Origin: an uncultured Candidatus Saccharibacteria bacterium
GTDB lineage: Bacteria > Patescibacteriota > UBA1384 > XYA2-FULL-43-10 > 1-14-0-10-43-13
Length of the DNA stretch: 64,000 bases
Assembly: GCA_964543385.1 (NCBI GenBank)
Contig: CAZIYE010000002.1
Location: 64,034-128,033, forward strand
Direction: 5' to 3'
Of this stretch, positions 1 to 64,000 are shown piece after piece. The notes beneath the pieces are model-generated. The model was not told the origin of the DNA. It searched no databases and was given only the letters and a program-made list of their open reading frames with translations. The stretch's first letter is position 1, and each line of letters opens with the position of its first letter. Made by a program: the position numbers and the translations under genes.

Positions 1-288
1 TTAGAATCACAACAAATCACATCAGGTACACTGGCCTATGCTTTGGGAGCGGGAAAGGCCTGTATTTCAACGCCATATGTGTACGCTACAGAAGTTCTAG
101 CGTCTAATCGCGGTTGTCTTGTACCTTTTAAAAACAGTGACAAAATATTTGAAAAAGTATCACTACTGCTCTCAAATAATAAACTAAGAGAGAGGCTATC
201 AAAAAGGGGATATGATTATAGCAGAAACATGCTCTGGAAAAATGTAGCAATGCATCATTTGGATTTATTTTCTAATTCTTTCAAGTGA
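1..288 (+). CDS. glycosyltransferase family 4 (GT-B fold), C-terminal fragment; gene starts upstream of window
   Basis: Frame is open from base 1 to the stop at 286-288. The translation (...GAGKACISTPYVYATEVLASNRGCLVPF...RERLSKRGYDY...) resembles the C-terminal donor-binding half of GT4 enzymes. Confidence 0.55.
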   Translation, partial: LESQQITSGTLAYALGAGKACISTPYVYATEVLASNRGCLVPFKNSDKIFEKVSLLLSNNKLRERLSKRGYDYSRNMLWKNVAMHHLDLFSNSFK

Positions 289-400
289 TAGTAGCAATAT
301 TCAAATGTTATATTAAAAGATAACATCTTTTGTCAAGAAGTCACAAAGAAATGGTAGTATGAAATGCTTAAAATTATATTAACTAATTGACGGAGACTTT

Positions 401-529
401 ATGACAACAAAGACAGAGCAAAAAAAGGAAAAAGAAACTAAGGGTCGCGGCTGGCATGGCGATTCTACGGGCCACGCCAAAGCAGGCCGCCTGGGTGGCA
501 AAGCGAGGGCAAAGAAGAAGGATAAATAA
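401..529 (+). CDS. small KGG-repeat stress-induced protein (42 aa)
   Basis: ATG at 401 follows GGAG at 393-396. Product MTTKTEQKKEKETKGRGWHGDSTGHAKAGRLGGKARAKKKDK carries the GxHG/KGG motifs of the stress-induced KGG repeat family. Codons are GC-rich, unlike the flanks. It is below the ORF-track size cutoff and was translated by hand. Confidence 0.5.
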   Translation: MTTKTEQKKEKETKGRGWHGDSTGHAKAGRLGGKARAKKKDK

Positions 530-652
530 TTTTTTATAGCTAGGATAATGCGCTGAATATTTTTTATCTTTGTAAGTATTGACAAATGGTAAAAAATAAG
601 TTAGATTATTTTAACTTTAGAAATAAATACAAATTTAAAAACCTGAAAGGAA

Positions 653-1819
653 GTGATGGTATTCGCAGAATCTCTTGGGAGGGAGGTTGGCACTTATATT
701 AAGAATTTACTCAATAAGGAAGTTTGTATTGTAGATGGAAAGGGCCAATGTGTTGCATCTCCCAACGATGTTCTAAATGGCAAAACTGTAAATCTGCCAG
801 GATTTGTCAATGATTTGAGCTCTCCTAAAGATTATATGGATAATGGTCAGAGTAAAATAATTATTCCTCTACGCTATCAGTCTAAAAATGTAGCTTATAT
901 ACTTTTCGACGGTGATTCTAACGAGGTAAAAAACTATTCACTTCTAGTAAAAAGTTTTGCCGAGTTGCTTGTACAACAATATTATGAAAACAATAAACCT
1001 ATTCTTGACCCTACTGATAATTTCATTATAGAACTTTTTGAGAATTATAGTCCTAGCGACAAGGCAAAACATGAGGCTGAGGCGAGAGTGCTGGGTTATG
1101 ATCTATCCAAAAAAAGATTAGCTATTTCTATCTATTTAGAGGGATTTTGGGATAACTGTCTTCTGGATTTAGATCAAGCTAGCTTTGAGCGTGATCAAAT
1201 AATAAAAAACTGGAAAAGAAATTTAGAGCAATCCATAAATAGTTTTTTCACTAAGAATGCAGATCTTCTTATAGCCTATGTGGGAAATGATAGGTTTGTC
1301 ATATTCAAATCAGTCGATGGAAGCGATGAAGAATCAGTCAAAAAACTGCTTAAGAAATCATACAAATCTATTTTTGATACTCTTAAAAATCATAGGATCA
1401 AGAATATTACAGTTGGATTTGGTAATGCCTATCAATACATTGATGGTTTAATTAGATCCCGTCGAGAAGCCGATTTGACGTTGGAGCTTGGTCAGAGAAT
1501 TTGGGGCGATGGACAAAGTTATTACTTTGGTGAACTAGGACTACTTTCAATTCTTGGCGATGGAGATAGAGAAAAGAAAGTTGAGTTCTCGGATACTCTG
1601 CTGACAAAATTGAAAAATGATGAGTTAAATAAGACACTCGAATCTTTCTTTGAAAACAATCTCAATCTGACAGAAACCGCGGAGCAGATGGGAATTCACA
1701 GAAATACTGTCATATATCGCTTAAATCAGATCACAAAGGTCCTGGGCGCAGATCCTAGAGTTTTTGAACAGGCTATGTCAATCAAAATCGCTCTTATTAT
1801 ACGTGGCCTATTTGGCTAA
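653..1819 (+). CDS. CdaR/PucR-family transcriptional regulator (sugar diacid regulator-like)
   Basis: 388-aa ORF with a C-terminal PucR-type HTH (LNLTETAEQMGIHRNTVIYRLNQITKVLGADP). An N-terminal CdaR-like sensor region precedes it. Confidence 0.6.
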   Translation: MMVFAESLGREVGTYIKNLLNKEVCIVDGKGQCVASPNDVLNGKTVNLPGFVNDLSSPKDYMDNGQSKIIIPLRYQSKNVAYILFDGDSNEVKNYSLLVKSFAELLVQQYYENNKPILDPTDNFIIELFENYSPSDKAKHEAEARVLGYDLSKKRLAISIYLEGFWDNCLLDLDQASFERDQIIKNWKRNLEQSINSFFTKNADLLIAYVGNDRFVIFKSVDGSDEESVKKLLKKSYKSIFDTLKNHRIKNITVGFGNAYQYIDGLIRSRREADLTLELGQRIWGDGQSYYFGELGLLSILGDGDREKKVEFSDTLLTKLKNDELNKTLESFFENNLNLTETAEQMGIHRNTVIYRLNQITKVLGADPRVFEQAMSIKIALIIRGLFG

Positions 1820-1926
1820 GATTTTTAAATCTCTGTAGGGGCAAAAAGAGATATATATTCAAAATACCACCAGAGATTATTCTAGGTGGCATTTTGAATA
1901 TATGGTCTTGTTGTGTTGCTGTTCGG

Positions 1927-3834
1927 CTATCTTGAATTTGCGCTTCGTATGTACCATTCTAATCCAGCCCAACCAATTAATAGGATAGCCGGGATTATCA
2001 GGAAGGAAAAATTATTTTGTTTCGGACTGACAGGATCCATTGGAGTATTAGTCATTGCTATAGTAGTGATCTTATTGTCTGTATTACTGCTTTCAAATAT
2101 CTGTTTATCTATTTTACCGTTCTGCGTGACCCTTTCATTTATATCAGTTTTTCTCTTCGTATTAGTTCTGATTTTCTCTTCACTATTTATATTAATTTGG
2201 CTTTTTCCTACTACACCCGACAGGACTTTCTCTGTTACAACGGGCGTGAAGGTGGAGGCATCATCCTCTTTCTTTATTTTATTTGATAAGTTACCATGCC
2301 AATTGCCAAAGATATTGATTATTTTTAGAGTCATCGTACCTGCTTTGTCAGATAAGCTATTCATAATATTAACAACATTTGAATATAGATCGATACTGCC
2401 GGTTTTAATATTACCAACAGCAGTGTTATTGCTTATGGTGTTTGTTCCGGTATTGGCATATATTTTAACATTATTGTTAGTATCAACATGATTATCTTGC
2501 AATAGATTTACGGTATTTGATGATTCGATTGCGTTTGCGTTAGTTGAGTCTGATCCAGTCGTATCATTAGCCAAATCTGACTTTGTTTCCAGAGAACCAA
2601 ATCCGATTGGGGGAGCGTTTGATCCTCCTCCTAGAAATGCCATTGGATTTGCTCCTACTCGGTTGATAATGAAATTGCCGGAGTCGACAAGATCAATTGC
2701 ATCACCGACCCACTCGCCAAAAACATTAATAATATGTAGGGTTCCGGAATCATTGTTGAGCCAATCAATATTGTTGCTATTAATATCTGTGCCGCCGGTC
2801 ATAATATTGCCAGTAACTGTATTGGTAGAGATATCGTTTTTTCCAGTATTGGTGGTATATTCGAGTGAATTAATAACATTAATATTATTGCTGTGCTCGA
2901 TATTTATTTCAGTGCTACTACCAATATTGTTGTAATCATATGAGGAGTCTCCAGAACTATTACTTCCTGCCCTTGGGATTATAATATCAGCATCTAAATC
3001 GTTCAGAACATTAATTACACCAACTGACATAATCATATTAGGGTTTACAAAATTTTGCAGATTGATGAGATTTGTAGCAAGACTTATGTCCCCGGTTGTG
3101 ATATCTCCGACCTTTGTGTTCTGATCTACATTATTGAGTCCGGTATTGGCATTAATAATTAAATCATTATTTGTACCAGCGTTATTATTATCCAAGATAC
3201 CTATGACATTATTTTGATCAAGTGTATTAATATTGAGTGAATCATTGCCAGTTGTACCGTTGTAAAGATTACTCTGCCCTTGAAGTGGAATCGATGTTCC
3301 ATACATTGCATTATTAGTTAAATCTAGATTCGTCAATCCAGATCCATCGATAGTAGAAGCTGAAACTTGAGATCCTTCTGCAAATTGACTGTTCGAAATG
3401 TTAACAAAGGTGAGGCCTGCATCAATTTCGCCAGTTTCAATCGATCCAACAATAGAATTGTTTCCGATCTGGTTAGCTCCAGAGTTTAGGGCGATATTAG
3501 CATTGTTGCTAGACGCTATATTAGTATTGTTGTTTTGGCTTATAGCGTTAATATTTTCGGAGTCAGGGCCGGTATTATAATTAGTTTCGGATATGTTTTC
3601 ACTTACTGTGGACGTATTGTCTATGGGCACAGTAGTAGTTTCTTCTATTCTGCCAGTTACCATCTCCGGTCCTGTGATAATCTGGACTCCAGTTGGCACT
3701 TGTGGACCGACATCTCCTAAAGTGCCTCTTGTGCTGTCTTCAGCATGAGATAGCCCGTAGGGCAGAAAAGTAAAAAACATCATCAAAATAATGCTGAATG
3801 TTTTTTTTGCGGCTATTAATATAGTTTTTTTCAC
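1927..3834 (-). CDS. secreted Asn/Thr/Gly-rich repeat surface protein with C-terminal transmembrane anchor
   Basis: 635 aa with an N-terminal signal peptide (MKKTILIAAKKTFSIILMMFFTFLPYGLSHA). Long arrays of N-x-NTG-x-N...VG(D/N)I-x-TG-x-I repeats follow. The C-terminus is hydrophobic with a basic tail (FLIIPAILLIGWAGLEWYIRSANSR). Paralogous to 3925..4806. Confidence 0.6.
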   Translation of the reverse strand: MKKTILIAAKKTFSIILMMFFTFLPYGLSHAEDSTRGTLGDVGPQVPTGVQIITGPEMVTGRIEETTTVPIDNTSTVSENISETNYNTGPDSENINAISQNNNTNIASSNNANIALNSGANQIGNNSIVGSIETGEIDAGLTFVNISNSQFAEGSQVSASTIDGSGLTNLDLTNNAMYGTSIPLQGQSNLYNGTTGNDSLNINTLDQNNVIGILDNNNAGTNNDLIINANTGLNNVDQNTKVGDITTGDISLATNLINLQNFVNPNMIMSVGVINVLNDLDADIIIPRAGSNSSGDSSYDYNNIGSSTEINIEHSNNINVINSLEYTTNTGKNDISTNTVTGNIMTGGTDINSNNIDWLNNDSGTLHIINVFGEWVGDAIDLVDSGNFIINRVGANPMAFLGGGSNAPPIGFGSLETKSDLANDTTGSDSTNANAIESSNTVNLLQDNHVDTNNNVKIYANTGTNTISNNTAVGNIKTGSIDLYSNVVNIMNSLSDKAGTMTLKIINIFGNWHGNLSNKIKKEDDASTFTPVVTEKVLSGVVGKSQININSEEKIRTNTKRKTDINERVTQNGKIDKQIFESSNTDNKITTIAMTNTPMDPVSPKQNNFSFLIIPAILLIGWAGLEWYIRSANSR

Positions 3835-3924
3835 ATTTACTCCATCCTTTTAAGTATTGATGGAATTGGGGAGATAGTCCCCAAATCCTCATCAATACTT
3901 GATTAATAACAAGTTTTTATTTTG

Positions 3925-4806
3925 TTAATTAGCCTGATTTACACCAGTAATATTGATACGAACAGAACCGGTTTCAATATCACCAACACTTGTGTTACAC
4001 CCTATATGGTTATTTCCAGTGTTTGTATTGATATTATAATCATTGTTAATATCGGCACGATTGTTAATATCGACATTAACATCTGTCTGAGCATTGATCA
4101 CATTCTCATTCTCTGAGTTTGGACCAGTGGTATCGTTTGTGAAATCGGCAGATATGCTATTGCCTGCTATGTTGCCAAGGTCAATCATAGAAGTATTTCC
4201 ATTAGCAACATTTTTAATATCGGACGAAATATTAATATCACCTGTCGCTATATTCCCCACTACTGTGTTGTTCTCAACTTCATTACTACCAGTATTTGAG
4301 TCGAAGTCGATATCATTTGAGATGTTTGTAAGATTGTCAACCTCGATATTTACGTTACGGTCAAAATTAATTATATTTTCATTTTCTGAGTTGTAGCCAG
4401 TGAATTCATTGCTTCCGGTAAAGTCAAGCGAGCCAAAGAGATCGCTAAAATCCCAATTGACAGAATTACCATCATTTAACTGGTTGTCAAAATTAAGATC
4501 AGCTATAACATCACCAGTTTGATAATCTTCAACTATCGTGTTGTTTTCGATTTCACCATTGCCTGTCTCAACGCTGACGTCGGCATCATTATTAAGAACG
4601 GAATTATTATCTACGCTGATATCGTAGTCCATATCGGAGTTTTGTTCCGATATATTCTCTGAGTTTGGACCAGTTATGTCATTTGAGAAATCGGAATTGA
4701 CGTTAGCGTAGGCAAGTCCAGTTCCCACTAATAAGACAAGGGCAGAAATTGCGGCAAACGAACGAGCTAGAGTTAAAAATTTTTTGTTCATTTTTTTCCT
4801 TTTCAT
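3925..4806 (-). CDS. secreted Asn/Thr/Gly-rich repeat protein (paralog of 1927..3834, no C-terminal anchor)
   Basis: 293 aa with a signal peptide (MKRKKMNKKFLTLARSFAAISALVLLVGTGLAYA). It carries the same NTG...VG.I.TGDI repeat units as the neighbour. Confidence 0.6.
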   Translation of the reverse strand: MKRKKMNKKFLTLARSFAAISALVLLVGTGLAYANVNSDFSNDITGPNSENISEQNSDMDYDISVDNNSVLNNDADVSVETGNGEIENNTIVEDYQTGDVIADLNFDNQLNDGNSVNWDFSDLFGSLDFTGSNEFTGYNSENENIINFDRNVNIEVDNLTNISNDIDFDSNTGSNEVENNTVVGNIATGDINISSDIKNVANGNTSMIDLGNIAGNSISADFTNDTTGPNSENENVINAQTDVNVDINNRADINNDYNINTNTGNNHIGCNTSVGDIETGSVRINITGVNQAN

Positions 4807-5045
4807 AAAATTTAATTTAATTCACGAACTTTTGTGTATGTTTGTTTGTACACAGGTGGATTAATATATGCCCCCGTGTATCGACCTTCTTTCATTCTAG
4901 TATCGAAAAAGAACTTTCCTACATCATATTCCGACAAATCGAAATGATTAAAGAAAAGTTAATTTGATATTTTTCATAATTAAATAGCACCCCTTTAGGT
5001 GCTAGAAATAGTTTATTAAACAAAGTGAAAATCTAAAAGCAAAGG

Positions 5046-5462
5046 ATGCAAATGAAAAATTGGCGACTCATATTAATAATCGTGATAGTAGTTCTCTTTA
5101 TTGGGGCTTCATTCGTTCTTTTTGCTAAGAAAGGATTAGTATTCTCGGGAAAAAATAATCAAGAAAATATAAGACAAGCTATTTTTCTTGCAAACGGACA
5201 AGTTTATTTTGGGGAAGTAGAAACAGAAAATAACAGATACCTAATCGTCAGAAGTATCTACTATTTAAAGGCGCAGGATCAACTAGATGCAAACAATCCG
5301 GACAAAAAGATTTCGATTATTAAACTAGGTGATGAGCTTCACGGTCCAGAGGACAAAATGTATATTAACAGGACTCAGGTTTTGTTTTATGAAAACATGA
5401 GAAAAGACTCAAAAATAAATGAAGCTATTAACAGGTTCATCGAAAATAAAAATAAAATATAA
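5046..5462 (+). CDS. hypothetical membrane-anchored protein
   Basis: 138-aa ORF with a single N-terminal TM helix (LILIIVIVVLFIGASFVLFA). No recognisable domain. Confidence 0.4.
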   Translation: MQMKNWRLILIIVIVVLFIGASFVLFAKKGLVFSGKNNQENIRQAIFLANGQVYFGEVETENNRYLIVRSIYYLKAQDQLDANNPDKKISIIKLGDELHGPEDKMYINRTQVLFYENMRKDSKINEAINRFIENKNKI

Positions 5463-5486
5463 GATTCTCTTTATCTTAGATATATT

Positions 5487-5870
5487 CTAGACAATTTCTC
5501 TGATTTTGTTCACTACATCCTCGGGAGTATTGAGAGATTTTACCATATAACCTTTTGCTCCCAGAGATATTGCCAGCTTTGTATCGCTATCTACGGATTC
5601 GCTGCCAACATTTGTTAGCACGAGTACGGGTATATTTTTTGTTGAATTATCGTCCTTTAGCTTTTTGAGTATTTCGAACCCATTAATATTGGGAAGCAAA
5701 ACGTCTAAAAGAATGATATCGGCACCTTCGCGTGCCCTTTGCATAGCAATTCTTCCATCAGTAACAGTCAGAACGCGGAATCCTTCATTTTTTAATTTTT
5801 CCTTATACATTTCTACTAGAGATTGATCATCTTCAATCAATATCACTGTTTTTTTCTTTGCTTTTTCCAT
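5487..5870 (-). CDS. single-domain response regulator (CheY-like receiver)
   Basis: 127 aa with receiver-domain hallmarks: an acidic pocket (ILIEDD) and a phospho-acceptor Asp (IILLDVLLP). It lies immediately downstream of the sensor kinase on the same strand. Confidence 0.8.
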   Translation of the reverse strand: MEKAKKKTVILIEDDQSLVEMYKEKLKNEGFRVLTVTDGRIAMQRAREGADIILLDVLLPNINGFEILKKLKDDNSTKNIPVLVLTNVGSESVDSDTKLAISLGAKGYMVKSLNTPEDVVNKIREIV

Positions 5871-5887
5871 CTTTGTTCCTTTATTAT

Positions 5888-8065
5888 TTATTTTATAAAT
5901 GAGGGCAGAGTTATGTGAAATGTTGTACCTTTATTTTTCTCACTCTCGACCCAAATATCTCCTTGTTGCTTGTTAATTAATTTTTTGGCGATAAATAATC
6001 CCAATCCAGTACCACCTGCCTTGATCGATAATTTATTTGGGATTCTTACAAATCTATCAAATATCGTTTGGATATGTTCTTTTCCAATGCCAACACCCGA
6101 ATCCTTTATAGAAATTATTACTTGGTCATCATTCTTACCGATGGTAATATTAACTTCTCCTTTATCATTCGTATATTTTATGGCATTATCAACAATATTT
6201 TCAATGGCATGCTTTGTTTTAATTTTATCTGCGTAAATAAGAGTAGATTTCTTCTTGGTGAAAATTATATTGATAGACTTTGCTTTGGCCTTTGACCCTA
6301 GATTATCAAGAACTTCTAATATGAGTTTATTCACATCAAAGCTTTGTACATTCAGGGCAACCCTATCTTCTTCTATTCTTAATGTTTCCAATACATCTTC
6401 TACAAGATGGGTCAATCTCTCAGTCGACATATATGCTCTGGTAAAATACTTCTCCTGCATGTTGTTTAATTTTCCAGCGTCACCATGTAGTATCATGCTC
6501 AAATAGCCAGCTATAGAGGTTAAAGGTGTTCTTAGTTCGTGAGCAGTTGTAGTTATAAATTCATTTTTAATTTGTATAAGGTTTTTTTCTTTTGAGATAT
6601 TACGTAAAACAATAATAATATTCTTACTTATATGAGTGTTGGACTGTAAGGAGGAAAAAGATGCATTTAGCCATATTTTTTTACCAAATTTATCTGTCAT
6701 TTCTTCTTCAATAGCCGTATCTTTTGCTTTGTTGACGCTCTTAAAGAAACTATCGATAATAACAGATATTTTTGCAAGCCCTAAGCTATTTAGAAATATA
6801 TCGTGATAGTCTAGAGCGATAGTATCATGAGCTGAAAGATGGGTGATTTCTTCTATGTATCTATTCCAGATAATGATTTTTCCTTCTTCATTTATTACAG
6901 CAACTCCGTCATTAACATTAGTAATTACTTTATCTAGAAGCTCACGCTCAGCTTCTGATTGGCAAAAGAGCCGGCTATTCTCAATTGCAAGACCGATCAT
7001 GCCAGCTAGTATCTGCAAGAATTGAACTTCGGATTCTGAAAATTGCTTAACTCTTTCATAACTAACTGATAAAACCCCTATTAATTTCTCATTTGGCATA
7101 ATCGGTATGCAGACAATGCTACCTTCCTTGTCTTTCCCTAGATATGCTTTACTTTTTTTCGTGTCTTCTACAATAATTGTCTGCTTCTTTTCGGCGCAAA
7201 GTCCGGCGATGCCCTGACCATTTTTAAAACTCTTGAAATTTTTTGGTACTGATTCTCCATCAGATCTTTTAATCGCTTTGATTATGATCTCTGAAGAGGA
7301 ATTATTTATTAGCCCAATACTTGCAGTATTTGAATTAAAGGCTGCTAATGTTTCATTCACGGCTGAATTTAAAATGGTATCCAAATTTCTAACCTTGAAT
7401 AAAGCTTTTGATAAGTGATATATTAAATCACTTTTCTTATCAAGGAGATAGGAAGGACTAATAGTTTTTGTAATCAAATTATTTTCTGAAACAAGATTTA
7501 CTTTTGTTTGTTTTTTGCCTTTTATAACTACATTTTCGATCAAGTATCTAACAGGAACTGTTAAATTAAGATTAAGGGCTTCTCTCGGTGTAAACCAATT
7601 ATAACCATCACTTTCTGAGCTAAGAAAAACCTCGACATCCTTTGGCATCTCGAAGCTAAATAAATACCATTCATGGATATCAACACCATAACGACAACGG
7701 TCACCTTTGATCTCCCCCTTATAAATAAGCTCTACTTCTGGGATGATTATGCCTGTCTCTTCGAGTATTTCTCTGCCCAAACTTTCGATAGGGGTTTCTC
7801 CCTCTTCAAGATGACCACCTGGCGTTGCCCAGCAATATGGATACATCCGTCTTTTTATAAGTAGAATTTTTCCATTATGCCAAATAATAGCTCCTGCCCC
7901 TGCATGCTTTATTCCTTCTGGGGTGTTCAACTCTACTACTGGTCTCGAAGTATTATTAGCTCTTTGGGAGATAGTCATACAAGAATGACAGTAGTAATAA
8001 TGCCTACCTTTTTTGTTAACTTCTGTAATTTGTTCGCTCTCACATTTTGGGCAATAAAATTTCAT
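5888..8065 (-). CDS. multidomain sensor histidine kinase: Zn-ribbon + Nudix hydrolase + GAF + PAS + HisKA + HATPase_c
   Basis: 725 aa. N-terminal CPKC...CHSC zinc ribbon. Nudix box GGHLEEGETPIESLGREILEETGI. A GAF-like region and a PAS-like region. H-box HELRTPLTSIAGY. G-boxes DSGVGIG and GGTGLGLFIAKKL. Confidence 0.8.
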   Translation of the reverse strand: MKFYCPKCESEQITEVNKKGRHYYYCHSCMTISQRANNTSRPVVELNTPEGIKHAGAGAIIWHNGKILLIKRRMYPYCWATPGGHLEEGETPIESLGREILEETGIIIPEVELIYKGEIKGDRCRYGVDIHEWYLFSFEMPKDVEVFLSSESDGYNWFTPREALNLNLTVPVRYLIENVVIKGKKQTKVNLVSENNLITKTISPSYLLDKKSDLIYHLSKALFKVRNLDTILNSAVNETLAAFNSNTASIGLINNSSSEIIIKAIKRSDGESVPKNFKSFKNGQGIAGLCAEKKQTIIVEDTKKSKAYLGKDKEGSIVCIPIMPNEKLIGVLSVSYERVKQFSESEVQFLQILAGMIGLAIENSRLFCQSEAERELLDKVITNVNDGVAVINEEGKIIIWNRYIEEITHLSAHDTIALDYHDIFLNSLGLAKISVIIDSFFKSVNKAKDTAIEEEMTDKFGKKIWLNASFSSLQSNTHISKNIIIVLRNISKEKNLIQIKNEFITTTAHELRTPLTSIAGYLSMILHGDAGKLNNMQEKYFTRAYMSTERLTHLVEDVLETLRIEEDRVALNVQSFDVNKLILEVLDNLGSKAKAKSINIIFTKKKSTLIYADKIKTKHAIENIVDNAIKYTNDKGEVNITIGKNDDQVIISIKDSGVGIGKEHIQTIFDRFVRIPNKLSIKAGGTGLGLFIAKKLINKQQGDIWVESEKNKGTTFHITLPSFIK

Positions 8066-8279
8066 GGTAACTAATAACTATTTATAAATGTAATATCTAG
8101 TTTAATTGTAAATCAAACGCATTTTTATATGAAAATATAATAATAAACTTAGTTTACACATATTTTTTTGTACATTATCACAAACAAATCCTATTGACAT
8201 TCCAATGTATATATTATACAATATAAAGTTCTTATTGTCAATAATGGCAATAGAACAAATGCAAAAGGAGGCTACTGTG

Positions 8280-9146
8280 ATGCGTGACCACGATTCTTTG
8301 TCGGACATAATAGCAGTAAATCGTGCAGTAAGAGACAACATAATCGATGAAGCCCCTGACTACCGGGCTCGGATATTGCCAGATCCCTTGAGGTTCACTA
8401 TCGAACAAATTCTGGTAGGGATTGAAAAGTTTGTGGTGTTCCTGGGCGATGGTCCAGGGGCTGGCCGCACCTTTTTCATGGAGCAACTTATGACTCGGTA
8501 TCCCGATCAAATCGGTATATTGCCGCTTCATATGACGCGTGCCAGAAGGAATGGTGAAATCGAGGGAATCCATGGCCATTTCATGGGTCCTAAGAGCAAG
8601 CAGGCATTTCGTCATCTAGAGGAGTCTGATTTCTTCTTTCTCTCCTTTCAACTGGGGATTGCAAAAAGAAAGAAGCTTGCTGGAATTTCAATGCATGACA
8701 TGAGTTGTGCAATAGATTCAAGCAAGATTTGGCTCATCGATATGCCAGCTTACGCGATACCCCGGTTCTCTGGGGTATTCAACAGGACAAGGATAGTCCT
8801 GGTCACTGCTCCGCCGGTTGATCATTTGCGAAATCTGCGTCGTCGTGGTTTCTCAGATAGTCAGCTTGCCGATTGCTATTGGCAGAATGAGATTGGCACA
8901 TGCGAGCCAGTGACCCTTCCCCCGGTACAGCCGATCGTTAATAAGCGGTGTCGTACTGAGGCAAATATGGAGCTGCTTCGGGAATTCGTTCTCGACAGCA
9001 CGCTTCCTAGCACCCATTCTCCTCCCTGCTTGAGCGGGGAGGAGAATGAATCAAATTATATTGGCCCCGAAAAACGGAGGCCTTTTTTTGGAGAGCGATA
9101 TAAATTTATTGGCTTTTCATTGTATGTTATCCAAAATTCAGCATAG
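8280..9146 (+). CDS. guanylate-kinase-like protein with degenerate P-loop (GDGPGAGRT)
   Basis: RBS AAAGGAGG lies 8 nt upstream of the ATG at 8280; the ORF track begins at 8205. P-loop-like FLGDGPGAGRTFF has Arg in place of Lys. LVTAPPVDHLRNLRRRG resembles the guanylate kinase lid (PPS..EL..RLRGRG). GC is about 50% against a roughly 33% background. Confidence 0.45.
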   Translation: MRDHDSLSDIIAVNRAVRDNIIDEAPDYRARILPDPLRFTIEQILVGIEKFVVFLGDGPGAGRTFFMEQLMTRYPDQIGILPLHMTRARRNGEIEGIHGHFMGPKSKQAFRHLEESDFFFLSFQLGIAKRKKLAGISMHDMSCAIDSSKIWLIDMPAYAIPRFSGVFNRTRIVLVTAPPVDHLRNLRRRGFSDSQLADCYWQNEIGTCEPVTLPPVQPIVNKRCRTEANMELLREFVLDSTLPSTHSPPCLSGEENESNYIGPEKRRPFFGERYKFIGFSLYVIQNSA

Positions 9147-9343
9147 TATTTGTAGCCGTCAAGGTCCTTATTAACATAATAATCAATATTTGTACCAAAG
9201 TATAAGGATGATGATGGTGTCTACCAGAATATTTAAATTATTATTGAAGCTTTTTCTGCATATATATAATATGTGGCTGGTAGTGAAATTCTTGAAAATA
9301 GTTCTAAATAAAAATGGTCATTGTTTATTGTTCGATGCTAAAT

Positions 9344-9372
9344 AAAATAGAGAAGGGAACCTTCTCTATTTT
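9344..9372. terminator. bidirectional rho-independent terminator hairpin downstream of rplT
   Basis: Perfect stem aaaatagagaagg / ccttctctatttt around a 3-nt loop. It is flanked by A-runs and T-runs. Confidence 0.5.
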
Positions 9373-9396
9373 ATTTATTCAAGCGTAAAAATAGTT

Positions 9397-9738
9397 CTAT
9401 TTGATTTTTGCTATAATGGCATCAAAGGCTTTTGGATCACTGACTGTTAGGTCGGATAACATTTTTCTGTTTATGTCGATCTTGTTCTTAGCCAACTTTT
9501 CGATAAATTCAGAATAGCTCATACCATGGACTCTAACGGCTGCATTGATTCTAACTATCCATAAAGATCTGAAGGTTCGTTTTTTGACTCTTCTGTCTCT
9601 ATAAGAATATTGACCAGCCTTAATAATGGCCTGTTTGGCTAATTTGAATACAGATTTTCTGCGTCCCTGATAGCCTTTTGCTTTTTTCAGGATTTTCTTG
9701 TGTTTAGCACGACGTACTGTGCCGGTTTTTACTCTCAT
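9397..9738 (-). CDS. rplT: 50S ribosomal protein L20
   Basis: 113 aa: [28 protein letters not shown]... This is a typical L20 sequence. Confidence 0.95.
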
Positions 9739-9761
9739 TTTTTCTCCAATATGTAGACTTT

Positions 9762-9947
9762 TTAATTACTATAAGGCATCATTTTTCTAACTTTTTTTGA
9801 ATCGCCCTTGCTCAATTCCAGATCTATCTTTGTAGGATTAGACTTGTGTGTCAGGAGGTGGCTTTTGGCTGATTTCACCCGCAAAACTTTACCAGCTGGG
9901 GTAATCTTTACTCTTTTTGCAGTAGCTTTGTGTGTCTTTAACTTCAT
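9762..9947 (-). CDS. rpmI: 50S ribosomal protein L35
   Basis: 61 aa: [36 protein letters not shown]... It sits in the conserved infC-rpmI-rplT order. Confidence 0.9.
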
Positions 9948-9963
9948 GATTTTCCTTGATTGT

Positions 9964-10506
9964 TTATGATTTCTTTTCTTCTTTTAATGCAGCTAACATT
10001 GCTACGATTTGGTTTCCGGCTCTCATCGGTCTATTCTCATAGCCAAGCCCTGCTTTTTCTGCAAACTTATTGAAAACGCCCATTGCCACATCAGCAAATG
10101 CATTCTCCCTTCCTCTTAGTCTCATGGAAACTTTTACCTTGTCACCACTATCGAAGAAGTCCCTAGCTTGTTTCGCTTTATATTCAATATCGTGATCACC
10201 GATCTTAAAAGTCAGTCTTATTTCTTTTAATTCAACTTCTTTTCTTTTGGCTTTGCTTTCTTTTTCCTTTTTGGCAAGGTCATATTTGTATCTGCCAAAA
10301 TCCATAATTTTGCATATAGGAGGGCGGTTTGTTGGATTTATCTCAACCAAATCAAGGCCTTTATCATGTGCCAAAGCCAAAGCCTCTTTAGTAGATATAG
10401 AACCTAAATTACTGCCATCTTCATCAATAACTAATACAGGAGAAAATCTGATTTGCTCATTAGCGCGAAGATATTTTTCTTTCTTAATTATCTTGTACTC
10501 CTTTAT
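9964..10506 (-). CDS. infC: translation initiation factor IF-3, probably with a non-AUG (AUA/AUU) start
   Basis: The track ORF (9964..10380, TTG-initiated) encodes the IF3 C-terminal domain. The frame stays open upstream to a stop at 10522-10524. That extension encodes the IF3 N-terminal domain (...NEQIRFSPVLVIDEDGSNLGSISTKEALALAHDKGLDLVEI). The start is placed at Ile codon AUA 10506-10504 by analogy with E. coli infC (AUU start); its exact position is uncertain. Confidence 0.8.
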   Translation of the reverse strand: MKEYKIIKKEKYLRANEQIRFSPVLVIDEDGSNLGSISTKEALALAHDKGLDLVEINPTNRPPICKIMDFGRYKYDLAKKEKESKAKRKEVELKEIRLTFKIGDHDIEYKAKQARDFFDSGDKVKVSMRLRGRENAFADVAMGVFNKFAEKAGLGYENRPMRAGNQIVAMLAALKEEKKS

Positions 10507-10538
10507 AAAGTGAAACTCTGCTTAAAATATCACAAAAG

Positions 10539-11336
10539 TTACTTTTGGTCAACAGTTTGTTGGACATCTGACGTTGAAAGAGCTGTTCTTTTTCCAACTA
10601 TAAGTTTAAGATTTTCGTCAGAACTCTCAACTAATTGGGGTGTCTTGGCGATTTGATGGCCGTTGGACAATAAGGGGATCTGGGAACTGGTAAATAATCG
10701 AAGTGATCGTGCTCTAAAAATAGAATTATCTTTTTCTTTGGTGCTATTAATGCCCAAGAAGGACGAAAATCTTGACATCGTTGACTCTTTTGGGCTGATG
10801 CTTTGCAGGGAAATATCTAAAAAGTCAGGAGCAATTTTGCGCTGATTAGCATGAAAATTAGAGATTATTAATTCTTTGGTCTTCGCCTGTACTATATAAT
10901 CTTTGAATTCAATAGTTATAGCTGTGGGTGCTTTTAGATCTAAATTTAGAGTAGTCATAAAGGCTCCGCCATTTGCTGTCCGTCCTATTCTCATCTCAGC
11001 AATTCGTCTAAATCTCAAATTATCACATGCCTCTTTCCAATTGCGTGTTCCAATTAGGAGAGACAGATCATCTGAGGCTTCTATAGGAATAACTCCCATT
11101 GCTTCGCTTTTTCCACATAGGGCCCCTGCTATGTCGTTTGCTACTTCATCTCCACCGACGCCGACAATAGTATTGTATTTTTTGCTCAAACCAAGCTCGA
11201 CTAGCTCTTTTGTGCTGTAAGCTGTTGATGGGTAAGTAAATTCTCCTGAGATACCCAAAAATGATAGATAATTCTTGATATCTGCGACAAGAGACCTTTT
11301 CTTACATTTTTTCAAATCAAAAATGTAATAATACAT
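10539..11336 (-). CDS. diacylglycerol-kinase catalytic-domain lipid kinase (YegS/BmrU-like)
   Basis: 265 aa with motif NTIVGVGGDEVANDIAGAL, a DAGK_cat GGDG-type nucleotide-binding loop. Confidence 0.55.
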   Translation of the reverse strand: MYYYIFDLKKCKKRSLVADIKNYLSFLGISGEFTYPSTAYSTKELVELGLSKKYNTIVGVGGDEVANDIAGALCGKSEAMGVIPIEASDDLSLLIGTRNWKEACDNLRFRRIAEMRIGRTANGGAFMTTLNLDLKAPTAITIEFKDYIVQAKTKELIISNFHANQRKIAPDFLDISLQSISPKESTMSRFSSFLGINSTKEKDNSIFRARSLRLFTSSQIPLLSNGHQIAKTPQLVESSDENLKLIVGKRTALSTSDVQQTVDQK

Positions 11337-11363
11337 ACTTTTAGAGTTGGCTAAATATTAAAA

Positions 11364-11792
11364 TTATTTCTTGCTAAAGAAGCCATGTTTATCTGCTATG
11401 TCATCTACTTTTTCGGTCTCCAAAACAACAGGTTTTATTTCTTCTTTAGCCTTAATTTCTGCATTGATCTGATTTGGCATTATGCTTTTTCCAACAAAGA
11501 TCGCCCCCTCTTTTATTATCAAAGTTTTAGCGTTTACGTCGCCGTATATCTTGCCGGTAGGATTAATCTCTAATTTCTCGGTGGCCTCTACTAGTCCTCG
11601 TATTTCTCCAGAAGCCTCAATCTTTTTTGCAATTACTGGTCCTTTGATTTGAGCGGTTTCTCCAACGATTACATTTTCATCGCTTTTTACTTCCCCTTCA
11701 ATAGTTCCATTTACTTGGATTGATCCTTTGTTGTGAATATTCCCTTTTAGGGTAACACTTACGCCGATGATTGTGTCGACAGCATTCTCCAT
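11364..11792 (-). CDS. bactofilin (polymer-forming cytoskeletal protein)
   Basis: 142 aa with a periodic beta-helix pattern (IGVSVTLKGNIHNKGSIQVNGTIEGEVKSDENVIVGETAQIKGPV...) typical of bactofilin/CcmA. Confidence 0.7.
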   Translation of the reverse strand: MENAVDTIIGVSVTLKGNIHNKGSIQVNGTIEGEVKSDENVIVGETAQIKGPVIAKKIEASGEIRGLVEATEKLEINPTGKIYGDVNAKTLIIKEGAIFVGKSIMPNQINAEIKAKEEIKPVVLETEKVDDIADKHGFFSKK

Positions 11793-11942
11793 AATTCTCC
11801 TTGTAGTTAGTTATAATGATCTAAGCCCATGATAACACAAAGATTAATTTGATAACAATTGTATATAACTTTTTATATCCTTGATGATGGAGTCGATAAG
11901 TGGTATAATTCCAGATATTTCACCAGTAATACTTCGTAATAT

Positions 11943-14765
11943 ATGAATTCAATAAAAATTGTTGGTGCTAGAGAGCATAACTTAAAAAATATATCTCTTG
12001 AGATACCAAGAGATAAGTTGGTTGTTATCACTGGTTTGTCTGGTTCTGGTAAATCTTCCTTGGCTTTCGACACTATATATGCGGAAGGTCAGCGAAGATA
12101 TGTGGAATCTCTATCATCTTACGCAAGACAATTTCTTGGTGTTATGGAAAAACCGGATGTCGATAGCATAGAGGGGCTTTCGCCGGCAATCTCAATCGAT
12201 CAAAAGTCGGCTTCAAGAAATCCTCGTTCAACTGTTGGAACGATCACTGAGATATATGATCATCTTCGGTTGCTTTTTGCTCGAGTTGGAACAATCCATT
12301 GTCCATCATGTGGTAAACCTGTTACCAAACAAACGATTAACCAGATTGCCAATCAAATTATTCTATCTACTAAAGAAACTCGCCGTATTGCTATTCTGGC
12401 GCCTGTTGTTGAGGACAAAAAAGGTGAACACAAGGATGTTCTTAGCAAAATAACGAAGACCGGTTTTTCGCGTATAAGACTCGATGGTACTATTATGGAA
12501 GTAGATGAAGCCGAGTCGAAAGAAATGGACAAAAATAAAAAACATAATATTGAGGTTGTAGTCGACAGACTAATTCTTGAAAAAGATCATGTTGATGAAT
12601 CCACTAAAAGTCGTCTTTATGACTCGCTAGAAAAGGCTTTGTCTCAGGCAAATGGAAAAGTCATCATCCATGATTATGAGTGTAAAAATGATAAGTTTTA
12701 TTCAGAGCTATTTGCTTGCCCAGATTGTGGTATATCTATGCCAGAGATTCTGCCAAGATCTTTTTCTTTCAATTCGCCCCATGGTGCTTGTAAAACATGT
12801 CAAGGACTAGGTATTAAACAGGAGATCGATCCTCATCTTGTCTTGCCTAATCCAAAACTAACCATTTCTGAGGGGGCAATTCGTCCATGGGCCAGAAACA
12901 TTGCACATAGCGGTTGGTATTTTAGAATTCTCGAAAAAGCTGCAGAGAAGCAGGGCGTGGATTTAAATATTCCTATATCTAAGCTCTCGAAAGATGATCT
13001 AAATTTTATATTATTTGGCGCCGGAGAAGAGTCCTATAATATATCCGGTTATGAAGCAAAGTATGAAGGTGTAATACCTAATTTAGAGAGAAGATACAAA
13101 GAGTCAGAGTCGGACTACGTTAAACAAGAAATCGAAAAGTATATGGTGGTAAGGAAATGTCCCTCTTGCGGTGGAGCAAGATTGAAGAAGGAACTGTTGG
13201 GGGTTAAAATCGATGGTAAAAATATTTCCGAGATATCAAATCAAACTATTGAAGAAGCCCTAAGCTTTTTTAATCAATTGCCTGATAAACTTGACAAAGA
13301 GCAAAGGCAGATTGCTATTTTGATTATTAAAGAAATTAAAGAAAGACTAAAGTTCTTAATTAATGTAGGTCTTTCATATCTCACAATTGACCGTAATGCT
13401 GCTACATTGGCCGGAGGAGAAGCGCAAAGAATCAGATTAGCCACCCAAATCGGCTCTGGTCTAACAGGAGTACTCTATATCTTAGATGAACCATCAATAG
13501 GATTACATCAGCGAGACAATGATCGTCTTCTTCAAACACTCAAGGATCTAAGAGACCTTGGAAATACTGTGATTGTCGTAGAGCATGACGAAGATACTAT
13601 CATGAATGCTGACTGGGTTGTTGATATTGGTCCTGGCGCCGGAGAGCATGGGGGCAGAGTAATCTGTCAGGGCAAACCATCTGATATTAAAGATTGTGAA
13701 GAATCAATCACGGCTCAATATATATTTGGTAAGAAAAAGATCGAGCCACCTAAAGTTAGAAGAACGGGAAATGGCAATTATCTTGAAATTATAGGGGCTA
13801 CTGAAAATAATCTTAAGAATATTAATGTCAAAATACCACTAAACACACTTACTAGTGTTACTGGTGTATCCGGTTCGGGAAAATCGACTCTCATTAATGA
13901 CATATTGGCGAAGTATCTTTCAAAAACGTTCCACAGGGCTCGTGTGGAACCAGGAGCTTTTCAAAAAATTCTTGGCACGGAATTTCTAAATAAGGTCATT
14001 GATATAGATCAATCACCAATCGGAAAAACTCCTCGATCAAATACGGCAACATATACAGGTGTATTTACATTGATTAGAGATCTCTTTGCAGCAACAGGAG
14101 AAGCGAAGATCCGTGGCTATAAGGCAGGCAGATTTTCATTCAATGTTAAGGGTGGGCGTTGTGAAAAATGTCGAGGCGAGGGCGTTTTGAAGATAGAAAT
14201 GCATTTTCTGCCGGATGTTTATGTGACCTGCGAAGAATGCAAAGGTAAAAGATATAATAAAGAAGCCCTCGAAGTCATATATAAGGGAAAAAATATTGCA
14301 GAAGTTCTGGATATGACAGTCGAAGAATCTCTTATTTTCTTTAAAAATATCCCGTCAATTTATCAAAAATTGCAGGTTCTTTTTGATGTAGGACTTGGAT
14401 ATATAAAACTAGGACAGCCAGCCACAACTCTTTCGGGCGGAGAGGCACAAAGAATAAAGCTCGCTACAGAGCTAGCGCATAGAGGTACCGGCAAAACATT
14501 ATATATTCTAGACGAGCCAACCACTGGATTGCATTTTGAGGATGTGAAGAAACTGATTGGCGTACTATCAGCATTGGTTGATAAGGGCAATACTGTTTTG
14601 GTTATTGAACATAATCTTGACGTTATAAAAAGTGCTGATCATCTTATTGATCTGGGACCAGAGGGCGGTGATGGGGGAGGCCAGGTTATAGGAACGGGTA
14701 CGCCAGAAGATATTGCAAAGATATCTGCCTCATATACTGGCAAATACTTGCGTAAAATTCTCTAG
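11943..14765 (+). CDS. uvrA: excinuclease ABC subunit A
   Basis: 940 aa with two ABC ATPase modules ([14 protein letters not shown] and [14 protein letters not shown]) and zinc-finger Cys clusters. Canonical UvrA. Confidence 0.97.
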
Positions 14766-15796
14766 GAAATACGACCTCGCTGGATATTTCTATAAAATGT
14801 TTCTGAATCATCTTGCTGATATTCAGGAATCGCTATTTTAGTTGATTCTATATAGGACCAAATTTTTTCCTGAGCCCATAAGTAGCAAATGATGCTTTCT
14901 GCGCCACTATTTCTTGATATAGATTTCTCCCTCATTCCATCAAAACAACGTTTAGTTTTGCAATCGACCAATTGTCTGTTTAATATGTTGTTACCCCAGA
15001 ACCATGAAAAATAAAATTTTGCCTCTGATAAGTAGTGATAGTTTGAAGTTATCTCATAAGCCTCAATGTTTGCTATCACCTGGTAGGCGATATCTATTGG
15101 TTGCTGGTCGTAGAGTGATTTTTTTTGGCCCTGGCGATACCATCCTTTGTTCCCGATTGTTATAGGTGACGTATTATGTTTAGTTTTTTTATTCAAAAAA
15201 TCTAACATTGCTAGGCCTGCAGCAAATACATCTTTATCGAAAAAATTTCTATGATATGCAAAAAAACTCATAGGTACTATTGCATTTCCATATGTAAGAC
15301 TGTGTTCGATCCATTCCCATCCTTTTGAAGAATTCTTAACGTAGATTTTTAATAATTTGTTTTGCAGTATTTTTGCTAGAGTATGGTTTTCTAAGACAGC
15401 GCCGATAAGTGCATATGAATTTCCTCTAACGCTTTCAAATCTATTTATCATCGTCTCTATTCTAATCTGTGAATATTTCGTTTGACTTGTCTTATTCCAT
15501 AGTGCTAGTGCCCAATATGTTTGGCCAAGCGCATCTTCTGATGGCGATGAAGGAAGGGGATTTCTGTCTTTGTCATAAAAATTATTGCCACCATCGTTTT
15601 CAAGACAATTTTTTAAGAAGTCAAAATAAATCTTTATTAATCCTTTTGGCCCATATAACATAGTAAAAATCATAGCTCTGGCGGCATCATCTAAGGCGTA
15701 ACCGTGCTTTTTGTCTATCTTTTTTCCACTAGAATGTTGCCAGATAGAAAAATCATCAGTAAGAAACTCTAAATAACTTGTTGAAATACGTTCCAT
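14762..15796 (-). CDS. hypothetical protein (possible alpha/alpha-toroid glycosidase-like fold)
   Basis: 344-aa ORF with no clear motif. Aromatic/Trp-rich composition ([13 protein letters not shown]) is the only hint. Function unassigned. Confidence 0.35.
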
Positions 15797-15856
15797 TGTT
15801 TATCTTAAATAATTTGTATTAATATAAATAAATAATAATTTAAAGAAAGAGGATAT

Positions 15857-16294
15857 ATGCAAATATCTAGTTCTGCTTTCGAGAATGGTGAGAAAATCCC
15901 TCAAATCTTTACTTGTGATGGTCAAGATATAAGCCCGCATTTGCTCATAAGCGATGTTCCGAGCGAGGCTCTAAGTCTAGCGCTAATCATGGACGATCCT
16001 GATGCCCCCAGAGGAATCTGGACGCATTGGATAATGTGGAATATTCCACCACAGACCATCGATATCCCTGAGGGAGATTTTGTGGAGGATACTGTTGAGG
16101 GGATAAACAGCTCCGGCTCTCAGGGATATTCCGGACCGTGTCCCCAAGACAAAACCCATCGATATTTTTTTAATTTATATGCCCTAGACACAGTTTTAGA
16201 TCTGGGGGCTGATGCTGACCTCGAAGAACTGACCGCAGAAATGCAAGGACATATAATTACCGAAGCAAAGTTTTTTGGCACCTATGGAAGATAG
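15857..16294 (+). CDS. YbhB/YbcL-family PEBP (Raf kinase inhibitor-like protein)
   Basis: 145 aa: DDPDAPRGIWTHW...GPCPQDKTHRYFFNLYALD. These are PEBP family hallmarks. Confidence 0.85.
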   Translation: MQISSSAFENGEKIPQIFTCDGQDISPHLLISDVPSEALSLALIMDDPDAPRGIWTHWIMWNIPPQTIDIPEGDFVEDTVEGINSSGSQGYSGPCPQDKTHRYFFNLYALDTVLDLGADADLEELTAEMQGHIITEAKFFGTYGR

Positions 16295-16499
16295 AATTGT
16301 AATGCTCTCTAAAGATTTTTATTTTGTATTATGTTCATAATTTAGGTACAGGACATATAAATAAAATACAGAAGCTTTTATGTTAGACGGATTTATTTTT
16401 TATACAATTATCGCTTGGGTTATCTATGTTCTCTTGGTCACAGTTCTTATTTTAGTGATTTTAGCTCTACTTAAATATATTAAAGGATAAGGTCAAATT

Positions 16500-16922
16500 A
16501 TGAATACAGGACTAGATGTTTTTGATACAACAATTGAGAAGTCGAATAAAATCTTGAAATCAATAGAGCAGGATATGGGTTGGGAAAATCGTCGCAATCA
16601 ATCATATCTTGCCCTAAGATCTGTATTACATGCCCTGAGAGATCGATTGCCTATAGAAGAGGCAGTACACTTCAGCGCTCAATTAACGCCACTTATAAAG
16701 GGTATTTATTTTGATGGCTGGGTTCTTCTTGACGTGCCGGTGAAAATGAATAAAGAGGAATTTTTGGCTTGCATTGGCAATCAATTCAAACTTGATGTGG
16801 ACGGTGGAATTGAGAAGATGACAAAAATTGTACTCGAAAAAATCTTTGAAGCGATAGATCCAGGAGAGGCAAATAAAATTATTGCAGCGCTGCCAAAAGA
16901 TATTGCTAGTATTCTTTGCTAG
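16500..16922 (+). CDS. DUF2267-family protein
   Basis: 140 aa: ...ALRDRLPIEEAVHFSAQLTPLIKGIYFDGW..., the characteristic DUF2267 signature. Confidence 0.55.
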   Translation: MNTGLDVFDTTIEKSNKILKSIEQDMGWENRRNQSYLALRSVLHALRDRLPIEEAVHFSAQLTPLIKGIYFDGWVLLDVPVKMNKEEFLACIGNQFKLDVDGGIEKMTKIVLEKIFEAIDPGEANKIIAALPKDIASILC

Positions 16923-16982
16923 ATATTAAATTACTAGCAACTTTCTAAGTCAACTAGAAGCATAAATTGGATATGGGGAGAA

Positions 16983-18053
16983 ATGTTTGGAACAGAAATA
17001 AAACTGGCAAAAATTAAAGGGATAGAGATAGTACTTGATATTTCTTGGTTTTGGATATTCATTTTAGTAGCTCTCTCTTTTTATTTTTCCGTGGAATCTT
17101 TAAGCTTTAATACTTTGACTAGAGTTAGTCTATCGGTTATTGCATCATTGTTATTATTTATTTCAGCATTGCTTCATGAGCTATCGCATGCATTGATTGC
17201 AAAGAGATATGGAATGCCTACTAGAAAAATCACTTTATTCCTATTCGGCGGAGTATCAAATATTACTGCTGAACCGAAGACGCCATCTGCCGAACTTAAC
17301 ATTGCTCTAATTGGTCCAATTTCTAGCATATTAATTGGCTTAATCTTTATCGCCTTTTATTACATTTTTGCCGAATATGAACCACTAAAATGGCTATTTA
17401 TAAACCTTAGCTACCTAAATTTTATGCTAGCTATTTTTAATAGTCTGCCAGCATATCCTTTAGATGGGGGACGCATATTCCGATCTATAATTTGGAAAAA
17501 AATCGGCAATTTGAACAATGCAACAGAATTGGCTGCCGTAACCGGAAAAATTGTAGCTGGAGGCATGGTCGTCTGGGGTGTGATTCAATTTCTACTCCTG
17601 GGTATAATATCTGGATTGTGGCTAGCATTTATCGGAGTATTTATATACAGGTTAGCCGCTTCTAGCCCGATGCAAACTAGAATAATGAAAAAGATTCAGG
17701 GAGTAAGAGTAAAAGATATATACAGACATTATCCGCATTATTATCTGGGGAAGAATATAGAAAAGATTATGAATGAAACACAAGATGGGTTGTACGATTA
17801 CGTAATATTATCGGAAGAAAATATTCGAATTGGTATTCTCCCCGTGGAATTGCTAACTAAAGAAGATAGCATTATCTTAGGCGGTGTTATCCCTCTTAAT
17901 AAACTCAAGGCAGTTGATACGGGGGACGATTTGCTAAAGGCTTTAGATTTGCTAGAAAGAAGTGAGTACCCAGTAATTAGAATATTAAAAAATAATGAAT
18001 TTGTGGGAATTATCTCCATAAATGATATTTTATATTTCGTAAGAGCAGCATGA
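16983..18053 (+). CDS. site-2 protease (peptidase M50) family membrane metalloprotease with C-terminal CBS domains
   Basis: HExxH motif (LLHELSHALIAKRYG). Multiple TM helices. C-terminal CBS-like pair. Confidence 0.75.
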   Translation: MFGTEIKLAKIKGIEIVLDISWFWIFILVALSFYFSVESLSFNTLTRVSLSVIASLLLFISALLHELSHALIAKRYGMPTRKITLFLFGGVSNITAEPKTPSAELNIALIGPISSILIGLIFIAFYYIFAEYEPLKWLFINLSYLNFMLAIFNSLPAYPLDGGRIFRSIIWKKIGNLNNATELAAVTGKIVAGGMVVWGVIQFLLLGIISGLWLAFIGVFIYRLAASSPMQTRIMKKIQGVRVKDIYRHYPHYYLGKNIEKIMNETQDGLYDYVILSEENIRIGILPVELLTKEDSIILGGVIPLNKLKAVDTGDDLLKALDLLERSEYPVIRILKNNEFVGIISINDILYFVRAA

Positions 18054-18278
18054 TGTAAACTGCATTATAATAATACTGTGGCCGTTATTAAATTGCTCAG
18101 TGAAAATAATTATTAGTAATATTAATAAAACCAGAAATAGTATTAATCATAATGAAGTATGGGAGTTGGTTCAAAAAGTATTTAACTAAATATGAATTAT
18201 TTGTGAATTGTTGAAAAGTTAACACGGCAAAAGGTTGCTAAAATTAGTTACCGTTTTATAATTAACATTGGCTTTAGA

Positions 18279-18848
18279 ATGGATGATCAGATTAAAATTT
18301 TAGGAATCGCTGGTAGCATAAGAGAGGGATCTTACAATAGGATGTTGCTAAAATTTGCCAAGAGTTCGGCTAATCAGTCACTGGCAAGTATGAATATCTA
18401 TGATATCGAGAAATTGCCGTTATATAACCAAGACATGGAGCAAAATTTGCCGAACAGTGTTAAAGAATTCAAGCAGGCGGTAGCGGAGTCAGATGCGATT
18501 TTGATGGTCACCCCAGAGTATAACTATTCAATCTCTGGTGTCTTAAAAAATGCAATTGACTGGGCTTCGCGACCATTTGGTGATAATTCTTGGGCAGGGA
18601 AACCAGTTGCGATAATGGGGGCTTCTACTTCTGGCTTTGGAACGCTTCGAGCCCAGCTTCATTTGAGGCAAATATTCCTATATCTTAACATGCATCCAGT
18701 CGCTGAGCCTGAAATTTATGTTTCTTATGCGGATCAAAGATTCAATAAGAGCGGCGAATTAATAGATGATGATATAAGAATGAAAGTCAAAAATTTACTC
18801 GATGCCTTGATTATAAAGACAAGGTCAATAAAGGGTCTGTCATGGTAG
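18279..18848 (+). CDS. NAD(P)H-dependent FMN reductase
   Basis: 189 aa: KILGIAGSIREGSYNRML...VTPEYNYSISGVLKNAIDW. Flavodoxin-like FMN reductase signature. Confidence 0.8.
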   Translation: MDDQIKILGIAGSIREGSYNRMLLKFAKSSANQSLASMNIYDIEKLPLYNQDMEQNLPNSVKEFKQAVAESDAILMVTPEYNYSISGVLKNAIDWASRPFGDNSWAGKPVAIMGASTSGFGTLRAQLHLRQIFLYLNMHPVAEPEIYVSYADQRFNKSGELIDDDIRMKVKNLLDALIIKTRSIKGLSW

Positions 18849-18913
18849 AGTATTCGGGGATATAATCAATCTTTCTAATTGCATTTTAAGCTCAAAAAGC
18901 ATATGCTTGAGTT

Positions 18914-19831
18914 ATGAATTGGTTTACTATTTCGCTTTTGCCACCAATGATTTGGGCTCTCTCAAATCATTTTGATAAATATCTGCTCAACAAATTCTTC
19001 AAGAATATAGGTGGCGGTCCACTTATTATATTGACATCCCTTACTGCTCTTATAACTCTTCCTTTGATCCTGCTATTTTCTTCAGCTGAGATATCGATGA
19101 ACGCTCCTGCGATATTAGCTCTGATAGGGCTTGGACTGTTAGGAATGGGCGGCGGACTTCTATATATCTATGCTATGAGTAAGGATGATCCAAGTGTCGT
19201 CATCCCGCTTTTTCAGATGATTCCAGTATTCAATTATTTCCTAGGTTTAATTTTTCTGAAAGAAACTCTTTCCACGGTGCAGTTAATAGGATCAGTTCTT
19301 GTTATCGGTGGGGCGATATTTCTGACAACTGAGCAAGAAGGAAGAAAGTTTAAAATTAAAGCAGGTATATTTTGGGTAATGGCTTTGAATTGTATCCTGC
19401 ATTCTTTCTTTGACCTATCTTTTAAATATATTGCAAAATCAGAAAATCTTTGGGGGGCAAATTTCTGGGTTTACTTTGGCATGGCTCTTTTTGGAATAGC
19501 CATTTTGATATTCAGCAAGGATTGGCGAAACAAATTTTTTAGTATTTTTAAATACAATAGGACAAAGATAATTTCTCTTGGTTTAATTAGTGAAGGCGGT
19601 AGCATAGTAGCTAATTTGATATTCAATTATGCTTTGCTTCTTATGCCAATTGCACTTGTTTCAGTTGTTAGTAACGGTCTCCAGCCATTTTTTGTTCTCT
19701 TATTCGGTATTGTTCTAACAGTGATTTTTCCGGAGATCTGTCATGAAAAATTGACAACCAGAAACCTTGCGCCAAAAATTGCTTTTATTGCAATCATTTT
19801 TATTGGTACATATCTTTTAAATATTAAATAA
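18914..19831 (+). CDS. EamA/DMT-superfamily transporter
   Basis: 305 aa with about 10 predicted TM helices in two EamA-like halves. Confidence 0.6.
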   Translation: MNWFTISLLPPMIWALSNHFDKYLLNKFFKNIGGGPLIILTSLTALITLPLILLFSSAEISMNAPAILALIGLGLLGMGGGLLYIYAMSKDDPSVVIPLFQMIPVFNYFLGLIFLKETLSTVQLIGSVLVIGGAIFLTTEQEGRKFKIKAGIFWVMALNCILHSFFDLSFKYIAKSENLWGANFWVYFGMALFGIAILIFSKDWRNKFFSIFKYNRTKIISLGLISEGGSIVANLIFNYALLLMPIALVSVVSNGLQPFFVLLFGIVLTVIFPEICHEKLTTRNLAPKIAFIAIIFIGTYLLNIK

Positions 19832-19840
19832 GGGAAAAAT

Positions 19841-20590
19841 ATGAAAGTTACAATCTTAGGAAGTGGATCATTTATCTCAAGTCTTGACCATTTCGGACCA
19901 AGTTATCTCATCGAGCATAATAATAGAAAGATATTGGTTGATGCAGGGCAAGGAACGTCAATTCAGCTTTTAAAATTAGGGATCAAATTAGAGGATATCG
20001 ATTACATCTTCATTACGCATTTTCACGGTGATCATAATGCTGATCTACTTGCCTTGTTGCTTTGGCCAAAAATTGCGCAAAGGCAGGGTATCGAGATTAG
20101 CAAAACAATAAAAGTTTTTGGTCAACCAGGTATTAAGCAATTTGTTGATGATGTTTTTTCAGTCTTTTGTCATACTCCTGGCGGTTTCTACGAAGTCACT
20201 GAATTGGAAAATTTTATTCAGATTGAGGGAATTAAAGTTACCGCAATTCCAGTTGTCCATACCGATATTCCTGCTGTTGCATATCGGTTTGAATTAAAGG
20301 ACAAAGTTCTTGTTTTTTCCGGTGATTGTACTCAATGTGATGGAATCAAGAAAGCAAGCAAGGCAGCGGACCTTTTCATAGTTGATTCATCAAATCCAAA
20401 AGAAGTCGAAAACGAATTTCATCTAAATACTATGCAGATAGGAAGGTTATGCGAGGAAAATGGTATTAAAAAAGTTGTCCTATCTCACCTGACTCATTCC
20501 GTGTTCACTAGAGATCTCGTTTCGGAGGTAAAGGAAAATTATTCAGGTGAAGTAATCCTCGCTAAGGATTTAATGAGTTTCGAGGTTTAA
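19841..20590 (+). CDS. MBL-fold metallo-hydrolase
   Basis: 249 aa with the HxHxDH motif (FITHFHGDHNADL). Confidence 0.7.
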   Translation: MKVTILGSGSFISSLDHFGPSYLIEHNNRKILVDAGQGTSIQLLKLGIKLEDIDYIFITHFHGDHNADLLALLLWPKIAQRQGIEISKTIKVFGQPGIKQFVDDVFSVFCHTPGGFYEVTELENFIQIEGIKVTAIPVVHTDIPAVAYRFELKDKVLVFSGDCTQCDGIKKASKAADLFIVDSSNPKEVENEFHLNTMQIGRLCEENGIKKVVLSHLTHSVFTRDLVSEVKENYSGEVILAKDLMSFEV

Positions 20591-20594
20591 AATA

Positions 20595-21743
20595 ATGAAT
20601 GACATATATAATAATGAAATCCGACAAGATAAATTACCAGTAGTAATAATTACTGGATATCCTGGTGCGGGCAAGACCACTTTGGGGAAGAGATTGTCAG
20701 AGAGATTCTGCATACCATTCATCAGCAAGGATGAGATAAAAGAAATAATGTTTGATAGTCTTGGCTGGGATAATAGGGAGTGGTCAATAAAGTTAGGCTC
20801 TGCCAGCTACGATCTAATGTTTTATTTTGCTAAAAAAGTTATTGAATCGAATAAACCTTTTATTCTAGAAACATTTTTCAGCAAAATAAGCGAAAAAGAA
20901 ATTACCAATTTAGAGAGAGAGTTTAATATTTATCCTATACAAATTATTTGCTCTACCAGCCCAGATGTAATTTTAAATAGAGTAAAGGATAGAGTACAAA
21001 ATGGCGAAAGACATCCCGGCCATGTTGATCATACTAGGTATGATGAACTGGCTGATAAAGTAAAAGAAGAATACCGACCACTTGATATAGGTGGCTCCAT
21101 GATGACTATAGATACTTCGGATTTTTGTAGGATAAAATATGATGAGATTTATAATTTTGTAACAAACAATCTGTACGGCAAGCCCAATATGAGAGATGAC
21201 TTGCTAGAAAAATCAATTGGTTTTACTGATCGATCATTTGGCAAGAAAAAACAGCACTTTGTTAAGACCCTTCATTGGTTGCTTCAACTAAAGCCCAATG
21301 CTGATATGGCTTTCCAGGTAGCTGCCTATACACATGATGTTGAGAGAGCGTTTAAAAAAGCTAATGGAAGAAAACGTTTAATTTATAAAACCAAGGATGA
21401 TCTTATAAGACACGAGAAAGATAGCGGATCAATAATGTATGATTTTCTGATAAAAGAAGGAGCAACTAAATCATTTGCTTCTAGGGTCAACGAGCTAATT
21501 TCCTCGCACGAAGAGGGTGGTAGCGCTGATCAAAGTCTTCTCAGGGATTGTGATTCTATCAGTTATCTAGAAATTAATGCTCCTCGTAATTTGGAATGGC
21601 TTGGCGAGGTGCCAGAAAGTGAGATGAGGGAGAAGTTTGACTGGATGTACAAAAGAATCGGATCAGCTAGAGCTAAGAAAATTGCTAAACCTTTTTATAA
21701 TAAAGCAGTAGCCATGTTGGAAGAAAAAATAAAAAATAAGTAG
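20595..21743 (+). CDS. P-loop kinase (AAA_33-like) fused to HD-type phosphohydrolase-like domain
   Basis: Walker A ITGYPGAGKTTLGKRL at the N-terminus. HD-like motif AAYTHDVERAF in the C-terminal half. Confidence 0.5.
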   Translation: MNDIYNNEIRQDKLPVVIITGYPGAGKTTLGKRLSERFCIPFISKDEIKEIMFDSLGWDNREWSIKLGSASYDLMFYFAKKVIESNKPFILETFFSKISEKEITNLEREFNIYPIQIICSTSPDVILNRVKDRVQNGERHPGHVDHTRYDELADKVKEEYRPLDIGGSMMTIDTSDFCRIKYDEIYNFVTNNLYGKPNMRDDLLEKSIGFTDRSFGKKKQHFVKTLHWLLQLKPNADMAFQVAAYTHDVERAFKKANGRKRLIYKTKDDLIRHEKDSGSIMYDFLIKEGATKSFASRVNELISSHEEGGSADQSLLRDCDSISYLEINAPRNLEWLGEVPESEMREKFDWMYKRIGSARAKKIAKPFYNKAVAMLEEKIKNK

Positions 21744-21744
21744 G

Positions 21745-22392
21745 ATGATTATGAACAAGGTTGGATTATTTGTGTTAGGGCTAATAACTCTTGCGTTTGG
21801 TATTGGTGCAACATTATATTCACGCTTACCAGATCAAATGGCTTCTCATTGGAATGCTCAGGGAATTGCAGATGGCACAATGTCTAAACCATTTGCCATT
21901 TTTCTGATGCCGCTGATTATGGTTTTTCTATTCATATTTTTATATTTTTTACCAAAATTTGATCCAATGAAGGGAAATATCAAAAAATTTTATAAGCAAT
22001 ATTCTGGTTTTATTGTTGTAATGACTTTATTCATGTTTGTTCTATATCTACAAACATTGCTTTGGAATCTTGGCACAAGAATAAATCCAATTCTCTTGAT
22101 GTCAGTTGCTTTTGCTTTTTTGATATATTACCTAGGGATTTTAATTGGCAGCACTGAACAAAATTGGACTATAGGTATACGCACCCCTTGGACATTAAGT
22201 AATAAAATAGTTTGGGACAAAACTCATAAGTTAGGTGCAAAACTATATAGAATCATTGCTTTTGTTACTCTGCTGGGGCTAATATTCCCAAACATAGCTT
22301 TCTTATTTTTGATAGTGCCCTTAATGACAGTGAGCTTATTTCTTGTCCTTTATTCGTATCTAGAGTTTAAGAAAGAAATAAATAATTATTAA
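21745..22392 (+). CDS. SdpI/YhfL-family membrane protein (DUF1648-containing)
   Basis: 215 aa, polytopic membrane protein. Motif RLPDQMASHWNAQGIADG matches the DUF1648/SdpI family. Confidence 0.5.
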   Translation: MIMNKVGLFVLGLITLAFGIGATLYSRLPDQMASHWNAQGIADGTMSKPFAIFLMPLIMVFLFIFLYFLPKFDPMKGNIKKFYKQYSGFIVVMTLFMFVLYLQTLLWNLGTRINPILLMSVAFAFLIYYLGILIGSTEQNWTIGIRTPWTLSNKIVWDKTHKLGAKLYRIIAFVTLLGLIFPNIAFLFLIVPLMTVSLFLVLYSYLEFKKEINNY

Positions 22393-22467
22393 TTATTAAT
22401 TATTAATATTGCTCTTTTTGTGTCCTGAGCGGATAATAAAATTAAATTTAATTATGGAGGAAATAGT

Positions 22468-22944
22468 ATGATTAAAATTGTTTATGCAGTTCTGTTGGGA
22501 GTGATTCTTGCTTTTTTTATTGGGTTGGGAATAGAGGCATTTTATCCGACAGAAAAGTATCCCGAAGCACCAACGGAGGTTCAATATGGCAAGGTTGATG
22601 GGGGAAATCTCTCTGCGGATGAAATAAAAGCTCAGCGAGATTTCGATACAAAGGTCAAAGAATTTCAGGATCGGAACAAGGACCATGCTAAAAACGTCTC
22701 ACTCGTTGCTATCATCGGTAGCATCATTTATATGATAATAAGCCTTGCCGTTCTAAATAAAAAGGATGTCTTCGCAGATGGTTTCCTTATCGGTAGCCTG
22801 TTGACCTTGATTTACGGCATAATGCGAGGATTTGAGAGTGACGATAGCAAGTTCCGTTTTATTATTGTTTCGGTTGGATTGGCGGCTGCGCTTATCCTCG
22901 GTTACTTTAAATTCCTGCGCCAAAAAGAAGAGCCAAAGAACTAG
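22468..22944 (+). CDS. hypothetical membrane protein
   Basis: 158 aa with 3-4 TM helices. RBS GGAGG lies upstream. Confidence 0.4.
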   Translation: MIKIVYAVLLGVILAFFIGLGIEAFYPTEKYPEAPTEVQYGKVDGGNLSADEIKAQRDFDTKVKEFQDRNKDHAKNVSLVAIIGSIIYMIISLAVLNKKDVFADGFLIGSLLTLIYGIMRGFESDDSKFRFIIVSVGLAAALILGYFKFLRQKEEPKN

Positions 22945-23016
22945 CAAAAAGAAACAATTGAAGCTATAAAGCTACAAACGGGCGCCTGTTAAGGCGTCCG
23001 TTTGGGTATGTCTCAT

Positions 23017-23790
23017 TTATCTCTCTATTTCCTGTTTACGGAAGAGAAAAATAGCACCCAAAACCAAGATCAATATTAGGCCCACTGAAGTAAGGGCTGA
23101 TGGAAGGAAGTCAACGATCTTGCCTTCTAGTATCAGGGCCTTATAATTTGACATTACATAAGTAGGTGAATAGTCGGAAATTTGTTTAATAAGTCCAAAT
23201 ACAGTGGTAAATAAAATAGATACAAGTAAGGCCATGCCTGCCGCAGTTATCTGATTTTTTGATACAGTACTAAAAAAGATAGTGACTGCTAAAATCAGGG
23301 TTAAAAATATCAGAAGGAAAAATGAGAGCCAGATAAAATTGACAAGACTAAAGCTGCCAAAGAGATTTAGCGTATAAAGATAAAATACTATCGCAGATGC
23401 AATAAAAACCAGCTTGATATACAGCGCGCTGGCAAAGAACTTTGATAACAAGAAGCTGACTCGAGAAATTGGTTTGGTCAGTACCAGTTCGAGGGTTTTC
23501 TTATTCTTCTCTTCAGCAACAGCTCCGGAAAACATTAATAGAATAACAATCATCCCAAATTGTGCCAAATTTTTTACCAATTGATCGATGGAATCTTTCC
23601 ACGTGGGGTCAGGAAAATTGATTGTAAGACCCGGAGTTGCGGGCATAGACTTAAGAATTGTTGGGATCAGCTTTGCTAAGATCGGAGAAGAGATAGCTAT
23701 AAAGGCAAAAACGATCACTAAAATCAGAAACTTCTTAGATCGGTAAATCTCTAATATTTCCTTTTTCATCATTGTGTAAAATGAGTTCAC
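23017..23790 (-). CDS. ABC-2 family transporter permease
   Basis: 257 aa with 6 TM helices. Overlaps the upstream ATPase gene by 4 nt. Confidence 0.6.
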   Translation of the reverse strand: MNSFYTMMKKEILEIYRSKKFLILVIVFAFIAISSPILAKLIPTILKSMPATPGLTINFPDPTWKDSIDQLVKNLAQFGMIVILLMFSGAVAEEKNKKTLELVLTKPISRVSFLLSKFFASALYIKLVFIASAIVFYLYTLNLFGSFSLVNFIWLSFFLLIFLTLILAVTIFFSTVSKNQITAAGMALLVSILFTTVFGLIKQISDYSPTYVMSNYKALILEGKIVDFLPSALTSVGLILILVLGAIFLFRKQEIER

Positions 23791-24713
23791 TTTGCCTCCT
23801 TGATCAGATCGATAAATAAATCTTCTACTTCCGGCAGACTAAGTCCATAAGAAAGAACTCCAATCCCAAATTGTGCAAGAAACTTCAGAGCCAGATTTGA
23901 TTTAACAGTATCATCGTCCCTTAGCCAGACTTTTAAGTGATTGCCATTTTTTTCTATCTTGGTAGCCCATTCCTGTTTTTTGAGGTCTGGTAATACCGAC
24001 TCAGGATCGGAGTCGAATTCTACTTCTAAAATGTTGGTGGCATATTTCTTCTTCAGGTCTGCAAGGGAAGACACTGTAATAAGTTTACCCTTATTGATGA
24101 TAGCAACATCGTCGCAGATTCGATCAACATCAGAAAGGATATGTGTTGAAAGCAATATTGTCATTGTTTTTTTGAGGTTTTCAATAACAGCCAACACCTC
24201 GCGTCGTCCTATTGGGTCAAGTGCAGACACGGGCTCATCCATTATTAGGACTTTAGGTTCATTTACCAAGGCTTGAGCAATACCGAGCCTTTGTTTCATG
24301 CCATTTGAATATGCGCTGATCTTTTTGTCTTTTGCTTCGGAGAGATCGACTAGTTTAAGTAGTTTTTTGATAGTGCTTTCTTTTTCCGTAGTTTTAATCC
24401 CAAAAGTATTAGCTACGAATTCCAGATATTCTTTGCCGGTCATCCAATTGTAAAAAGCCGGTTGCTCTGGAAGATAGCCAAAAAGCTTATTATTTGAAGA
24501 ATTACCAAATATTATTTCTTCACTTGCAATCGTTATGGATCCGCTGGTGGGTTTGGATAAGCCGACCAGTATCCGTATGGTCGTTGTCTTGCCGGCACCG
24601 TTTGGTCCCAAAAAACCCATAACTCTATTCTCGGCAACATCAAATGATAATCCAGAAACTGCAGTGAAATTATTGAATTTCTTGGTTAGACTTTGGATCT
24701 TTATTGCAGACAT
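23787..24713 (-). CDS. ABC transporter ATP-binding protein
   Basis: Walker A GPNGAGKTTT, signature YSNGMKQRL, Walker B LIMDEP. Start placed at MSAIKIQ (24713) rather than the track's 24791. Confidence 0.85.
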   Translation of the reverse strand: MSAIKIQSLTKKFNNFTAVSGLSFDVAENRVMGFLGPNGAGKTTTIRILVGLSKPTSGSITIASEEIIFGNSSNNKLFGYLPEQPAFYNWMTGKEYLEFVANTFGIKTTEKESTIKKLLKLVDLSEAKDKKISAYSNGMKQRLGIAQALVNEPKVLIMDEPVSALDPIGRREVLAVIENLKKTMTILLSTHILSDVDRICDDVAIINKGKLITVSSLADLKKKYATNILEVEFDSDPESVLPDLKKQEWATKIEKNGNHLKVWLRDDDTVKSNLALKFLAQFGIGVLSYGLSLPEVEDLFIDLIKEAK

Positions 24714-24715
24714 TT

Positions 24716-24913
24716 CTAATCCTCGCTTCGTCCGGCTAGAAGATAGGCGACAGGCCCGATGATCTCGCCAATTATTATGATAACAATCCAAATGGCGGGA
24801 GAAAGATTCTTGGTCTTCTTCTTTTTTAGCACATCAACTATTGCGTAAATTTGTAAACCAATTTGAAGCACGATAATTGGCCAAACAAGTTTTAAGATGT
24901 CAATGTGATCCAT
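24716..24913 (-). CDS. PLD nuclease N-terminal (PLDc_N) domain small membrane protein
   Basis: 65 aa with two TM helices and a C-terminal IIGPVAYLLAGR motif typical of PLDc_N. Confidence 0.55.
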   Translation of the reverse strand: MDHIDILKLVWPIIVLQIGLQIYAIVDVLKKKKTKNLSPAIWIVIIIIGEIIGPVAYLLAGRSED

Positions 24914-25019
24914 GCTCCTCCAAATATTATTTATAGCAATATGATATCAAAACTGATAATTTAATGAAACAACAATCATAAAATATGCTATCATAAGTTG
25001 CATAAGAAAGGCTATTACT

Positions 25020-25352
25020 ATGATCACATTTGAATATTTTGAAAAAGTAGATATCCGAGTGGGGAAAGTTATCGAAATAGATGACTTTCCGGAGGCAAAA
25101 ATTCCTAGTTATAAAATGAAGATTGATTTTGGTTCGGAAATAGGGGTGAAAAAATCATGCGGAAGATATCCTCAAAATTACAAGAAAGAAGAGATATTGG
25201 GTCGACAAGTTTGTTGTGTTGTAAATTTCCCACCAAGACAGATTGGCCCTGCTATTTCAGAAGTATTGACGCTAGGTTTTACCGATGAAAAGGGCAATGC
25301 AATCCTAATTATTCCTGAGAAGGAAGTTCCTCTTGGCGGAAAACTTCATTAA
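25020..25352 (+). CDS. tRNA-binding protein (CsaA/Trbp111-like OB-fold)
   Basis: 110 aa: DIRVGKVIEIDDFPEAKIPSYKMKIDFG..., the EMAP/CsaA tRNA-binding signature. Confidence 0.75.
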   Translation: MITFEYFEKVDIRVGKVIEIDDFPEAKIPSYKMKIDFGSEIGVKKSCGRYPQNYKKEEILGRQVCCVVNFPPRQIGPAISEVLTLGFTDEKGNAILIIPEKEVPLGGKLH

Positions 25353-25367
25353 ATAATAAATATAAGT

Positions 25368-25973
25368 ATGGCTAATGAAATAAAAGATCTTGCAATTTCG
25401 AGAGCTCAAGAAATAATAAGCCAGATGAAAGATGTGGCCCACAGTAAGTCCCATATTGAGCAAGTGCTGATTTATTCAGAACAAATTGCCAAACATTATC
25501 CCGAGGCAAACAAAGATATTCTTGATTTAGCTGCATGGTGGCACGATACGGGGAGACTCAATACAGATGAAGGTCATGCAGCTAAAAGCGCCGAGATAGC
25601 AGCCAAAGAGCTGAATAAAATTGGTATTGATTCTGACACAATTAGCAAAATTTGTTGTGCTATACGAGAGCATAGTAATAGCGAAGGAATCACCCCGACT
25701 ACACTAGAGGGAAAAATCTTAAAAGATGCTGATAAGCTAGATTTTCTTACTCCAAAACGCTGGCAGATGTGCATTGATGAAAAGCTTGATTGGGCCGTCT
25801 TGGTCGGAATCAAAAAGATACCGATTATAAGAAACCATATTTTAAATTTGATAGAATCTAAAGAGATTTTCGACTCTCTCTTTTTAGAGTTAAAAGATTT
25901 TGTCAGAGACGAAAATTCAGCATTTTTTGAAAAGTATAAGCAACAAGTAATTGATTTAAAAATTAGGGAGTAA
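25368..25973 (+). CDS. HD-domain phosphohydrolase
   Basis: H...HD motif (AAWWHDTGR) and a downstream D (KDADKLD). Confidence 0.7.
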   Translation: MANEIKDLAISRAQEIISQMKDVAHSKSHIEQVLIYSEQIAKHYPEANKDILDLAAWWHDTGRLNTDEGHAAKSAEIAAKELNKIGIDSDTISKICCAIREHSNSEGITPTTLEGKILKDADKLDFLTPKRWQMCIDEKLDWAVLVGIKKIPIIRNHILNLIESKEIFDSLFLELKDFVRDENSAFFEKYKQQVIDLKIRE

Positions 25974-25975
25974 AA

Positions 25976-26758
25976 GTGAAATACAAGGATTTTGCAGTCG
26001 AGTTGGCGAAAGAAGCCGGAAAAATAATCAAATCAAATTTTACAATTGGTATGGAAAAGGGCTGGAAAGGTATCGATGGCCCTGTAACAAAAACGGATAA
26101 AGGGGTAAATAGTCTTGTGATAGAATCAGTCAAGAAGTATTTTCCTGATCACAATATCAGAGGAGAAGAGGAGAGCTATCATGAACAGAAATCTGAATTT
26201 CTCTGGGTTTGCGATCCAATTGATGGAACAATTCCTTTTTCGCATGGGTTGCCAGTTTTTATGTTCTCATTGGCATTAGTTAAAAATGGTGAGCCAATAA
26301 TGGGTGTTTTATATGACCCAATTTTAGACAAACTTTTCTACGCCGAGAAAGGCCATGGTGCTACATTAGATGGCAAGGCTATCAAAGTATCAGATCGAGA
26401 AACACTAAAGGACAGTGCCGTTGATATAGAAAGTTGGTCAACTGCCAGATATTACGCTCCTGCTCTTGAGAGGGAAGTATATTCTACCGATGCTCTTCTT
26501 GTCCACTATGCTTGCATTACTTACCCTTGCGCTTTAGTGGCAGCAGGAGAGTTCGTGGGCGCAATATTTGCCGGCTATACCGAGTGGGACATTGCAGCGG
26601 TCAAGGTGATTGTAGAGGAGGCTGGCGGCAAGGTAACAGATCTATTTGGTCAGGAGCAACGTTACGACCAAGATATTAAAGGGGCTGTTATATCAAATGG
26701 CAAAACACACGATATATTACTTAAAATAGTAAAAGAGGCAATAGCAAAAAATGAATGA
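25976..26758 (+). CDS. inositol monophosphatase family protein
   Basis: WVCDPIDGT motif plus further IMPase metal-binding motifs. Confidence 0.85.
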   Translation: MKYKDFAVELAKEAGKIIKSNFTIGMEKGWKGIDGPVTKTDKGVNSLVIESVKKYFPDHNIRGEEESYHEQKSEFLWVCDPIDGTIPFSHGLPVFMFSLALVKNGEPIMGVLYDPILDKLFYAEKGHGATLDGKAIKVSDRETLKDSAVDIESWSTARYYAPALEREVYSTDALLVHYACITYPCALVAAGEFVGAIFAGYTEWDIAAVKVIVEEAGGKVTDLFGQEQRYDQDIKGAVISNGKTHDILLKIVKEAIAKNE

Positions 26759-27383
26759 TTTTAAAAATATATTAAATCTTTTGCACTTAGCTGAGAAGCT
26801 AAAATACGAACTTCGTCATAGTTGGCTTTCTGACGGACGGCAGGAGAGTGTTGCTGAACATAGCTGGCGAATGGCGCTAATGGTTATTCTATTTAAGTCA
26901 TATCTAAATGAGGGGTTCAATGTAGAAAAAGCCCTGAAAATTGCCATTGTTCATGACCTAGTTGAGGCTGAAGTTAAAGATACTCCAGCATTTGATACTA
27001 GTAAAGAAGATGAAAAAAAAGAGCTTGAAGAAAAGGCGGCCAAGAATTTTATAAAGGTAGCAGGTGATGATATCGGACAGGAACTTTATAATCTTTGGCG
27101 GGAGTACGAGGACACCGAAACTTACGAGGCGAGAGTAGTAAAAGCGCTAGGTAAATTAGAAGTTCGCCTGCAGCATAATGAAGCAGATCTAAAAACCTGG
27201 GAGGACGTTGAATTTCCAAGAGCACTTTTCGCCGCCGATAAATTTTGTGATTTTGATGAAGTTTTGCGTGGTTTTAATGATTTAGTAAAAGACGAATCAA
27301 GGTCCAAAATAGTTACTGCTGCAATTAATATCAAAAAAATAGAAGAAGAGGCAGAAGAGCTAAGGCCAAAGCAAGTTAGATAA
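26751..27383 (+). CDS. HD-domain hydrolase (YfbR-like 5'-deoxynucleotidase family)
   Basis: HSWRMALMV...IVHDLVEAEVKDTP is a YfbR-type HD signature. Confidence 0.7.
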   Translation: MNDFKNILNLLHLAEKLKYELRHSWLSDGRQESVAEHSWRMALMVILFKSYLNEGFNVEKALKIAIVHDLVEAEVKDTPAFDTSKEDEKKELEEKAAKNFIKVAGDDIGQELYNLWREYEDTETYEARVVKALGKLEVRLQHNEADLKTWEDVEFPRALFAADKFCDFDEVLRGFNDLVKDESRSKIVTAAINIKKIEEEAEELRPKQVR

Positions 27384-27390
27384 GGAAAAA

Positions 27391-27933
27391 ATGAAAATTA
27401 CATTCATTACTGGAAATAAATCAAAAGTAGAGCAACTTAGACGGTTTCTAAAAGTATCAGTTGACCATGTCAAGCTAGATCTCGAAGAGATACAATCCCT
27501 CAACCTAGAAGAGATAGTAGAAAAGAAAGCAAAGCAAGCGTATGAGATTATCAAAAGCCCAGTTTTAGTGGAGGATGTCTCGCTCGTTTATACTGCCCTC
27601 AACGGCCTTCCTGGGCCATTAATTCGTTGGTTTCTCGAGCAATTGGGTAATGCTGGTCTCTGTCGTCTTATAAATCATTATAATAAAGATAGGTCAGCTA
27701 CTGCTAAAGTCGCCTACAGTTATTTTGACGGCAATAATTTACAAATATTCACAGGTGAGATCACAGGCAAAATCGCGGCTCACCCGAGAGGAGAGAATGA
27801 TTTTGGCTGGAGTCCAGTTTTTATTCCTGATGGTAGCGATAAAACATTGGCCGAAATGACGCACGATGAATATGAAAATTTCTCTATGAGAAAGATTGCT
27901 CTACAAAAATTGACAAAATATCTATCAGAATAA
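27391..27933 (+). CDS. non-canonical purine NTP pyrophosphatase (RdgB/HAM1 ITPase)
   Basis: MKITFITGNKSK...WSPVFIP are Ham1 family motifs. Confidence 0.85.
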   Translation: MKITFITGNKSKVEQLRRFLKVSVDHVKLDLEEIQSLNLEEIVEKKAKQAYEIIKSPVLVEDVSLVYTALNGLPGPLIRWFLEQLGNAGLCRLINHYNKDRSATAKVAYSYFDGNNLQIFTGEITGKIAAHPRGENDFGWSPVFIPDGSDKTLAEMTHDEYENFSMRKIALQKLTKYLSE

Positions 27934-27935
27934 AA

Positions 27936-27968
27936 AAACAAACGGCGCATATGCCGTTTGTTTTTTTA
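27936..27968. terminator. bidirectional rho-independent terminator between convergent genes
   Basis: aaacaaacggcgcatatgccgtttgttttttt is a perfect hairpin flanked by an A-run and a T-run. Confidence 0.7.
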
Positions 27969-27988
27969 TGATGCAAGATAAATATTGC

Positions 27989-28753
27989 TTATGGTCTCAA
28001 GGTTCCTGCAAAAACTTGCCAGGCTAATAGCGATTTTGCCACTAGGCTTAAGATAATATAGGCGCGCTCACCATATAGATAATCACTCCATTTGCCGAGC
28101 TTCTTATACTGCAATACTTGGTTTATGGCAAAGCTATTGAAGAATAAAAATATAGAGAAGTAAATCCAATAGACAAAATTTGGTGCCTTATCTGCACTAC
28201 CTGGATTCCACAAATATATACCAATCGCAATCCATGGACCGATACCAGCGATACAGCCGAATATAAATGATGTCCAATTTGCCTTTGTCGTTGATTGATT
28301 ATGAAGCTCCATCATCCAACCAAATAGAATCATGGTCGCATTTAAAATAATAATTGCAATTAACGCTGAGATATCATAAATGCCTACAAGCATTGCAATA
28401 ACTAGAATCATTATTGACGAGCTAAAGGAATATTCAATCCATCGGGCATAATTAGCTCCTTTGGCCAAATTTTTATTGTACCAATTATTTATTCCTGGTA
28501 ATGAAATTAACAAATGAGCTAAAGAAGAAAGAAATAGAAAAGATGCCACGACTGGTCCAATTTGTAGCTCAAATAAATTTCTAGTGCTTGGCAGTAACTG
28601 TTGTGAGATTACATCGTATTTCAGAAAAGAACCAGTGACGGGTAATTTAAATCCACTTGATACTAGCAACATGGCAATGCCCTGTCCGAAGTGCAAAATG
28701 GCCATTATGATATTAAACCGCCTGAGCTTATAAAATTTTTCTTCTCGATCCAT
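27989..28753 (-). CDS. heliorhodopsin (7-TM retinal protein, inverted topology family)
   Basis: 254 aa with 7 TM helices. Strong matches to heliorhodopsin 48C12 motifs: RWIEYSFSSSIMILVIA (TM3 counterion Glu), NATMILFGW, FGCIAGIGPW, FLFFNSFA, and YGERAYIILSLVAKSLLAWQVFAGTL (Schiff-base Lys in SLVAKS). Strong SD AGGAGG lies upstream. Confidence 0.85.
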   Translation of the reverse strand: MDREEKFYKLRRFNIIMAILHFGQGIAMLLVSSGFKLPVTGSFLKYDVISQQLLPSTRNLFELQIGPVVASFLFLSSLAHLLISLPGINNWYNKNLAKGANYARWIEYSFSSSIMILVIAMLVGIYDISALIAIIILNATMILFGWMMELHNQSTTKANWTSFIFGCIAGIGPWIAIGIYLWNPGSADKAPNFVYWIYFSIFLFFNSFAINQVLQYKKLGKWSDYLYGERAYIILSLVAKSLLAWQVFAGTLRP

Positions 28754-28833
28754 TGTTCCTCCTAATTGTTAGATGTATCTATTATATACTAATTTCAATT
28801 GTTGCCAATTATTATTGACGTAACATCTATTTT

Positions 28834-29244
28834 ATGTTAAAAAATAGATTGCGTTTCGACGCAAAGGGGGACTCCATGAATTCAGATAAAAAAGATCAAA
28901 GTGTCGAAAAGACACCTCTCGAGATTATATTTGATAGTCTCTGTGAGAAGATTTCTGGCGAAGGGTTAGCTCGTTTAGAGCCTAAAACCAAAAAAGCCAG
29001 ACATGAGATCGACCTTTTATTTTCGCTATTTGCTCTATATAGAGCACGATTTAGTGGAATAACGGTTGATAATCGGGATGTAATCGTCAATATTATAGAA
29101 GACCATATTGACGAGAATTTCAGACCGATATCTGCTGAAGATATCGGCCATGGTGGTAAGAAATATTCATTTGAACGAGTCGGCAATAGCCGCTCGCTAC
29201 ATGTATGTTTCATTGGGAACGAAATCAACCTCGTCCTCACATAA
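28834..29244 (+). CDS. hypothetical protein
   Basis: 136-aa ORF with no recognisable domain. An alternative start at MNSDKK (28876) is possible. Confidence 0.35.
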   Translation: MLKNRLRFDAKGDSMNSDKKDQSVEKTPLEIIFDSLCEKISGEGLARLEPKTKKARHEIDLLFSLFALYRARFSGITVDNRDVIVNIIEDHIDENFRPISAEDIGHGGKKYSFERVGNSRSLHVCFIGNEINLVLT

Positions 29245-29319
29245 TCCACCTAATTTTGTTGGCTGGCCAGGGTATCAAACCCGGCCGGCTTTTTGTTTTC
29301 ATATAAAAGATATCAACGC

Positions 29320-29796
29320 TTAGGTCCGATTATCTATTAGTTCAGCTAGCTCTTTTTTTACTAGTGCAATATGCTCTTTAGTTTCGCGTTTTAGATCCTC
29401 CATGACTCGGCGTACGCTTGCAGCATCTGATGATATAAATTCGAAATAGTTTTTTTCGAAAAACGATTCTTCAAATTGCAGGGATTTTTGTAGTGCCTCA
29501 GCCAATGTCATATATTCTTCAGAAACAATTTCCTCTTCAATTTCCTCGTTTATTAATCGAAGTGATTCTTCTGGTAGAAGATTAAGTCTAATAGAAAAAA
29601 CGTCATTACTTTTCATTAGAGCTTCAAGCCACTGAGCATGACGGTTTTCCTCGCTTGAGATTTTTAGCCAAAAATCATGATTTTGAAACATCTGAGAGTA
29701 TCGGCGATATAATCTCATAAAACTGTGTTCGTTGCGAATCATTAACTCCATTATTCTTTTGCTTTCAGTAGAATTTTTTGGAGATTTATTTTTCAT
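29320..29796 (-). CDS. ferritin-like domain protein (putative)
   Basis: 158 aa, predicted helical, with an ExxH motif (EENRHAQWLE). Confidence 0.4.
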   Translation of the reverse strand: MKNKSPKNSTESKRIMELMIRNEHSFMRLYRRYSQMFQNHDFWLKISSEENRHAQWLEALMKSNDVFSIRLNLLPEESLRLINEEIEEEIVSEEYMTLAEALQKSLQFEESFFEKNYFEFISSDAASVRRVMEDLKRETKEHIALVKKELAELIDNRT

Positions 29797-29900
29797 TTAG
29801 TATCCAATTACTTTTTAATTGCTAACAGAATTATAACATATTCATAATTTTTTGATTTATCGTTTTAAAAAAGCCAAACTAGAAAGTTTGACATTTTTTA

Positions 29901-29974
29901 TGGCTCGGGGACATGGATTCGAACCATGATTCACGGCTTCAAAGGCCGCTGTCCTGCCATTAGACGATCCCCGA
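29901..29974 (-). tRNA. tRNA-Gln (anticodon UUG)
   Basis: Read on the minus strand: TCGGGGA TC GTCT AATGGCA GGAC A GCGGC CTTTGAA GCCGT GAAT CATGG TTCGAAT CCATG TCCCCGA G CCA. Cloverleaf is complete: 7-bp acceptor stem, GTTCGAAT T-loop, anticodon TTG, encoded CCA. Confidence 0.85.
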
Positions 29975-30109
29975 ATATATTTCGATTTATTCTAACCTAA
30001 ATAAGCGATTATTTCAATAAGAAGGGAGTAAAAAGCCAAAACCGCTGCAATCCTGCAGCGGCTCGAAAATCCATTTTCGGTTTTGGCAAGGCCAAGGTGG
30101 TCTTACTGG

Positions 30110-30490
30110 TTACGGGGCGTGAATCGCCCTCATTTCCTCTTCGGTGAGGGGGATCCCTTCGCAGGAACCGGTGTAATAGTAGCACCAGTACCAACAGAGG
30201 GGGACTACTTTCGGCCCCAGCACTTGTAGTATCGGGACTTGAGCGGTTGGGGCCGGCATGGTTTCGACGGTCTCCAGAACCGGAGGAGTGTAGAATGTTT
30301 GGAACGAGGATTCCTCGATTCTATAATTCTCACTCTCCATTTGTGCGAAAAACACGCCGAAGGTTCCTTCGCAGGTCATTGTCTGCGATGTAGCAGTTTC
30401 GACGGCTTCTGCCGTCTCTGCTGCCGTGCAGGCAATAGCTGCAAGAACAAACATCGCTGCCATAAAGGCGAGCTGAATCAACTTCCGCAT
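30110..30490 (-). CDS. small secreted Cys-rich protein (126 aa), GC-rich
   Basis: Strong SD (AAGGAGGAACCCCT-ATG). Signal peptide MRKLIQLAFMAAMFVLAAIACTAAETAEA. Cys-rich C-terminus (VPLCWYWCYYYTGSCEG). A compound hairpin terminator follows at about 30038-30090. Confidence 0.5.
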   Translation of the reverse strand: MRKLIQLAFMAAMFVLAAIACTAAETAEAVETATSQTMTCEGTFGVFFAQMESENYRIEESSFQTFYTPPVLETVETMPAPTAQVPILQVLGPKVVPLCWYWCYYYTGSCEGIPLTEEEMRAIHAP

Positions 30491-30595
30491 AGGGGTTCCT
30501 CCTTTGTGAGACGGAAGTGCAGCAGTGTAGCTGCGTTGATCAGTATTATATAAGCATTGTTGGCATATGTCAAGTTAAAAATTGGTTTTATATTT

Positions 30596-30985
30596 AAAAC
30601 ACCCCGACAAAAGTCGAGGTGTTACCCCACTGGTTGCCCAGTGAAAGGGCCATATTGTGGGGATAGACTAAAAGTAGATTATAAGCCGGGTTCTGTCAAG
30701 GATGACAATCTATCTAAGCATGGAGACCTTGCATATCCTTCGAGCAGAAGTTGATATGATCGGTCCACTCCACTTGCACCAAACGAGGCTTGCCACGGAC
30801 GCATGTTGCCATACGAACGCGTGAGCTCTTACCTCACGATTTCAACCTTACCGGTTGTAAACAACTTAGGCGGTATATTTTCTGTTGCGCTATTCTCGAA
30901 CCTCACGGCCCGCTCATTTTCACGAGCGTTTTGCTCTATGGTGCCCGGACTTTCCTCCCCGCGTATGTGGGGCTGTCATCACATC
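30596..30985 (-). ncRNA. rnpB: RNase P RNA, bacterial type A
   Basis: Minus strand carries GGGGAGGAAAGTCCGGGCACC (CR-I), GTGAGGTAAGAGCTCAC, TAGAT, and ACAGAACCCGGCTTAT (CR-V, exact match to the consensus). A 3' terminator hairpin (ACCTCGACTTTTGTCGGGGTG + TTTT) follows. GC-rich against the AT-rich genome, as expected for a structural RNA. End coordinates are approximate. Confidence 0.85.
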
Positions 30986-31086
30986 CACTTTTAGCATAAT
31001 AATTATAAATAAAAATGCTATTTTTGTCAACAGATTTGAGCTAGATGCATGATTTGGATATAATGATAGAAATAAATGGAGAAAAA

Positions 31087-31464
31087 ATGAAAAAAAGTAC
31101 AGCGGACATATTAGCGGCTTTATCAGTATTATTAATTATTATTGCCTTCGGTGTATGGTATTTCAGATTTGAGGAAGGTTGGAGTGCTATCGACTCTTTC
31201 TACTTTACTGTTATGACTATGACGTCGGTAGGGTATGGCGATTTTGTACCCACGCACAATGCATCAAAAATTGTTACTGCTTTTTATGCTATGGTTAGTA
31301 TTCCTCTAGTTATTTTCTCTCTGGGGGTAATCGCCAAAAGCTACTTTGAAAAAAGAATTGGCAATATCGAACAGAGAATGTCTGAGATATTAACGAGGGA
31401 AAAGCTATTAGAAGAAGATGTTGAAGAAGCAATCGATGATGGCAAGAAGAGCGAAAAAAAATAA
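31087..31464 (+). CDS. two-TM potassium channel (KcsA-like)
   Basis: Selectivity filter TSVGYGD lies between two TM helices. Start set at MKKST (31087) with GGAG 7 nt upstream; the track starts at 31045. Confidence 0.75.
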   Translation: MKKSTADILAALSVLLIIIAFGVWYFRFEEGWSAIDSFYFTVMTMTSVGYGDFVPTHNASKIVTAFYAMVSIPLVIFSLGVIAKSYFEKRIGNIEQRMSEILTREKLLEEDVEEAIDDGKKSEKK

Positions 31465-31520
31465 ATATCATATAATTTAATATTAACTTCGTCTAAATAA
31501 TATTTAATAAAAAGGATTTT

Positions 31521-32078
31521 ATGGAAACGCCAAAAAACATTGTGCGAGCCATCGCTGGAGAAAGTATGGCGAGAAATAAATATACCTTCTTTGCCTCACA
31601 GGCCAAAAAAGAGGGCTATGAACAAATATCAGCAATTTTTCTAGAAACGGCTGATAACGAGAAGGAACATGCTAAAAGGTTGATGAAATTATTAGATGGC
31701 CCAACAGAATCATCTTTGGACAGCTTCGATTTTCCTGTAGTTAAAGGTACTGTAGAAAATCTGGCCGCCGCTGCTGCAGGTGAGAAATATGAAAATACCG
31801 TAATGTATCCTGAGTTTGCCAAAGTTGCGAAAGAAGAAGGATACGACGAAGCCGCAAAGATATTTACTGAAATCGGCGAAGTCGAAGAACATCATGAGGG
31901 TCGTTATTTGAAGCTAAAAGAAAATATAGAAAAGGGGATCGTATTCAAAAGAGACACAGAGGTTTCATGGCGTTGTCGAAATTGTGGCTATGTCCATAAA
32001 GGAACGGACGCTCCGCATATTTGTCCGGCCTGCGCTCACCCACAAGCTCATTACGAGCTTCTCTCTGAAAATTACTAA
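31521..32078 (+). CDS. rubrerythrin
   Basis: Ferritin-like diiron domain followed by a C-terminal rubredoxin-like domain (CRNCGY...CPAC). Confidence 0.9.
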   Translation: METPKNIVRAIAGESMARNKYTFFASQAKKEGYEQISAIFLETADNEKEHAKRLMKLLDGPTESSLDSFDFPVVKGTVENLAAAAAGEKYENTVMYPEFAKVAKEEGYDEAAKIFTEIGEVEEHHEGRYLKLKENIEKGIVFKRDTEVSWRCRNCGYVHKGTDAPHICPACAHPQAHYELLSENY

Positions 32079-32086
32079 ACAATTAA

Positions 32087-32116
32087 TAAAGACCTGCCGA
32101 TGGCAGGTCTTTATTA
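32087..32116. terminator. bidirectional terminator between rubrerythrin and the hydrogenase-like gene
   Basis: aaagacctgcc gatg ggcaggtcttt is a perfect hairpin. Confidence 0.65.
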
Positions 32117-32138
32117 ATATATGGCTAGATCAAATTTT

Positions 32139-32987
32139 CTAGTAACTTGCATCAAAATTAATGTCTTTTTCCAGATCAACATTCCCATTATTCTTTTTTT
32201 CTTTTTCTGCCAACTGACGGTAATCCATTATCCGTCTCTCTTTCTCTTCTCTAGGTAGTTTAGTATTGGCCAAGGCAGGCCCGCCGATACATCCTCCTGG
32301 ACAATTCAAGATATCAAAAAAACGATACTGAGTTGTGCCTGATTTTATTTCATCAAAATGCTTGAATAGATTTTTTGGTTCATCTGTTATGCATATCTCC
32401 GAATCTTTAAAAAAATTCTTCAATAATGCGGTTTGGGCTAAGCCTCCAGAAATTGGATATATTTTTGTGTCTTCCTCATAGAAAGAGTCAAATTGGTAAT
32501 CTTTACCAGATTCCAATATTTTTTTTTCTTCAAGAACTTGTGCCAATTCCTTGAATGTTATAACAAGATTTATTATGTCTTTGTAGAGTGGTGCTTCTAG
32601 TGCTTGTTTTGCCAAACAGGGTGAAACGAACACAATATTGTGGCTAGAATAATATTTTCTAAGTATCTTTGCCATTGCTGCCATTGGAGAAACATGAGGA
32701 ACAAGATATTGGACTAGTTCTGGGTATCTGGACTTAACCAATGATACGCAGGTAGGGCAGGGAGATGTTATATAATATTTTTGATCCGGATGGCTTTTTA
32801 CATATTCCACATAAGAATAATTTACCATTCTGGCGCCAAAGGTCAGTTCGCATACCTTGTCAAATCCCAGCTTTTTAAGAGCTCCAATTATTTGAGGATA
32901 CTCAAAATCAATCGGGAAACTTGGGGCAAGCATACAGATGGAGGGTTTCTTTAGCAGTTCCAATAGTTCTAATTGTCTGGGATTCAT
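32139..32987 (-). CDS. compact [FeFe]-hydrogenase-like protein (H-cluster domain only, variant L1 motif)
   Basis: 282 aa. MLAPSFPIDFEYPQIIGALKKLGFDKVCELTFGA aligns to the start of the H-domain. L1-like ITSPCPTC stands where TSCCP is expected. L2-like SPCLAKQALE stands where MPCxxKxxE is expected. L3-like LNCPGGCIGGP stands where MACxGGCxxGGG is expected. No N-terminal ferredoxin-like domain. Confidence 0.55.
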   Translation of the reverse strand: MNPRQLELLELLKKPSICMLAPSFPIDFEYPQIIGALKKLGFDKVCELTFGARMVNYSYVEYVKSHPDQKYYITSPCPTCVSLVKSRYPELVQYLVPHVSPMAAMAKILRKYYSSHNIVFVSPCLAKQALEAPLYKDIINLVITFKELAQVLEEKKILESGKDYQFDSFYEEDTKIYPISGGLAQTALLKNFFKDSEICITDEPKNLFKHFDEIKSGTTQYRFFDILNCPGGCIGGPALANTKLPREEKERRIMDYRQLAEKEKKNNGNVDLEKDINFDASY

Positions 32988-33088
32988 TTTTGTTTTGTAA
33001 TTTAATTATTATAATTAAATTTTACACAAATCATGTCAATAACAAAAGCCCCTTTTGGGGCTTTTGTTAGATAATCTATATAGTATCC

Positions 33089-33325
33089 TTACTTCTCTGA
33101 CTTTTTTCCTTCGTCTATCAGCTCTTTTACTCTCTGTCCACCCTTATGGCCGATTTCCTGATAGAAGTTTGGACCATATTTATCGCTTGTGGCCTGTCCA
33201 CCTTTTTGTCCACCCTTATGGCCGATTTCCTGATAGAATTCTCTGCCATGAGTTTGACTGGTTTTGCTCCCGCCCTTGCGTCCTGCCTCTTGGACTGTCA
33301 TGCCACTATTTTTTTTCATTGCCAT
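33089..33325 (-). CDS. KGG-repeat stress-induced protein
   Basis: 78 aa with repeated (E/Q)FYQEIGHKGGQ units and an ...EGKKSEK tail. Confidence 0.6.
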   Translation of the reverse strand: MAMKKNSGMTVQEAGRKGGSKTSQTHGREFYQEIGHKGGQKGGQATSDKYGPNFYQEIGHKGGQRVKELIDEGKKSEK

Positions 33326-33353
33326 CTAAACATCCTTTCAAATTTTTATCCGT

Positions 33354-33518
33354 CTATCTTCTCTCTGTGGATTTACCTCGATTGATAAGATCTCTAACTT
33401 TTTGTCCACCCTTATGGCCGATTTCCTGATAGAATTCTCTGCCATGAGTTTGACTGGTTTTGCTCCCGCCCTTGCGTCCTGCCTCTTGCACGGACATTTG
33501 ACCTTTTGGCTCTTTCAT
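33354..33518 (-). CDS. KGG-repeat stress-induced protein (54 aa, short paralog)
   Basis: Hand-translated: MKEPKGQMSVQEAGRKGGSKTSQTHGREFYQEIGHKGGQKVRDLINRGKSTERR. It shares a perfect 91-bp segment with the neighbouring gene. Confidence 0.5.
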   Translation of the reverse strand: MKEPKGQMSVQEAGRKGGSKTSQTHGREFYQEIGHKGGQKVRDLINRGKSTERR

Positions 33519-33581
33519 TGTGTTCCTTTAAAATTATTATTGTGAAATTTGATAATCAAAATTTAACAAATCTGCAAAGTG

Positions 33582-33812
33582 CTATTTCTCGCTTTCCTTG
33601 CCTTCATTGATTAATTCGCGGACCCTTTGTCCTCCTTTGTGGCCGATCTGCTCATAAAACTCGGGGCCATGTTCACGGCTAGTGGTTTCTCCTCCTTTGC
33701 GTCCAATCTGTTGGTAAAAATTATGATCGTGTGTTTCTTTGGTGCGCTCTCCACCTTTCCGTCCTGCATCCTGCACGGACATTTGGCCTTTTTGATTTTG
33801 CATCTCTTTCAC
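33582..33812 (-). CDS. KGG-repeat stress-induced protein
   Basis: 76 aa: MKEMQNQKGQMSVQDAGRKGGERTKETHDHNFYQQIGRKGGETTSREHGPEFYEQIGHKGGQRVRELINEGKESEK. Confidence 0.6.
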   Translation of the reverse strand: MKEMQNQKGQMSVQDAGRKGGERTKETHDHNFYQQIGRKGGETTSREHGPEFYEQIGHKGGQRVRELINEGKESEK

Positions 33813-34006
33813 CTCCCTTCGAAATTTTATATTATGTTTTTACTATCAAAACTTACACTACCGGCTGCTCCTCAGCCTTTCAATGATAATCTTGCCAAAA
33901 CAATAGAGGTTAAAGCATAAGGATTTTTGCTATATATCACAGTACCTTGCTTTGGGGATGAAAAATGTTAAAATATTAAATATAGGACTATAAAATAAGG
34001 ATAAAA

Positions 34007-34627
34007 ATGAAAAGATTGTTTCTCGATATTGAAACCATTCCAGCAGATGGAGAGAAAATAGATACCCTGAAAAAACTCTGGGAGGAAATTAAAAAGAAAA
34101 ACAATAACGGTATCAAAAAAGTTGAGTCTGATTTCGAAACTTTTTTCCGCAACACCTCATTTCAAGGGGAATTCGGTCGAATATTGTGCATTGGATATGC
34201 CATTGATGATAACGATGTTGGGTGCTTAGTCGGTGACGAAAAAGAAATACTTCGGAAATTTTGGAAATTAGCTGGTGATACGAATCTGTTTGTTGGACAC
34301 AATCTAATGGAATTTGATTTAAGATTCATATATAAACGTTCGATTATTCACAATATTAGACCATCACGTGAGCTTAGCTTTGCTAGATATAGGTCGGAAC
34401 CAATTTTTGACACAATGAAAGAATGGGAAAAGTGGGGCGCGCAAGGGGTTAGTCTTCATCGTCTAACTACAGCACTCGGTATTACTTCTCCTAAAGAAGA
34501 GGGGATAGACGGATCAAAGGTTTATGACTATTTTCTTGCTGGTAAAACAGATGAAATCGCTGAATATTGCAAGAGAGATGTTGCCGCCACGAGAAGTGTC
34601 TATAAGAGAATGACTTTTCAGCAATAA
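34007..34627 (+). CDS. RNase H-like 3'-5' exonuclease (DEDD family, PolB-exonuclease-like)
   Basis: 206 aa with an N-terminal FLDIETIP (Exo I DxE motif) and a downstream acidic motif YxxxD (YCKRD). Confidence 0.55.
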   Translation: MKRLFLDIETIPADGEKIDTLKKLWEEIKKKNNNGIKKVESDFETFFRNTSFQGEFGRILCIGYAIDDNDVGCLVGDEKEILRKFWKLAGDTNLFVGHNLMEFDLRFIYKRSIIHNIRPSRELSFARYRSEPIFDTMKEWEKWGAQGVSLHRLTTALGITSPKEEGIDGSKVYDYFLAGKTDEIAEYCKRDVAATRSVYKRMTFQQ

Positions 34628-34694
34628 CTGAGGGAAATAAAGATCTCTGTACTTTCATCTTCTTCTTTATCTGGACCAGTGTTATAATTACATC

Positions 34695-35498
34695 ATGAAG
34701 AAGTTTTTTAGCTCGATTCTTATGGTTTTTGCCATCGTTAGCGCAATACTTTTTTTCGTACTCCTAAATATTTCCTTTTTCGTAAATGAGGGAAAAATAA
34801 AAAACATTTTAGAGAATGGAAACTTCTATGATAATATTGCTTTCTACATAAAAAATGAGATTGTTACAAAGTCTGATTTCAAGCTCAATGAAGGCAATAA
34901 TTTTGAGGATCTAAATCAAAATGTTAATGCTGACAAGATTAAAATAACTATCAACAATGGTCTGCATGACATTTTTTCTTCCTTGGAAAATCCCAATAAC
35001 TCGGAAAAGATTTTCCCTGTTAAATTTTCTAGCGAGAATACTGATGGTACAAAGTTCTATTTTGAGAAATATTTTAACATCCAGGATAATCCAGTTCTTG
35101 AATTGTTGTCAGAAAAAAATACAATATTATTGATCATTGGGGGATTGTCACTGCTGCTTCTACTATTCGGCATGCTATTTTTCTTGAAAAATCCAAAGGG
35201 TGGTCTAATGTACTTGGGTGTTTTTGCTCTCAGTACTACATTTGTGTTAGCAATTATAGCGATATTGTTGAAATTATTTGCTAGCGAGTATATGCAGACA
35301 TTTGCTAATAATGTCCACCTTTTTAGAGATGCGAAGCTATTGTCGATATTAAAAAGGATTTTGTCCGTGATCGTTAGCAATCAATTTTACTATTATCTGA
35401 TTGAGATAATTAGTCTATTTGTTCTTGCTATAACTTTTTTCTCCCTTCGCAGAATGATAGTCAGAGAAGATCTGCAAGAGATTGACAAGAAAATATAG
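34695..35498 (+). CDS. hypothetical membrane protein
   Basis: 267 aa with an N-terminal TM helix, a central soluble region and C-terminal TM helices. Confidence 0.4.
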   Translation: MKKFFSSILMVFAIVSAILFFVLLNISFFVNEGKIKNILENGNFYDNIAFYIKNEIVTKSDFKLNEGNNFEDLNQNVNADKIKITINNGLHDIFSSLENPNNSEKIFPVKFSSENTDGTKFYFEKYFNIQDNPVLELLSEKNTILLIIGGLSLLLLLFGMLFFLKNPKGGLMYLGVFALSTTFVLAIIAILLKLFASEYMQTFANNVHLFRDAKLLSILKRILSVIVSNQFYYYLIEIISLFVLAITFFSLRRMIVREDLQEIDKKI

Positions 35499-35511
35499 TT
35501 TGTTGGTAAAA

Positions 35512-35979
35512 TTAACTAGTTCCTATTTTGGACAAAAGCCAGTTTCTTGAATCTTCTAGAATTTGTCTAGTTTCCTTGTAGGTGATCTTTTCAAGTGCAT
35601 TCTCATATGTTAGCCATTTGGCATCAGTAATTTCTTTCCCATCAATTTTGATCTCAAGGTTCTCGCAAAAACAAGGGAAAAATTTGACAGTTTTATCTAC
35701 CATTGTGCCGTGGTCATTCCAGCTATATTTTTCTATGAAATAAGTATCGGTAATTATCTTGAGAGGTCTTATCCCGGTCTCTTCGTAAAGTTCTCTTTCT
35801 GCTGTTTCAATTTCTGTTTCGCCAACCTCGGGATGTCCCTTTGGAAAGCTCCAAAATTGTCCATATTGTTCTATCAACAAAAAATAGATAGTACTTGGAT
35901 CTTTATATTTTTGAAATATTGGCACAACGCCGTAAGAGAAATCCTTCATATTAGTGGAGGACCTCGCCTTCGCCGTCAT
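35512..35979 (-). CDS. Nudix hydrolase
   Basis: Nudix box GHPEVGETEIETAERELYEETGI. Overlaps the upstream histidine kinase gene by 29 nt on the same strand. Confidence 0.8.
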   Translation of the reverse strand: MTAKARSSTNMKDFSYGVVPIFQKYKDPSTIYFLLIEQYGQFWSFPKGHPEVGETEIETAERELYEETGIRPLKIITDTYFIEKYSWNDHGTMVDKTVKFFPCFCENLEIKIDGKEITDAKWLTYENALEKITYKETRQILEDSRNWLLSKIGTS

Positions 35980-37600
35980 GGGCGTCGTAAGGCTTTTTAC
36001 TTAGAATTGGCATCGAGAAAAAGAAGGTTGTGCCTTTGTCAGCGCCATCGGAGTGAAACCAAATTTTACCTTTTTGCAATTCAACAAATTTCTTAGATAT
36101 ATACATGCCAAGTCCGGTGCCCTTGACTTCGTCTTTAAGCACATCTACCTGAGTGAATTTCTCAAAGACTGCCTGCTGGCGATCTTTTGGTATTCCCTTG
36201 CCATTATCCTCAACCGATATAACGATTTTTTGATCATCGTTCATAACTCTGACGACTATTTTGCCGCCATCGGGAGTGTATTTTATCGAGTTTCCGATGA
36301 CATTAATAAGTACTTCAGTAATACGAGTAACGTCAAACCAAGTAGGTGGCATTTTGTGCTTAGGCTCTTCGAAAGTCAGTGTATGTTTGGCTTCTCGTGC
36401 CTTCGACATCACTTCAGTGATTGCTTGACTTATAACATCCTCGACAGGCTTTTGTTCCCAGATGATATGGATTCGTCCAGACTCAATCCTGGAGACATTT
36501 AGGAGGTCTTTTACCATATTTGCAAGCCTTGTAGCGGATTGAAATACGCTATCGAGGTAAGTGCGAGCTTTATCAGGGATCTTGCCACCAAGACCCTCGA
36601 TCAAAATCATAGAAAGGTAACCCTTGATCGCAGCGATAGGGGTATTGAGTTCATGCGATGCCATGGACAAAAAGTCATCTTTCAATTTATCCACTTCCTT
36701 TAGATGATCATTGGCAGTCTCAAGATCTTTGGCAAGTTTTTGAATTTGTTCTCGACGTTTTATTTCCTGCTTGACAGACTTAATAAGTAAATATCCACCA
36801 ATGGAAACCAAACAAAAGATTGTTGCATTGATCAAAAATTGGTTAAACGTTTTCGATAATATAGTTTGAGTTCCTATGGCAATAATTACGATTATAGCAC
36901 TGGCTTCTGTTAAAATTACTTTTATATCAAAAAGTCCCTTTGCTACCATTGCATAGGTTGTGAATCCAACAAATGGTAGAACGAAATATGTGCCGAGGTA
37001 TACAAAATTATCGAGCTTAAATACCAAAACGAGTATGAGATTAAAGAATATCATTAAAAAGAACATTGATGAAACTCCAGTAAAGATAAATTTTATTTGT
37101 TCTCTTATAAAACCTTCGGCCTTTAGAAATTTTTTTATTAATAAATAAAATCCTGTTCCTATAGAACCAACTGCAGTAACTAGAAACAGTAACATGCCAG
37201 GGCCAACTTTTGGGCTTCTAGTATTGTTCACGGCATCGATTTCAACTCCAGGGAAGAATATAGGGGACATCACAACCGCAATAGTTGCAACAACTACGAT
37301 GGAATAAATAAAATAAAATTTACGTTTAAATGGCAGTTTTCCCTCTGGGAAAGCTTGAGCAAATAGAAAGAAAAAAACGGACTGAAGTACAGCGAAAACC
37401 ATTACTAATCGCATGAGAATTAAAATAGTATTATAATCTTGGGCAAGCACAGAAAAATAATTTGAAACAGACCATAAAACTAGTGAAAGGGTCAAGTAAA
37501 AAAATAAAGTTCTTAGGGTTTTGTTTTTGGACTTTGTTAATGCAATTATGCCCAGGACTAGATTTAGGGCTGCACCCAGAATAAGTATCAGCGCGTTCAT
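35951..37600 (-). CDS. membrane sensor histidine kinase (polytopic N-terminal sensor + HisKA + HATPase_c)
   Basis: 549 aa with about 8 N-terminal TM helices, a coiled-coil linker, H-box SHELNTPIAAIKGY and G-boxes DNGKGIP and GTGLGMYISKKF. Confidence 0.8.
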   Translation of the reverse strand: MNALILILGAALNLVLGIIALTKSKNKTLRTLFFYLTLSLVLWSVSNYFSVLAQDYNTILILMRLVMVFAVLQSVFFFLFAQAFPEGKLPFKRKFYFIYSIVVVATIAVVMSPIFFPGVEIDAVNNTRSPKVGPGMLLFLVTAVGSIGTGFYLLIKKFLKAEGFIREQIKFIFTGVSSMFFLMIFFNLILVLVFKLDNFVYLGTYFVLPFVGFTTYAMVAKGLFDIKVILTEASAIIVIIAIGTQTILSKTFNQFLINATIFCLVSIGGYLLIKSVKQEIKRREQIQKLAKDLETANDHLKEVDKLKDDFLSMASHELNTPIAAIKGYLSMILIEGLGGKIPDKARTYLDSVFQSATRLANMVKDLLNVSRIESGRIHIIWEQKPVEDVISQAITEVMSKAREAKHTLTFEEPKHKMPPTWFDVTRITEVLINVIGNSIKYTPDGGKIVVRVMNDDQKIVISVEDNGKGIPKDRQQAVFEKFTQVDVLKDEVKGTGLGMYISKKFVELQKGKIWFHSDGADKGTTFFFSMPILSKKPYDAHDGEGEVLH

Positions 37601-37627
37601 TTCCCTCCTATGATTAGCAATCAGATA

Positions 37628-38746
37628 TTATTTTAATTTACTCAAAAATTCTTTGGTATGATCAGCTCTTTTCTTTACGGAATCGTCTGAATAATAGTTT
37701 GGTATTAAAGCGCCATCTATAGAAACATGTAATCTTCCGTCCATAATAGGATTGTTCATGGCTATATTTCTAATAATATATGAGCCTACTGATCCTGCTA
37801 ACATTGATGCTGTAGATAGCTGGGGCCATGTCTTTATTGTTTTGCCCACCTCGAGTAATGAGTCTTGCATACGGCTGACGGCGTTTTGGGGTTGAACAAT
37901 TTTTAGAGATAGAGTTACGCGGTCCTGCGGCGATAGTTTGCCATGACTATTTTTGATAAGTTTGATGTCTTCTTCTGATATTAAGCCGTGGAAAGGTTTC
38001 AAGCTAGATTTCAAGTCATATCTTTCTATGTCAACCATAACATTATCACCATTATCGGTAATCATTATTAAAGGTATTTTTTTATCTTTAGCTATTAGGC
38101 GCATATGAAGCTTCAGATGCAGGCTGTCTATCTCGTCAAAAACTATATCAGAATCTTTTACAAATTCATCAATATTGTCTTCACTTATACCATCAGAGAA
38201 AATTTGAACATTTATATACGGATTTATCTCATAAATTCTTCTTGCTAGAGCGATGGTTTTCTTTATATTAACGGATAGTAGCTCTGTTACAATTCGATTC
38301 ATATTCGATGTGGAAATTGAATCACCATCAGCAATCTTAATGTTTTTGCATCCGCCTTGCATAACAGTAGCTAATACAATATTACTGCCAACGCTTAGGC
38401 CGGCAACTGCAAGATTTGTATTCCGATATTTATCTTGTTCGGCGTGGTTTATTAAATATTTGTTGCGCGATGTTAGAAGAGTATAAAAGTCATTCTCTTC
38501 TAATGCCCTTATGACTGTTTTTCTCCATGGATAGACCACCAATGTCCCCAAGGTCTCTTGTTTAAACTCTGACAATGTCAATTGTAGGTCAGCTTCTTTG
38601 CCTATACATGTCAGTTCAACCAATTCTTCAGCTTGGCACTCAAATATGTCGCTATAAACATATCCTTCGGAATTGAGTTTCAGCAAAATACTATCAAGCT
38701 CTTCTTTTGAGAAAAAATTAATTATATCTGGTTTAAATTGATCCAT
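37628..38746 (-). CDS. ThiF/MoeB/E1-like adenylyltransferase family protein
   Basis: 372 aa with an E1 Rossmann core (NLAVAGLSVGSNIVLATVMQGG...IADGDSISTSNMNRI, cf. the E1 D.D....NL.RQ motif). Flanked by N- and C-terminal extensions. Confidence 0.6.
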   Translation of the reverse strand: MDQFKPDIINFFSKEELDSILLKLNSEGYVYSDIFECQAEELVELTCIGKEADLQLTLSEFKQETLGTLVVYPWRKTVIRALEENDFYTLLTSRNKYLINHAEQDKYRNTNLAVAGLSVGSNIVLATVMQGGCKNIKIADGDSISTSNMNRIVTELLSVNIKKTIALARRIYEINPYINVQIFSDGISEDNIDEFVKDSDIVFDEIDSLHLKLHMRLIAKDKKIPLIMITDNGDNVMVDIERYDLKSSLKPFHGLISEEDIKLIKNSHGKLSPQDRVTLSLKIVQPQNAVSRMQDSLLEVGKTIKTWPQLSTASMLAGSVGSYIIRNIAMNNPIMDGRLHVSIDGALIPNYYSDDSVKKRADHTKEFLSKLK

Positions 38747-40305
38747 TGCTGTTTACTCCCTCTATCGTTACTAATTGATCCATAAGGCATGAATACAACT
38801 CTAGGCTTAGCCTTTTCTTGGCCAATTTTTTCAACAAGAGTTTTGTATTCATAGTTGTTCTTTAGAAGATTCGAATAAATCTTTTCTCCAACATTTTTTT
38901 TTAATTCATCATTTGGTTCGATATTCTTATTCAATTCAACGGCTATTTCAATATATTGATTTCTTAAATCATCATACTTCGTGGTCATCGACATTCTAGT
39001 TGTCAATTTATCTATAATAGCTTGATCTTCAAGCCCTTTTCTAACTGTCTGCGGATAGATATTCAAGCCGTAGAGAGTAATCGTTTGGTCTGATTTCCCG
39101 TAGAGGACAATGAAAGGTAATTTCCATATGGGAAGATTTAGTTTCTTGGCCTCTTCTAAAATATCTATACCTTCATTTTTAAATAAATTAATCATTTCAT
39201 GGAAGCTATAGATAGTTCCATAATCGTGGAGGTTATAATCTAAAAGTGGCATTCCACCGACAGTAGAGCAAATTAATTCATTGTCTACGCATTCAAAGTG
39301 TTTTAAATGTGGATGATATTGAACAAAAGTAGAAACCGTTCTGCCATTGAAGAGTTTTTCAAGCAGCTTATCATTTTTGGCACATAGTCTTTTTATCATG
39401 ATGCTAATAGGGGTCTCATGTCCAAGAATTGCTGCGTCAGCTGATCCATATGTATTCACGCTAGAATTGTAGTAGTCTTTAATCTTTGCTTTCTTGTACA
39501 AATATTCGCGCCAATCTTCACTTATTGCCTCTGCGCCAAAGATGAATTTAAGGTTATACGAACCCCAGTCAAATCCCCTGGAAATACCTTCTTCAATTGT
39601 ATCCTTTACAAAAGGAGGATATCCGCAGATCACTATTTGCTCATAGTTGTTTCCTATTTCGCTAATAATTCTTAAAATGCTGTCCATGGAAATACCTGGA
39701 GTTATGACGGAAAGATCATACCCTCTCTGTGCTATTCTTAGGCAGGAATTTAGCGTAAATACACCGGCAACATACATACCCATTGAATAGGCATCGACTA
39801 TTAATGTTCTTTTCTTGTCTATGTGAAAAAAATCCTTCAAGATCATCTCATAAATAATCGTTGTTTCTAGCTCCAAGTAATTGCCTCTAGGCCAAAAATA
39901 CGGTTTTCCGCTTGAACCAGAACTGACAGAAACCATCTTAATGGAGTCCATATAATTGCCGGGAAGTAGTTCTGAAATAGGATATTCGTGCAGGTAATTT
40001 TTTTTGTCTATAAAACGGTTCGATTTGTTTGCTGAAAATTGCTTATAGGCGGGGACACTATTTTTTATTTCGGCCTCAAGCTCTGAGTATATTTCTTTCG
40101 AATATTTCTCGATCTCTTTAGGGTCAGTATTTTTTAGATAATTTAAAGAAAAATCAACGTCATAAATTTTAAGAGCCTCAAAAAAAGGATTGCTTGAATT
40201 GTTAATCTGTCCAATTGCTTGGTCTTTAAAATATGGTTTTAATGTTGTATAGTTATTAAAGATACTTTTCATGATTCTAATATAGCATATTAAATTATGA
40301 GCCAC
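38722..40305 (-). CDS. PaaK/F390-synthetase-like adenylate-forming enzyme (ANL superfamily)
   Basis: 527 aa. AMP-binding P-loop SVSSGSSGKPYFWPRG matches the PaaK/CapK/LuxE-type motif SSGTTGKP. Overlaps the E1-like gene by 25 nt. True start may be MKSIF (40272), since the track start overlaps the divergent gene. Confidence 0.6.
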   Translation of the reverse strand: MAHNLICYIRIMKSIFNNYTTLKPYFKDQAIGQINNSSNPFFEALKIYDVDFSLNYLKNTDPKEIEKYSKEIYSELEAEIKNSVPAYKQFSANKSNRFIDKKNYLHEYPISELLPGNYMDSIKMVSVSSGSSGKPYFWPRGNYLELETTIIYEMILKDFFHIDKKRTLIVDAYSMGMYVAGVFTLNSCLRIAQRGYDLSVITPGISMDSILRIISEIGNNYEQIVICGYPPFVKDTIEEGISRGFDWGSYNLKFIFGAEAISEDWREYLYKKAKIKDYYNSSVNTYGSADAAILGHETPISIMIKRLCAKNDKLLEKLFNGRTVSTFVQYHPHLKHFECVDNELICSTVGGMPLLDYNLHDYGTIYSFHEMINLFKNEGIDILEEAKKLNLPIWKLPFIVLYGKSDQTITLYGLNIYPQTVRKGLEDQAIIDKLTTRMSMTTKYDDLRNQYIEIAVELNKNIEPNDELKKNVGEKIYSNLLKNNYEYKTLVEKIGQEKAKPRVVFMPYGSISNDRGSKQQWINLNQI

Positions 40306-41421
40306 AATAATAAAGAGGCAGCGCTTGTCCTGGGGGGACTAGGCTTAATAGGTGGGTCACTAGCCCAAGAACTTACAAAGAATTTTGACGTGTTTGTTGT
40401 GGACAGAAGAGAGCCTAAGGAAAAAAATGGAAGTGTGAAATATTATGTATCCGATGCGCTAAGTGTCTCAAGCCTTGAGAAGTTAATAATTGAACATGAG
40501 CCAAGACTAATCGTTAATTCAATAAATATAGCCACTATTTTTTCAGATAACCCTGAGGCAAACTATAAAAAGCTTGTTAAGTTTTACTATAGTTTGTATC
40601 AGATATTTAGTAAGATCTCACATCCGATACATTTCATTCAGATGGGGACAACTGGTTCTGGTGGACTAGGCTTTGATATTCCTTTTACTCATGGGGACAG
40701 AATAGAAGATCTCCCGATCATAAACAAGGCTGCTTTTGCCGGTGTTTCGACGGCAATGCTGACCCTTATGTCCAGGTCTTTTGGCCATAGAGTAAAAGTG
40801 TCGGAAATTAAACCAGGCTTGTCAATTTTTCGAAAAGATATTGTTAAAGAAAAATTTGATGGCAGTAACCTTATCCTTATAGATGGTGGTGAAAGTGGTT
40901 TTTATACATACAATGAACTAGCGCTCCTCACATGTTATATGGGTTTTACAACAGTAGACACGATCATTGATAAAGTTATGAAAATTATTGGTGGCGATAA
41001 AAGCTTCCATAATCACTGTGTTTATGACACGATAGGCAGTCTCAATGGTGCTATTATTACGCAAAATCACCTAGACCATTGGCGTTTGGTTAAATATCTT
41101 AATATTATGAAAAGACTGTCTGGCAAAGACTATATAATAGCTACGGGCAAACTTGGCCCTCCAAGCATCACAAGAGACTTAATTCTTACATACCTAAAAA
41201 AGGAAAATCCTGATGTCGACGAGGAATCTTTTGCTAAGAAAATCAAGGGTGATGCAAATATAGTCAATACAATAAAATTCATCAAGAAGAATGATAAAAC
41301 TCTTTATGAATATCTATTAACTGAATTGAATTACGAAAACTATCTCAAAGCTATATATACTAAAGATGAGCCGTGGGAAAACGTTAAAGCTATGTTGGCT
41401 AGACAGAAACTGATAGTATAG
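40297..41421 (+). CDS. NAD(P)-binding Rossmann-fold oxidoreductase-like protein
   Basis: N-terminal GxxGxxG (LVLGGLGLIGGSLAQEL). Transcribed divergently from the PaaK-like gene. Confidence 0.4.
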   Translation: MSHNNKEAALVLGGLGLIGGSLAQELTKNFDVFVVDRREPKEKNGSVKYYVSDALSVSSLEKLIIEHEPRLIVNSINIATIFSDNPEANYKKLVKFYYSLYQIFSKISHPIHFIQMGTTGSGGLGFDIPFTHGDRIEDLPIINKAAFAGVSTAMLTLMSRSFGHRVKVSEIKPGLSIFRKDIVKEKFDGSNLILIDGGESGFYTYNELALLTCYMGFTTVDTIIDKVMKIIGGDKSFHNHCVYDTIGSLNGAIITQNHLDHWRLVKYLNIMKRLSGKDYIIATGKLGPPSITRDLILTYLKKENPDVDEESFAKKIKGDANIVNTIKFIKKNDKTLYEYLLTELNYENYLKAIYTKDEPWENVKAMLARQKLIV

Positions 41422-41856
41422 ACTAATCCACAGTTTTTCTTTTGACAATCTATGTGATCGCAGCTAAACTATATCAGTTCGCCATACTCTTATAGTTTAT
41501 AGCGGACCTAGCTAATCATGGTCGTGCATTTATCTTGCTAGAAAGTGATGTGGCAACATCACAATAATCAATCAATCCTCAAGGACTGATTTTTATTTTG
41601 GGCAGATTCCGGCTGCTCTTGCCAATCCAACCGTCTGGTTGTGTATTCCGGCAGAACATCACTGACTATTTTATTGCACGTATTAGTCAACTAGATGTTA
41701 GCACTTTTCTATCCCTCCTGATCCACCCTGTTTGTAAAAAATGTGCAGATGGATCAGGATAGCGGTTTGTTCACTGTATAACCGCTGATAACAAATCAGC
41801 GTGTTGACAAAAAATCACACGCTGATTTTTGTTTGATGTTTATGTATAATTTACTT

Positions 41857-42432
41857 ATGAAAATTTTATCCAAAGAAAAATCTCGGGAGATATTAATCAA
41901 ATTATTATCACTTTTCCAATGCGATCAGTTTGAGAAGATGGATAAATATCTCAATTCAAAGCCATTCAGATTCTTCAAATTCTATGCAAGCAATTCTTGC
42001 GAGCTCCCATTTTTATTTTGGGATGAAAAAGAAGCCAAGAAGATATTTGATTCCGCGATTAGTATTAGTGGTGCGGTAAAGGATAGTGATGGTGGTGTAT
42101 ACGGTATTGGTAATTATGATTATTTAGATAAATTAGCAAACTTTTTGAAAACACAGGGCTTTGTAAATATATACGGCGCTGGTAATTGGGATCCCTTCGG
42201 CAATGTTGGTCACAGTGCCATTGGCCTAAATGTTAATGAAATTAGGGGTATTAGCAGACATAACTACGATGACATCTATTTCTTTGATGAAAATTTTACC
42301 TGGATGCTCGCATTTAATCATCATAGAAACGGATTTTTTGCCGGATCAAAAGAAATGATAGAAGATTTTTCATATTCAGTGCCCGAATTTCGCAAATACC
42401 TCAGAGAAGAATGCTCCTGCTGCGGGCTTTGA
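41857..42432 (+). CDS. hypothetical protein with C-terminal CSCCGL tail (gene A)
   Basis: The track ORF starts at TTG 41833; the first ATG is at 41857 (MKILSKEK). No known domain. Its last roughly 25 codons recur twice downstream (43251..43340 and about 46170..46218). Confidence 0.45.
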   Translation: MKILSKEKSREILIKLLSLFQCDQFEKMDKYLNSKPFRFFKFYASNSCELPFLFWDEKEAKKIFDSAISISGAVKDSDGGVYGIGNYDYLDKLANFLKTQGFVNIYGAGNWDPFGNVGHSAIGLNVNEIRGISRHNYDDIYFFDENFTWMLAFNHHRNGFFAGSKEMIEDFSYSVPEFRKYLREECSCCGL

Positions 42433-42779
42433 CTTATCCGCTAAGTTGACATTTGACACCCTTTAATTGCTTCTGTAGAATTTATGCATGGATACGTTAT
42501 GGACAAAATTTAGACCCAAACGCAAGTTGCGGGCTAAGTGTGTCTTTGAAGAACTCCAAATAGATAGGACCCCTCTGGGGCCCTTTTTTGTATCCTGTAC
42601 ACTCACAATCTAACGAAAGGAGGACTCCGGAGAATGGGAGCAATGTTGGTACACGTTTCTGCATTAGAATATCTCTCAGTGCTCGCTCTTCGGAGATTCT
42701 CCGAAGAAGACCTGCGAAGGATTCAAAAAGCAGAGGATTTCGCTACTGAGAAGTTGCAAGGCATATTGCGGCGTGATGG
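42410..42779 (+). repeat. 370-bp perfect direct repeat, copy 1 (gene-A 3' end + promoter + leader + first 49 codons of an HD hydrolase)
   Basis: Identical to 46198..46567 base for base. Imperfect similarity extends about 18 bp further upstream (42392 / 46180). Confidence 0.9.
42453..42481 (+). promoter_or_regulatory. consensus sigma70-type promoter TTGACA-17-TAGAAT (copy 1)
   Basis: ttgaca at 42453-42458, a 17-nt spacer, tagaat at 42476-42481. A roughly 146-nt leader follows, containing a terminator-like hairpin at about 42566-42589. Confidence 0.55.
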
Positions 42780-42834
42780 TGCCGCGGTCAATATTGCGAG
42801 ATTTATCTATACTGCCTTTCAAAATTCGCTGTAA
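42634..42834 (+). pseudogene. truncated duplicate of the SpoT-like HD hydrolase N-terminus (first 49 codons identical to 46422..)
   Basis: MGAMLVHVSALEYLSVLALRRFSEEDLRRIQKAEDFATEKLQGILRRDG, then divergence and a stop after 66 aa. The HD motif is absent. Confidence 0.6.
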
Positions 42835-42854
42835 ATGCCCTGACCCCCTATAGC

Positions 42855-43196
42855 CTAAGTGCTGTGGGGGGTCTTGATATTAGTTCTTTTAAAGCTGCCG
42901 CGGACAAGTTTAAAAGCCAAGCGTCCGTCCTTGTGCTGCATCGGTGTACCGATTAATTCTCCGCAATCACAAGTTAGATTTTTCAGGGTTGATTCGTCAT
43001 GTTCATTGGAACTATTAAAACTATCGGATATTATCCGGTTTATATAACAACGTTTGAGCCAACCAGGACCATCTTTCTGGTATAAAAATATCTTTTTTCC
43101 ACATTTAGCGCACCTGACGCGGGTAATCTTAGCAGTGCCGCCTCTGGCAGCCAGATATTTATCTCTTTTGATTTTGAATTGGTGTGACTGTTCCAT
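42855..43196 (-). CDS. zinc-ribbon hypothetical protein
   Basis: 113 aa with CxxC...CxC cysteine pairs (RCAKCGKK...CDCGE). GC-rich. Confidence 0.4.
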   Translation of the reverse strand: MEQSHQFKIKRDKYLAARGGTAKITRVRCAKCGKKIFLYQKDGPGWLKRCYINRIISDSFNSSNEHDESTLKNLTCDCGELIGTPMQHKDGRLAFKLVRGSFKRTNIKTPHST

Positions 43197-43250
43197 TATA
43201 AAAAATTATTCGAATCATTATTATATCAATAAAGATTTTTTTTCTCAATT

Positions 43251-43340
43251 ATGAGAGAGCAAGATGATTCAAAATTCTCATATTCAGTGCCTGAATATCG
43301 CAAATACCTCAAAGAAGAATGCTCCTGTTGTGGGCTTTAA
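43251..43340 (+). pseudogene. 29-codon fragment duplicating the 3' end of gene A (…FSYSVPEYRKYLKEECSCCGL)
   Basis: MREQDDSKFSYSVPEYRKYLKEECSCCGL is about 85-90% nt identity to the last roughly 75 bp of 41857..42432. Confidence 0.5.
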
Positions 43341-43518
43341 ATTTTTTAGTTCTGCATTACAGTAAAGCCAATTTGACAAAACAAATTGCTTAGAATATCA
43401 TCATATGAAACAAGCTTTATAGAAAGAAAAATATCTCCCAGACAAGTAAAATGTTGTTAGGGGATCATCTTTTTATAGGACAAAATATAGAATTTAAAAT
43501 CCAAGCAAGAATCAAAAA

Positions 43519-44919
43519 ATGAATGCCAATAATCAAAGAGTTGCTATAGCTGGACTTGGACCTCATGCCAAACGTATCTATATTAGGGTTCTCGCAAATT
43601 ATGAAATTCAACCAAAATTAGTAATAGATATACAGTCTTCTGAGGAAAGTGTTAGGAAATTTCTAAGAGAGCATAAAATCAAATGTGATCTATATTTTGT
43701 ACCGGATAAAAACAAAGATCTTAGGCGTCTTTCCGGAGAAGACAAGAAAAATATTGCACGTCTCCTCAAAAAAAATAAAATCAATAAAGCAATAATATCT
43801 ACAGAACCAAAATCTCATGTCGCATATGCGGAATTTTTTTTGAAACAGAAGTTGCCAGTTCTAATGGATAAGCCAGTTACGGCCATAAAAAATGCATGTT
43901 TCGATGATCGCCTTGCCCAGCAAATCTATAAAGAATATAAGCATCTGAGAGATATGTCTATTCAAAATGATGTTCCTCTAGTAATCCAATCTCAGAGGAG
44001 ATATCACGGTGGATATATCTTTATCAGGGAATTACTTAAAGATACCATATTAAAATATGGTATTCCGGTTACGCATATGGATATTTATCATTGTGATGGT
44101 CAATGGAATATGCCAATAGAATACATTACTAGGGATAATCATCCTTTTAATTATGGGTATGGTAAGGTTTTACATAGTGGCTATCATTTTGTTGATTTCA
44201 TGAGTTGGATAGTAGCTCTTAACAATTTATTACCAGACAAAAAGCCGGATTGTTTCGATGCTATTCACAAGACAGTTAAACCTCAAGATCAACTCTTTCA
44301 ACTTAATGAAAGCTATGAAAAACTTTTTGAAAAAGAGTTACCAGGATTGCCAGAGAAAGATTTTTCCAAAATGGGTGAACTAGATTCTTACTCATTTATG
44401 CAATTCAAAAGAGAGGGCAAAGTAGTCACTTCTGTAAATCTGAATATGTTGCACAGTGGATTTTCTCGACGGGCTAGTTCTGAATTGGCCAAGGATGTTT
44501 ATAAAGGTAATGGCAGGGTAAGGCATGAGAGAATAAATATCCAGATTGGTCCGATACTCAATATACAAGTTCATAGTTATCAATCTTATGAAATCAAAGA
44601 TAGCAGTTATTCAAAGAAAGAGATTGAACCTGGCGGTTTAGACCACTTCGATATTTATATATTCAGGAATTCTGGTATTATCGGTGGCAAGTCGTTCGAA
44701 AAAATTCAGGTCTCCAACCGGAGCCGTATCAATAGGAGAACGCACATGGGCCATAATGAGGAAGCCAGGGAAAGGTGCACAAAAGATTGGTTACAAGGAA
44801 ATGAGAGTGAGAATGATGTGTTAAAACACAAGCTCACTAATTTAGTTATGTCTACCCTATATCGCTGTTCTGCCAAGGAAAATTTAGGCAGATTCCCATA
44901 TATGGAAGTTAAACTGTAG
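43519..44919 (+). CDS. Gfo/Idh/MocA-family oxidoreductase (with extended C-terminal region)
   Basis: N-terminal Rossmann region VAIAGLGPHAKRIYIRVL...ISTEPKSHVAYAEFFLKQKLPVLMDKP carries the EKP-type motif. Confidence 0.6.
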   Translation: MNANNQRVAIAGLGPHAKRIYIRVLANYEIQPKLVIDIQSSEESVRKFLREHKIKCDLYFVPDKNKDLRRLSGEDKKNIARLLKKNKINKAIISTEPKSHVAYAEFFLKQKLPVLMDKPVTAIKNACFDDRLAQQIYKEYKHLRDMSIQNDVPLVIQSQRRYHGGYIFIRELLKDTILKYGIPVTHMDIYHCDGQWNMPIEYITRDNHPFNYGYGKVLHSGYHFVDFMSWIVALNNLLPDKKPDCFDAIHKTVKPQDQLFQLNESYEKLFEKELPGLPEKDFSKMGELDSYSFMQFKREGKVVTSVNLNMLHSGFSRRASSELAKDVYKGNGRVRHERINIQIGPILNIQVHSYQSYEIKDSSYSKKEIEPGGLDHFDIYIFRNSGIIGGKSFEKIQVSNRSRINRRTHMGHNEEARERCTKDWLQGNESENDVLKHKLTNLVMSTLYRCSAKENLGRFPYMEVKL

Positions 44920-44957
44920 TTTGACAATCAAATCCAAGTACGAGGGGGAGCTGAAAG

Positions 44958-45650
44958 ATGCCGGTTACTGTGGCGTTTGACGGTTTGAATCGATGCGGTA
45001 AAGGCACCCAGGCAGCATTGCTGCAGTCTCGCCTTCGCGAGATGGATGTTTTTTCCGTGATCATCAGAGGCGACGGTTCGAGGGATGGCTTGGGATTGAC
45101 ACCAGGTGATCCAGAAGACCTCTGGTGGCAAGGCTTCAAAAGCTGTCTAAAGGGCAGCGAAGGGACAACGCGCTGGTTCGATAAATGGAATGAAGCAGCG
45201 TGTCGCTTAGCGCATGAATTAATTTGCTGGCAGGGAATAACATTCCCTCAAATGCTGAAAGATTCAGGGCGTAAAAGCGGAGTCTTACTTATCGATCGGA
45301 GCATTATTTCCAGAATTATGGTTATGCGGCAAGCCGGAGAGTATAACGGTTTAAACAGCCTGTATACTGTCGGAGGCGAGCCACAAGACATTGACTGGGA
45401 AGAGGTGCTACCCACAGTGCTGTTCAATTTCCATGTGCCCCAAGAGGTACTTCTGGCACGGTTGGATCATGATGATCCAAAGTATCAGTTCCGAAAGGGC
45501 ATTATCGAACAGCATTTCCAACTCCATGTCTCTGTTTCTAGGGAGCTGCCAGAAGAAATTTTAGGCAGAACAATCCCTTTGAACGGCGACAATGAGCTTG
45601 AGGTTATCCACGAAGAAATATCTGCGGTAGTGGAACCTCTATTGCATTAG
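44958..45650 (+). CDS. thymidylate-kinase-like P-loop protein with divergent Walker A (GLNRCGKGTQ), GC-rich
   Basis: VAFDGLNRCGKGTQAALL resembles the dTMP kinase motif (I)AFEGIDGSGKSTQ. GC is about 52% against a roughly 33% background. Confidence 0.45.
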   Translation: MPVTVAFDGLNRCGKGTQAALLQSRLREMDVFSVIIRGDGSRDGLGLTPGDPEDLWWQGFKSCLKGSEGTTRWFDKWNEAACRLAHELICWQGITFPQMLKDSGRKSGVLLIDRSIISRIMVMRQAGEYNGLNSLYTVGGEPQDIDWEEVLPTVLFNFHVPQEVLLARLDHDDPKYQFRKGIIEQHFQLHVSVSRELPEEILGRTIPLNGDNELEVIHEEISAVVEPLLH

Positions 45651-45713
45651 TGCGGGCAGAGTGTGGGGCAGGACGCCCCACACCATAATTTGAAAAAGTA
45701 ATAAAAGGAGTAT

Positions 45714-46142
45714 ATGAGGCACAGTTTTGATTCAGTGAATGTCAGTACAATAATTTTTAATAGAAAAGGACAGGTTCTTTTGGGAAAAAGAAGTATGGAC
45801 GAGGATGTATATCCCGGACTTTGGTGTGTGCCTGGAGGCAAGATAGATGTGGAAGCCTGTGAAGGTGAAATTATCGAGAACAATTTAAAAAGAGAGGTGA
45901 AGGAAGAGATAGGGATAGAGATAGAACCTCTCTTTTATCTTGCTAGCAATTGTCTTATAAAAGGAGACGAGGCAAAATTATATCTGATGTTTGTATCAGA
46001 GCATGTTGCCGGTGAGCCATTTGCACTTGACGGTACCGAAGAAGTTAAATGGTTTGAAATCGATGAACTAACACCAGAAATGCTAACGCCTAAAACCTAT
46101 GACAATATTCAAAAAGCGAGTGACAAAAGAATATCTCTCTAA
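45714..46142 (+). CDS. Nudix hydrolase
   Basis: Nudix box GGKIDVEACEGEIIENNLKREVKEEIGI. Confidence 0.75.
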   Translation: MRHSFDSVNVSTIIFNRKGQVLLGKRSMDEDVYPGLWCVPGGKIDVEACEGEIIENNLKREVKEEIGIEIEPLFYLASNCLIKGDEAKLYLMFVSEHVAGEPFALDGTEEVKWFEIDELTPEMLTPKTYDNIQKASDKRISL

Positions 46143-46197
46143 AAATATCTAGACAATTTCGAAATCTTAATTTATTTCCGCAAATATCTCAGAGAAA

Positions 46198-46567
46198 AAT
46201 GCTCCTGCTGCGGGCTTTGACTTATCCGCTAAGTTGACATTTGACACCCTTTAATTGCTTCTGTAGAATTTATGCATGGATACGTTATGGACAAAATTTA
46301 GACCCAAACGCAAGTTGCGGGCTAAGTGTGTCTTTGAAGAACTCCAAATAGATAGGACCCCTCTGGGGCCCTTTTTTGTATCCTGTACACTCACAATCTA
46401 ACGAAAGGAGGACTCCGGAGAATGGGAGCAATGTTGGTACACGTTTCTGCATTAGAATATCTCTCAGTGCTCGCTCTTCGGAGATTCTCCGAAGAAGACC
46501 TGCGAAGGATTCAAAAAGCAGAGGATTTCGCTACTGAGAAGTTGCAAGGCATATTGCGGCGTGATGG
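46198..46567 (+). repeat. 370-bp perfect direct repeat, copy 2
   Basis: Identical to 42410..42779. It is preceded by a 16-codon remnant of the gene-A tail (…YFRKYLREKCSCCGL*) at about 46170-46218. It contains promoter copy TTGACA(46241)-17-TAGAAT(46269). Confidence 0.9.
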
Positions 46568-47057
46568 CACACCAGCCATTGAGCACTCAAGAGCACTTGC
46601 ACTCAAAGCATGCGAGCTAAAACTGTCAGCAAACGCTATAGCGATTGCCTGGTTGCACGATGTGTTGGAGGACAACCTCAATGTCACATCGTGGGACCTG
46701 TACTGTTTGTTTGGAGTCGTCCATGGGGCGATCATCACCAACGGCGTAATAGCCTTGACACAATGCGACTGGATGTCTGACGAAGTGTACTTCAATAGGA
46801 TCGAAGTTGCATCCTCAGTCAACTGGGAGATTGTAGTCGTCAAATTAATTGATCGCTGGCATTTCCATTCGGACTTTTACAACGGTCCGGAGAAGAAAGA
46901 GCTAGCCAAGATTGACCAGACACAGAAGATCTTCCAGCAGACTATCAGAAACTGTGAAGTATTAGTTCCGGAAGATTTCCGGTCGACATACAATCAGTTG
47001 CTGGATGAAGTACTGGAGCTTGCAGAAATCCGGCAAGCTGAACTAATGGCCGCATAG
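46422..47057 (+). CDS. HD-domain protein resembling the (p)ppGpp hydrolase domain of RelA/SpoT (small alarmone hydrolase-like)
   Basis: 211 aa. HSRALALKACELKLSANAIAIAWLHDVLEDN matches the Rel/SpoT HD region (...HPLEVA.IL.ELGLD...AALLHDVVEDT). RBS AAAGGAGGA lies upstream. Confidence 0.55.
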   Translation: MGAMLVHVSALEYLSVLALRRFSEEDLRRIQKAEDFATEKLQGILRRDGTPAIEHSRALALKACELKLSANAIAIAWLHDVLEDNLNVTSWDLYCLFGVVHGAIITNGVIALTQCDWMSDEVYFNRIEVASSVNWEIVVVKLIDRWHFHSDFYNGPEKKELAKIDQTQKIFQQTIRNCEVLVPEDFRSTYNQLLDEVLELAEIRQAELMAA

Positions 47058-47132
47058 GCTCTGTCCACGATGGACCGAGCCTATTGCATTTTTATATTAG
47101 AAAAATTAATCAAGTTATGCTATAAAAATAAT

Positions 47133-49304
47133 ATGAAAGAAATTGCAAAAGCCTACGACCATCAACAATTTGAAGAACCCATCTATAAGCACTGGGAAGA
47201 CTCTGGTTATTTTAAGCCTGAAATAAATATGGGCAAAAAGCCAGAATATGACAGAGAAATTGACGGTAAGCCTTTTGTTATCTCTATGCCACCGCCGAAT
47301 GTAACAGGTAAGTTACATGTTGGCCACTCGTTGTTTATTACATTGCAAGATATAATGATCCGATATCATCGCTTGAAAGGCGAACCAACTCTTTGGCTGC
47401 CAGGAACAGATCATGCAGGTATTGCCACTCAAACTGTAGTCGATAAAATGCTTAAGAAACAAGGAATCGACAAGCGAGAGCTTGGCCGTGAAAAATTCAT
47501 TGAAGAAGTGTGGAAATGGAAAGAAGAGTACGGAGGTACTATTACTAGACAACTCCGTCGTATGGGCGCTTCTTGTGACTGGTCAAGAGAGAGATTTACG
47601 CTTGATGAAGGCCTTAGTTTCGCTGTTCGTAAAGCCTTTGTTGATCTCTATAAAAAAGAGCTGATATATCAGGGGCTTAGAGTTGTGAACTGGTGTCCTC
47701 GTTGTCGTACAGCTATTGCTGATGATGAAGTCGAATATCAAGAACAGAAATCAAAATTATATTGGATCAAATATGGTCCCTTTGTATTGGCGACTACTCG
47801 TCCTGAAACTAAATTAGGTGATACTGCAGTTGCGGTCAATCCAAAAGATAAAAGATACCTTGATATGGTTGGCAAAAAGTATATGATTCCGGGAGTTTTA
47901 GGTGAATTTGAGGTCATAGTGGTTGCTGACAATGCGGTTGATCCCGCGTTTGGTAGTGGTGCGGTAAAAGTCACTCCCGCACATAGCTTCGCGGACTACG
48001 AAATTGCTCAACGTCATAACCTTTCAATGAAGCAGATAATCGATGAAAATGGTCGTATGATGGCTAATACTGGTAAATATGCCGGAATGAAGACCTCTGA
48101 GGCCAGAGAAGCCATAGTGGCGGACATGGACAAGCTGGGATTAATTGATCATGTAGACGAATATGATAACAGTCTTCCGACTTGCTATCGTTGTGGAGGA
48201 ACTATCGAGCCGATTCCATCGAAGCAATGGTTTGTTAAGATGAAAGATCTTGCCAATAGGGCAAAGAAAGTTGTTGAAGATGGAAAAATGGATATAATTC
48301 CTGATCGTTTCAAAAAGTTGTATATCCAATGGATGGAAAATATTCGCGACTGGTGCGTGTCTCGTCAAATTTGGTGGGGTCATCAGATCCCAGTTTGGTA
48401 TAGGGGTGATGAGATCTATTGCGGCATGGAAGCTCCCGATGGTAAGGATTGGAAACAGGATCAAGATGTGCTCGATACTTGGTTTTCCTCTGCCTTGTGG
48501 CCTTTTTCAACCCTTGGTTGGCCAGGGGAGACAAAGGACTACAACTATTTTTATTCCACAACAGTAATGGAAACTGGTTATGATATTTTGCCTTTCTGGG
48601 TAGCTAGAATGGCTACTTTTGGTCTCGAATTTACCGGCAAGGTACCTTTTGAAACTGTTTATTTTCACGGCCTAGTTCGCGATGAAAAGAATAGGAAAAT
48701 GAGCAAATCTCTTGGCAATGTTTTAGACCCTCTCGATATTATTCCAAAATATGGCACGGATGCTCTTAGGATGGCGCTTGTAGTCGGTTCAGCTCCTGGT
48801 CAAGATTTAGCAGTAGGGGAGTCAAAGATTAAGGGCTATCGTAATTTCTCTAATAAAATATGGAACGCTTCCCGGTTTGTTCTGCTGCAAGTTTCAAATG
48901 GGGATTTAAGAACCGGTGAAATTGGTGCAGCAAGGTTAGATAGTTTAGACATAAACAAAGCAACTCTAACTAATCAAGACAAAGCTATACTAAAGGATTT
49001 AGAAAATGTTAAAAAGTCCGTCACGGAGAAATTAGACAAGTTCAGATTCTCTCAAGCAGGAGAGGAATTGTATGAATTTTTCTGGCATACATTTTGTGAC
49101 ATCTATATAGAAAAAGCAAAAGAACAAATTGCAGATGAGAAGTTCAAGGATAATACTAAAAAAATATTGATAAAAATCCTCTCTGAATCCCTAATCCTTC
49201 TTCATCCTTTTGTGCCTTTCGTCACTGAGGCTGTATGGCAGGAGCTTCGGAAGGTATATCCAGATCTCTCCAAATCCATCATGATTTCAAGATGGCCTCT
49301 ATAA
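47133..49304 (+). CDS. valS: valine--tRNA ligase (compact form)
   Basis: PPPNVTGKLHVGH (HIGH) and KMSKS motifs are present, with a ValRS-like editing/CP1 region. Start set at MKEIAKAYD (47133); the track starts at 47070. Confidence 0.9.
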   Translation: MKEIAKAYDHQQFEEPIYKHWEDSGYFKPEINMGKKPEYDREIDGKPFVISMPPPNVTGKLHVGHSLFITLQDIMIRYHRLKGEPTLWLPGTDHAGIATQTVVDKMLKKQGIDKRELGREKFIEEVWKWKEEYGGTITRQLRRMGASCDWSRERFTLDEGLSFAVRKAFVDLYKKELIYQGLRVVNWCPRCRTAIADDEVEYQEQKSKLYWIKYGPFVLATTRPETKLGDTAVAVNPKDKRYLDMVGKKYMIPGVLGEFEVIVVADNAVDPAFGSGAVKVTPAHSFADYEIAQRHNLSMKQIIDENGRMMANTGKYAGMKTSEAREAIVADMDKLGLIDHVDEYDNSLPTCYRCGGTIEPIPSKQWFVKMKDLANRAKKVVEDGKMDIIPDRFKKLYIQWMENIRDWCVSRQIWWGHQIPVWYRGDEIYCGMEAPDGKDWKQDQDVLDTWFSSALWPFSTLGWPGETKDYNYFYSTTVMETGYDILPFWVARMATFGLEFTGKVPFETVYFHGLVRDEKNRKMSKSLGNVLDPLDIIPKYGTDALRMALVVGSAPGQDLAVGESKIKGYRNFSNKIWNASRFVLLQVSNGDLRTGEIGAARLDSLDINKATLTNQDKAILKDLENVKKSVTEKLDKFRFSQAGEELYEFFWHTFCDIYIEKAKEQIADEKFKDNTKKILIKILSESLILLHPFVPFVTEAVWQELRKVYPDLSKSIMISRWPL

Positions 49305-49590
49305 ACAGTCTTTAGTAGTAGTCAGCTGTTTGTCGATTAAATAATTTCTATTTGGTCTTTTCTATATTGTTTTAGTTGTCATATTCTAGGATTATTTTGT
49401 TAAATATCATTAATCAACATTATTGCCACAAATGGTTGGATTTTTAGCAAAAACAAGTAGTAAACAGCATAAAAAAGAACAGATAGCTCAAAAAAGAAGG
49501 CAAAGATTTCGAGCTAAGCTTTGGCAGCACAGTAATAAATATGTTGACATGTGGTTTAAAAAAATTAAAAGTTTTTTTAACAGGAGATAG

Positions 49591-50094
49591 ATGGCTGGAA
49601 GAAGAAAAAAGCAAATAGCAATCGGTACAATCATGGCCCTTATAATTATTCTTGTAGTTGTATTCTTTTATGGAATTAAGGCAGATAATAGGCAGGATAA
49701 TCCAGAAATAACAAGTATACGGACTGATAGCTTTGATGAGAAAGTACATAATGTAGAGCCCGACAAAGCGTATTTAAGAAGTATAGATACAGAAGGGTTT
49801 GGTTTAACAAAAAGGATCTATGCAAACGGCAAGTTTATGCATACTGTGAGTGCAAGTTTGCCGCTAGTAGAGGATCCGGAGTTTTACCAGGGATGGCTTG
49901 TTAAGCCTGGCAATGATGTTGATAAAGAAGAATTTATTGCGACAGGAAAACTTATTTATACTGAGAGTGAATTTTTTCTCTTTTATGAATCGGATCAGGA
50001 CTTGAAAGATTTCTCAAAAATTATAGTTTCGAAACAGATTCAAAATGATGCTGTTCCTAATAGCTATGTTCTAGTCGGATCATTTGCAAACTGA
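49591..50094 (+). CDS. hypothetical membrane-anchored protein
   Basis: 167 aa with a single N-terminal TM helix (IAIGTIMALIIILVVVFFYGI). Confidence 0.4.
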   Translation: MAGRRKKQIAIGTIMALIIILVVVFFYGIKADNRQDNPEITSIRTDSFDEKVHNVEPDKAYLRSIDTEGFGLTKRIYANGKFMHTVSASLPLVEDPEFYQGWLVKPGNDVDKEEFIATGKLIYTESEFFLFYESDQDLKDFSKIIVSKQIQNDAVPNSYVLVGSFAN

Positions 50095-50165
50095 TTTTGA
50101 CAAAATAGCAGATATCGCCTAATATAAATGTATTAAATTATTTAGGCAAAAACCAAGGAGAGCAT

Positions 50166-50630
50166 ATGAGTAACAATTTAAAAACTTTTCTATTCATACT
50201 TTTAGCAGTTTTCTTAGTTTCTGGAGGGCTTATCTTTATAAGCGCAAAGTCAAAGAAAAGTGCTGATAGCAATACAACTACCCAAAGCGAGGACGGCGGA
50301 GTAGCTGGTGCGTCGACTCAGGACGAAAAAAGTGAAGGGAAAAAAGATAGCGCTTATATTGAAAAGTTGGCAAAGTTTATGGCTGAAAAGGGTATGGTCA
50401 TGTTCGGTGCATATTGGTGCCCGCACTGTGTCGACCAGAAAAAGCTTTTCGGTGATGCCTTCAAATATGTTGACTATGTTGAGTGCGATGAGAAGGGTCC
50501 AAATGCAAATCCAGACGAATGTGTGGCAAATGGAATAGAAGGATACCCAACGTGGGTTTATCAAGGTCAGCAATACGGTGGCTATAAATCTTTCTCCGAG
50601 CTTGCAAAAATAGTAGGATTTAACGAATAG
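50166..50630 (+). CDS. membrane-anchored thioredoxin-fold thiol-disulfide oxidoreductase (CPHC active site)
   Basis: N-terminal TM helix. Active site FGAYWCPHCVDQKKLF is a DsbA-like CPHC motif. Confidence 0.6.
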   Translation: MSNNLKTFLFILLAVFLVSGGLIFISAKSKKSADSNTTTQSEDGGVAGASTQDEKSEGKKDSAYIEKLAKFMAEKGMVMFGAYWCPHCVDQKKLFGDAFKYVDYVECDEKGPNANPDECVANGIEGYPTWVYQGQQYGGYKSFSELAKIVGFNE

Positions 50631-50651
50631 TATTATAAAGGTCTCTTAAGG

Positions 50652-50680
50652 AATGTCCCAAGAAATTGGGACATTTTTTA
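50652..50680 (+). terminator. rho-independent terminator
   Basis: Hairpin aatgtccca agaaat tgggacatt followed by TTTT. Confidence 0.6.
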
Positions 50681-51031
50681 AATAATAGTTCTTGTTATCT
50701 GTGCGATGTTGTTATTCGGATTGCAAAAGCAGCGCAATTAATGGTAATTGCTTGGGGATAACCCGTGTTATTAATTTAAAATTTAAAATTTAAAATTTCA
50801 GCAAGTGCGTTTGACAAGATAAAATTAACAGCTTCAGCATTTACTATTTTATATGATTACGGATCGTTAATTATAGATTATTTAATTTCGAGCACATATT
50901 TGTTGACAGTTGAGCTTAGACACGAATAAAATATTAATTAAGTAATCGATTATAAGGCTATCAATATTTTCTGTCTCCTTCTGTGAGCTGAAAGTAGAGG
51001 CGCCAATATATACGGAAGGAGGTGAATTAGA

Positions 51032-51175
51032 ATGGAAGCATATTGCGTAAAATGCAAGGCTAAGGTTGAGATCAAAAATCCTCAATCAATTACTATGAAA
51101 AATGGTAAGCCAGCAACATCAGGTGAGTGTCCAGTTTGTGGCACAAAAGTTTTCAGAATTGGCGCTGCTAAATAG
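51032..51175 (+). CDS. small zinc-ribbon protein (47 aa)
   Basis: Strong RBS GGAAGGAGGTG lies 8 nt upstream. Product MEAYCVKCKAKVEIKNPQSITMKNGKPATSGECPVCGTKVFRIGAAK has CxxC...CPxCG pairs. Below the ORF-track cutoff. Confidence 0.45.
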   Translation: MEAYCVKCKAKVEIKNPQSITMKNGKPATSGECPVCGTKVFRIGAAK

Positions 51176-51284
51176 TTTTCGAATAAATTTTTGTTTTTGA
51201 TAAACGCAAGAGTGTCCCCGTACATCGGGGGCATTTTTGTGGAGAATTGAAAAAAGTCGGCAGAAGTATTATATTTTATATATT

Positions 51285-52700
51285 ATGAAAAGATCAGAAT
51301 TGTTTTTTGCCTTTCTACAAGTGCCCGTTGACGCAGCCATGATGGTGTTCGCTTTTGTCGCCTCCTATTATTTGCGAATGGGGCTAGAATCAGTACCTGA
51401 TTTCAACAACATTGGCGTTGATGATTATTTGAGATACGCACTATTTTTGATTCCCGTATGGATACTAATTTTTGCTGCCAATGGGCTGTATTCAATAAAA
51501 AACACGACTGGTTTTTTGTTTGAGTTATATAGAATAGCCATTGCTACATCTGCAGCTATCTTATTTTTTATCATGATAATTTTTTTCACCAAGACACTAT
51601 TCTTTTCTAGATTAATTTTAGGATTCATCTGGATCATCAGCGTTGTAGCTCTCATGACGGGGCGTTTATCATTGAGATTAGTAAGAAAATATTTGTTAAA
51701 AATGGGTTTGGGCGTAAGGAATGTATTAATTATTGGCAATAACATTGTTTCCAAAGAAATCAATTACGAGCTTTCGCGTACTTACTCCGGGTTCCATGTT
51801 GTCGGTGTTCTAGGAGAAGAGGATCATCTTTCTACGGGTCTTAAAGTTGTCGGTGATCTTGATAATCTTCCGATGATTATCAAGAAGTATGGGATTGATG
51901 AAGTTATTCTAACTGAAAGCAAGATAAGTGAAACTAAAATGATTGATATCATCGAGAGTTGTTATGACCTAAAAGCTGGGTTTAAATATATTCCAGATGT
52001 CTTTGCTCTTATGTCGGCTAATTTTAAACCAGGATTAATAGGGTCTATGCCTGTAATGGAATTAAAATCTATCCCACTAGACGGTTGGGGAAGAATTATC
52101 AAAAGAATTTTAGACATAGCTCTCGGCCTAATTGCCTTAATTATCCTTTCGCCGTTATTTATAATTATCGCAATAATTATAAAGCTTTCTTCTAAGGGCC
52201 CTGTGATGTATCTGCATCAACGTGTTGGTCGGGATGATAAAGTATTCAATTTTTATAAGTTTCGCTCGATGTATTATGACCAGTGTGATTTTAAGGGCGG
52301 AGTCTATTGGACTACTAAAGAAGATGAAAATACTAGAATAACGCCTGTAGGTAAAATACTACGAAAAACCAATTTGGACGAATTGCCACAGCTTTGGAAT
52401 ATAATAAAAGGAGATATGAGCTTTGTCGGTCCAAGGCCAGAGCTACCAAAACTGGTTGAAAAATTTGAAAAAGAAATTCCTGAATATTTCAGACGACACA
52501 AGGTAAAATCAGGACTAACAGGATGGGCTCAAGTGAATGGATTAAAAGGGGATACTTCAATAAAAGATAGGGTAAGATATGATATCTATTACATAGAGAA
52601 CTGGTCTTTGTGGTTAGACTTCAAAATTATTATTAAGACGATATGGCTGGTTATTTATGAAATCTTCAACGGAAAGTTTGAATATCGCTCTCGTTCATGA
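51285..52700 (+). CDS. polyprenyl-phosphate hexose-1-phosphate transferase (WbaP-like bacterial sugar transferase)
   Basis: N-terminal TM segments and a C-terminal bacterial sugar transferase domain (...ILSPLFIIIAIIIKLSSKGPVMYLHQRVGRDDKVFNFYKFRSM...). The first ATG is at 51285; the track starts at TTG 51237. Confidence 0.8.
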   Translation: MKRSELFFAFLQVPVDAAMMVFAFVASYYLRMGLESVPDFNNIGVDDYLRYALFLIPVWILIFAANGLYSIKNTTGFLFELYRIAIATSAAILFFIMIIFFTKTLFFSRLILGFIWIISVVALMTGRLSLRLVRKYLLKMGLGVRNVLIIGNNIVSKEINYELSRTYSGFHVVGVLGEEDHLSTGLKVVGDLDNLPMIIKKYGIDEVILTESKISETKMIDIIESCYDLKAGFKYIPDVFALMSANFKPGLIGSMPVMELKSIPLDGWGRIIKRILDIALGLIALIILSPLFIIIAIIIKLSSKGPVMYLHQRVGRDDKVFNFYKFRSMYYDQCDFKGGVYWTTKEDENTRITPVGKILRKTNLDELPQLWNIIKGDMSFVGPRPELPKLVEKFEKEIPEYFRRHKVKSGLTGWAQVNGLKGDTSIKDRVRYDIYYIENWSLWLDFKIIIKTIWLVIYEIFNGKFEYRSRS

Positions 52701-53784
52701 GTGGATTACAAATGTGGCAGGCGCTGAAAGAGTTCTTCTCGCACTAAAAGAGCTTTTTCCTAAAGCACCTATTTATACGGCGGTGTTCGATCCGGAAAAA
52801 GCAAAACCATTCAAAAAATTTGATGTTAGAACATCTTTTTTGCAAAATGTTCCAATGATGAAAAGTAAAAGAGAATTATTAGTTCCCCTAACGCCGTTTG
52901 CTTTTGAACAATTTGACTTATCTGAGTATGATCTTGTTATATCGAGTACCACTGTTGCTGCCAAAGGGATTATAACTAAGCCAGATACTTTGCATATTTC
53001 ATATTGTCATACTCCTCCAAGGTATTTATGGGAGCCTGATACCGACCCCAGAGCTCGTAAAGGCAAGTTTAGTTGGCTTCGTGAGGCTACTATTCACAAT
53101 ATGCGTCTTTGGGATAGAGTAGCGGCTGATCGTGTTGATAAGTTTGTTGCAAATTCTAAATATATAGCAAAGCGTATTAAGAAATACTACGGCCGGGATG
53201 CGGCAGTAATATATCCTGGGGTTGATACTAATAAATTTACTCCTGGGGATATCACTGATGTTAAGGACTACTATCTTTTTGTCAGCCGTTTAGTCGATTA
53301 TAAGCGCTGTGATATCGTTGTCGAGGCTTTCAATAAACTCAATATACCCTTAAAAGTCATAGGAAGAGGTCCAGAGAGAGAAAAATTAATGAAGATAGCT
53401 AATGATAATATTGAATTTTTGGGGTATCTTTCTGATGATGATATGAAAAAGTATTACCGCGAGGCTAAAGCATTCATCTTTGCTGCAGAAGAAGACTTTG
53501 GTATCGTTCCCGTGGAGGCTATGGCCTGTGGGCGTCCAGTGATTGCTTTTGGTAAGGGAGGAGCAACAGAATCTGTTGTTGAAAATGTCACAGGAGTATT
53601 TTTTCCAGAACAGACCGCTGCGAGCGTTATCGAGGCTGTAAACAATTTCGACTCTTCCAAATTCAACCCTGACCTAATCAGAAAACACGCCGAGAAATTT
53701 TCAGTCGATAGATTTAAAAAGGAAATTCTTGATTATATAGAAAAAATTATTGAAACTAAAAAAATAGCAAATAAAGGAGAGTAG
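52657..53784 (+). CDS. glycosyltransferase family 4
   Basis: GT-B fold with the EX7E-type motif (EDFGIVPVEAMACGRPVIA). Confidence 0.85.
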   Translation: MKSSTESLNIALVHEWITNVAGAERVLLALKELFPKAPIYTAVFDPEKAKPFKKFDVRTSFLQNVPMMKSKRELLVPLTPFAFEQFDLSEYDLVISSTTVAAKGIITKPDTLHISYCHTPPRYLWEPDTDPRARKGKFSWLREATIHNMRLWDRVAADRVDKFVANSKYIAKRIKKYYGRDAAVIYPGVDTNKFTPGDITDVKDYYLFVSRLVDYKRCDIVVEAFNKLNIPLKVIGRGPEREKLMKIANDNIEFLGYLSDDDMKKYYREAKAFIFAAEEDFGIVPVEAMACGRPVIAFGKGGATESVVENVTGVFFPEQTAASVIEAVNNFDSSKFNPDLIRKHAEKFSVDRFKKEILDYIEKIIETKKIANKGE

Positions 53785-54923
53785 TGAAAAAAGTATTAAT
53801 CACAATTGCATTCATGATGGTCGTTGTATTACCTGTTTCTGTCAGAGCTGCTTTTCTTGAGGCGGCTGATGACGTTAACGGAGGAATAGAGAATATTAGC
53901 AAAGATCAAAATGTCGAGAATGCCTATTTAGCTGGGGAGACCATAAATGTTGATGGAGATGTTAAAAAAGATTTAATAGCCGCCGGTTCAGTTATAAACG
54001 TTAATGGTAAAGTTGAAGACGACTTGATTGCCGCCGGTTCAAGCTTGAATATCAAAAATTCCATTGGCGGTTCTGCTAGGGTTGTTGGATCGACTATTAC
54101 TATAAGTGAAAATATCAATGAAGATCTGTTTGCAGCTGGGGCTGAAATTCTAATCTCCGAAAAGGCAAAAGTTGCTGGCGATTTTATATTTATGTCTGGC
54201 AAAACGGATATAAAAGGCGAGGTTGGCGGCAGTATTAAGGCTATCGGCGGGGACGTTGTGATTTCTGGAAAGGTCAAAGGAGATATATTATTAAGGAATA
54301 TCAATAAACTAGTTGTTGAGGATACTGCCGAGGTATCAGGAAAAATCGTGTATTACTCGCCAAATGAAGCATTGATTGAAAGCGGCGCAAAAATTGTTGG
54401 TGGAGTTCAATACAATAAAATAGATCAACAACTGGATAGCTGGGGCTCATACGCAAAAAAAATGACATGGGGGATAACCCTTTATCAGATCATAGGATCC
54501 TTATTGCTATTGCTCATTTTCATCTATTTTGCACCAAAGATATCCAAAAAGATTGTTGAAGAGTTTTACGCAAATTCATTGTTAAATATGGGTTGGGGTA
54601 TCGTTACTTTTATCGTTTTACCAATAGTGTCACTGATATTGCTCGCTCTTTCCTTTAAGCTGACGATAGTTTTGATGTTATTCTACTCTCTTTACATGGT
54701 TCTTGGATCAACATTTACATCTCTAGCGGCTGGTAGCTGGGCTTGGAAAAGTATTACTAAAGCTCAAGAGTATGAAGTTAATTGGCAATCAGTTCTTTTG
54801 GGTGTAGTCCTTACAACCTTGCTATCTTTTGTGCCAATTATTGGCAGTTTTGCGCTATTTGTACTTTTAATAATCTCTTTCGGTGTCCTTATTAGACTTA
54901 CATTTGTCTCTCTGAGAAAATAG
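53784..54923 (+). CDS. secreted bactofilin-like beta-helical repeat protein with C-terminal 4-TM membrane domain
   Basis: Signal peptide. Periodic G-x-V-x-x-DLIAAGS-x-(I/L)N(V/I) repeats. A C-terminal hydrophobic domain. Confidence 0.5.
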   Translation: MKKVLITIAFMMVVVLPVSVRAAFLEAADDVNGGIENISKDQNVENAYLAGETINVDGDVKKDLIAAGSVINVNGKVEDDLIAAGSSLNIKNSIGGSARVVGSTITISENINEDLFAAGAEILISEKAKVAGDFIFMSGKTDIKGEVGGSIKAIGGDVVISGKVKGDILLRNINKLVVEDTAEVSGKIVYYSPNEALIESGAKIVGGVQYNKIDQQLDSWGSYAKKMTWGITLYQIIGSLLLLLIFIYFAPKISKKIVEEFYANSLLNMGWGIVTFIVLPIVSLILLALSFKLTIVLMLFYSLYMVLGSTFTSLAAGSWAWKSITKAQEYEVNWQSVLLGVVLTTLLSFVPIIGSFALFVLLIISFGVLIRLTFVSLRK

Positions 54924-55067
54924 GCAAATAATCTGTATTTAAAGAAATACCGCCTGCTGACCTTGTCTGGGCGGTATTTCTGTCTTTTGGACTTGCGACC
55001 CTCTAGCAAAAAATGCTAAAATCAGTTTAGGAGAAAAATCACAGTAGTTGTGATTATTTGTTTGTGA

Positions 55068-57200
<2,133 letters not shown>

Positions 57201-57248
57201 TCGTATAAGAATAGCGAATAAGTGAATATTTAGAATAGGAACAACGAT

Positions 57249-60200
57249 ATGGACGAAGAACAAGATACAATCAATGAGAACGTTTCAGAAGAAATGGATG
57301 AAGTTGCAGAAAATCAACAGACCAATTTACCTGATGAACAGGTAATAGATAGAGAGGCAGATGGTTCTAGCTCTAGCTCCCCATTTCAGAAGCTTGACTC
57401 TATGAGTGATAAGTCAATTACTGAGGACGTCTATGATCCTCTGATTGGTTTTATGAAGCCACGTGAATTGGTGACTGAGATGGAGACATCTTATCTTGAT
57501 TACGCTATGAGCGTGATTGTTTCTCGTGCTTTGCCTGATGTTCGTGATGGCTTAAAACCGGTTCATCGCCGTGTTCTATATGCCATGTATGAGACAGGAC
57601 TTCGTCATAATGTTAAATATAGAAAATCCGCTAAAGTTGTTGGTGAAGTTATGGGTAACTATCACCCTCACGGTGATACTGCTATATATGACACACTTGT
57701 CCGCTTGGCGCAGGACTTTTCCATGCGCTATCCAATGGTAGATGGGCAAGGAAACTTTGGTTCAATGGATGGTGACTCTGCTGCTGCTATGCGTTATACA
57801 GAGTGCCGGATGTCATCAATTGCCGAAGAAATGCTTATAGACATCGATAAAGATACTGTCAATTGGGCCGATAACTACGATGGCTCGACCCAAGAACCAG
57901 TTGTTCTACCGGCCAGGGTTCCAAATTTACTTTTGAATGGTACTGTTGGTATCGCTGTCGGTATGGCAACAAACATCCCACCTCATAATCTAAATGAGCT
58001 TTGTGATGGTGTTATTGAGTTGATTGACAATCCTGAGGCGACAGTTGATGACTTGATGAAGCATGTTAAAGGCCCTGACTTTCCGACCGGTGGTATTATC
58101 TATAATATTGAAGACATCAAGATGGCTTATGCAACCGGTAAGGGTCGCATAATGATGAGGGCTAAAGCTGATATTGAAGAGACTAAGCGCGGCTTTCGTA
58201 TTGTTGTCAACGAAATACCCTATCAAGTCAACAAATCAACATTAATAGAAAAAATTGCTGATCTAGTTAAAGAGAAAAAGATCGAGGGCATCTCTGATCT
58301 TCGCGATGAGTCAGATCGTAATGGCGTTCGTGTTGTGATCGAGTTAAAAAGCAGTGCATACCCAAAGAAAATATTAAACCGTTTGTTTGAATTGACTCCG
58401 CTACAAACAGCATTTCATGTAAATATGCTAGCTCTTACTCCTGATCTAGAGCCAGTTGTTATGACTCTTAAAGATGTTTTTGGTCACTATATCGATCATC
58501 GTAAAATTGTGATCGAACGTCGTACTAAGTATGAACTTCGAAAAGCAGAAGATAGGGCTCATATTCTTGAAGGATTACGCATTGCTCTTGACCATATTGA
58601 TGAGGTTATTAATACTATTAGAGCCTCGGCTAATCGTGATGAGGCAAAGAAGAATTTAATAGCTAAATTTAGCCTCTCTGAACGGCAGGCTGATGCGATT
58701 CTTGACATGCGTTTGTCTGCTTTGGCTGCTCTTGAACGCAAGAAGATTGAGGACGAATATAATGAACTGATTGCTCGCATTGCCTATCTTAAAGACCTGT
58801 TGGAGCATCCAGAGAAAATACTTGGGTTAATCAAAGATGATCTCAAATATGTTACTGAAAAATATGGTGATAAACGTCGCACTGAGATTGTTCCCCATGC
58901 TCTTGGCCAGTTCAAGGCAGAAGATTTAATTCCTGATGAACAAGTAATAGTATCACTCAGTAGAAGTAATTATATTAAACGTCAGGAAATTGATACATAT
59001 CGTCGTCAAATTAGAGGTGGTGTAGGTATTGTAGGGATGACCACCAAAGAAGAGGATATTGTGGATCATTTGGTCTGTGCTAGAACTCATGATGATATCT
59101 ACTTCTTTACTAACAAAGGCCGTATTTTTGCTAGCAAAGTCTATGAATTGCCGGCAACCTCTCGCCAATCAAAAGGCACACCAGTAGTAAATATTATTCA
59201 GATCAGCCAAGACGAAAAAGTGACTGCAATACTTACTGTAGCCAAAACCCATAAAGACAGCCTAAAATACTTTATTATGGGTACCGTTCAGGGACAAATC
59301 AAGAAGACTGAGATTGAAAAGTATGAAAATATAAGAAAAACCGGAATTATAGCAATTGGCCTTAAGGGCAAAGATGAATTAAAATGGGTAAAAATATCCT
59401 CGGGTAACGATGTTATTGTTGAAGTATCAGAAAAAGGTCAGGCGATCTGTTACCAAGAGGGTGACGTCAGACCAATGGGTAGAAGTGCTTCTGGCGTTAC
59501 TGGAGTTAGACTTCGAAGCGGTGATAAAGTTATGGCAATGGATGTTGTTCCTGGAAATGTTTGGCCGTCCGAGACAGACAAAAAAACAACAATTGAGCCG
59601 AATATGCTAATCGTTTTGGAAAATGGATTCGGCAAGAGGACCATGTTAAAACATTTTCATATCCAAAAACGCGGTGGTATGGGCATTCGGGCAGCCAGCT
59701 GCACTTCTAGAACTGGTAACGTAATAGGTATGCATATTGTATATGATGAAAATGGAGATGTTGTTTTGGCTTCACGTAAAGGGCAATTTATCAGAATGGA
59801 ATTGCAGAAGATTAAAAAACTTGGCCGTGATACGCAGGGCGTAACTTTGATGAGACTTAAAGATGGTGATAAGGTTTCTTCTGTTGCTCTTATACTATCC
59901 AGTGATGCAAATGATGACCAGCCAACTATTAATTTCGACCTTCCAAGTGATCCAACCGGAGACAAGAAGGACACAGTATCTACCTCTAAAGAAACTTCAG
60001 CCAAGTCTGCTAAAACGCCAAAAGAAAAAATTTCAGTCCATAATTATAAGGGAGTCATTGCTAATTCTGACAATGTAGTAGAGAATAAGATAAGCAAGCC
60101 CATATCTGTGGTGAACAAACCTAATTTGACCGTCAAATTCTATAATAATGGTTTATCGGTCGATAAAGCCGTAGAGCCAGGACAAAAAGAAAAAATGGAC

Positions 60201-60251
60201 AAGATGGAAAAGTCAGATGACTCCAACTATTGGGGAAATGGCTCAAAGTAG
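57249..60251 (+). CDS. gyrA: DNA gyrase subunit A (with acidic N-terminal and long C-terminal extensions)
   Basis: [33 protein letters not shown], the active-site region, and the GyrA beta-pinwheel repeats. 1000 aa in total. Confidence 0.95.
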
Positions 60252-60321
60252 AGGCTAATAACATTGTCATACGACCACATATATGGTAAGATGAATAATC
60301 ATACTAATTCATACGGTTATA

Positions 60322-62100
60322 ATGGAAGAAAAAAAGAAACAAACTTTTATACCAGAGGTTATCACGGTTAAAGAATTCGCTGAAAAGCTAAATCTTCCCG
60401 TTACTGCTGTTATTACTGAGCTAATGAAAAATGGTGTCCTGGCAACGATAAATGAGACAATAGACTTTGAGACGGCATCAATAGTCGGAGAATATCTCGG
60501 GGCAGAGGTGATTTTACAAGAAAAGGAAGAAAAATCATCAAAGAGAGTTGCATCAAAGGTTTCTACTAAAGATCTTACTCCTCGGCCTCCTGTTGTTACA
60601 ATCATGGGTCATGTAGATCATGGCAAGACTACTCTATTGGATAATATTAGACGCAGTCATGTTGCTCTAGGTGAATCCGGTGGTATTACTCAACATATTT
60701 CCGCATACCAAGTTACTCTTGAGGGCACTAAAAACAAAGAATTAAAGAATAAGACCATAACTTTTATAGATACTCCGGGCCATGCTGCTTTTTCTGCCAT
60801 GAGAGAACATGGAACAGCTATCACAGATATAGTGGTTCTAATTGTCGCAGCAAATGATGGCGTTATGCCTCAAACTGCTGAAGTAATCAGACAAACAAAA
60901 TTAAATAATGTGCCAGTGATTGTTGCGATCAATAAAGTTGATTTGCCAGATTCGGACATTATGAAGGTCAAGCAGCAACTGTCAGACCAAGAATTAATAC
61001 CCGAAGATTGGGGTGGCAAGACCGTTATGGTCGAGATATCAGCAAAAACTGGCCAAGGTATCGACAATCTTCTGGAGATGATATTATTACAAGCTGAAAT
61101 GATGGAGTTAAAAGCAAATCCAAAAGAGGATGCTGTTGGTATAGTTATAGAATCTCATATGCAAAAAGGTGCCGGTCCAATGGCACTTGTATTGATAGAT
61201 AATGGTACATTGCATAAAGGTGACCCAATTTCTATCGGCGCATCATACGGCAAGGTTCGAATATTAGAAGATTTTGCAGGCAAACCTCTTCTCCAAGCTA
61301 TCCCAAGTACACCAGTTAGAATAGCCGGACTTAAATCATTGCCAGATTTTGGTGATAGACTATTAGCTTTTAGGTCAGAAAAAGAAGCCAGAGAAAATTC
61401 TATGAAGATGGAGACTGGTAAATCTCATTTAAGGATAGCCACAGCGAAGAAAATCGGTTCAAGCGAAGACTCTAATGAAGTTAAACGAATAGAATTTAAT
61501 CTAATAGTAAAAGCAGATGTTCAGGGCTCGCTCGAGGCTCTCAAATCCTCTATTGAAGAAATAAACAGTCAAGAAATAGATTTAAAGATTGTATCGGAAG
61601 GTGTGGGCGCTATTTCTGAATCCGAAGTAACCCTAGCCAAGGCCACTTCTTCCCAAGTGGTTGGCTTTCGTGTTCAGGCTCTGGGGGCAGCTAAAAAAAT
61701 TGCGGACAAAGAAGGCGTTGAAGTGAAGGCTTTTGACGTTATCTATGAGTTGCTTGATTATGTGAAGGCTGAGATGTCTGATTTATTGCCACCAGAAATT
61801 ATTGAAGAGGAGCTTGGTCATGGTAACGTTCTGGCAATATTTCGAGATGACAAAAAAGGCTTTGTTGCCGGCGGCAATATTGATAGCGGCAAAGTAACAA
61901 ACGGCGATGAAATCAAGTTTCTACAAAATGATAATGAGAAATATCGTGCCAAGATTCTTTCGCTCAGACGTGAAAAAAATGAAGTCAAAGAATGCGAATC
62001 CGGATCAGAGTGTGGCTTTAGTCTCCCTGCTGGCGCAAAGATAGCAGTAGGTGATAGGTTCATAGCATTCAAAACTATCCACAAAAAACGGACAATATAA
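60322..62100 (+). CDS. infB: translation initiation factor IF-2 (short N-terminus)
   Basis: G-domain GHVDHGKTTLLD, DTPGH, NKVD. 592 aa. Confidence 0.95.
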   Translation: MEEKKKQTFIPEVITVKEFAEKLNLPVTAVITELMKNGVLATINETIDFETASIVGEYLGAEVILQEKEEKSSKRVASKVSTKDLTPRPPVVTIMGHVDHGKTTLLDNIRRSHVALGESGGITQHISAYQVTLEGTKNKELKNKTITFIDTPGHAAFSAMREHGTAITDIVVLIVAANDGVMPQTAEVIRQTKLNNVPVIVAINKVDLPDSDIMKVKQQLSDQELIPEDWGGKTVMVEISAKTGQGIDNLLEMILLQAEMMELKANPKEDAVGIVIESHMQKGAGPMALVLIDNGTLHKGDPISIGASYGKVRILEDFAGKPLLQAIPSTPVRIAGLKSLPDFGDRLLAFRSEKEARENSMKMETGKSHLRIATAKKIGSSEDSNEVKRIEFNLIVKADVQGSLEALKSSIEEINSQEIDLKIVSEGVGAISESEVTLAKATSSQVVGFRVQALGAAKKIADKEGVEVKAFDVIYELLDYVKAEMSDLLPPEIIEEELGHGNVLAIFRDDKKGFVAGGNIDSGKVTNGDEIKFLQNDNEKYRAKILSLRREKNEVKECESGSECGFSLPAGAKIAVGDRFIAFKTIHKKRTI

Positions 62101-62114
62101 ATATTCTAAAAAAA

Positions 62115-62147
62115 GCCTGTTCCAGATAGTCAAAACAGGTTTTTTTA
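62115..62147 (+). terminator. rho-independent terminator after infB
   Basis: Hairpin gcctgtt ccagatagtcaaa aacaggt followed by TTTTTTT. Confidence 0.65.
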
Positions 62148-62241
62148 ATTTTTGTGGAAGAAAAGCCAATAAACATATTGCGCTAGTAAATTCCTTCCAG
62201 TAAAATGTAGAAGACAATTCATAAAATTCTTGGAGGGTGAC

Positions 62242-64000
62242 TTGGGCTCTTTTGATTCTTTTAAAAAATGGTTCCAAAATAGGGAAGAATCTACGGATTT
62301 TACTGTGAATACTGTTGATGGTTTGCTGCCAGAAGACAAGAAACAGATAGAAGAGCTAGCTCACAAAGAAGTTGATATTGATATTCAAAAACAGAGGGTG
62401 GTTGCTCAGCTAGAGACACAAAAAGATAAACTTGAATCCCGAATCATCGCTATCCAACGTTCCACCCGTGTAGCTCTTCCAGCCTTTGCTAAAATACATA
62501 ATGATCTACGCCAAAAGTACTCCTGGTACTACCGATGGCATATGAACCCATTCTCTAATGTTATCCATTGGTCTGCTATCTCCGGTTTCACATTAGGCCT
62601 TACTACCTTCATCTTCTCCTTCATCTTCTCTTTATCGGTAGCCCCAATCATGGCTGCCTCAGAACATAGCTGGGGTAGTGAAAGTGCATGGCAATCATGG
62701 ACTATTGCAGAACTTTCTACTAAAGATAATGTTGGCGCAGTAACCCTTGCCAAGAAGACTACAGACAACGGACAACCGACAATAGCTAGCAATAGTCAGT
62801 CAGCTGTCGTCAGTAGTCAGTCGTCTTACTCTCCCTCTGGTACTGCCTCTATTGTCTTTACTCCCAATAAGGAAGAAGTAGTAGACTGGTTGTCCTTTAA
62901 ATCAGATGAAGTCCTAAACAGTCAAACCATTAAGAAAGAGTTCTCTACTGATGGTATTCTCTATACTGATAAACTAGAGGATCTTGCTGACTCCAAATCT
63001 CTTCATATCAAAGTCTCTCTTTCTACAAATGATCAAAGCATCACTCCTATCCTTAACTCTATAGCTATCCAATATTCCAGACTTCCTAACACCCCAGAAA
63101 ACCTTTCTATTGGAATAGACAAAGATATCCTTAAAACAACCCAAACTCTTACCGCCAGCTCTTTCTCCGATCCTGACAATGATCCTCACAGAGCCTCACA
63201 TTGGCAGATCACTACTATCCCCGGCAACTACTCAAACCTTGTTCTCGATCAGGTCAATAATGATAATAAAGACAAAGAGTCCCTTACTAAACTAGAACTC
63301 ACCAATCCTCTGAAAGATGGTACTTACTATCTAAGAGCCAGATACCAAGATTCTGCTGGAGCTTGGTCACTTTGGAGTAAAGAAACAACTATTACTATTA
63401 GCCAAGATAACAAAGACAATCCTAATCTAGTTGATAAGATCACTAAAAATACCATAGAGACCAAAGTAGTATCTCTTGGTGATACCCAAATCCAACAAAA
63501 CCCCAATGAAGATACTAATCTCAGAACTGAAACTACCAAAACCATAGATAACAAAAACAAGACTAAAACTCTAGAATCATACTCTGGCATCATTCATTAC
63601 AAAGAAGATTATACAGATCAATCAAACACATCTTGGAAAGATATTAACCCCAATCACTCTATAGATACTCCTACCTATGTCCTTTATGACCAGATGCCTT
63701 CCACTGTCAAAGTCTTCAAAGATAAAATTGGTTATGAGATAGAATCTCGTAAAACAGGTGACAAATACACCATAGAGCTAAAAGATGTAGATGGTAATCC
63801 AAAACTATCCAGAAACACTTCATCAACCCCAAACACAGTAGCTTGGGCTGATATCAATACTCCTGACATCAACCAAAAGAAACAGCAAAACAACTTCTTC
63901 GCTAAATATCTAAATCCTAAAGCTTTAGCAGAAGACTCTCAACTCTCAACTCTAAACTCTCAACCATCCGATGGCTCTAACCTTAAGTTTGAATTTGAGA
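62242..64000 (+). CDS. large membrane-anchored surface protein, 5' part (continues beyond window); FN3-like YxLRARY…WSLWS motif
   Basis: Frame is open from 62173 to the window end. It is absent from the ORF track because it has no in-window stop. Putative TTG start at 62242 lies 4 nt after GGAGGG. N-terminal cytoplasmic coiled-coil region, one TM helix (WSAISGFTLGLTTFIFSFIFSLSVAPIMAA), then a Ser/Thr/Asn-rich ectodomain (TYYLRARYQDSAGAWSLWSKE). Confidence 0.45.
   Translation, partial: MGSFDSFKKWFQNREESTDFTVNTVDGLLPEDKKQIEELAHKEVDIDIQKQRVVAQLETQKDKLESRIIAIQRSTRVALPAFAKIHNDLRQKYSWYYRWHMNPFSNVIHWSAISGFTLGLTTFIFSFIFSLSVAPIMAASEHSWGSESAWQSWTIAELSTKDNVGAVTLAKKTTDNGQPTIASNSQSAVVSSQSSYSPSGTASIVFTPNKEEVVDWLSFKSDEVLNSQTIKKEFSTDGILYTDKLEDLADSKSLHIKVSLSTNDQSITPILNSIAIQYSRLPNTPENLSIGIDKDILKTTQTLTASSFSDPDNDPHRASHWQITTIPGNYSNLVLDQVNNDNKDKESLTKLELTNPLKDGTYYLRARYQDSAGAWSLWSKETTITISQDNKDNPNLVDKITKNTIETKVVSLGDTQIQQNPNEDTNLRTETTKTIDNKNKTKTLESYSGIIHYKEDYTDQSNTSWKDINPNHSIDTPTYVLYDQMPSTVKVFKDKIGYEIESRKTGDKYTIELKDVDGNPKLSRNTSSTPNTVAWADINTPDINQKKQQNNFFAKYLNPKALAEDSQLSTLNSQPSDGSNLKFEFE

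Follow-up and report, generated by a model that had tools for sequence, protein, structure and literature searches.

Identical 370-bp direct repeats around a four-gene accessory block in a Saccharibacteria genome: a variable site probably shaped by homologous recombination

A 3.4-kb block with four accessory genes sits between two copies of the same 370-bp gene junction in DNA of an uncultured Candidatus Saccharibacteria bacterium, within an analyzed stretch of 64,000 nt (hereafter, the window). The structure is probably the product of a very recent recombination event in a strain-variable accessory region, with a horizontally mobile cargo and RecA-type homologous recombination as the mechanism. 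Read in this way, the locus is an ordinary homologous-recombination footprint at a variable site and no new kind of mobile element.

The positions of the features are given in Table 1. The two repeat copies (R1 and R2) are direct, identical at 370 of 370 positions and offset by 3,788 nt. Toward the left, the similarity extends to 42388 and 46176, giving 392 nt with three mismatches, all of them in the first 22 nt (p ~2e-4 under a uniform spread). This confinement of the mismatches to the 22-nt left end places the left edge of the repeat inside an older, diverged tail. A preliminary description of the locus, made from the sequence alone, had reported identical 370-bp repeats with imperfect similarity further upstream, each copy holding the last codons of gene A, a TTGACA-17-TAGAAT promoter, a leader of about 146 nt and the first 49 codons of an HD hydrolase gene, truncated upstream and intact downstream; the same parts were found in both copies, with a leader of about 145 nt. 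Gene A runs unbroken into R1, and the intact HD gene runs unbroken out of R2. This arrangement agrees with the Campbell-type (single-crossover) topology proposed earlier.

Table 1. Features of the repeat-bracketed locus (window coordinates).
Feature	Position	Strand	Remarks
Gene A, intact	41857..42432	+	191 aa, C-terminal CSCCGL; last 23 nt inside R1
Imperfect continuation of the repeat to the left (tail 1 side)	42388..42409	+	3 mismatches vs 46176-46197
Repeat copy 1 (R1)	42410..42779	+	gene-A tail (23 nt), HD promoter, leader, HD codons 1-49
Sigma-70-like promoter TTGACA-17-TAGAAT	42453-42481, again 46241-46269	+	also conserved in relative L006
Conserved leader	42489..42633, second copy 46277-46421	+	~145 nt; fold z = -2.55
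Truncated HD ORF	42634..42834	+	66 aa: 49 native and 17 unrelated codons; also called on L011
Predicted hairpin between truncated HD ORF and zinc-ribbon gene	42842..42873	.	13 pairs
Zinc-ribbon protein	42855..43196	-	113 aa; conserved CxxC...C...CxC; no family match
Tail 2, 3'-end remnant of a gene-A allele	43262..43340	+	within 29-codon ORF 43251..43340
Spacer	43341..43450	+	orthologous to gene-A downstream sequence in relative L003 (sequence comparison)
Promoter TTGACA-17-TATCAT in the post-tail-2 spacer	43373-43401	+	motif
Gfo/Idh/MocA-fold oxidoreductase	43519..44919	+	466 aa; weak GFO_IDH_MocA match
Thymidylate-kinase-like P-loop protein	44958..45650	+	230 aa; weak Thymidylate_kin match; GKG instead of GK[ST]
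Nudix hydrolase	45714..46142	+	142 aa; strong Nudix match
Tail 3, gene-A remnant	46176..46220	+	14-15 codons (FRKYLREKCSCCGL, then stop); last 23 nt within R2
Repeat copy 2 (R2)	46198..46567	+	continuous with the intact HD gene
Small SpoT-like HD-domain protein, intact	46422..47057	+	211 aa; weak HD_4 match

Gene A, for which two alternative in-frame starts exist (41833 and 41842), is the only complete one of three copies of its 3' end. The 23-nt core of this tail occurs three times in the window when up to three mismatches are allowed, compared with zero occurrences expected by chance. The third tail of the preliminary description, a 29-codon ORF put at 85-90% identity, was recovered as tail 2, with 88% identity over 69 nt or 90.6% over 64 nt; seven codons differ from tail 1, five of them synonymously and two conservatively. 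Since the differences of tails 2 and 3 from tail 1 are mostly synonymous, both appear to be left over from other alleles of gene A, unequal in length (79 and 45 nt, respectively), and the three tails fit the earlier suggestion that events followed one another at this 3' end. The 29-codon ORF was also considered as a real small gene or a RiPP precursor and rejected: no ribosome-binding site is visible, no such ORF occurs in relatives, and homology is lost through an indel just upstream. No extra gene-A tails were found in relatives. Gene A itself is possibly a CdiI-like immunity protein, judging from structural models, whereby the resemblance to polymorphic toxin/immunity proteins is weak (10% identity, one good model of five). 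In comparison with the orphan-module arrays of such loci (Rhs, CdiA/CdiI), 3' tails rather than 5' homology stubs are kept here, and a toxin gene is absent from the identified genes.

Tail 2 and the next 110 nt are orthologous to the end of gene A and its downstream spacer in the nearest relative. The enclosed DNA had been read as the likely result of circular-DNA integration or serial insertion; tail 2 and these 110 nt, however, are native gene-A context and not foreign. The close-relative comparison consists of one relative with two short contigs. Homology to relative L006 starts right past the gene-A stop and covers the promoter, the leader, the HD gene and ValRS. In the nearest relative, TruD follows gene A and guanylate kinase precedes the HD gene; in its two recovered contigs the module is absent both downstream of gene A and upstream of HD, and the window has no homologues of its TruD and guanylate kinase. 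The gene-A neighbors differ in all three relatives with recovered flanks (TruD, an ABC transporter and a contig end). An empty site, with gene A followed directly by HD, for which the preliminary description had advised looking, was found in none of the recovered relatives. Likewise, contig searches recovered neither a gene A-repeat-HD nor a Nudix-repeat-zinc-ribbon contig, an exact search with a 34-mer of the repeat gave no matches in JGI metagenome contigs and IMG/VR, and a gene-A profile scan of metagenomes returned one short contig only.

The gene content of the block agrees with what had been read from the sequence: a zinc ribbon (here, without a family match), a Gfo/Idh/MocA oxidoreductase, a thymidylate-kinase-like protein with an aberrant P-loop and a Nudix hydrolase. 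The predicted model of the oxidoreductase (pLDDT 87.7) has sugar C3-oxidizing enzymes as its best Foldseek matches, and its homologues include Nudix fusions. One of these, on a Bacillus tropicus plasmid, was considered as a functional clue and gave none, its neighbors being different; searches of solved-structure sequences with the oxidoreductase, kinase-like and zinc-ribbon proteins returned nothing useful. The oxidoreductase, kinase-like and Nudix genes recur in this order in other CPR genomes, with amino acid identities of 80, 67 and 81% in L026 and of 76, 57 and 78% in Parcubacteria GW2011_GWF2_38_76. Zinc-ribbon homologues lie near the module in both, adjoining it in L026 and in L027/L030. 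In comparison, the flanks of this neighborhood vary from genome to genome, the neighboring histidine kinase is only 31-46% identical, and bracketing by repeats was seen only here among the loci examined. The preservation of the neighborhood in other CPR genomes, including a member of Parcubacteria at 76% identity, indicates that the four-gene block moves horizontally. The module of oxidoreductase, kinase-like protein, Nudix hydrolase and zinc ribbon is widely shared and uncharacterized.

Base composition was rejected as a sign of foreign origin. The GC content of the cassette (38.8%) is close to that of the window (37.5%). The kinase-like gene, previously estimated at about 52% GC, proved to have 48.6%, with a maximum of 50% in any 400-nt window; as it is GC-rich in all three module-carrying genomes, its composition is no evidence of a separate foreign origin.

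The recombination reading requires no dedicated recombinase. DNA would have entered or been rearranged by RecA-type recombination, the homology being supplied by the 3' end of gene A together with the HD promoter region next to it. At least two layers can be told apart. Tails 2 and 3, short 3' remnants of other gene-A alleles, may stem from older events, while the latest would have copied the 370-bp junction of gene-A tail, HD promoter and HD 5' end, either by a single crossover with a circular intermediate (Campbell type) or, equally possibly, by tandem duplication of a 3,788-bp unit followed by deletion between tails. A point against this reading is that tails of only 42-79 nt, ~90% identical, would recombine inefficiently. 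The outcome would leave gene A whole at the left end and HD whole at the right, plus a dead HD stub of 66 codons, and the perfect repeats would allow the block to be lost easily through the reverse reaction. With cointegrates, suicide-vector integrants and amplifiable units the locus shares the identical repeats flanking an insert, the pair of intact and truncated genes, the reversibility by RecA and the dispensability of an own recombinase. It differs in that no circular form or empty site was recovered, the left edge lies in an older diverged gene fragment, and the insert is partly native gene-A context (tail 2 and spacer), not foreign. CPR genomes have few plasmids, insertion sequences and integrases, yet are naturally competent. 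Natural competence, with integration of DNA through homologous recombination, is a property of Saccharibacteria (PMC10633639), and uptake by competence may have supplied the DNA here. On this reading the locus would be a clear and datable case in which an ultrasmall CPR genome perhaps acquired and rearranged accessory genes through ordinary homologous recombination.

An alternative which we consider unlikely is that the chromosome carries the empty site next to a free 3,788-bp circle, or an actively excising and integrating mixture of both, and that the assembler threaded the loop once, so creating an integrated form that is rare or absent. The assembly data fit such a loop, and the k=31 graph would look the same for the integrated form and for a circle with an empty site: Logan k=31 contigs end exactly 30 nt into the repeat at every edge, and L001 (ending at 42439), L004 (spanning 42750-46227) and L005 (beginning at 46538) form exactly a loop graph. 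Related MAG records of the same study (SRP272421) are NODE-type co-assemblies, the assemblies behind the arrangement all appear to be of short-read type, and an assembler may cross a loop once by default; moreover, direct repeats of 370 bp without a mismatch should favor excision. In favor of the recombination reading, all four junctions are present in reads of several samples. Against a free circle stands a JGI contig from a separate metagenome (L011), which runs from gene A through the repeat to the zinc-ribbon gene at 100% identity. The cassette has no replication gene, and the same module is chromosomal on long contigs elsewhere. Besides, an uninterrupted empty site would encode the HD protein, whereas its full-length form is on record only from the 128,714-bp NCBI contig to which the window belongs, with none in the Logan and JGI assemblies. 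For genome curation, the locus is a warning that a 370-bp repeat produces a loop in short-read graphs, so that the order needs read-level confirmation.

It is quite improbable that the tails stem from serial integrative elements moved by a site-specific recombinase encoded elsewhere, with attB within the final 40-80 nt of gene A, every element bringing a replacement gene-A 3' end. Repeated target-gene 3' ends are the usual sign of islands inserted at gene 3' ends, and the tail core matches this picture, as it occurs three times and in each case restores or imitates the end of the gene. As in tandem genomic islands at tRNA or protein-gene 3' ends, several partial copies of the target 3' end accompany a target gene that stays intact; the differences here are that no integrase was found among the scanned ORFs, the unequal remnants and a repeat that continues well beyond the gene end. 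The latest repeat reaches 347 nt past gene A into the HD gene's own promoter and coding region, far exceeding the length of an att site, and the relatives have no extra tails. The absence of a recombinase, already stated in the preliminary description, was upheld among the scanned ORFs of the window: none was found in the cassette proteins (Pfam, NCBIfam, PHROG and PADLOC), and no integrase or transposase turned up in Pfam scans of most other window ORFs of at least 90 aa or in precomputed Pfam listings for 33459-42439 and 46538-59304, a few small ORFs falling outside this coverage.

Other classes of mobile elements were rejected on their hallmarks. An IS element or composite transposon disagrees with the lack of a transposase and of terminal inverted repeats at the cassette ends and with a duplication of 370 bp; an integron cassette, with the lack of an integrase and of attC-like imperfect palindromes at the boundaries and with the empty Rfam result in 41400-47100; a prophage or plasmid, with the lack of replication, structural or mobilization genes. 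IMG/VR and INPHARED contain no relatives of the oxidoreductase or the zinc-ribbon protein, and plasmid homologues are at most 38% identical.

A bolder version of the homologous-recombination reading, which we regard as rather doubtful, makes the conserved gene-A 3' tail a reusable docking site working without a recombinase, at which competent Saccharibacteria stack cassettes and the unit cycles between integrated and circular states. If true, it would amount to a simple integron-like gene capture in CPR bacteria. An assembly chimera, built from co-existing strains in which gene A and HD have differing neighbors and the two repeats never share one molecule, is highly improbable: the region is strain-variable, the source is probably a co-assembly and two independent contigs begin at 41528 and 41535, ~300 nt before gene A, but L004 crosses into the repeat on both sides, so that a linear carrier needs two copies and the circle is the sole alternative, and L011 backs the left linkage.

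Apart from the recombination history, the locus draws attention to a leader RNA that is conserved ahead of a gene for a small SpoT-like hydrolase. In this leader, a terminator-like hairpin at 42566-42584 precedes a U tract; whether at gathering or at permissive thresholds, Rfam gave no credible family for the leader or for the region 41400-47100. The truncated HD ORF is probably a non-functional fragment, and the 13-pair hairpin behind it could, from its predicted fold, act as a bidirectional terminator. The intact HD protein matches HD_4 weakly (23.2 bits, cutoff 27.2) and spoT_relA of NCBIfam with E=6e-9 at a score far below the family cutoff, and its HD motif WLHDVLED is invariant across homologues.

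Comparison of the window with itself revealed two identical segments at an offset of 3788, whose coordinates are collected in the table below. Similarity continues leftward for 22 nt more, to 42388/46176, giving an extended repeat of 392 nt with 3 mismatches, all inside the first 22 nt (p ~2e-4 for such clustering under an even spread); this would fit a junction falling within a diverged tail that was already there. Gene A runs unbroken into copy 1 and the small SpoT-like HD gene runs unbroken out of copy 2, while the copy-1 HD stub continues for 17 unrelated codons before a stop. The preliminary description had reported this repeat with imperfect similarity over about 18 bp upstream, and its account of the repeat, the ORFs, the promoter and the truncated/intact HD pair was borne out.

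Coordinates of the features discussed (window positions unless a contig is named)
Feature	Coordinates	Remark
Repeat copy 1	42410-42779	370 nt, identical to copy 2
Repeat copy 2	46198-46567	370 nt, identical to copy 1
Tail 2, gene-A 3' remnant	43262-43340	88-91% identical match at 43275-43340
Tail 3, gene-A 3' remnant	46176-46220	
HD leader	42489-42633, 46277-46421	counterparts: L006 (relative's HD locus) 1398-1545; contig L012 about 9868-10000
L001	33459-42439	Logan contig, SRR12261224
L004	42750-46227	Logan contig, SRR12261224
L005	46538 onwards	Logan contig, SRR12261224
L011	41528-43080	JGI contig, 1,553 bp, 100% identity
Start of L002 and L011	41528-41535	~300 nt upstream of gene A
Block directly upstream of gene A	37628-41421	
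Histidine kinases	5888-8065 (-), 35512-37600 (-)	each associated with Nudix
Short dispersed direct repeats	33263-33803	81-92% identity
Heliorhodopsin gene	27989-28753 (-)	Pfam E=1.5e-103
Region with the closest module homologue	L026 1-7500	module next to phage-like genes

The nearest relative available, from Logan sample SRR32414321 (HD protein 83% and gene A 77% identical), has gene A and HD at separate loci, the former followed downstream by TruD and the latter lying between guanylate kinase upstream and ValRS downstream. Nucleotide homology of its HD locus to the window begins right behind the stop codon of gene A (window 46220 = 42432) and extends across the promoter, leader, HD and ValRS, so the repeat is a composite: 23 nt from the gene-A tail are joined to the promoter, leader and first 49 codons native to HD. 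This fusion has a single origin and predates the duplication.

The assembled arrangement was supported by Logan k=31 contigs of SRR12261224, which match the window at 100% identity and break off precisely 30 nt (k-1) into the repeat at all four edges, so all four junctions are present in reads; L001, L004 and L005 are each listed by the database in 3-5 samples. Two repeat copies are required on any linear molecule that includes L004; the sole alternative is a 3,788-bp circle coexisting with an empty site. Such a circle is improbable, and the integrated form is favoured, because L011, from another metagenome, joins gene A, the repeat and the cassette, because the cassette lacks any replication gene, and because the module is chromosomal in other genomes. 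The supporting assemblies look like short-read co-assemblies. As L011 and the Logan contig L002 (SRR12261225) begin at nearly the same place, a second strain-variable junction may lie there.

With up to 3 mismatches allowed, a search for the 23-nt core of the gene-A tail gave 3 occurrences in the window where none would be expected, and the third imperfect copy claimed earlier (about 85-90% identical) was confirmed as tail 2. Together with the next 110 nt, which include a promoter (TTGACA-17-TATCAT), tail 2 is the orthologue of the end of the relative's gene A and the spacer downstream of it, so this stretch of the cassette is old gene-A context, not foreign DNA. Since most of the codon differences from the gene-A end at copy 1 are synonymous (5 of 7 in tail 2, the other 2 being conservative, and 2 of 3 in tail 3), both tails show the pattern expected of fragments from other functional gene-A alleles, not of decaying copies. 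No extra tails were found in the relatives examined.

From the topology we infer homologous recombination. The structure could have arisen by a single crossover of a circle bearing the repeat, or by tandem duplication of a 3,788-bp unit and a subsequent deletion between the gene-A tail and tail 3; tails 2 and 3 would reflect earlier events of like kind through the tails. Natural competence and the integration of DNA through homologous recombination are documented for Saccharibacteria (PMC10633639). Neither an integrase or transposase, in the cassette or among the scanned window ORFs including Pfam listings, nor terminal inverted repeats were found. IS elements, integrons, phages and plasmids were rejected as classes after their defining features had been sought and found lacking; an integrase island is judged unlikely, as no recombinase lay among the ORFs scanned. 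Overall, the structure adds one more case to a familiar category, the products of Campbell-type or duplicative recombination at a hotspot. The observation is solid and the mechanism ordinary; what it mainly offers is insight into CPR genome dynamics and a caveat for assembly.

Within the cassette, the Gfo/Idh/MocA oxidoreductase, thymidylate-kinase-like and Nudix genes make up a conserved unit of three, with amino acid identities to the window of 80/67/81% in Logan contig L026 and 76/57/78% in Parcubacteria GW2011_GWF2_38_76 (L027-L030), both with zinc-ribbon homologues nearby. The nucleotide homology spans the oxidoreductase start codon to the Nudix stop codon, adjoining histidine kinases are just 31-46% identical, and the module is absent downstream of gene A and upstream of HD on the two contigs of the close relative. 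Together, these features indicate that the module moves horizontally. It was not found in IMG/VR or phage records, and plasmid genes are only distant relatives. In L026 it adjoins genes for an SU10-type major capsid, a portal and an HTH repressor-like protein. Module GC is ordinary overall, the kinase-like gene being GC-rich wherever the module occurs, at 48.6% here and not the about 52% first stated. Oxidoreductase homologues include ~650-aa oxidoreductase-Nudix fusions, and the structural model (pLDDT 87.7) resembles sugar C3-oxidising Gfo/Idh/MocA enzymes; at most, a part in nucleotide-sugar or nucleoside processing may reasonably be guessed.

Conservation seems higher in the HD leader than in the coding sequence, much of the leader being identical to that of the 83%-identical relative, versus 79% across the HD-ValRS stretch. 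The leader carries a terminator-like hairpin and a U6 tract; the 3' half of the hairpin is predicted to pair with the ribosome-binding site, and the leader's architecture is also kept in a 57%-identical orthologue. No Rfam family matched the leader, a candidate attenuator or riboswitch-like element.

Elsewhere in the window, one histidine kinase has an N-terminal Nudix domain (Nudix-GAF-PAS-HisKA-HATPase) and the second, of HisKA_7TM type, adjoins a standalone Nudix gene. Kinases of the HisKA_7TM type are likewise found close to gene A or the module in L003 (the relative's gene-A locus) and L026, and L027 has a different histidine kinase close to the module; thus, Nudix genes and kinases recur together. 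The block upstream of gene A encodes a ThiF/E1-like protein (Rv1355c family, E=3e-82), a 527-aa protein without family match and a 374-aa epimerase-like protein, and is replaced by unrelated genes in L003. Around the short dispersed repeats are small genes that match KGG/LEA_5 only faintly, and near the heliorhodopsin gene there is a nucleotide-housekeeping run (HD, inositol monophosphatase family, HD_3, Ham1).
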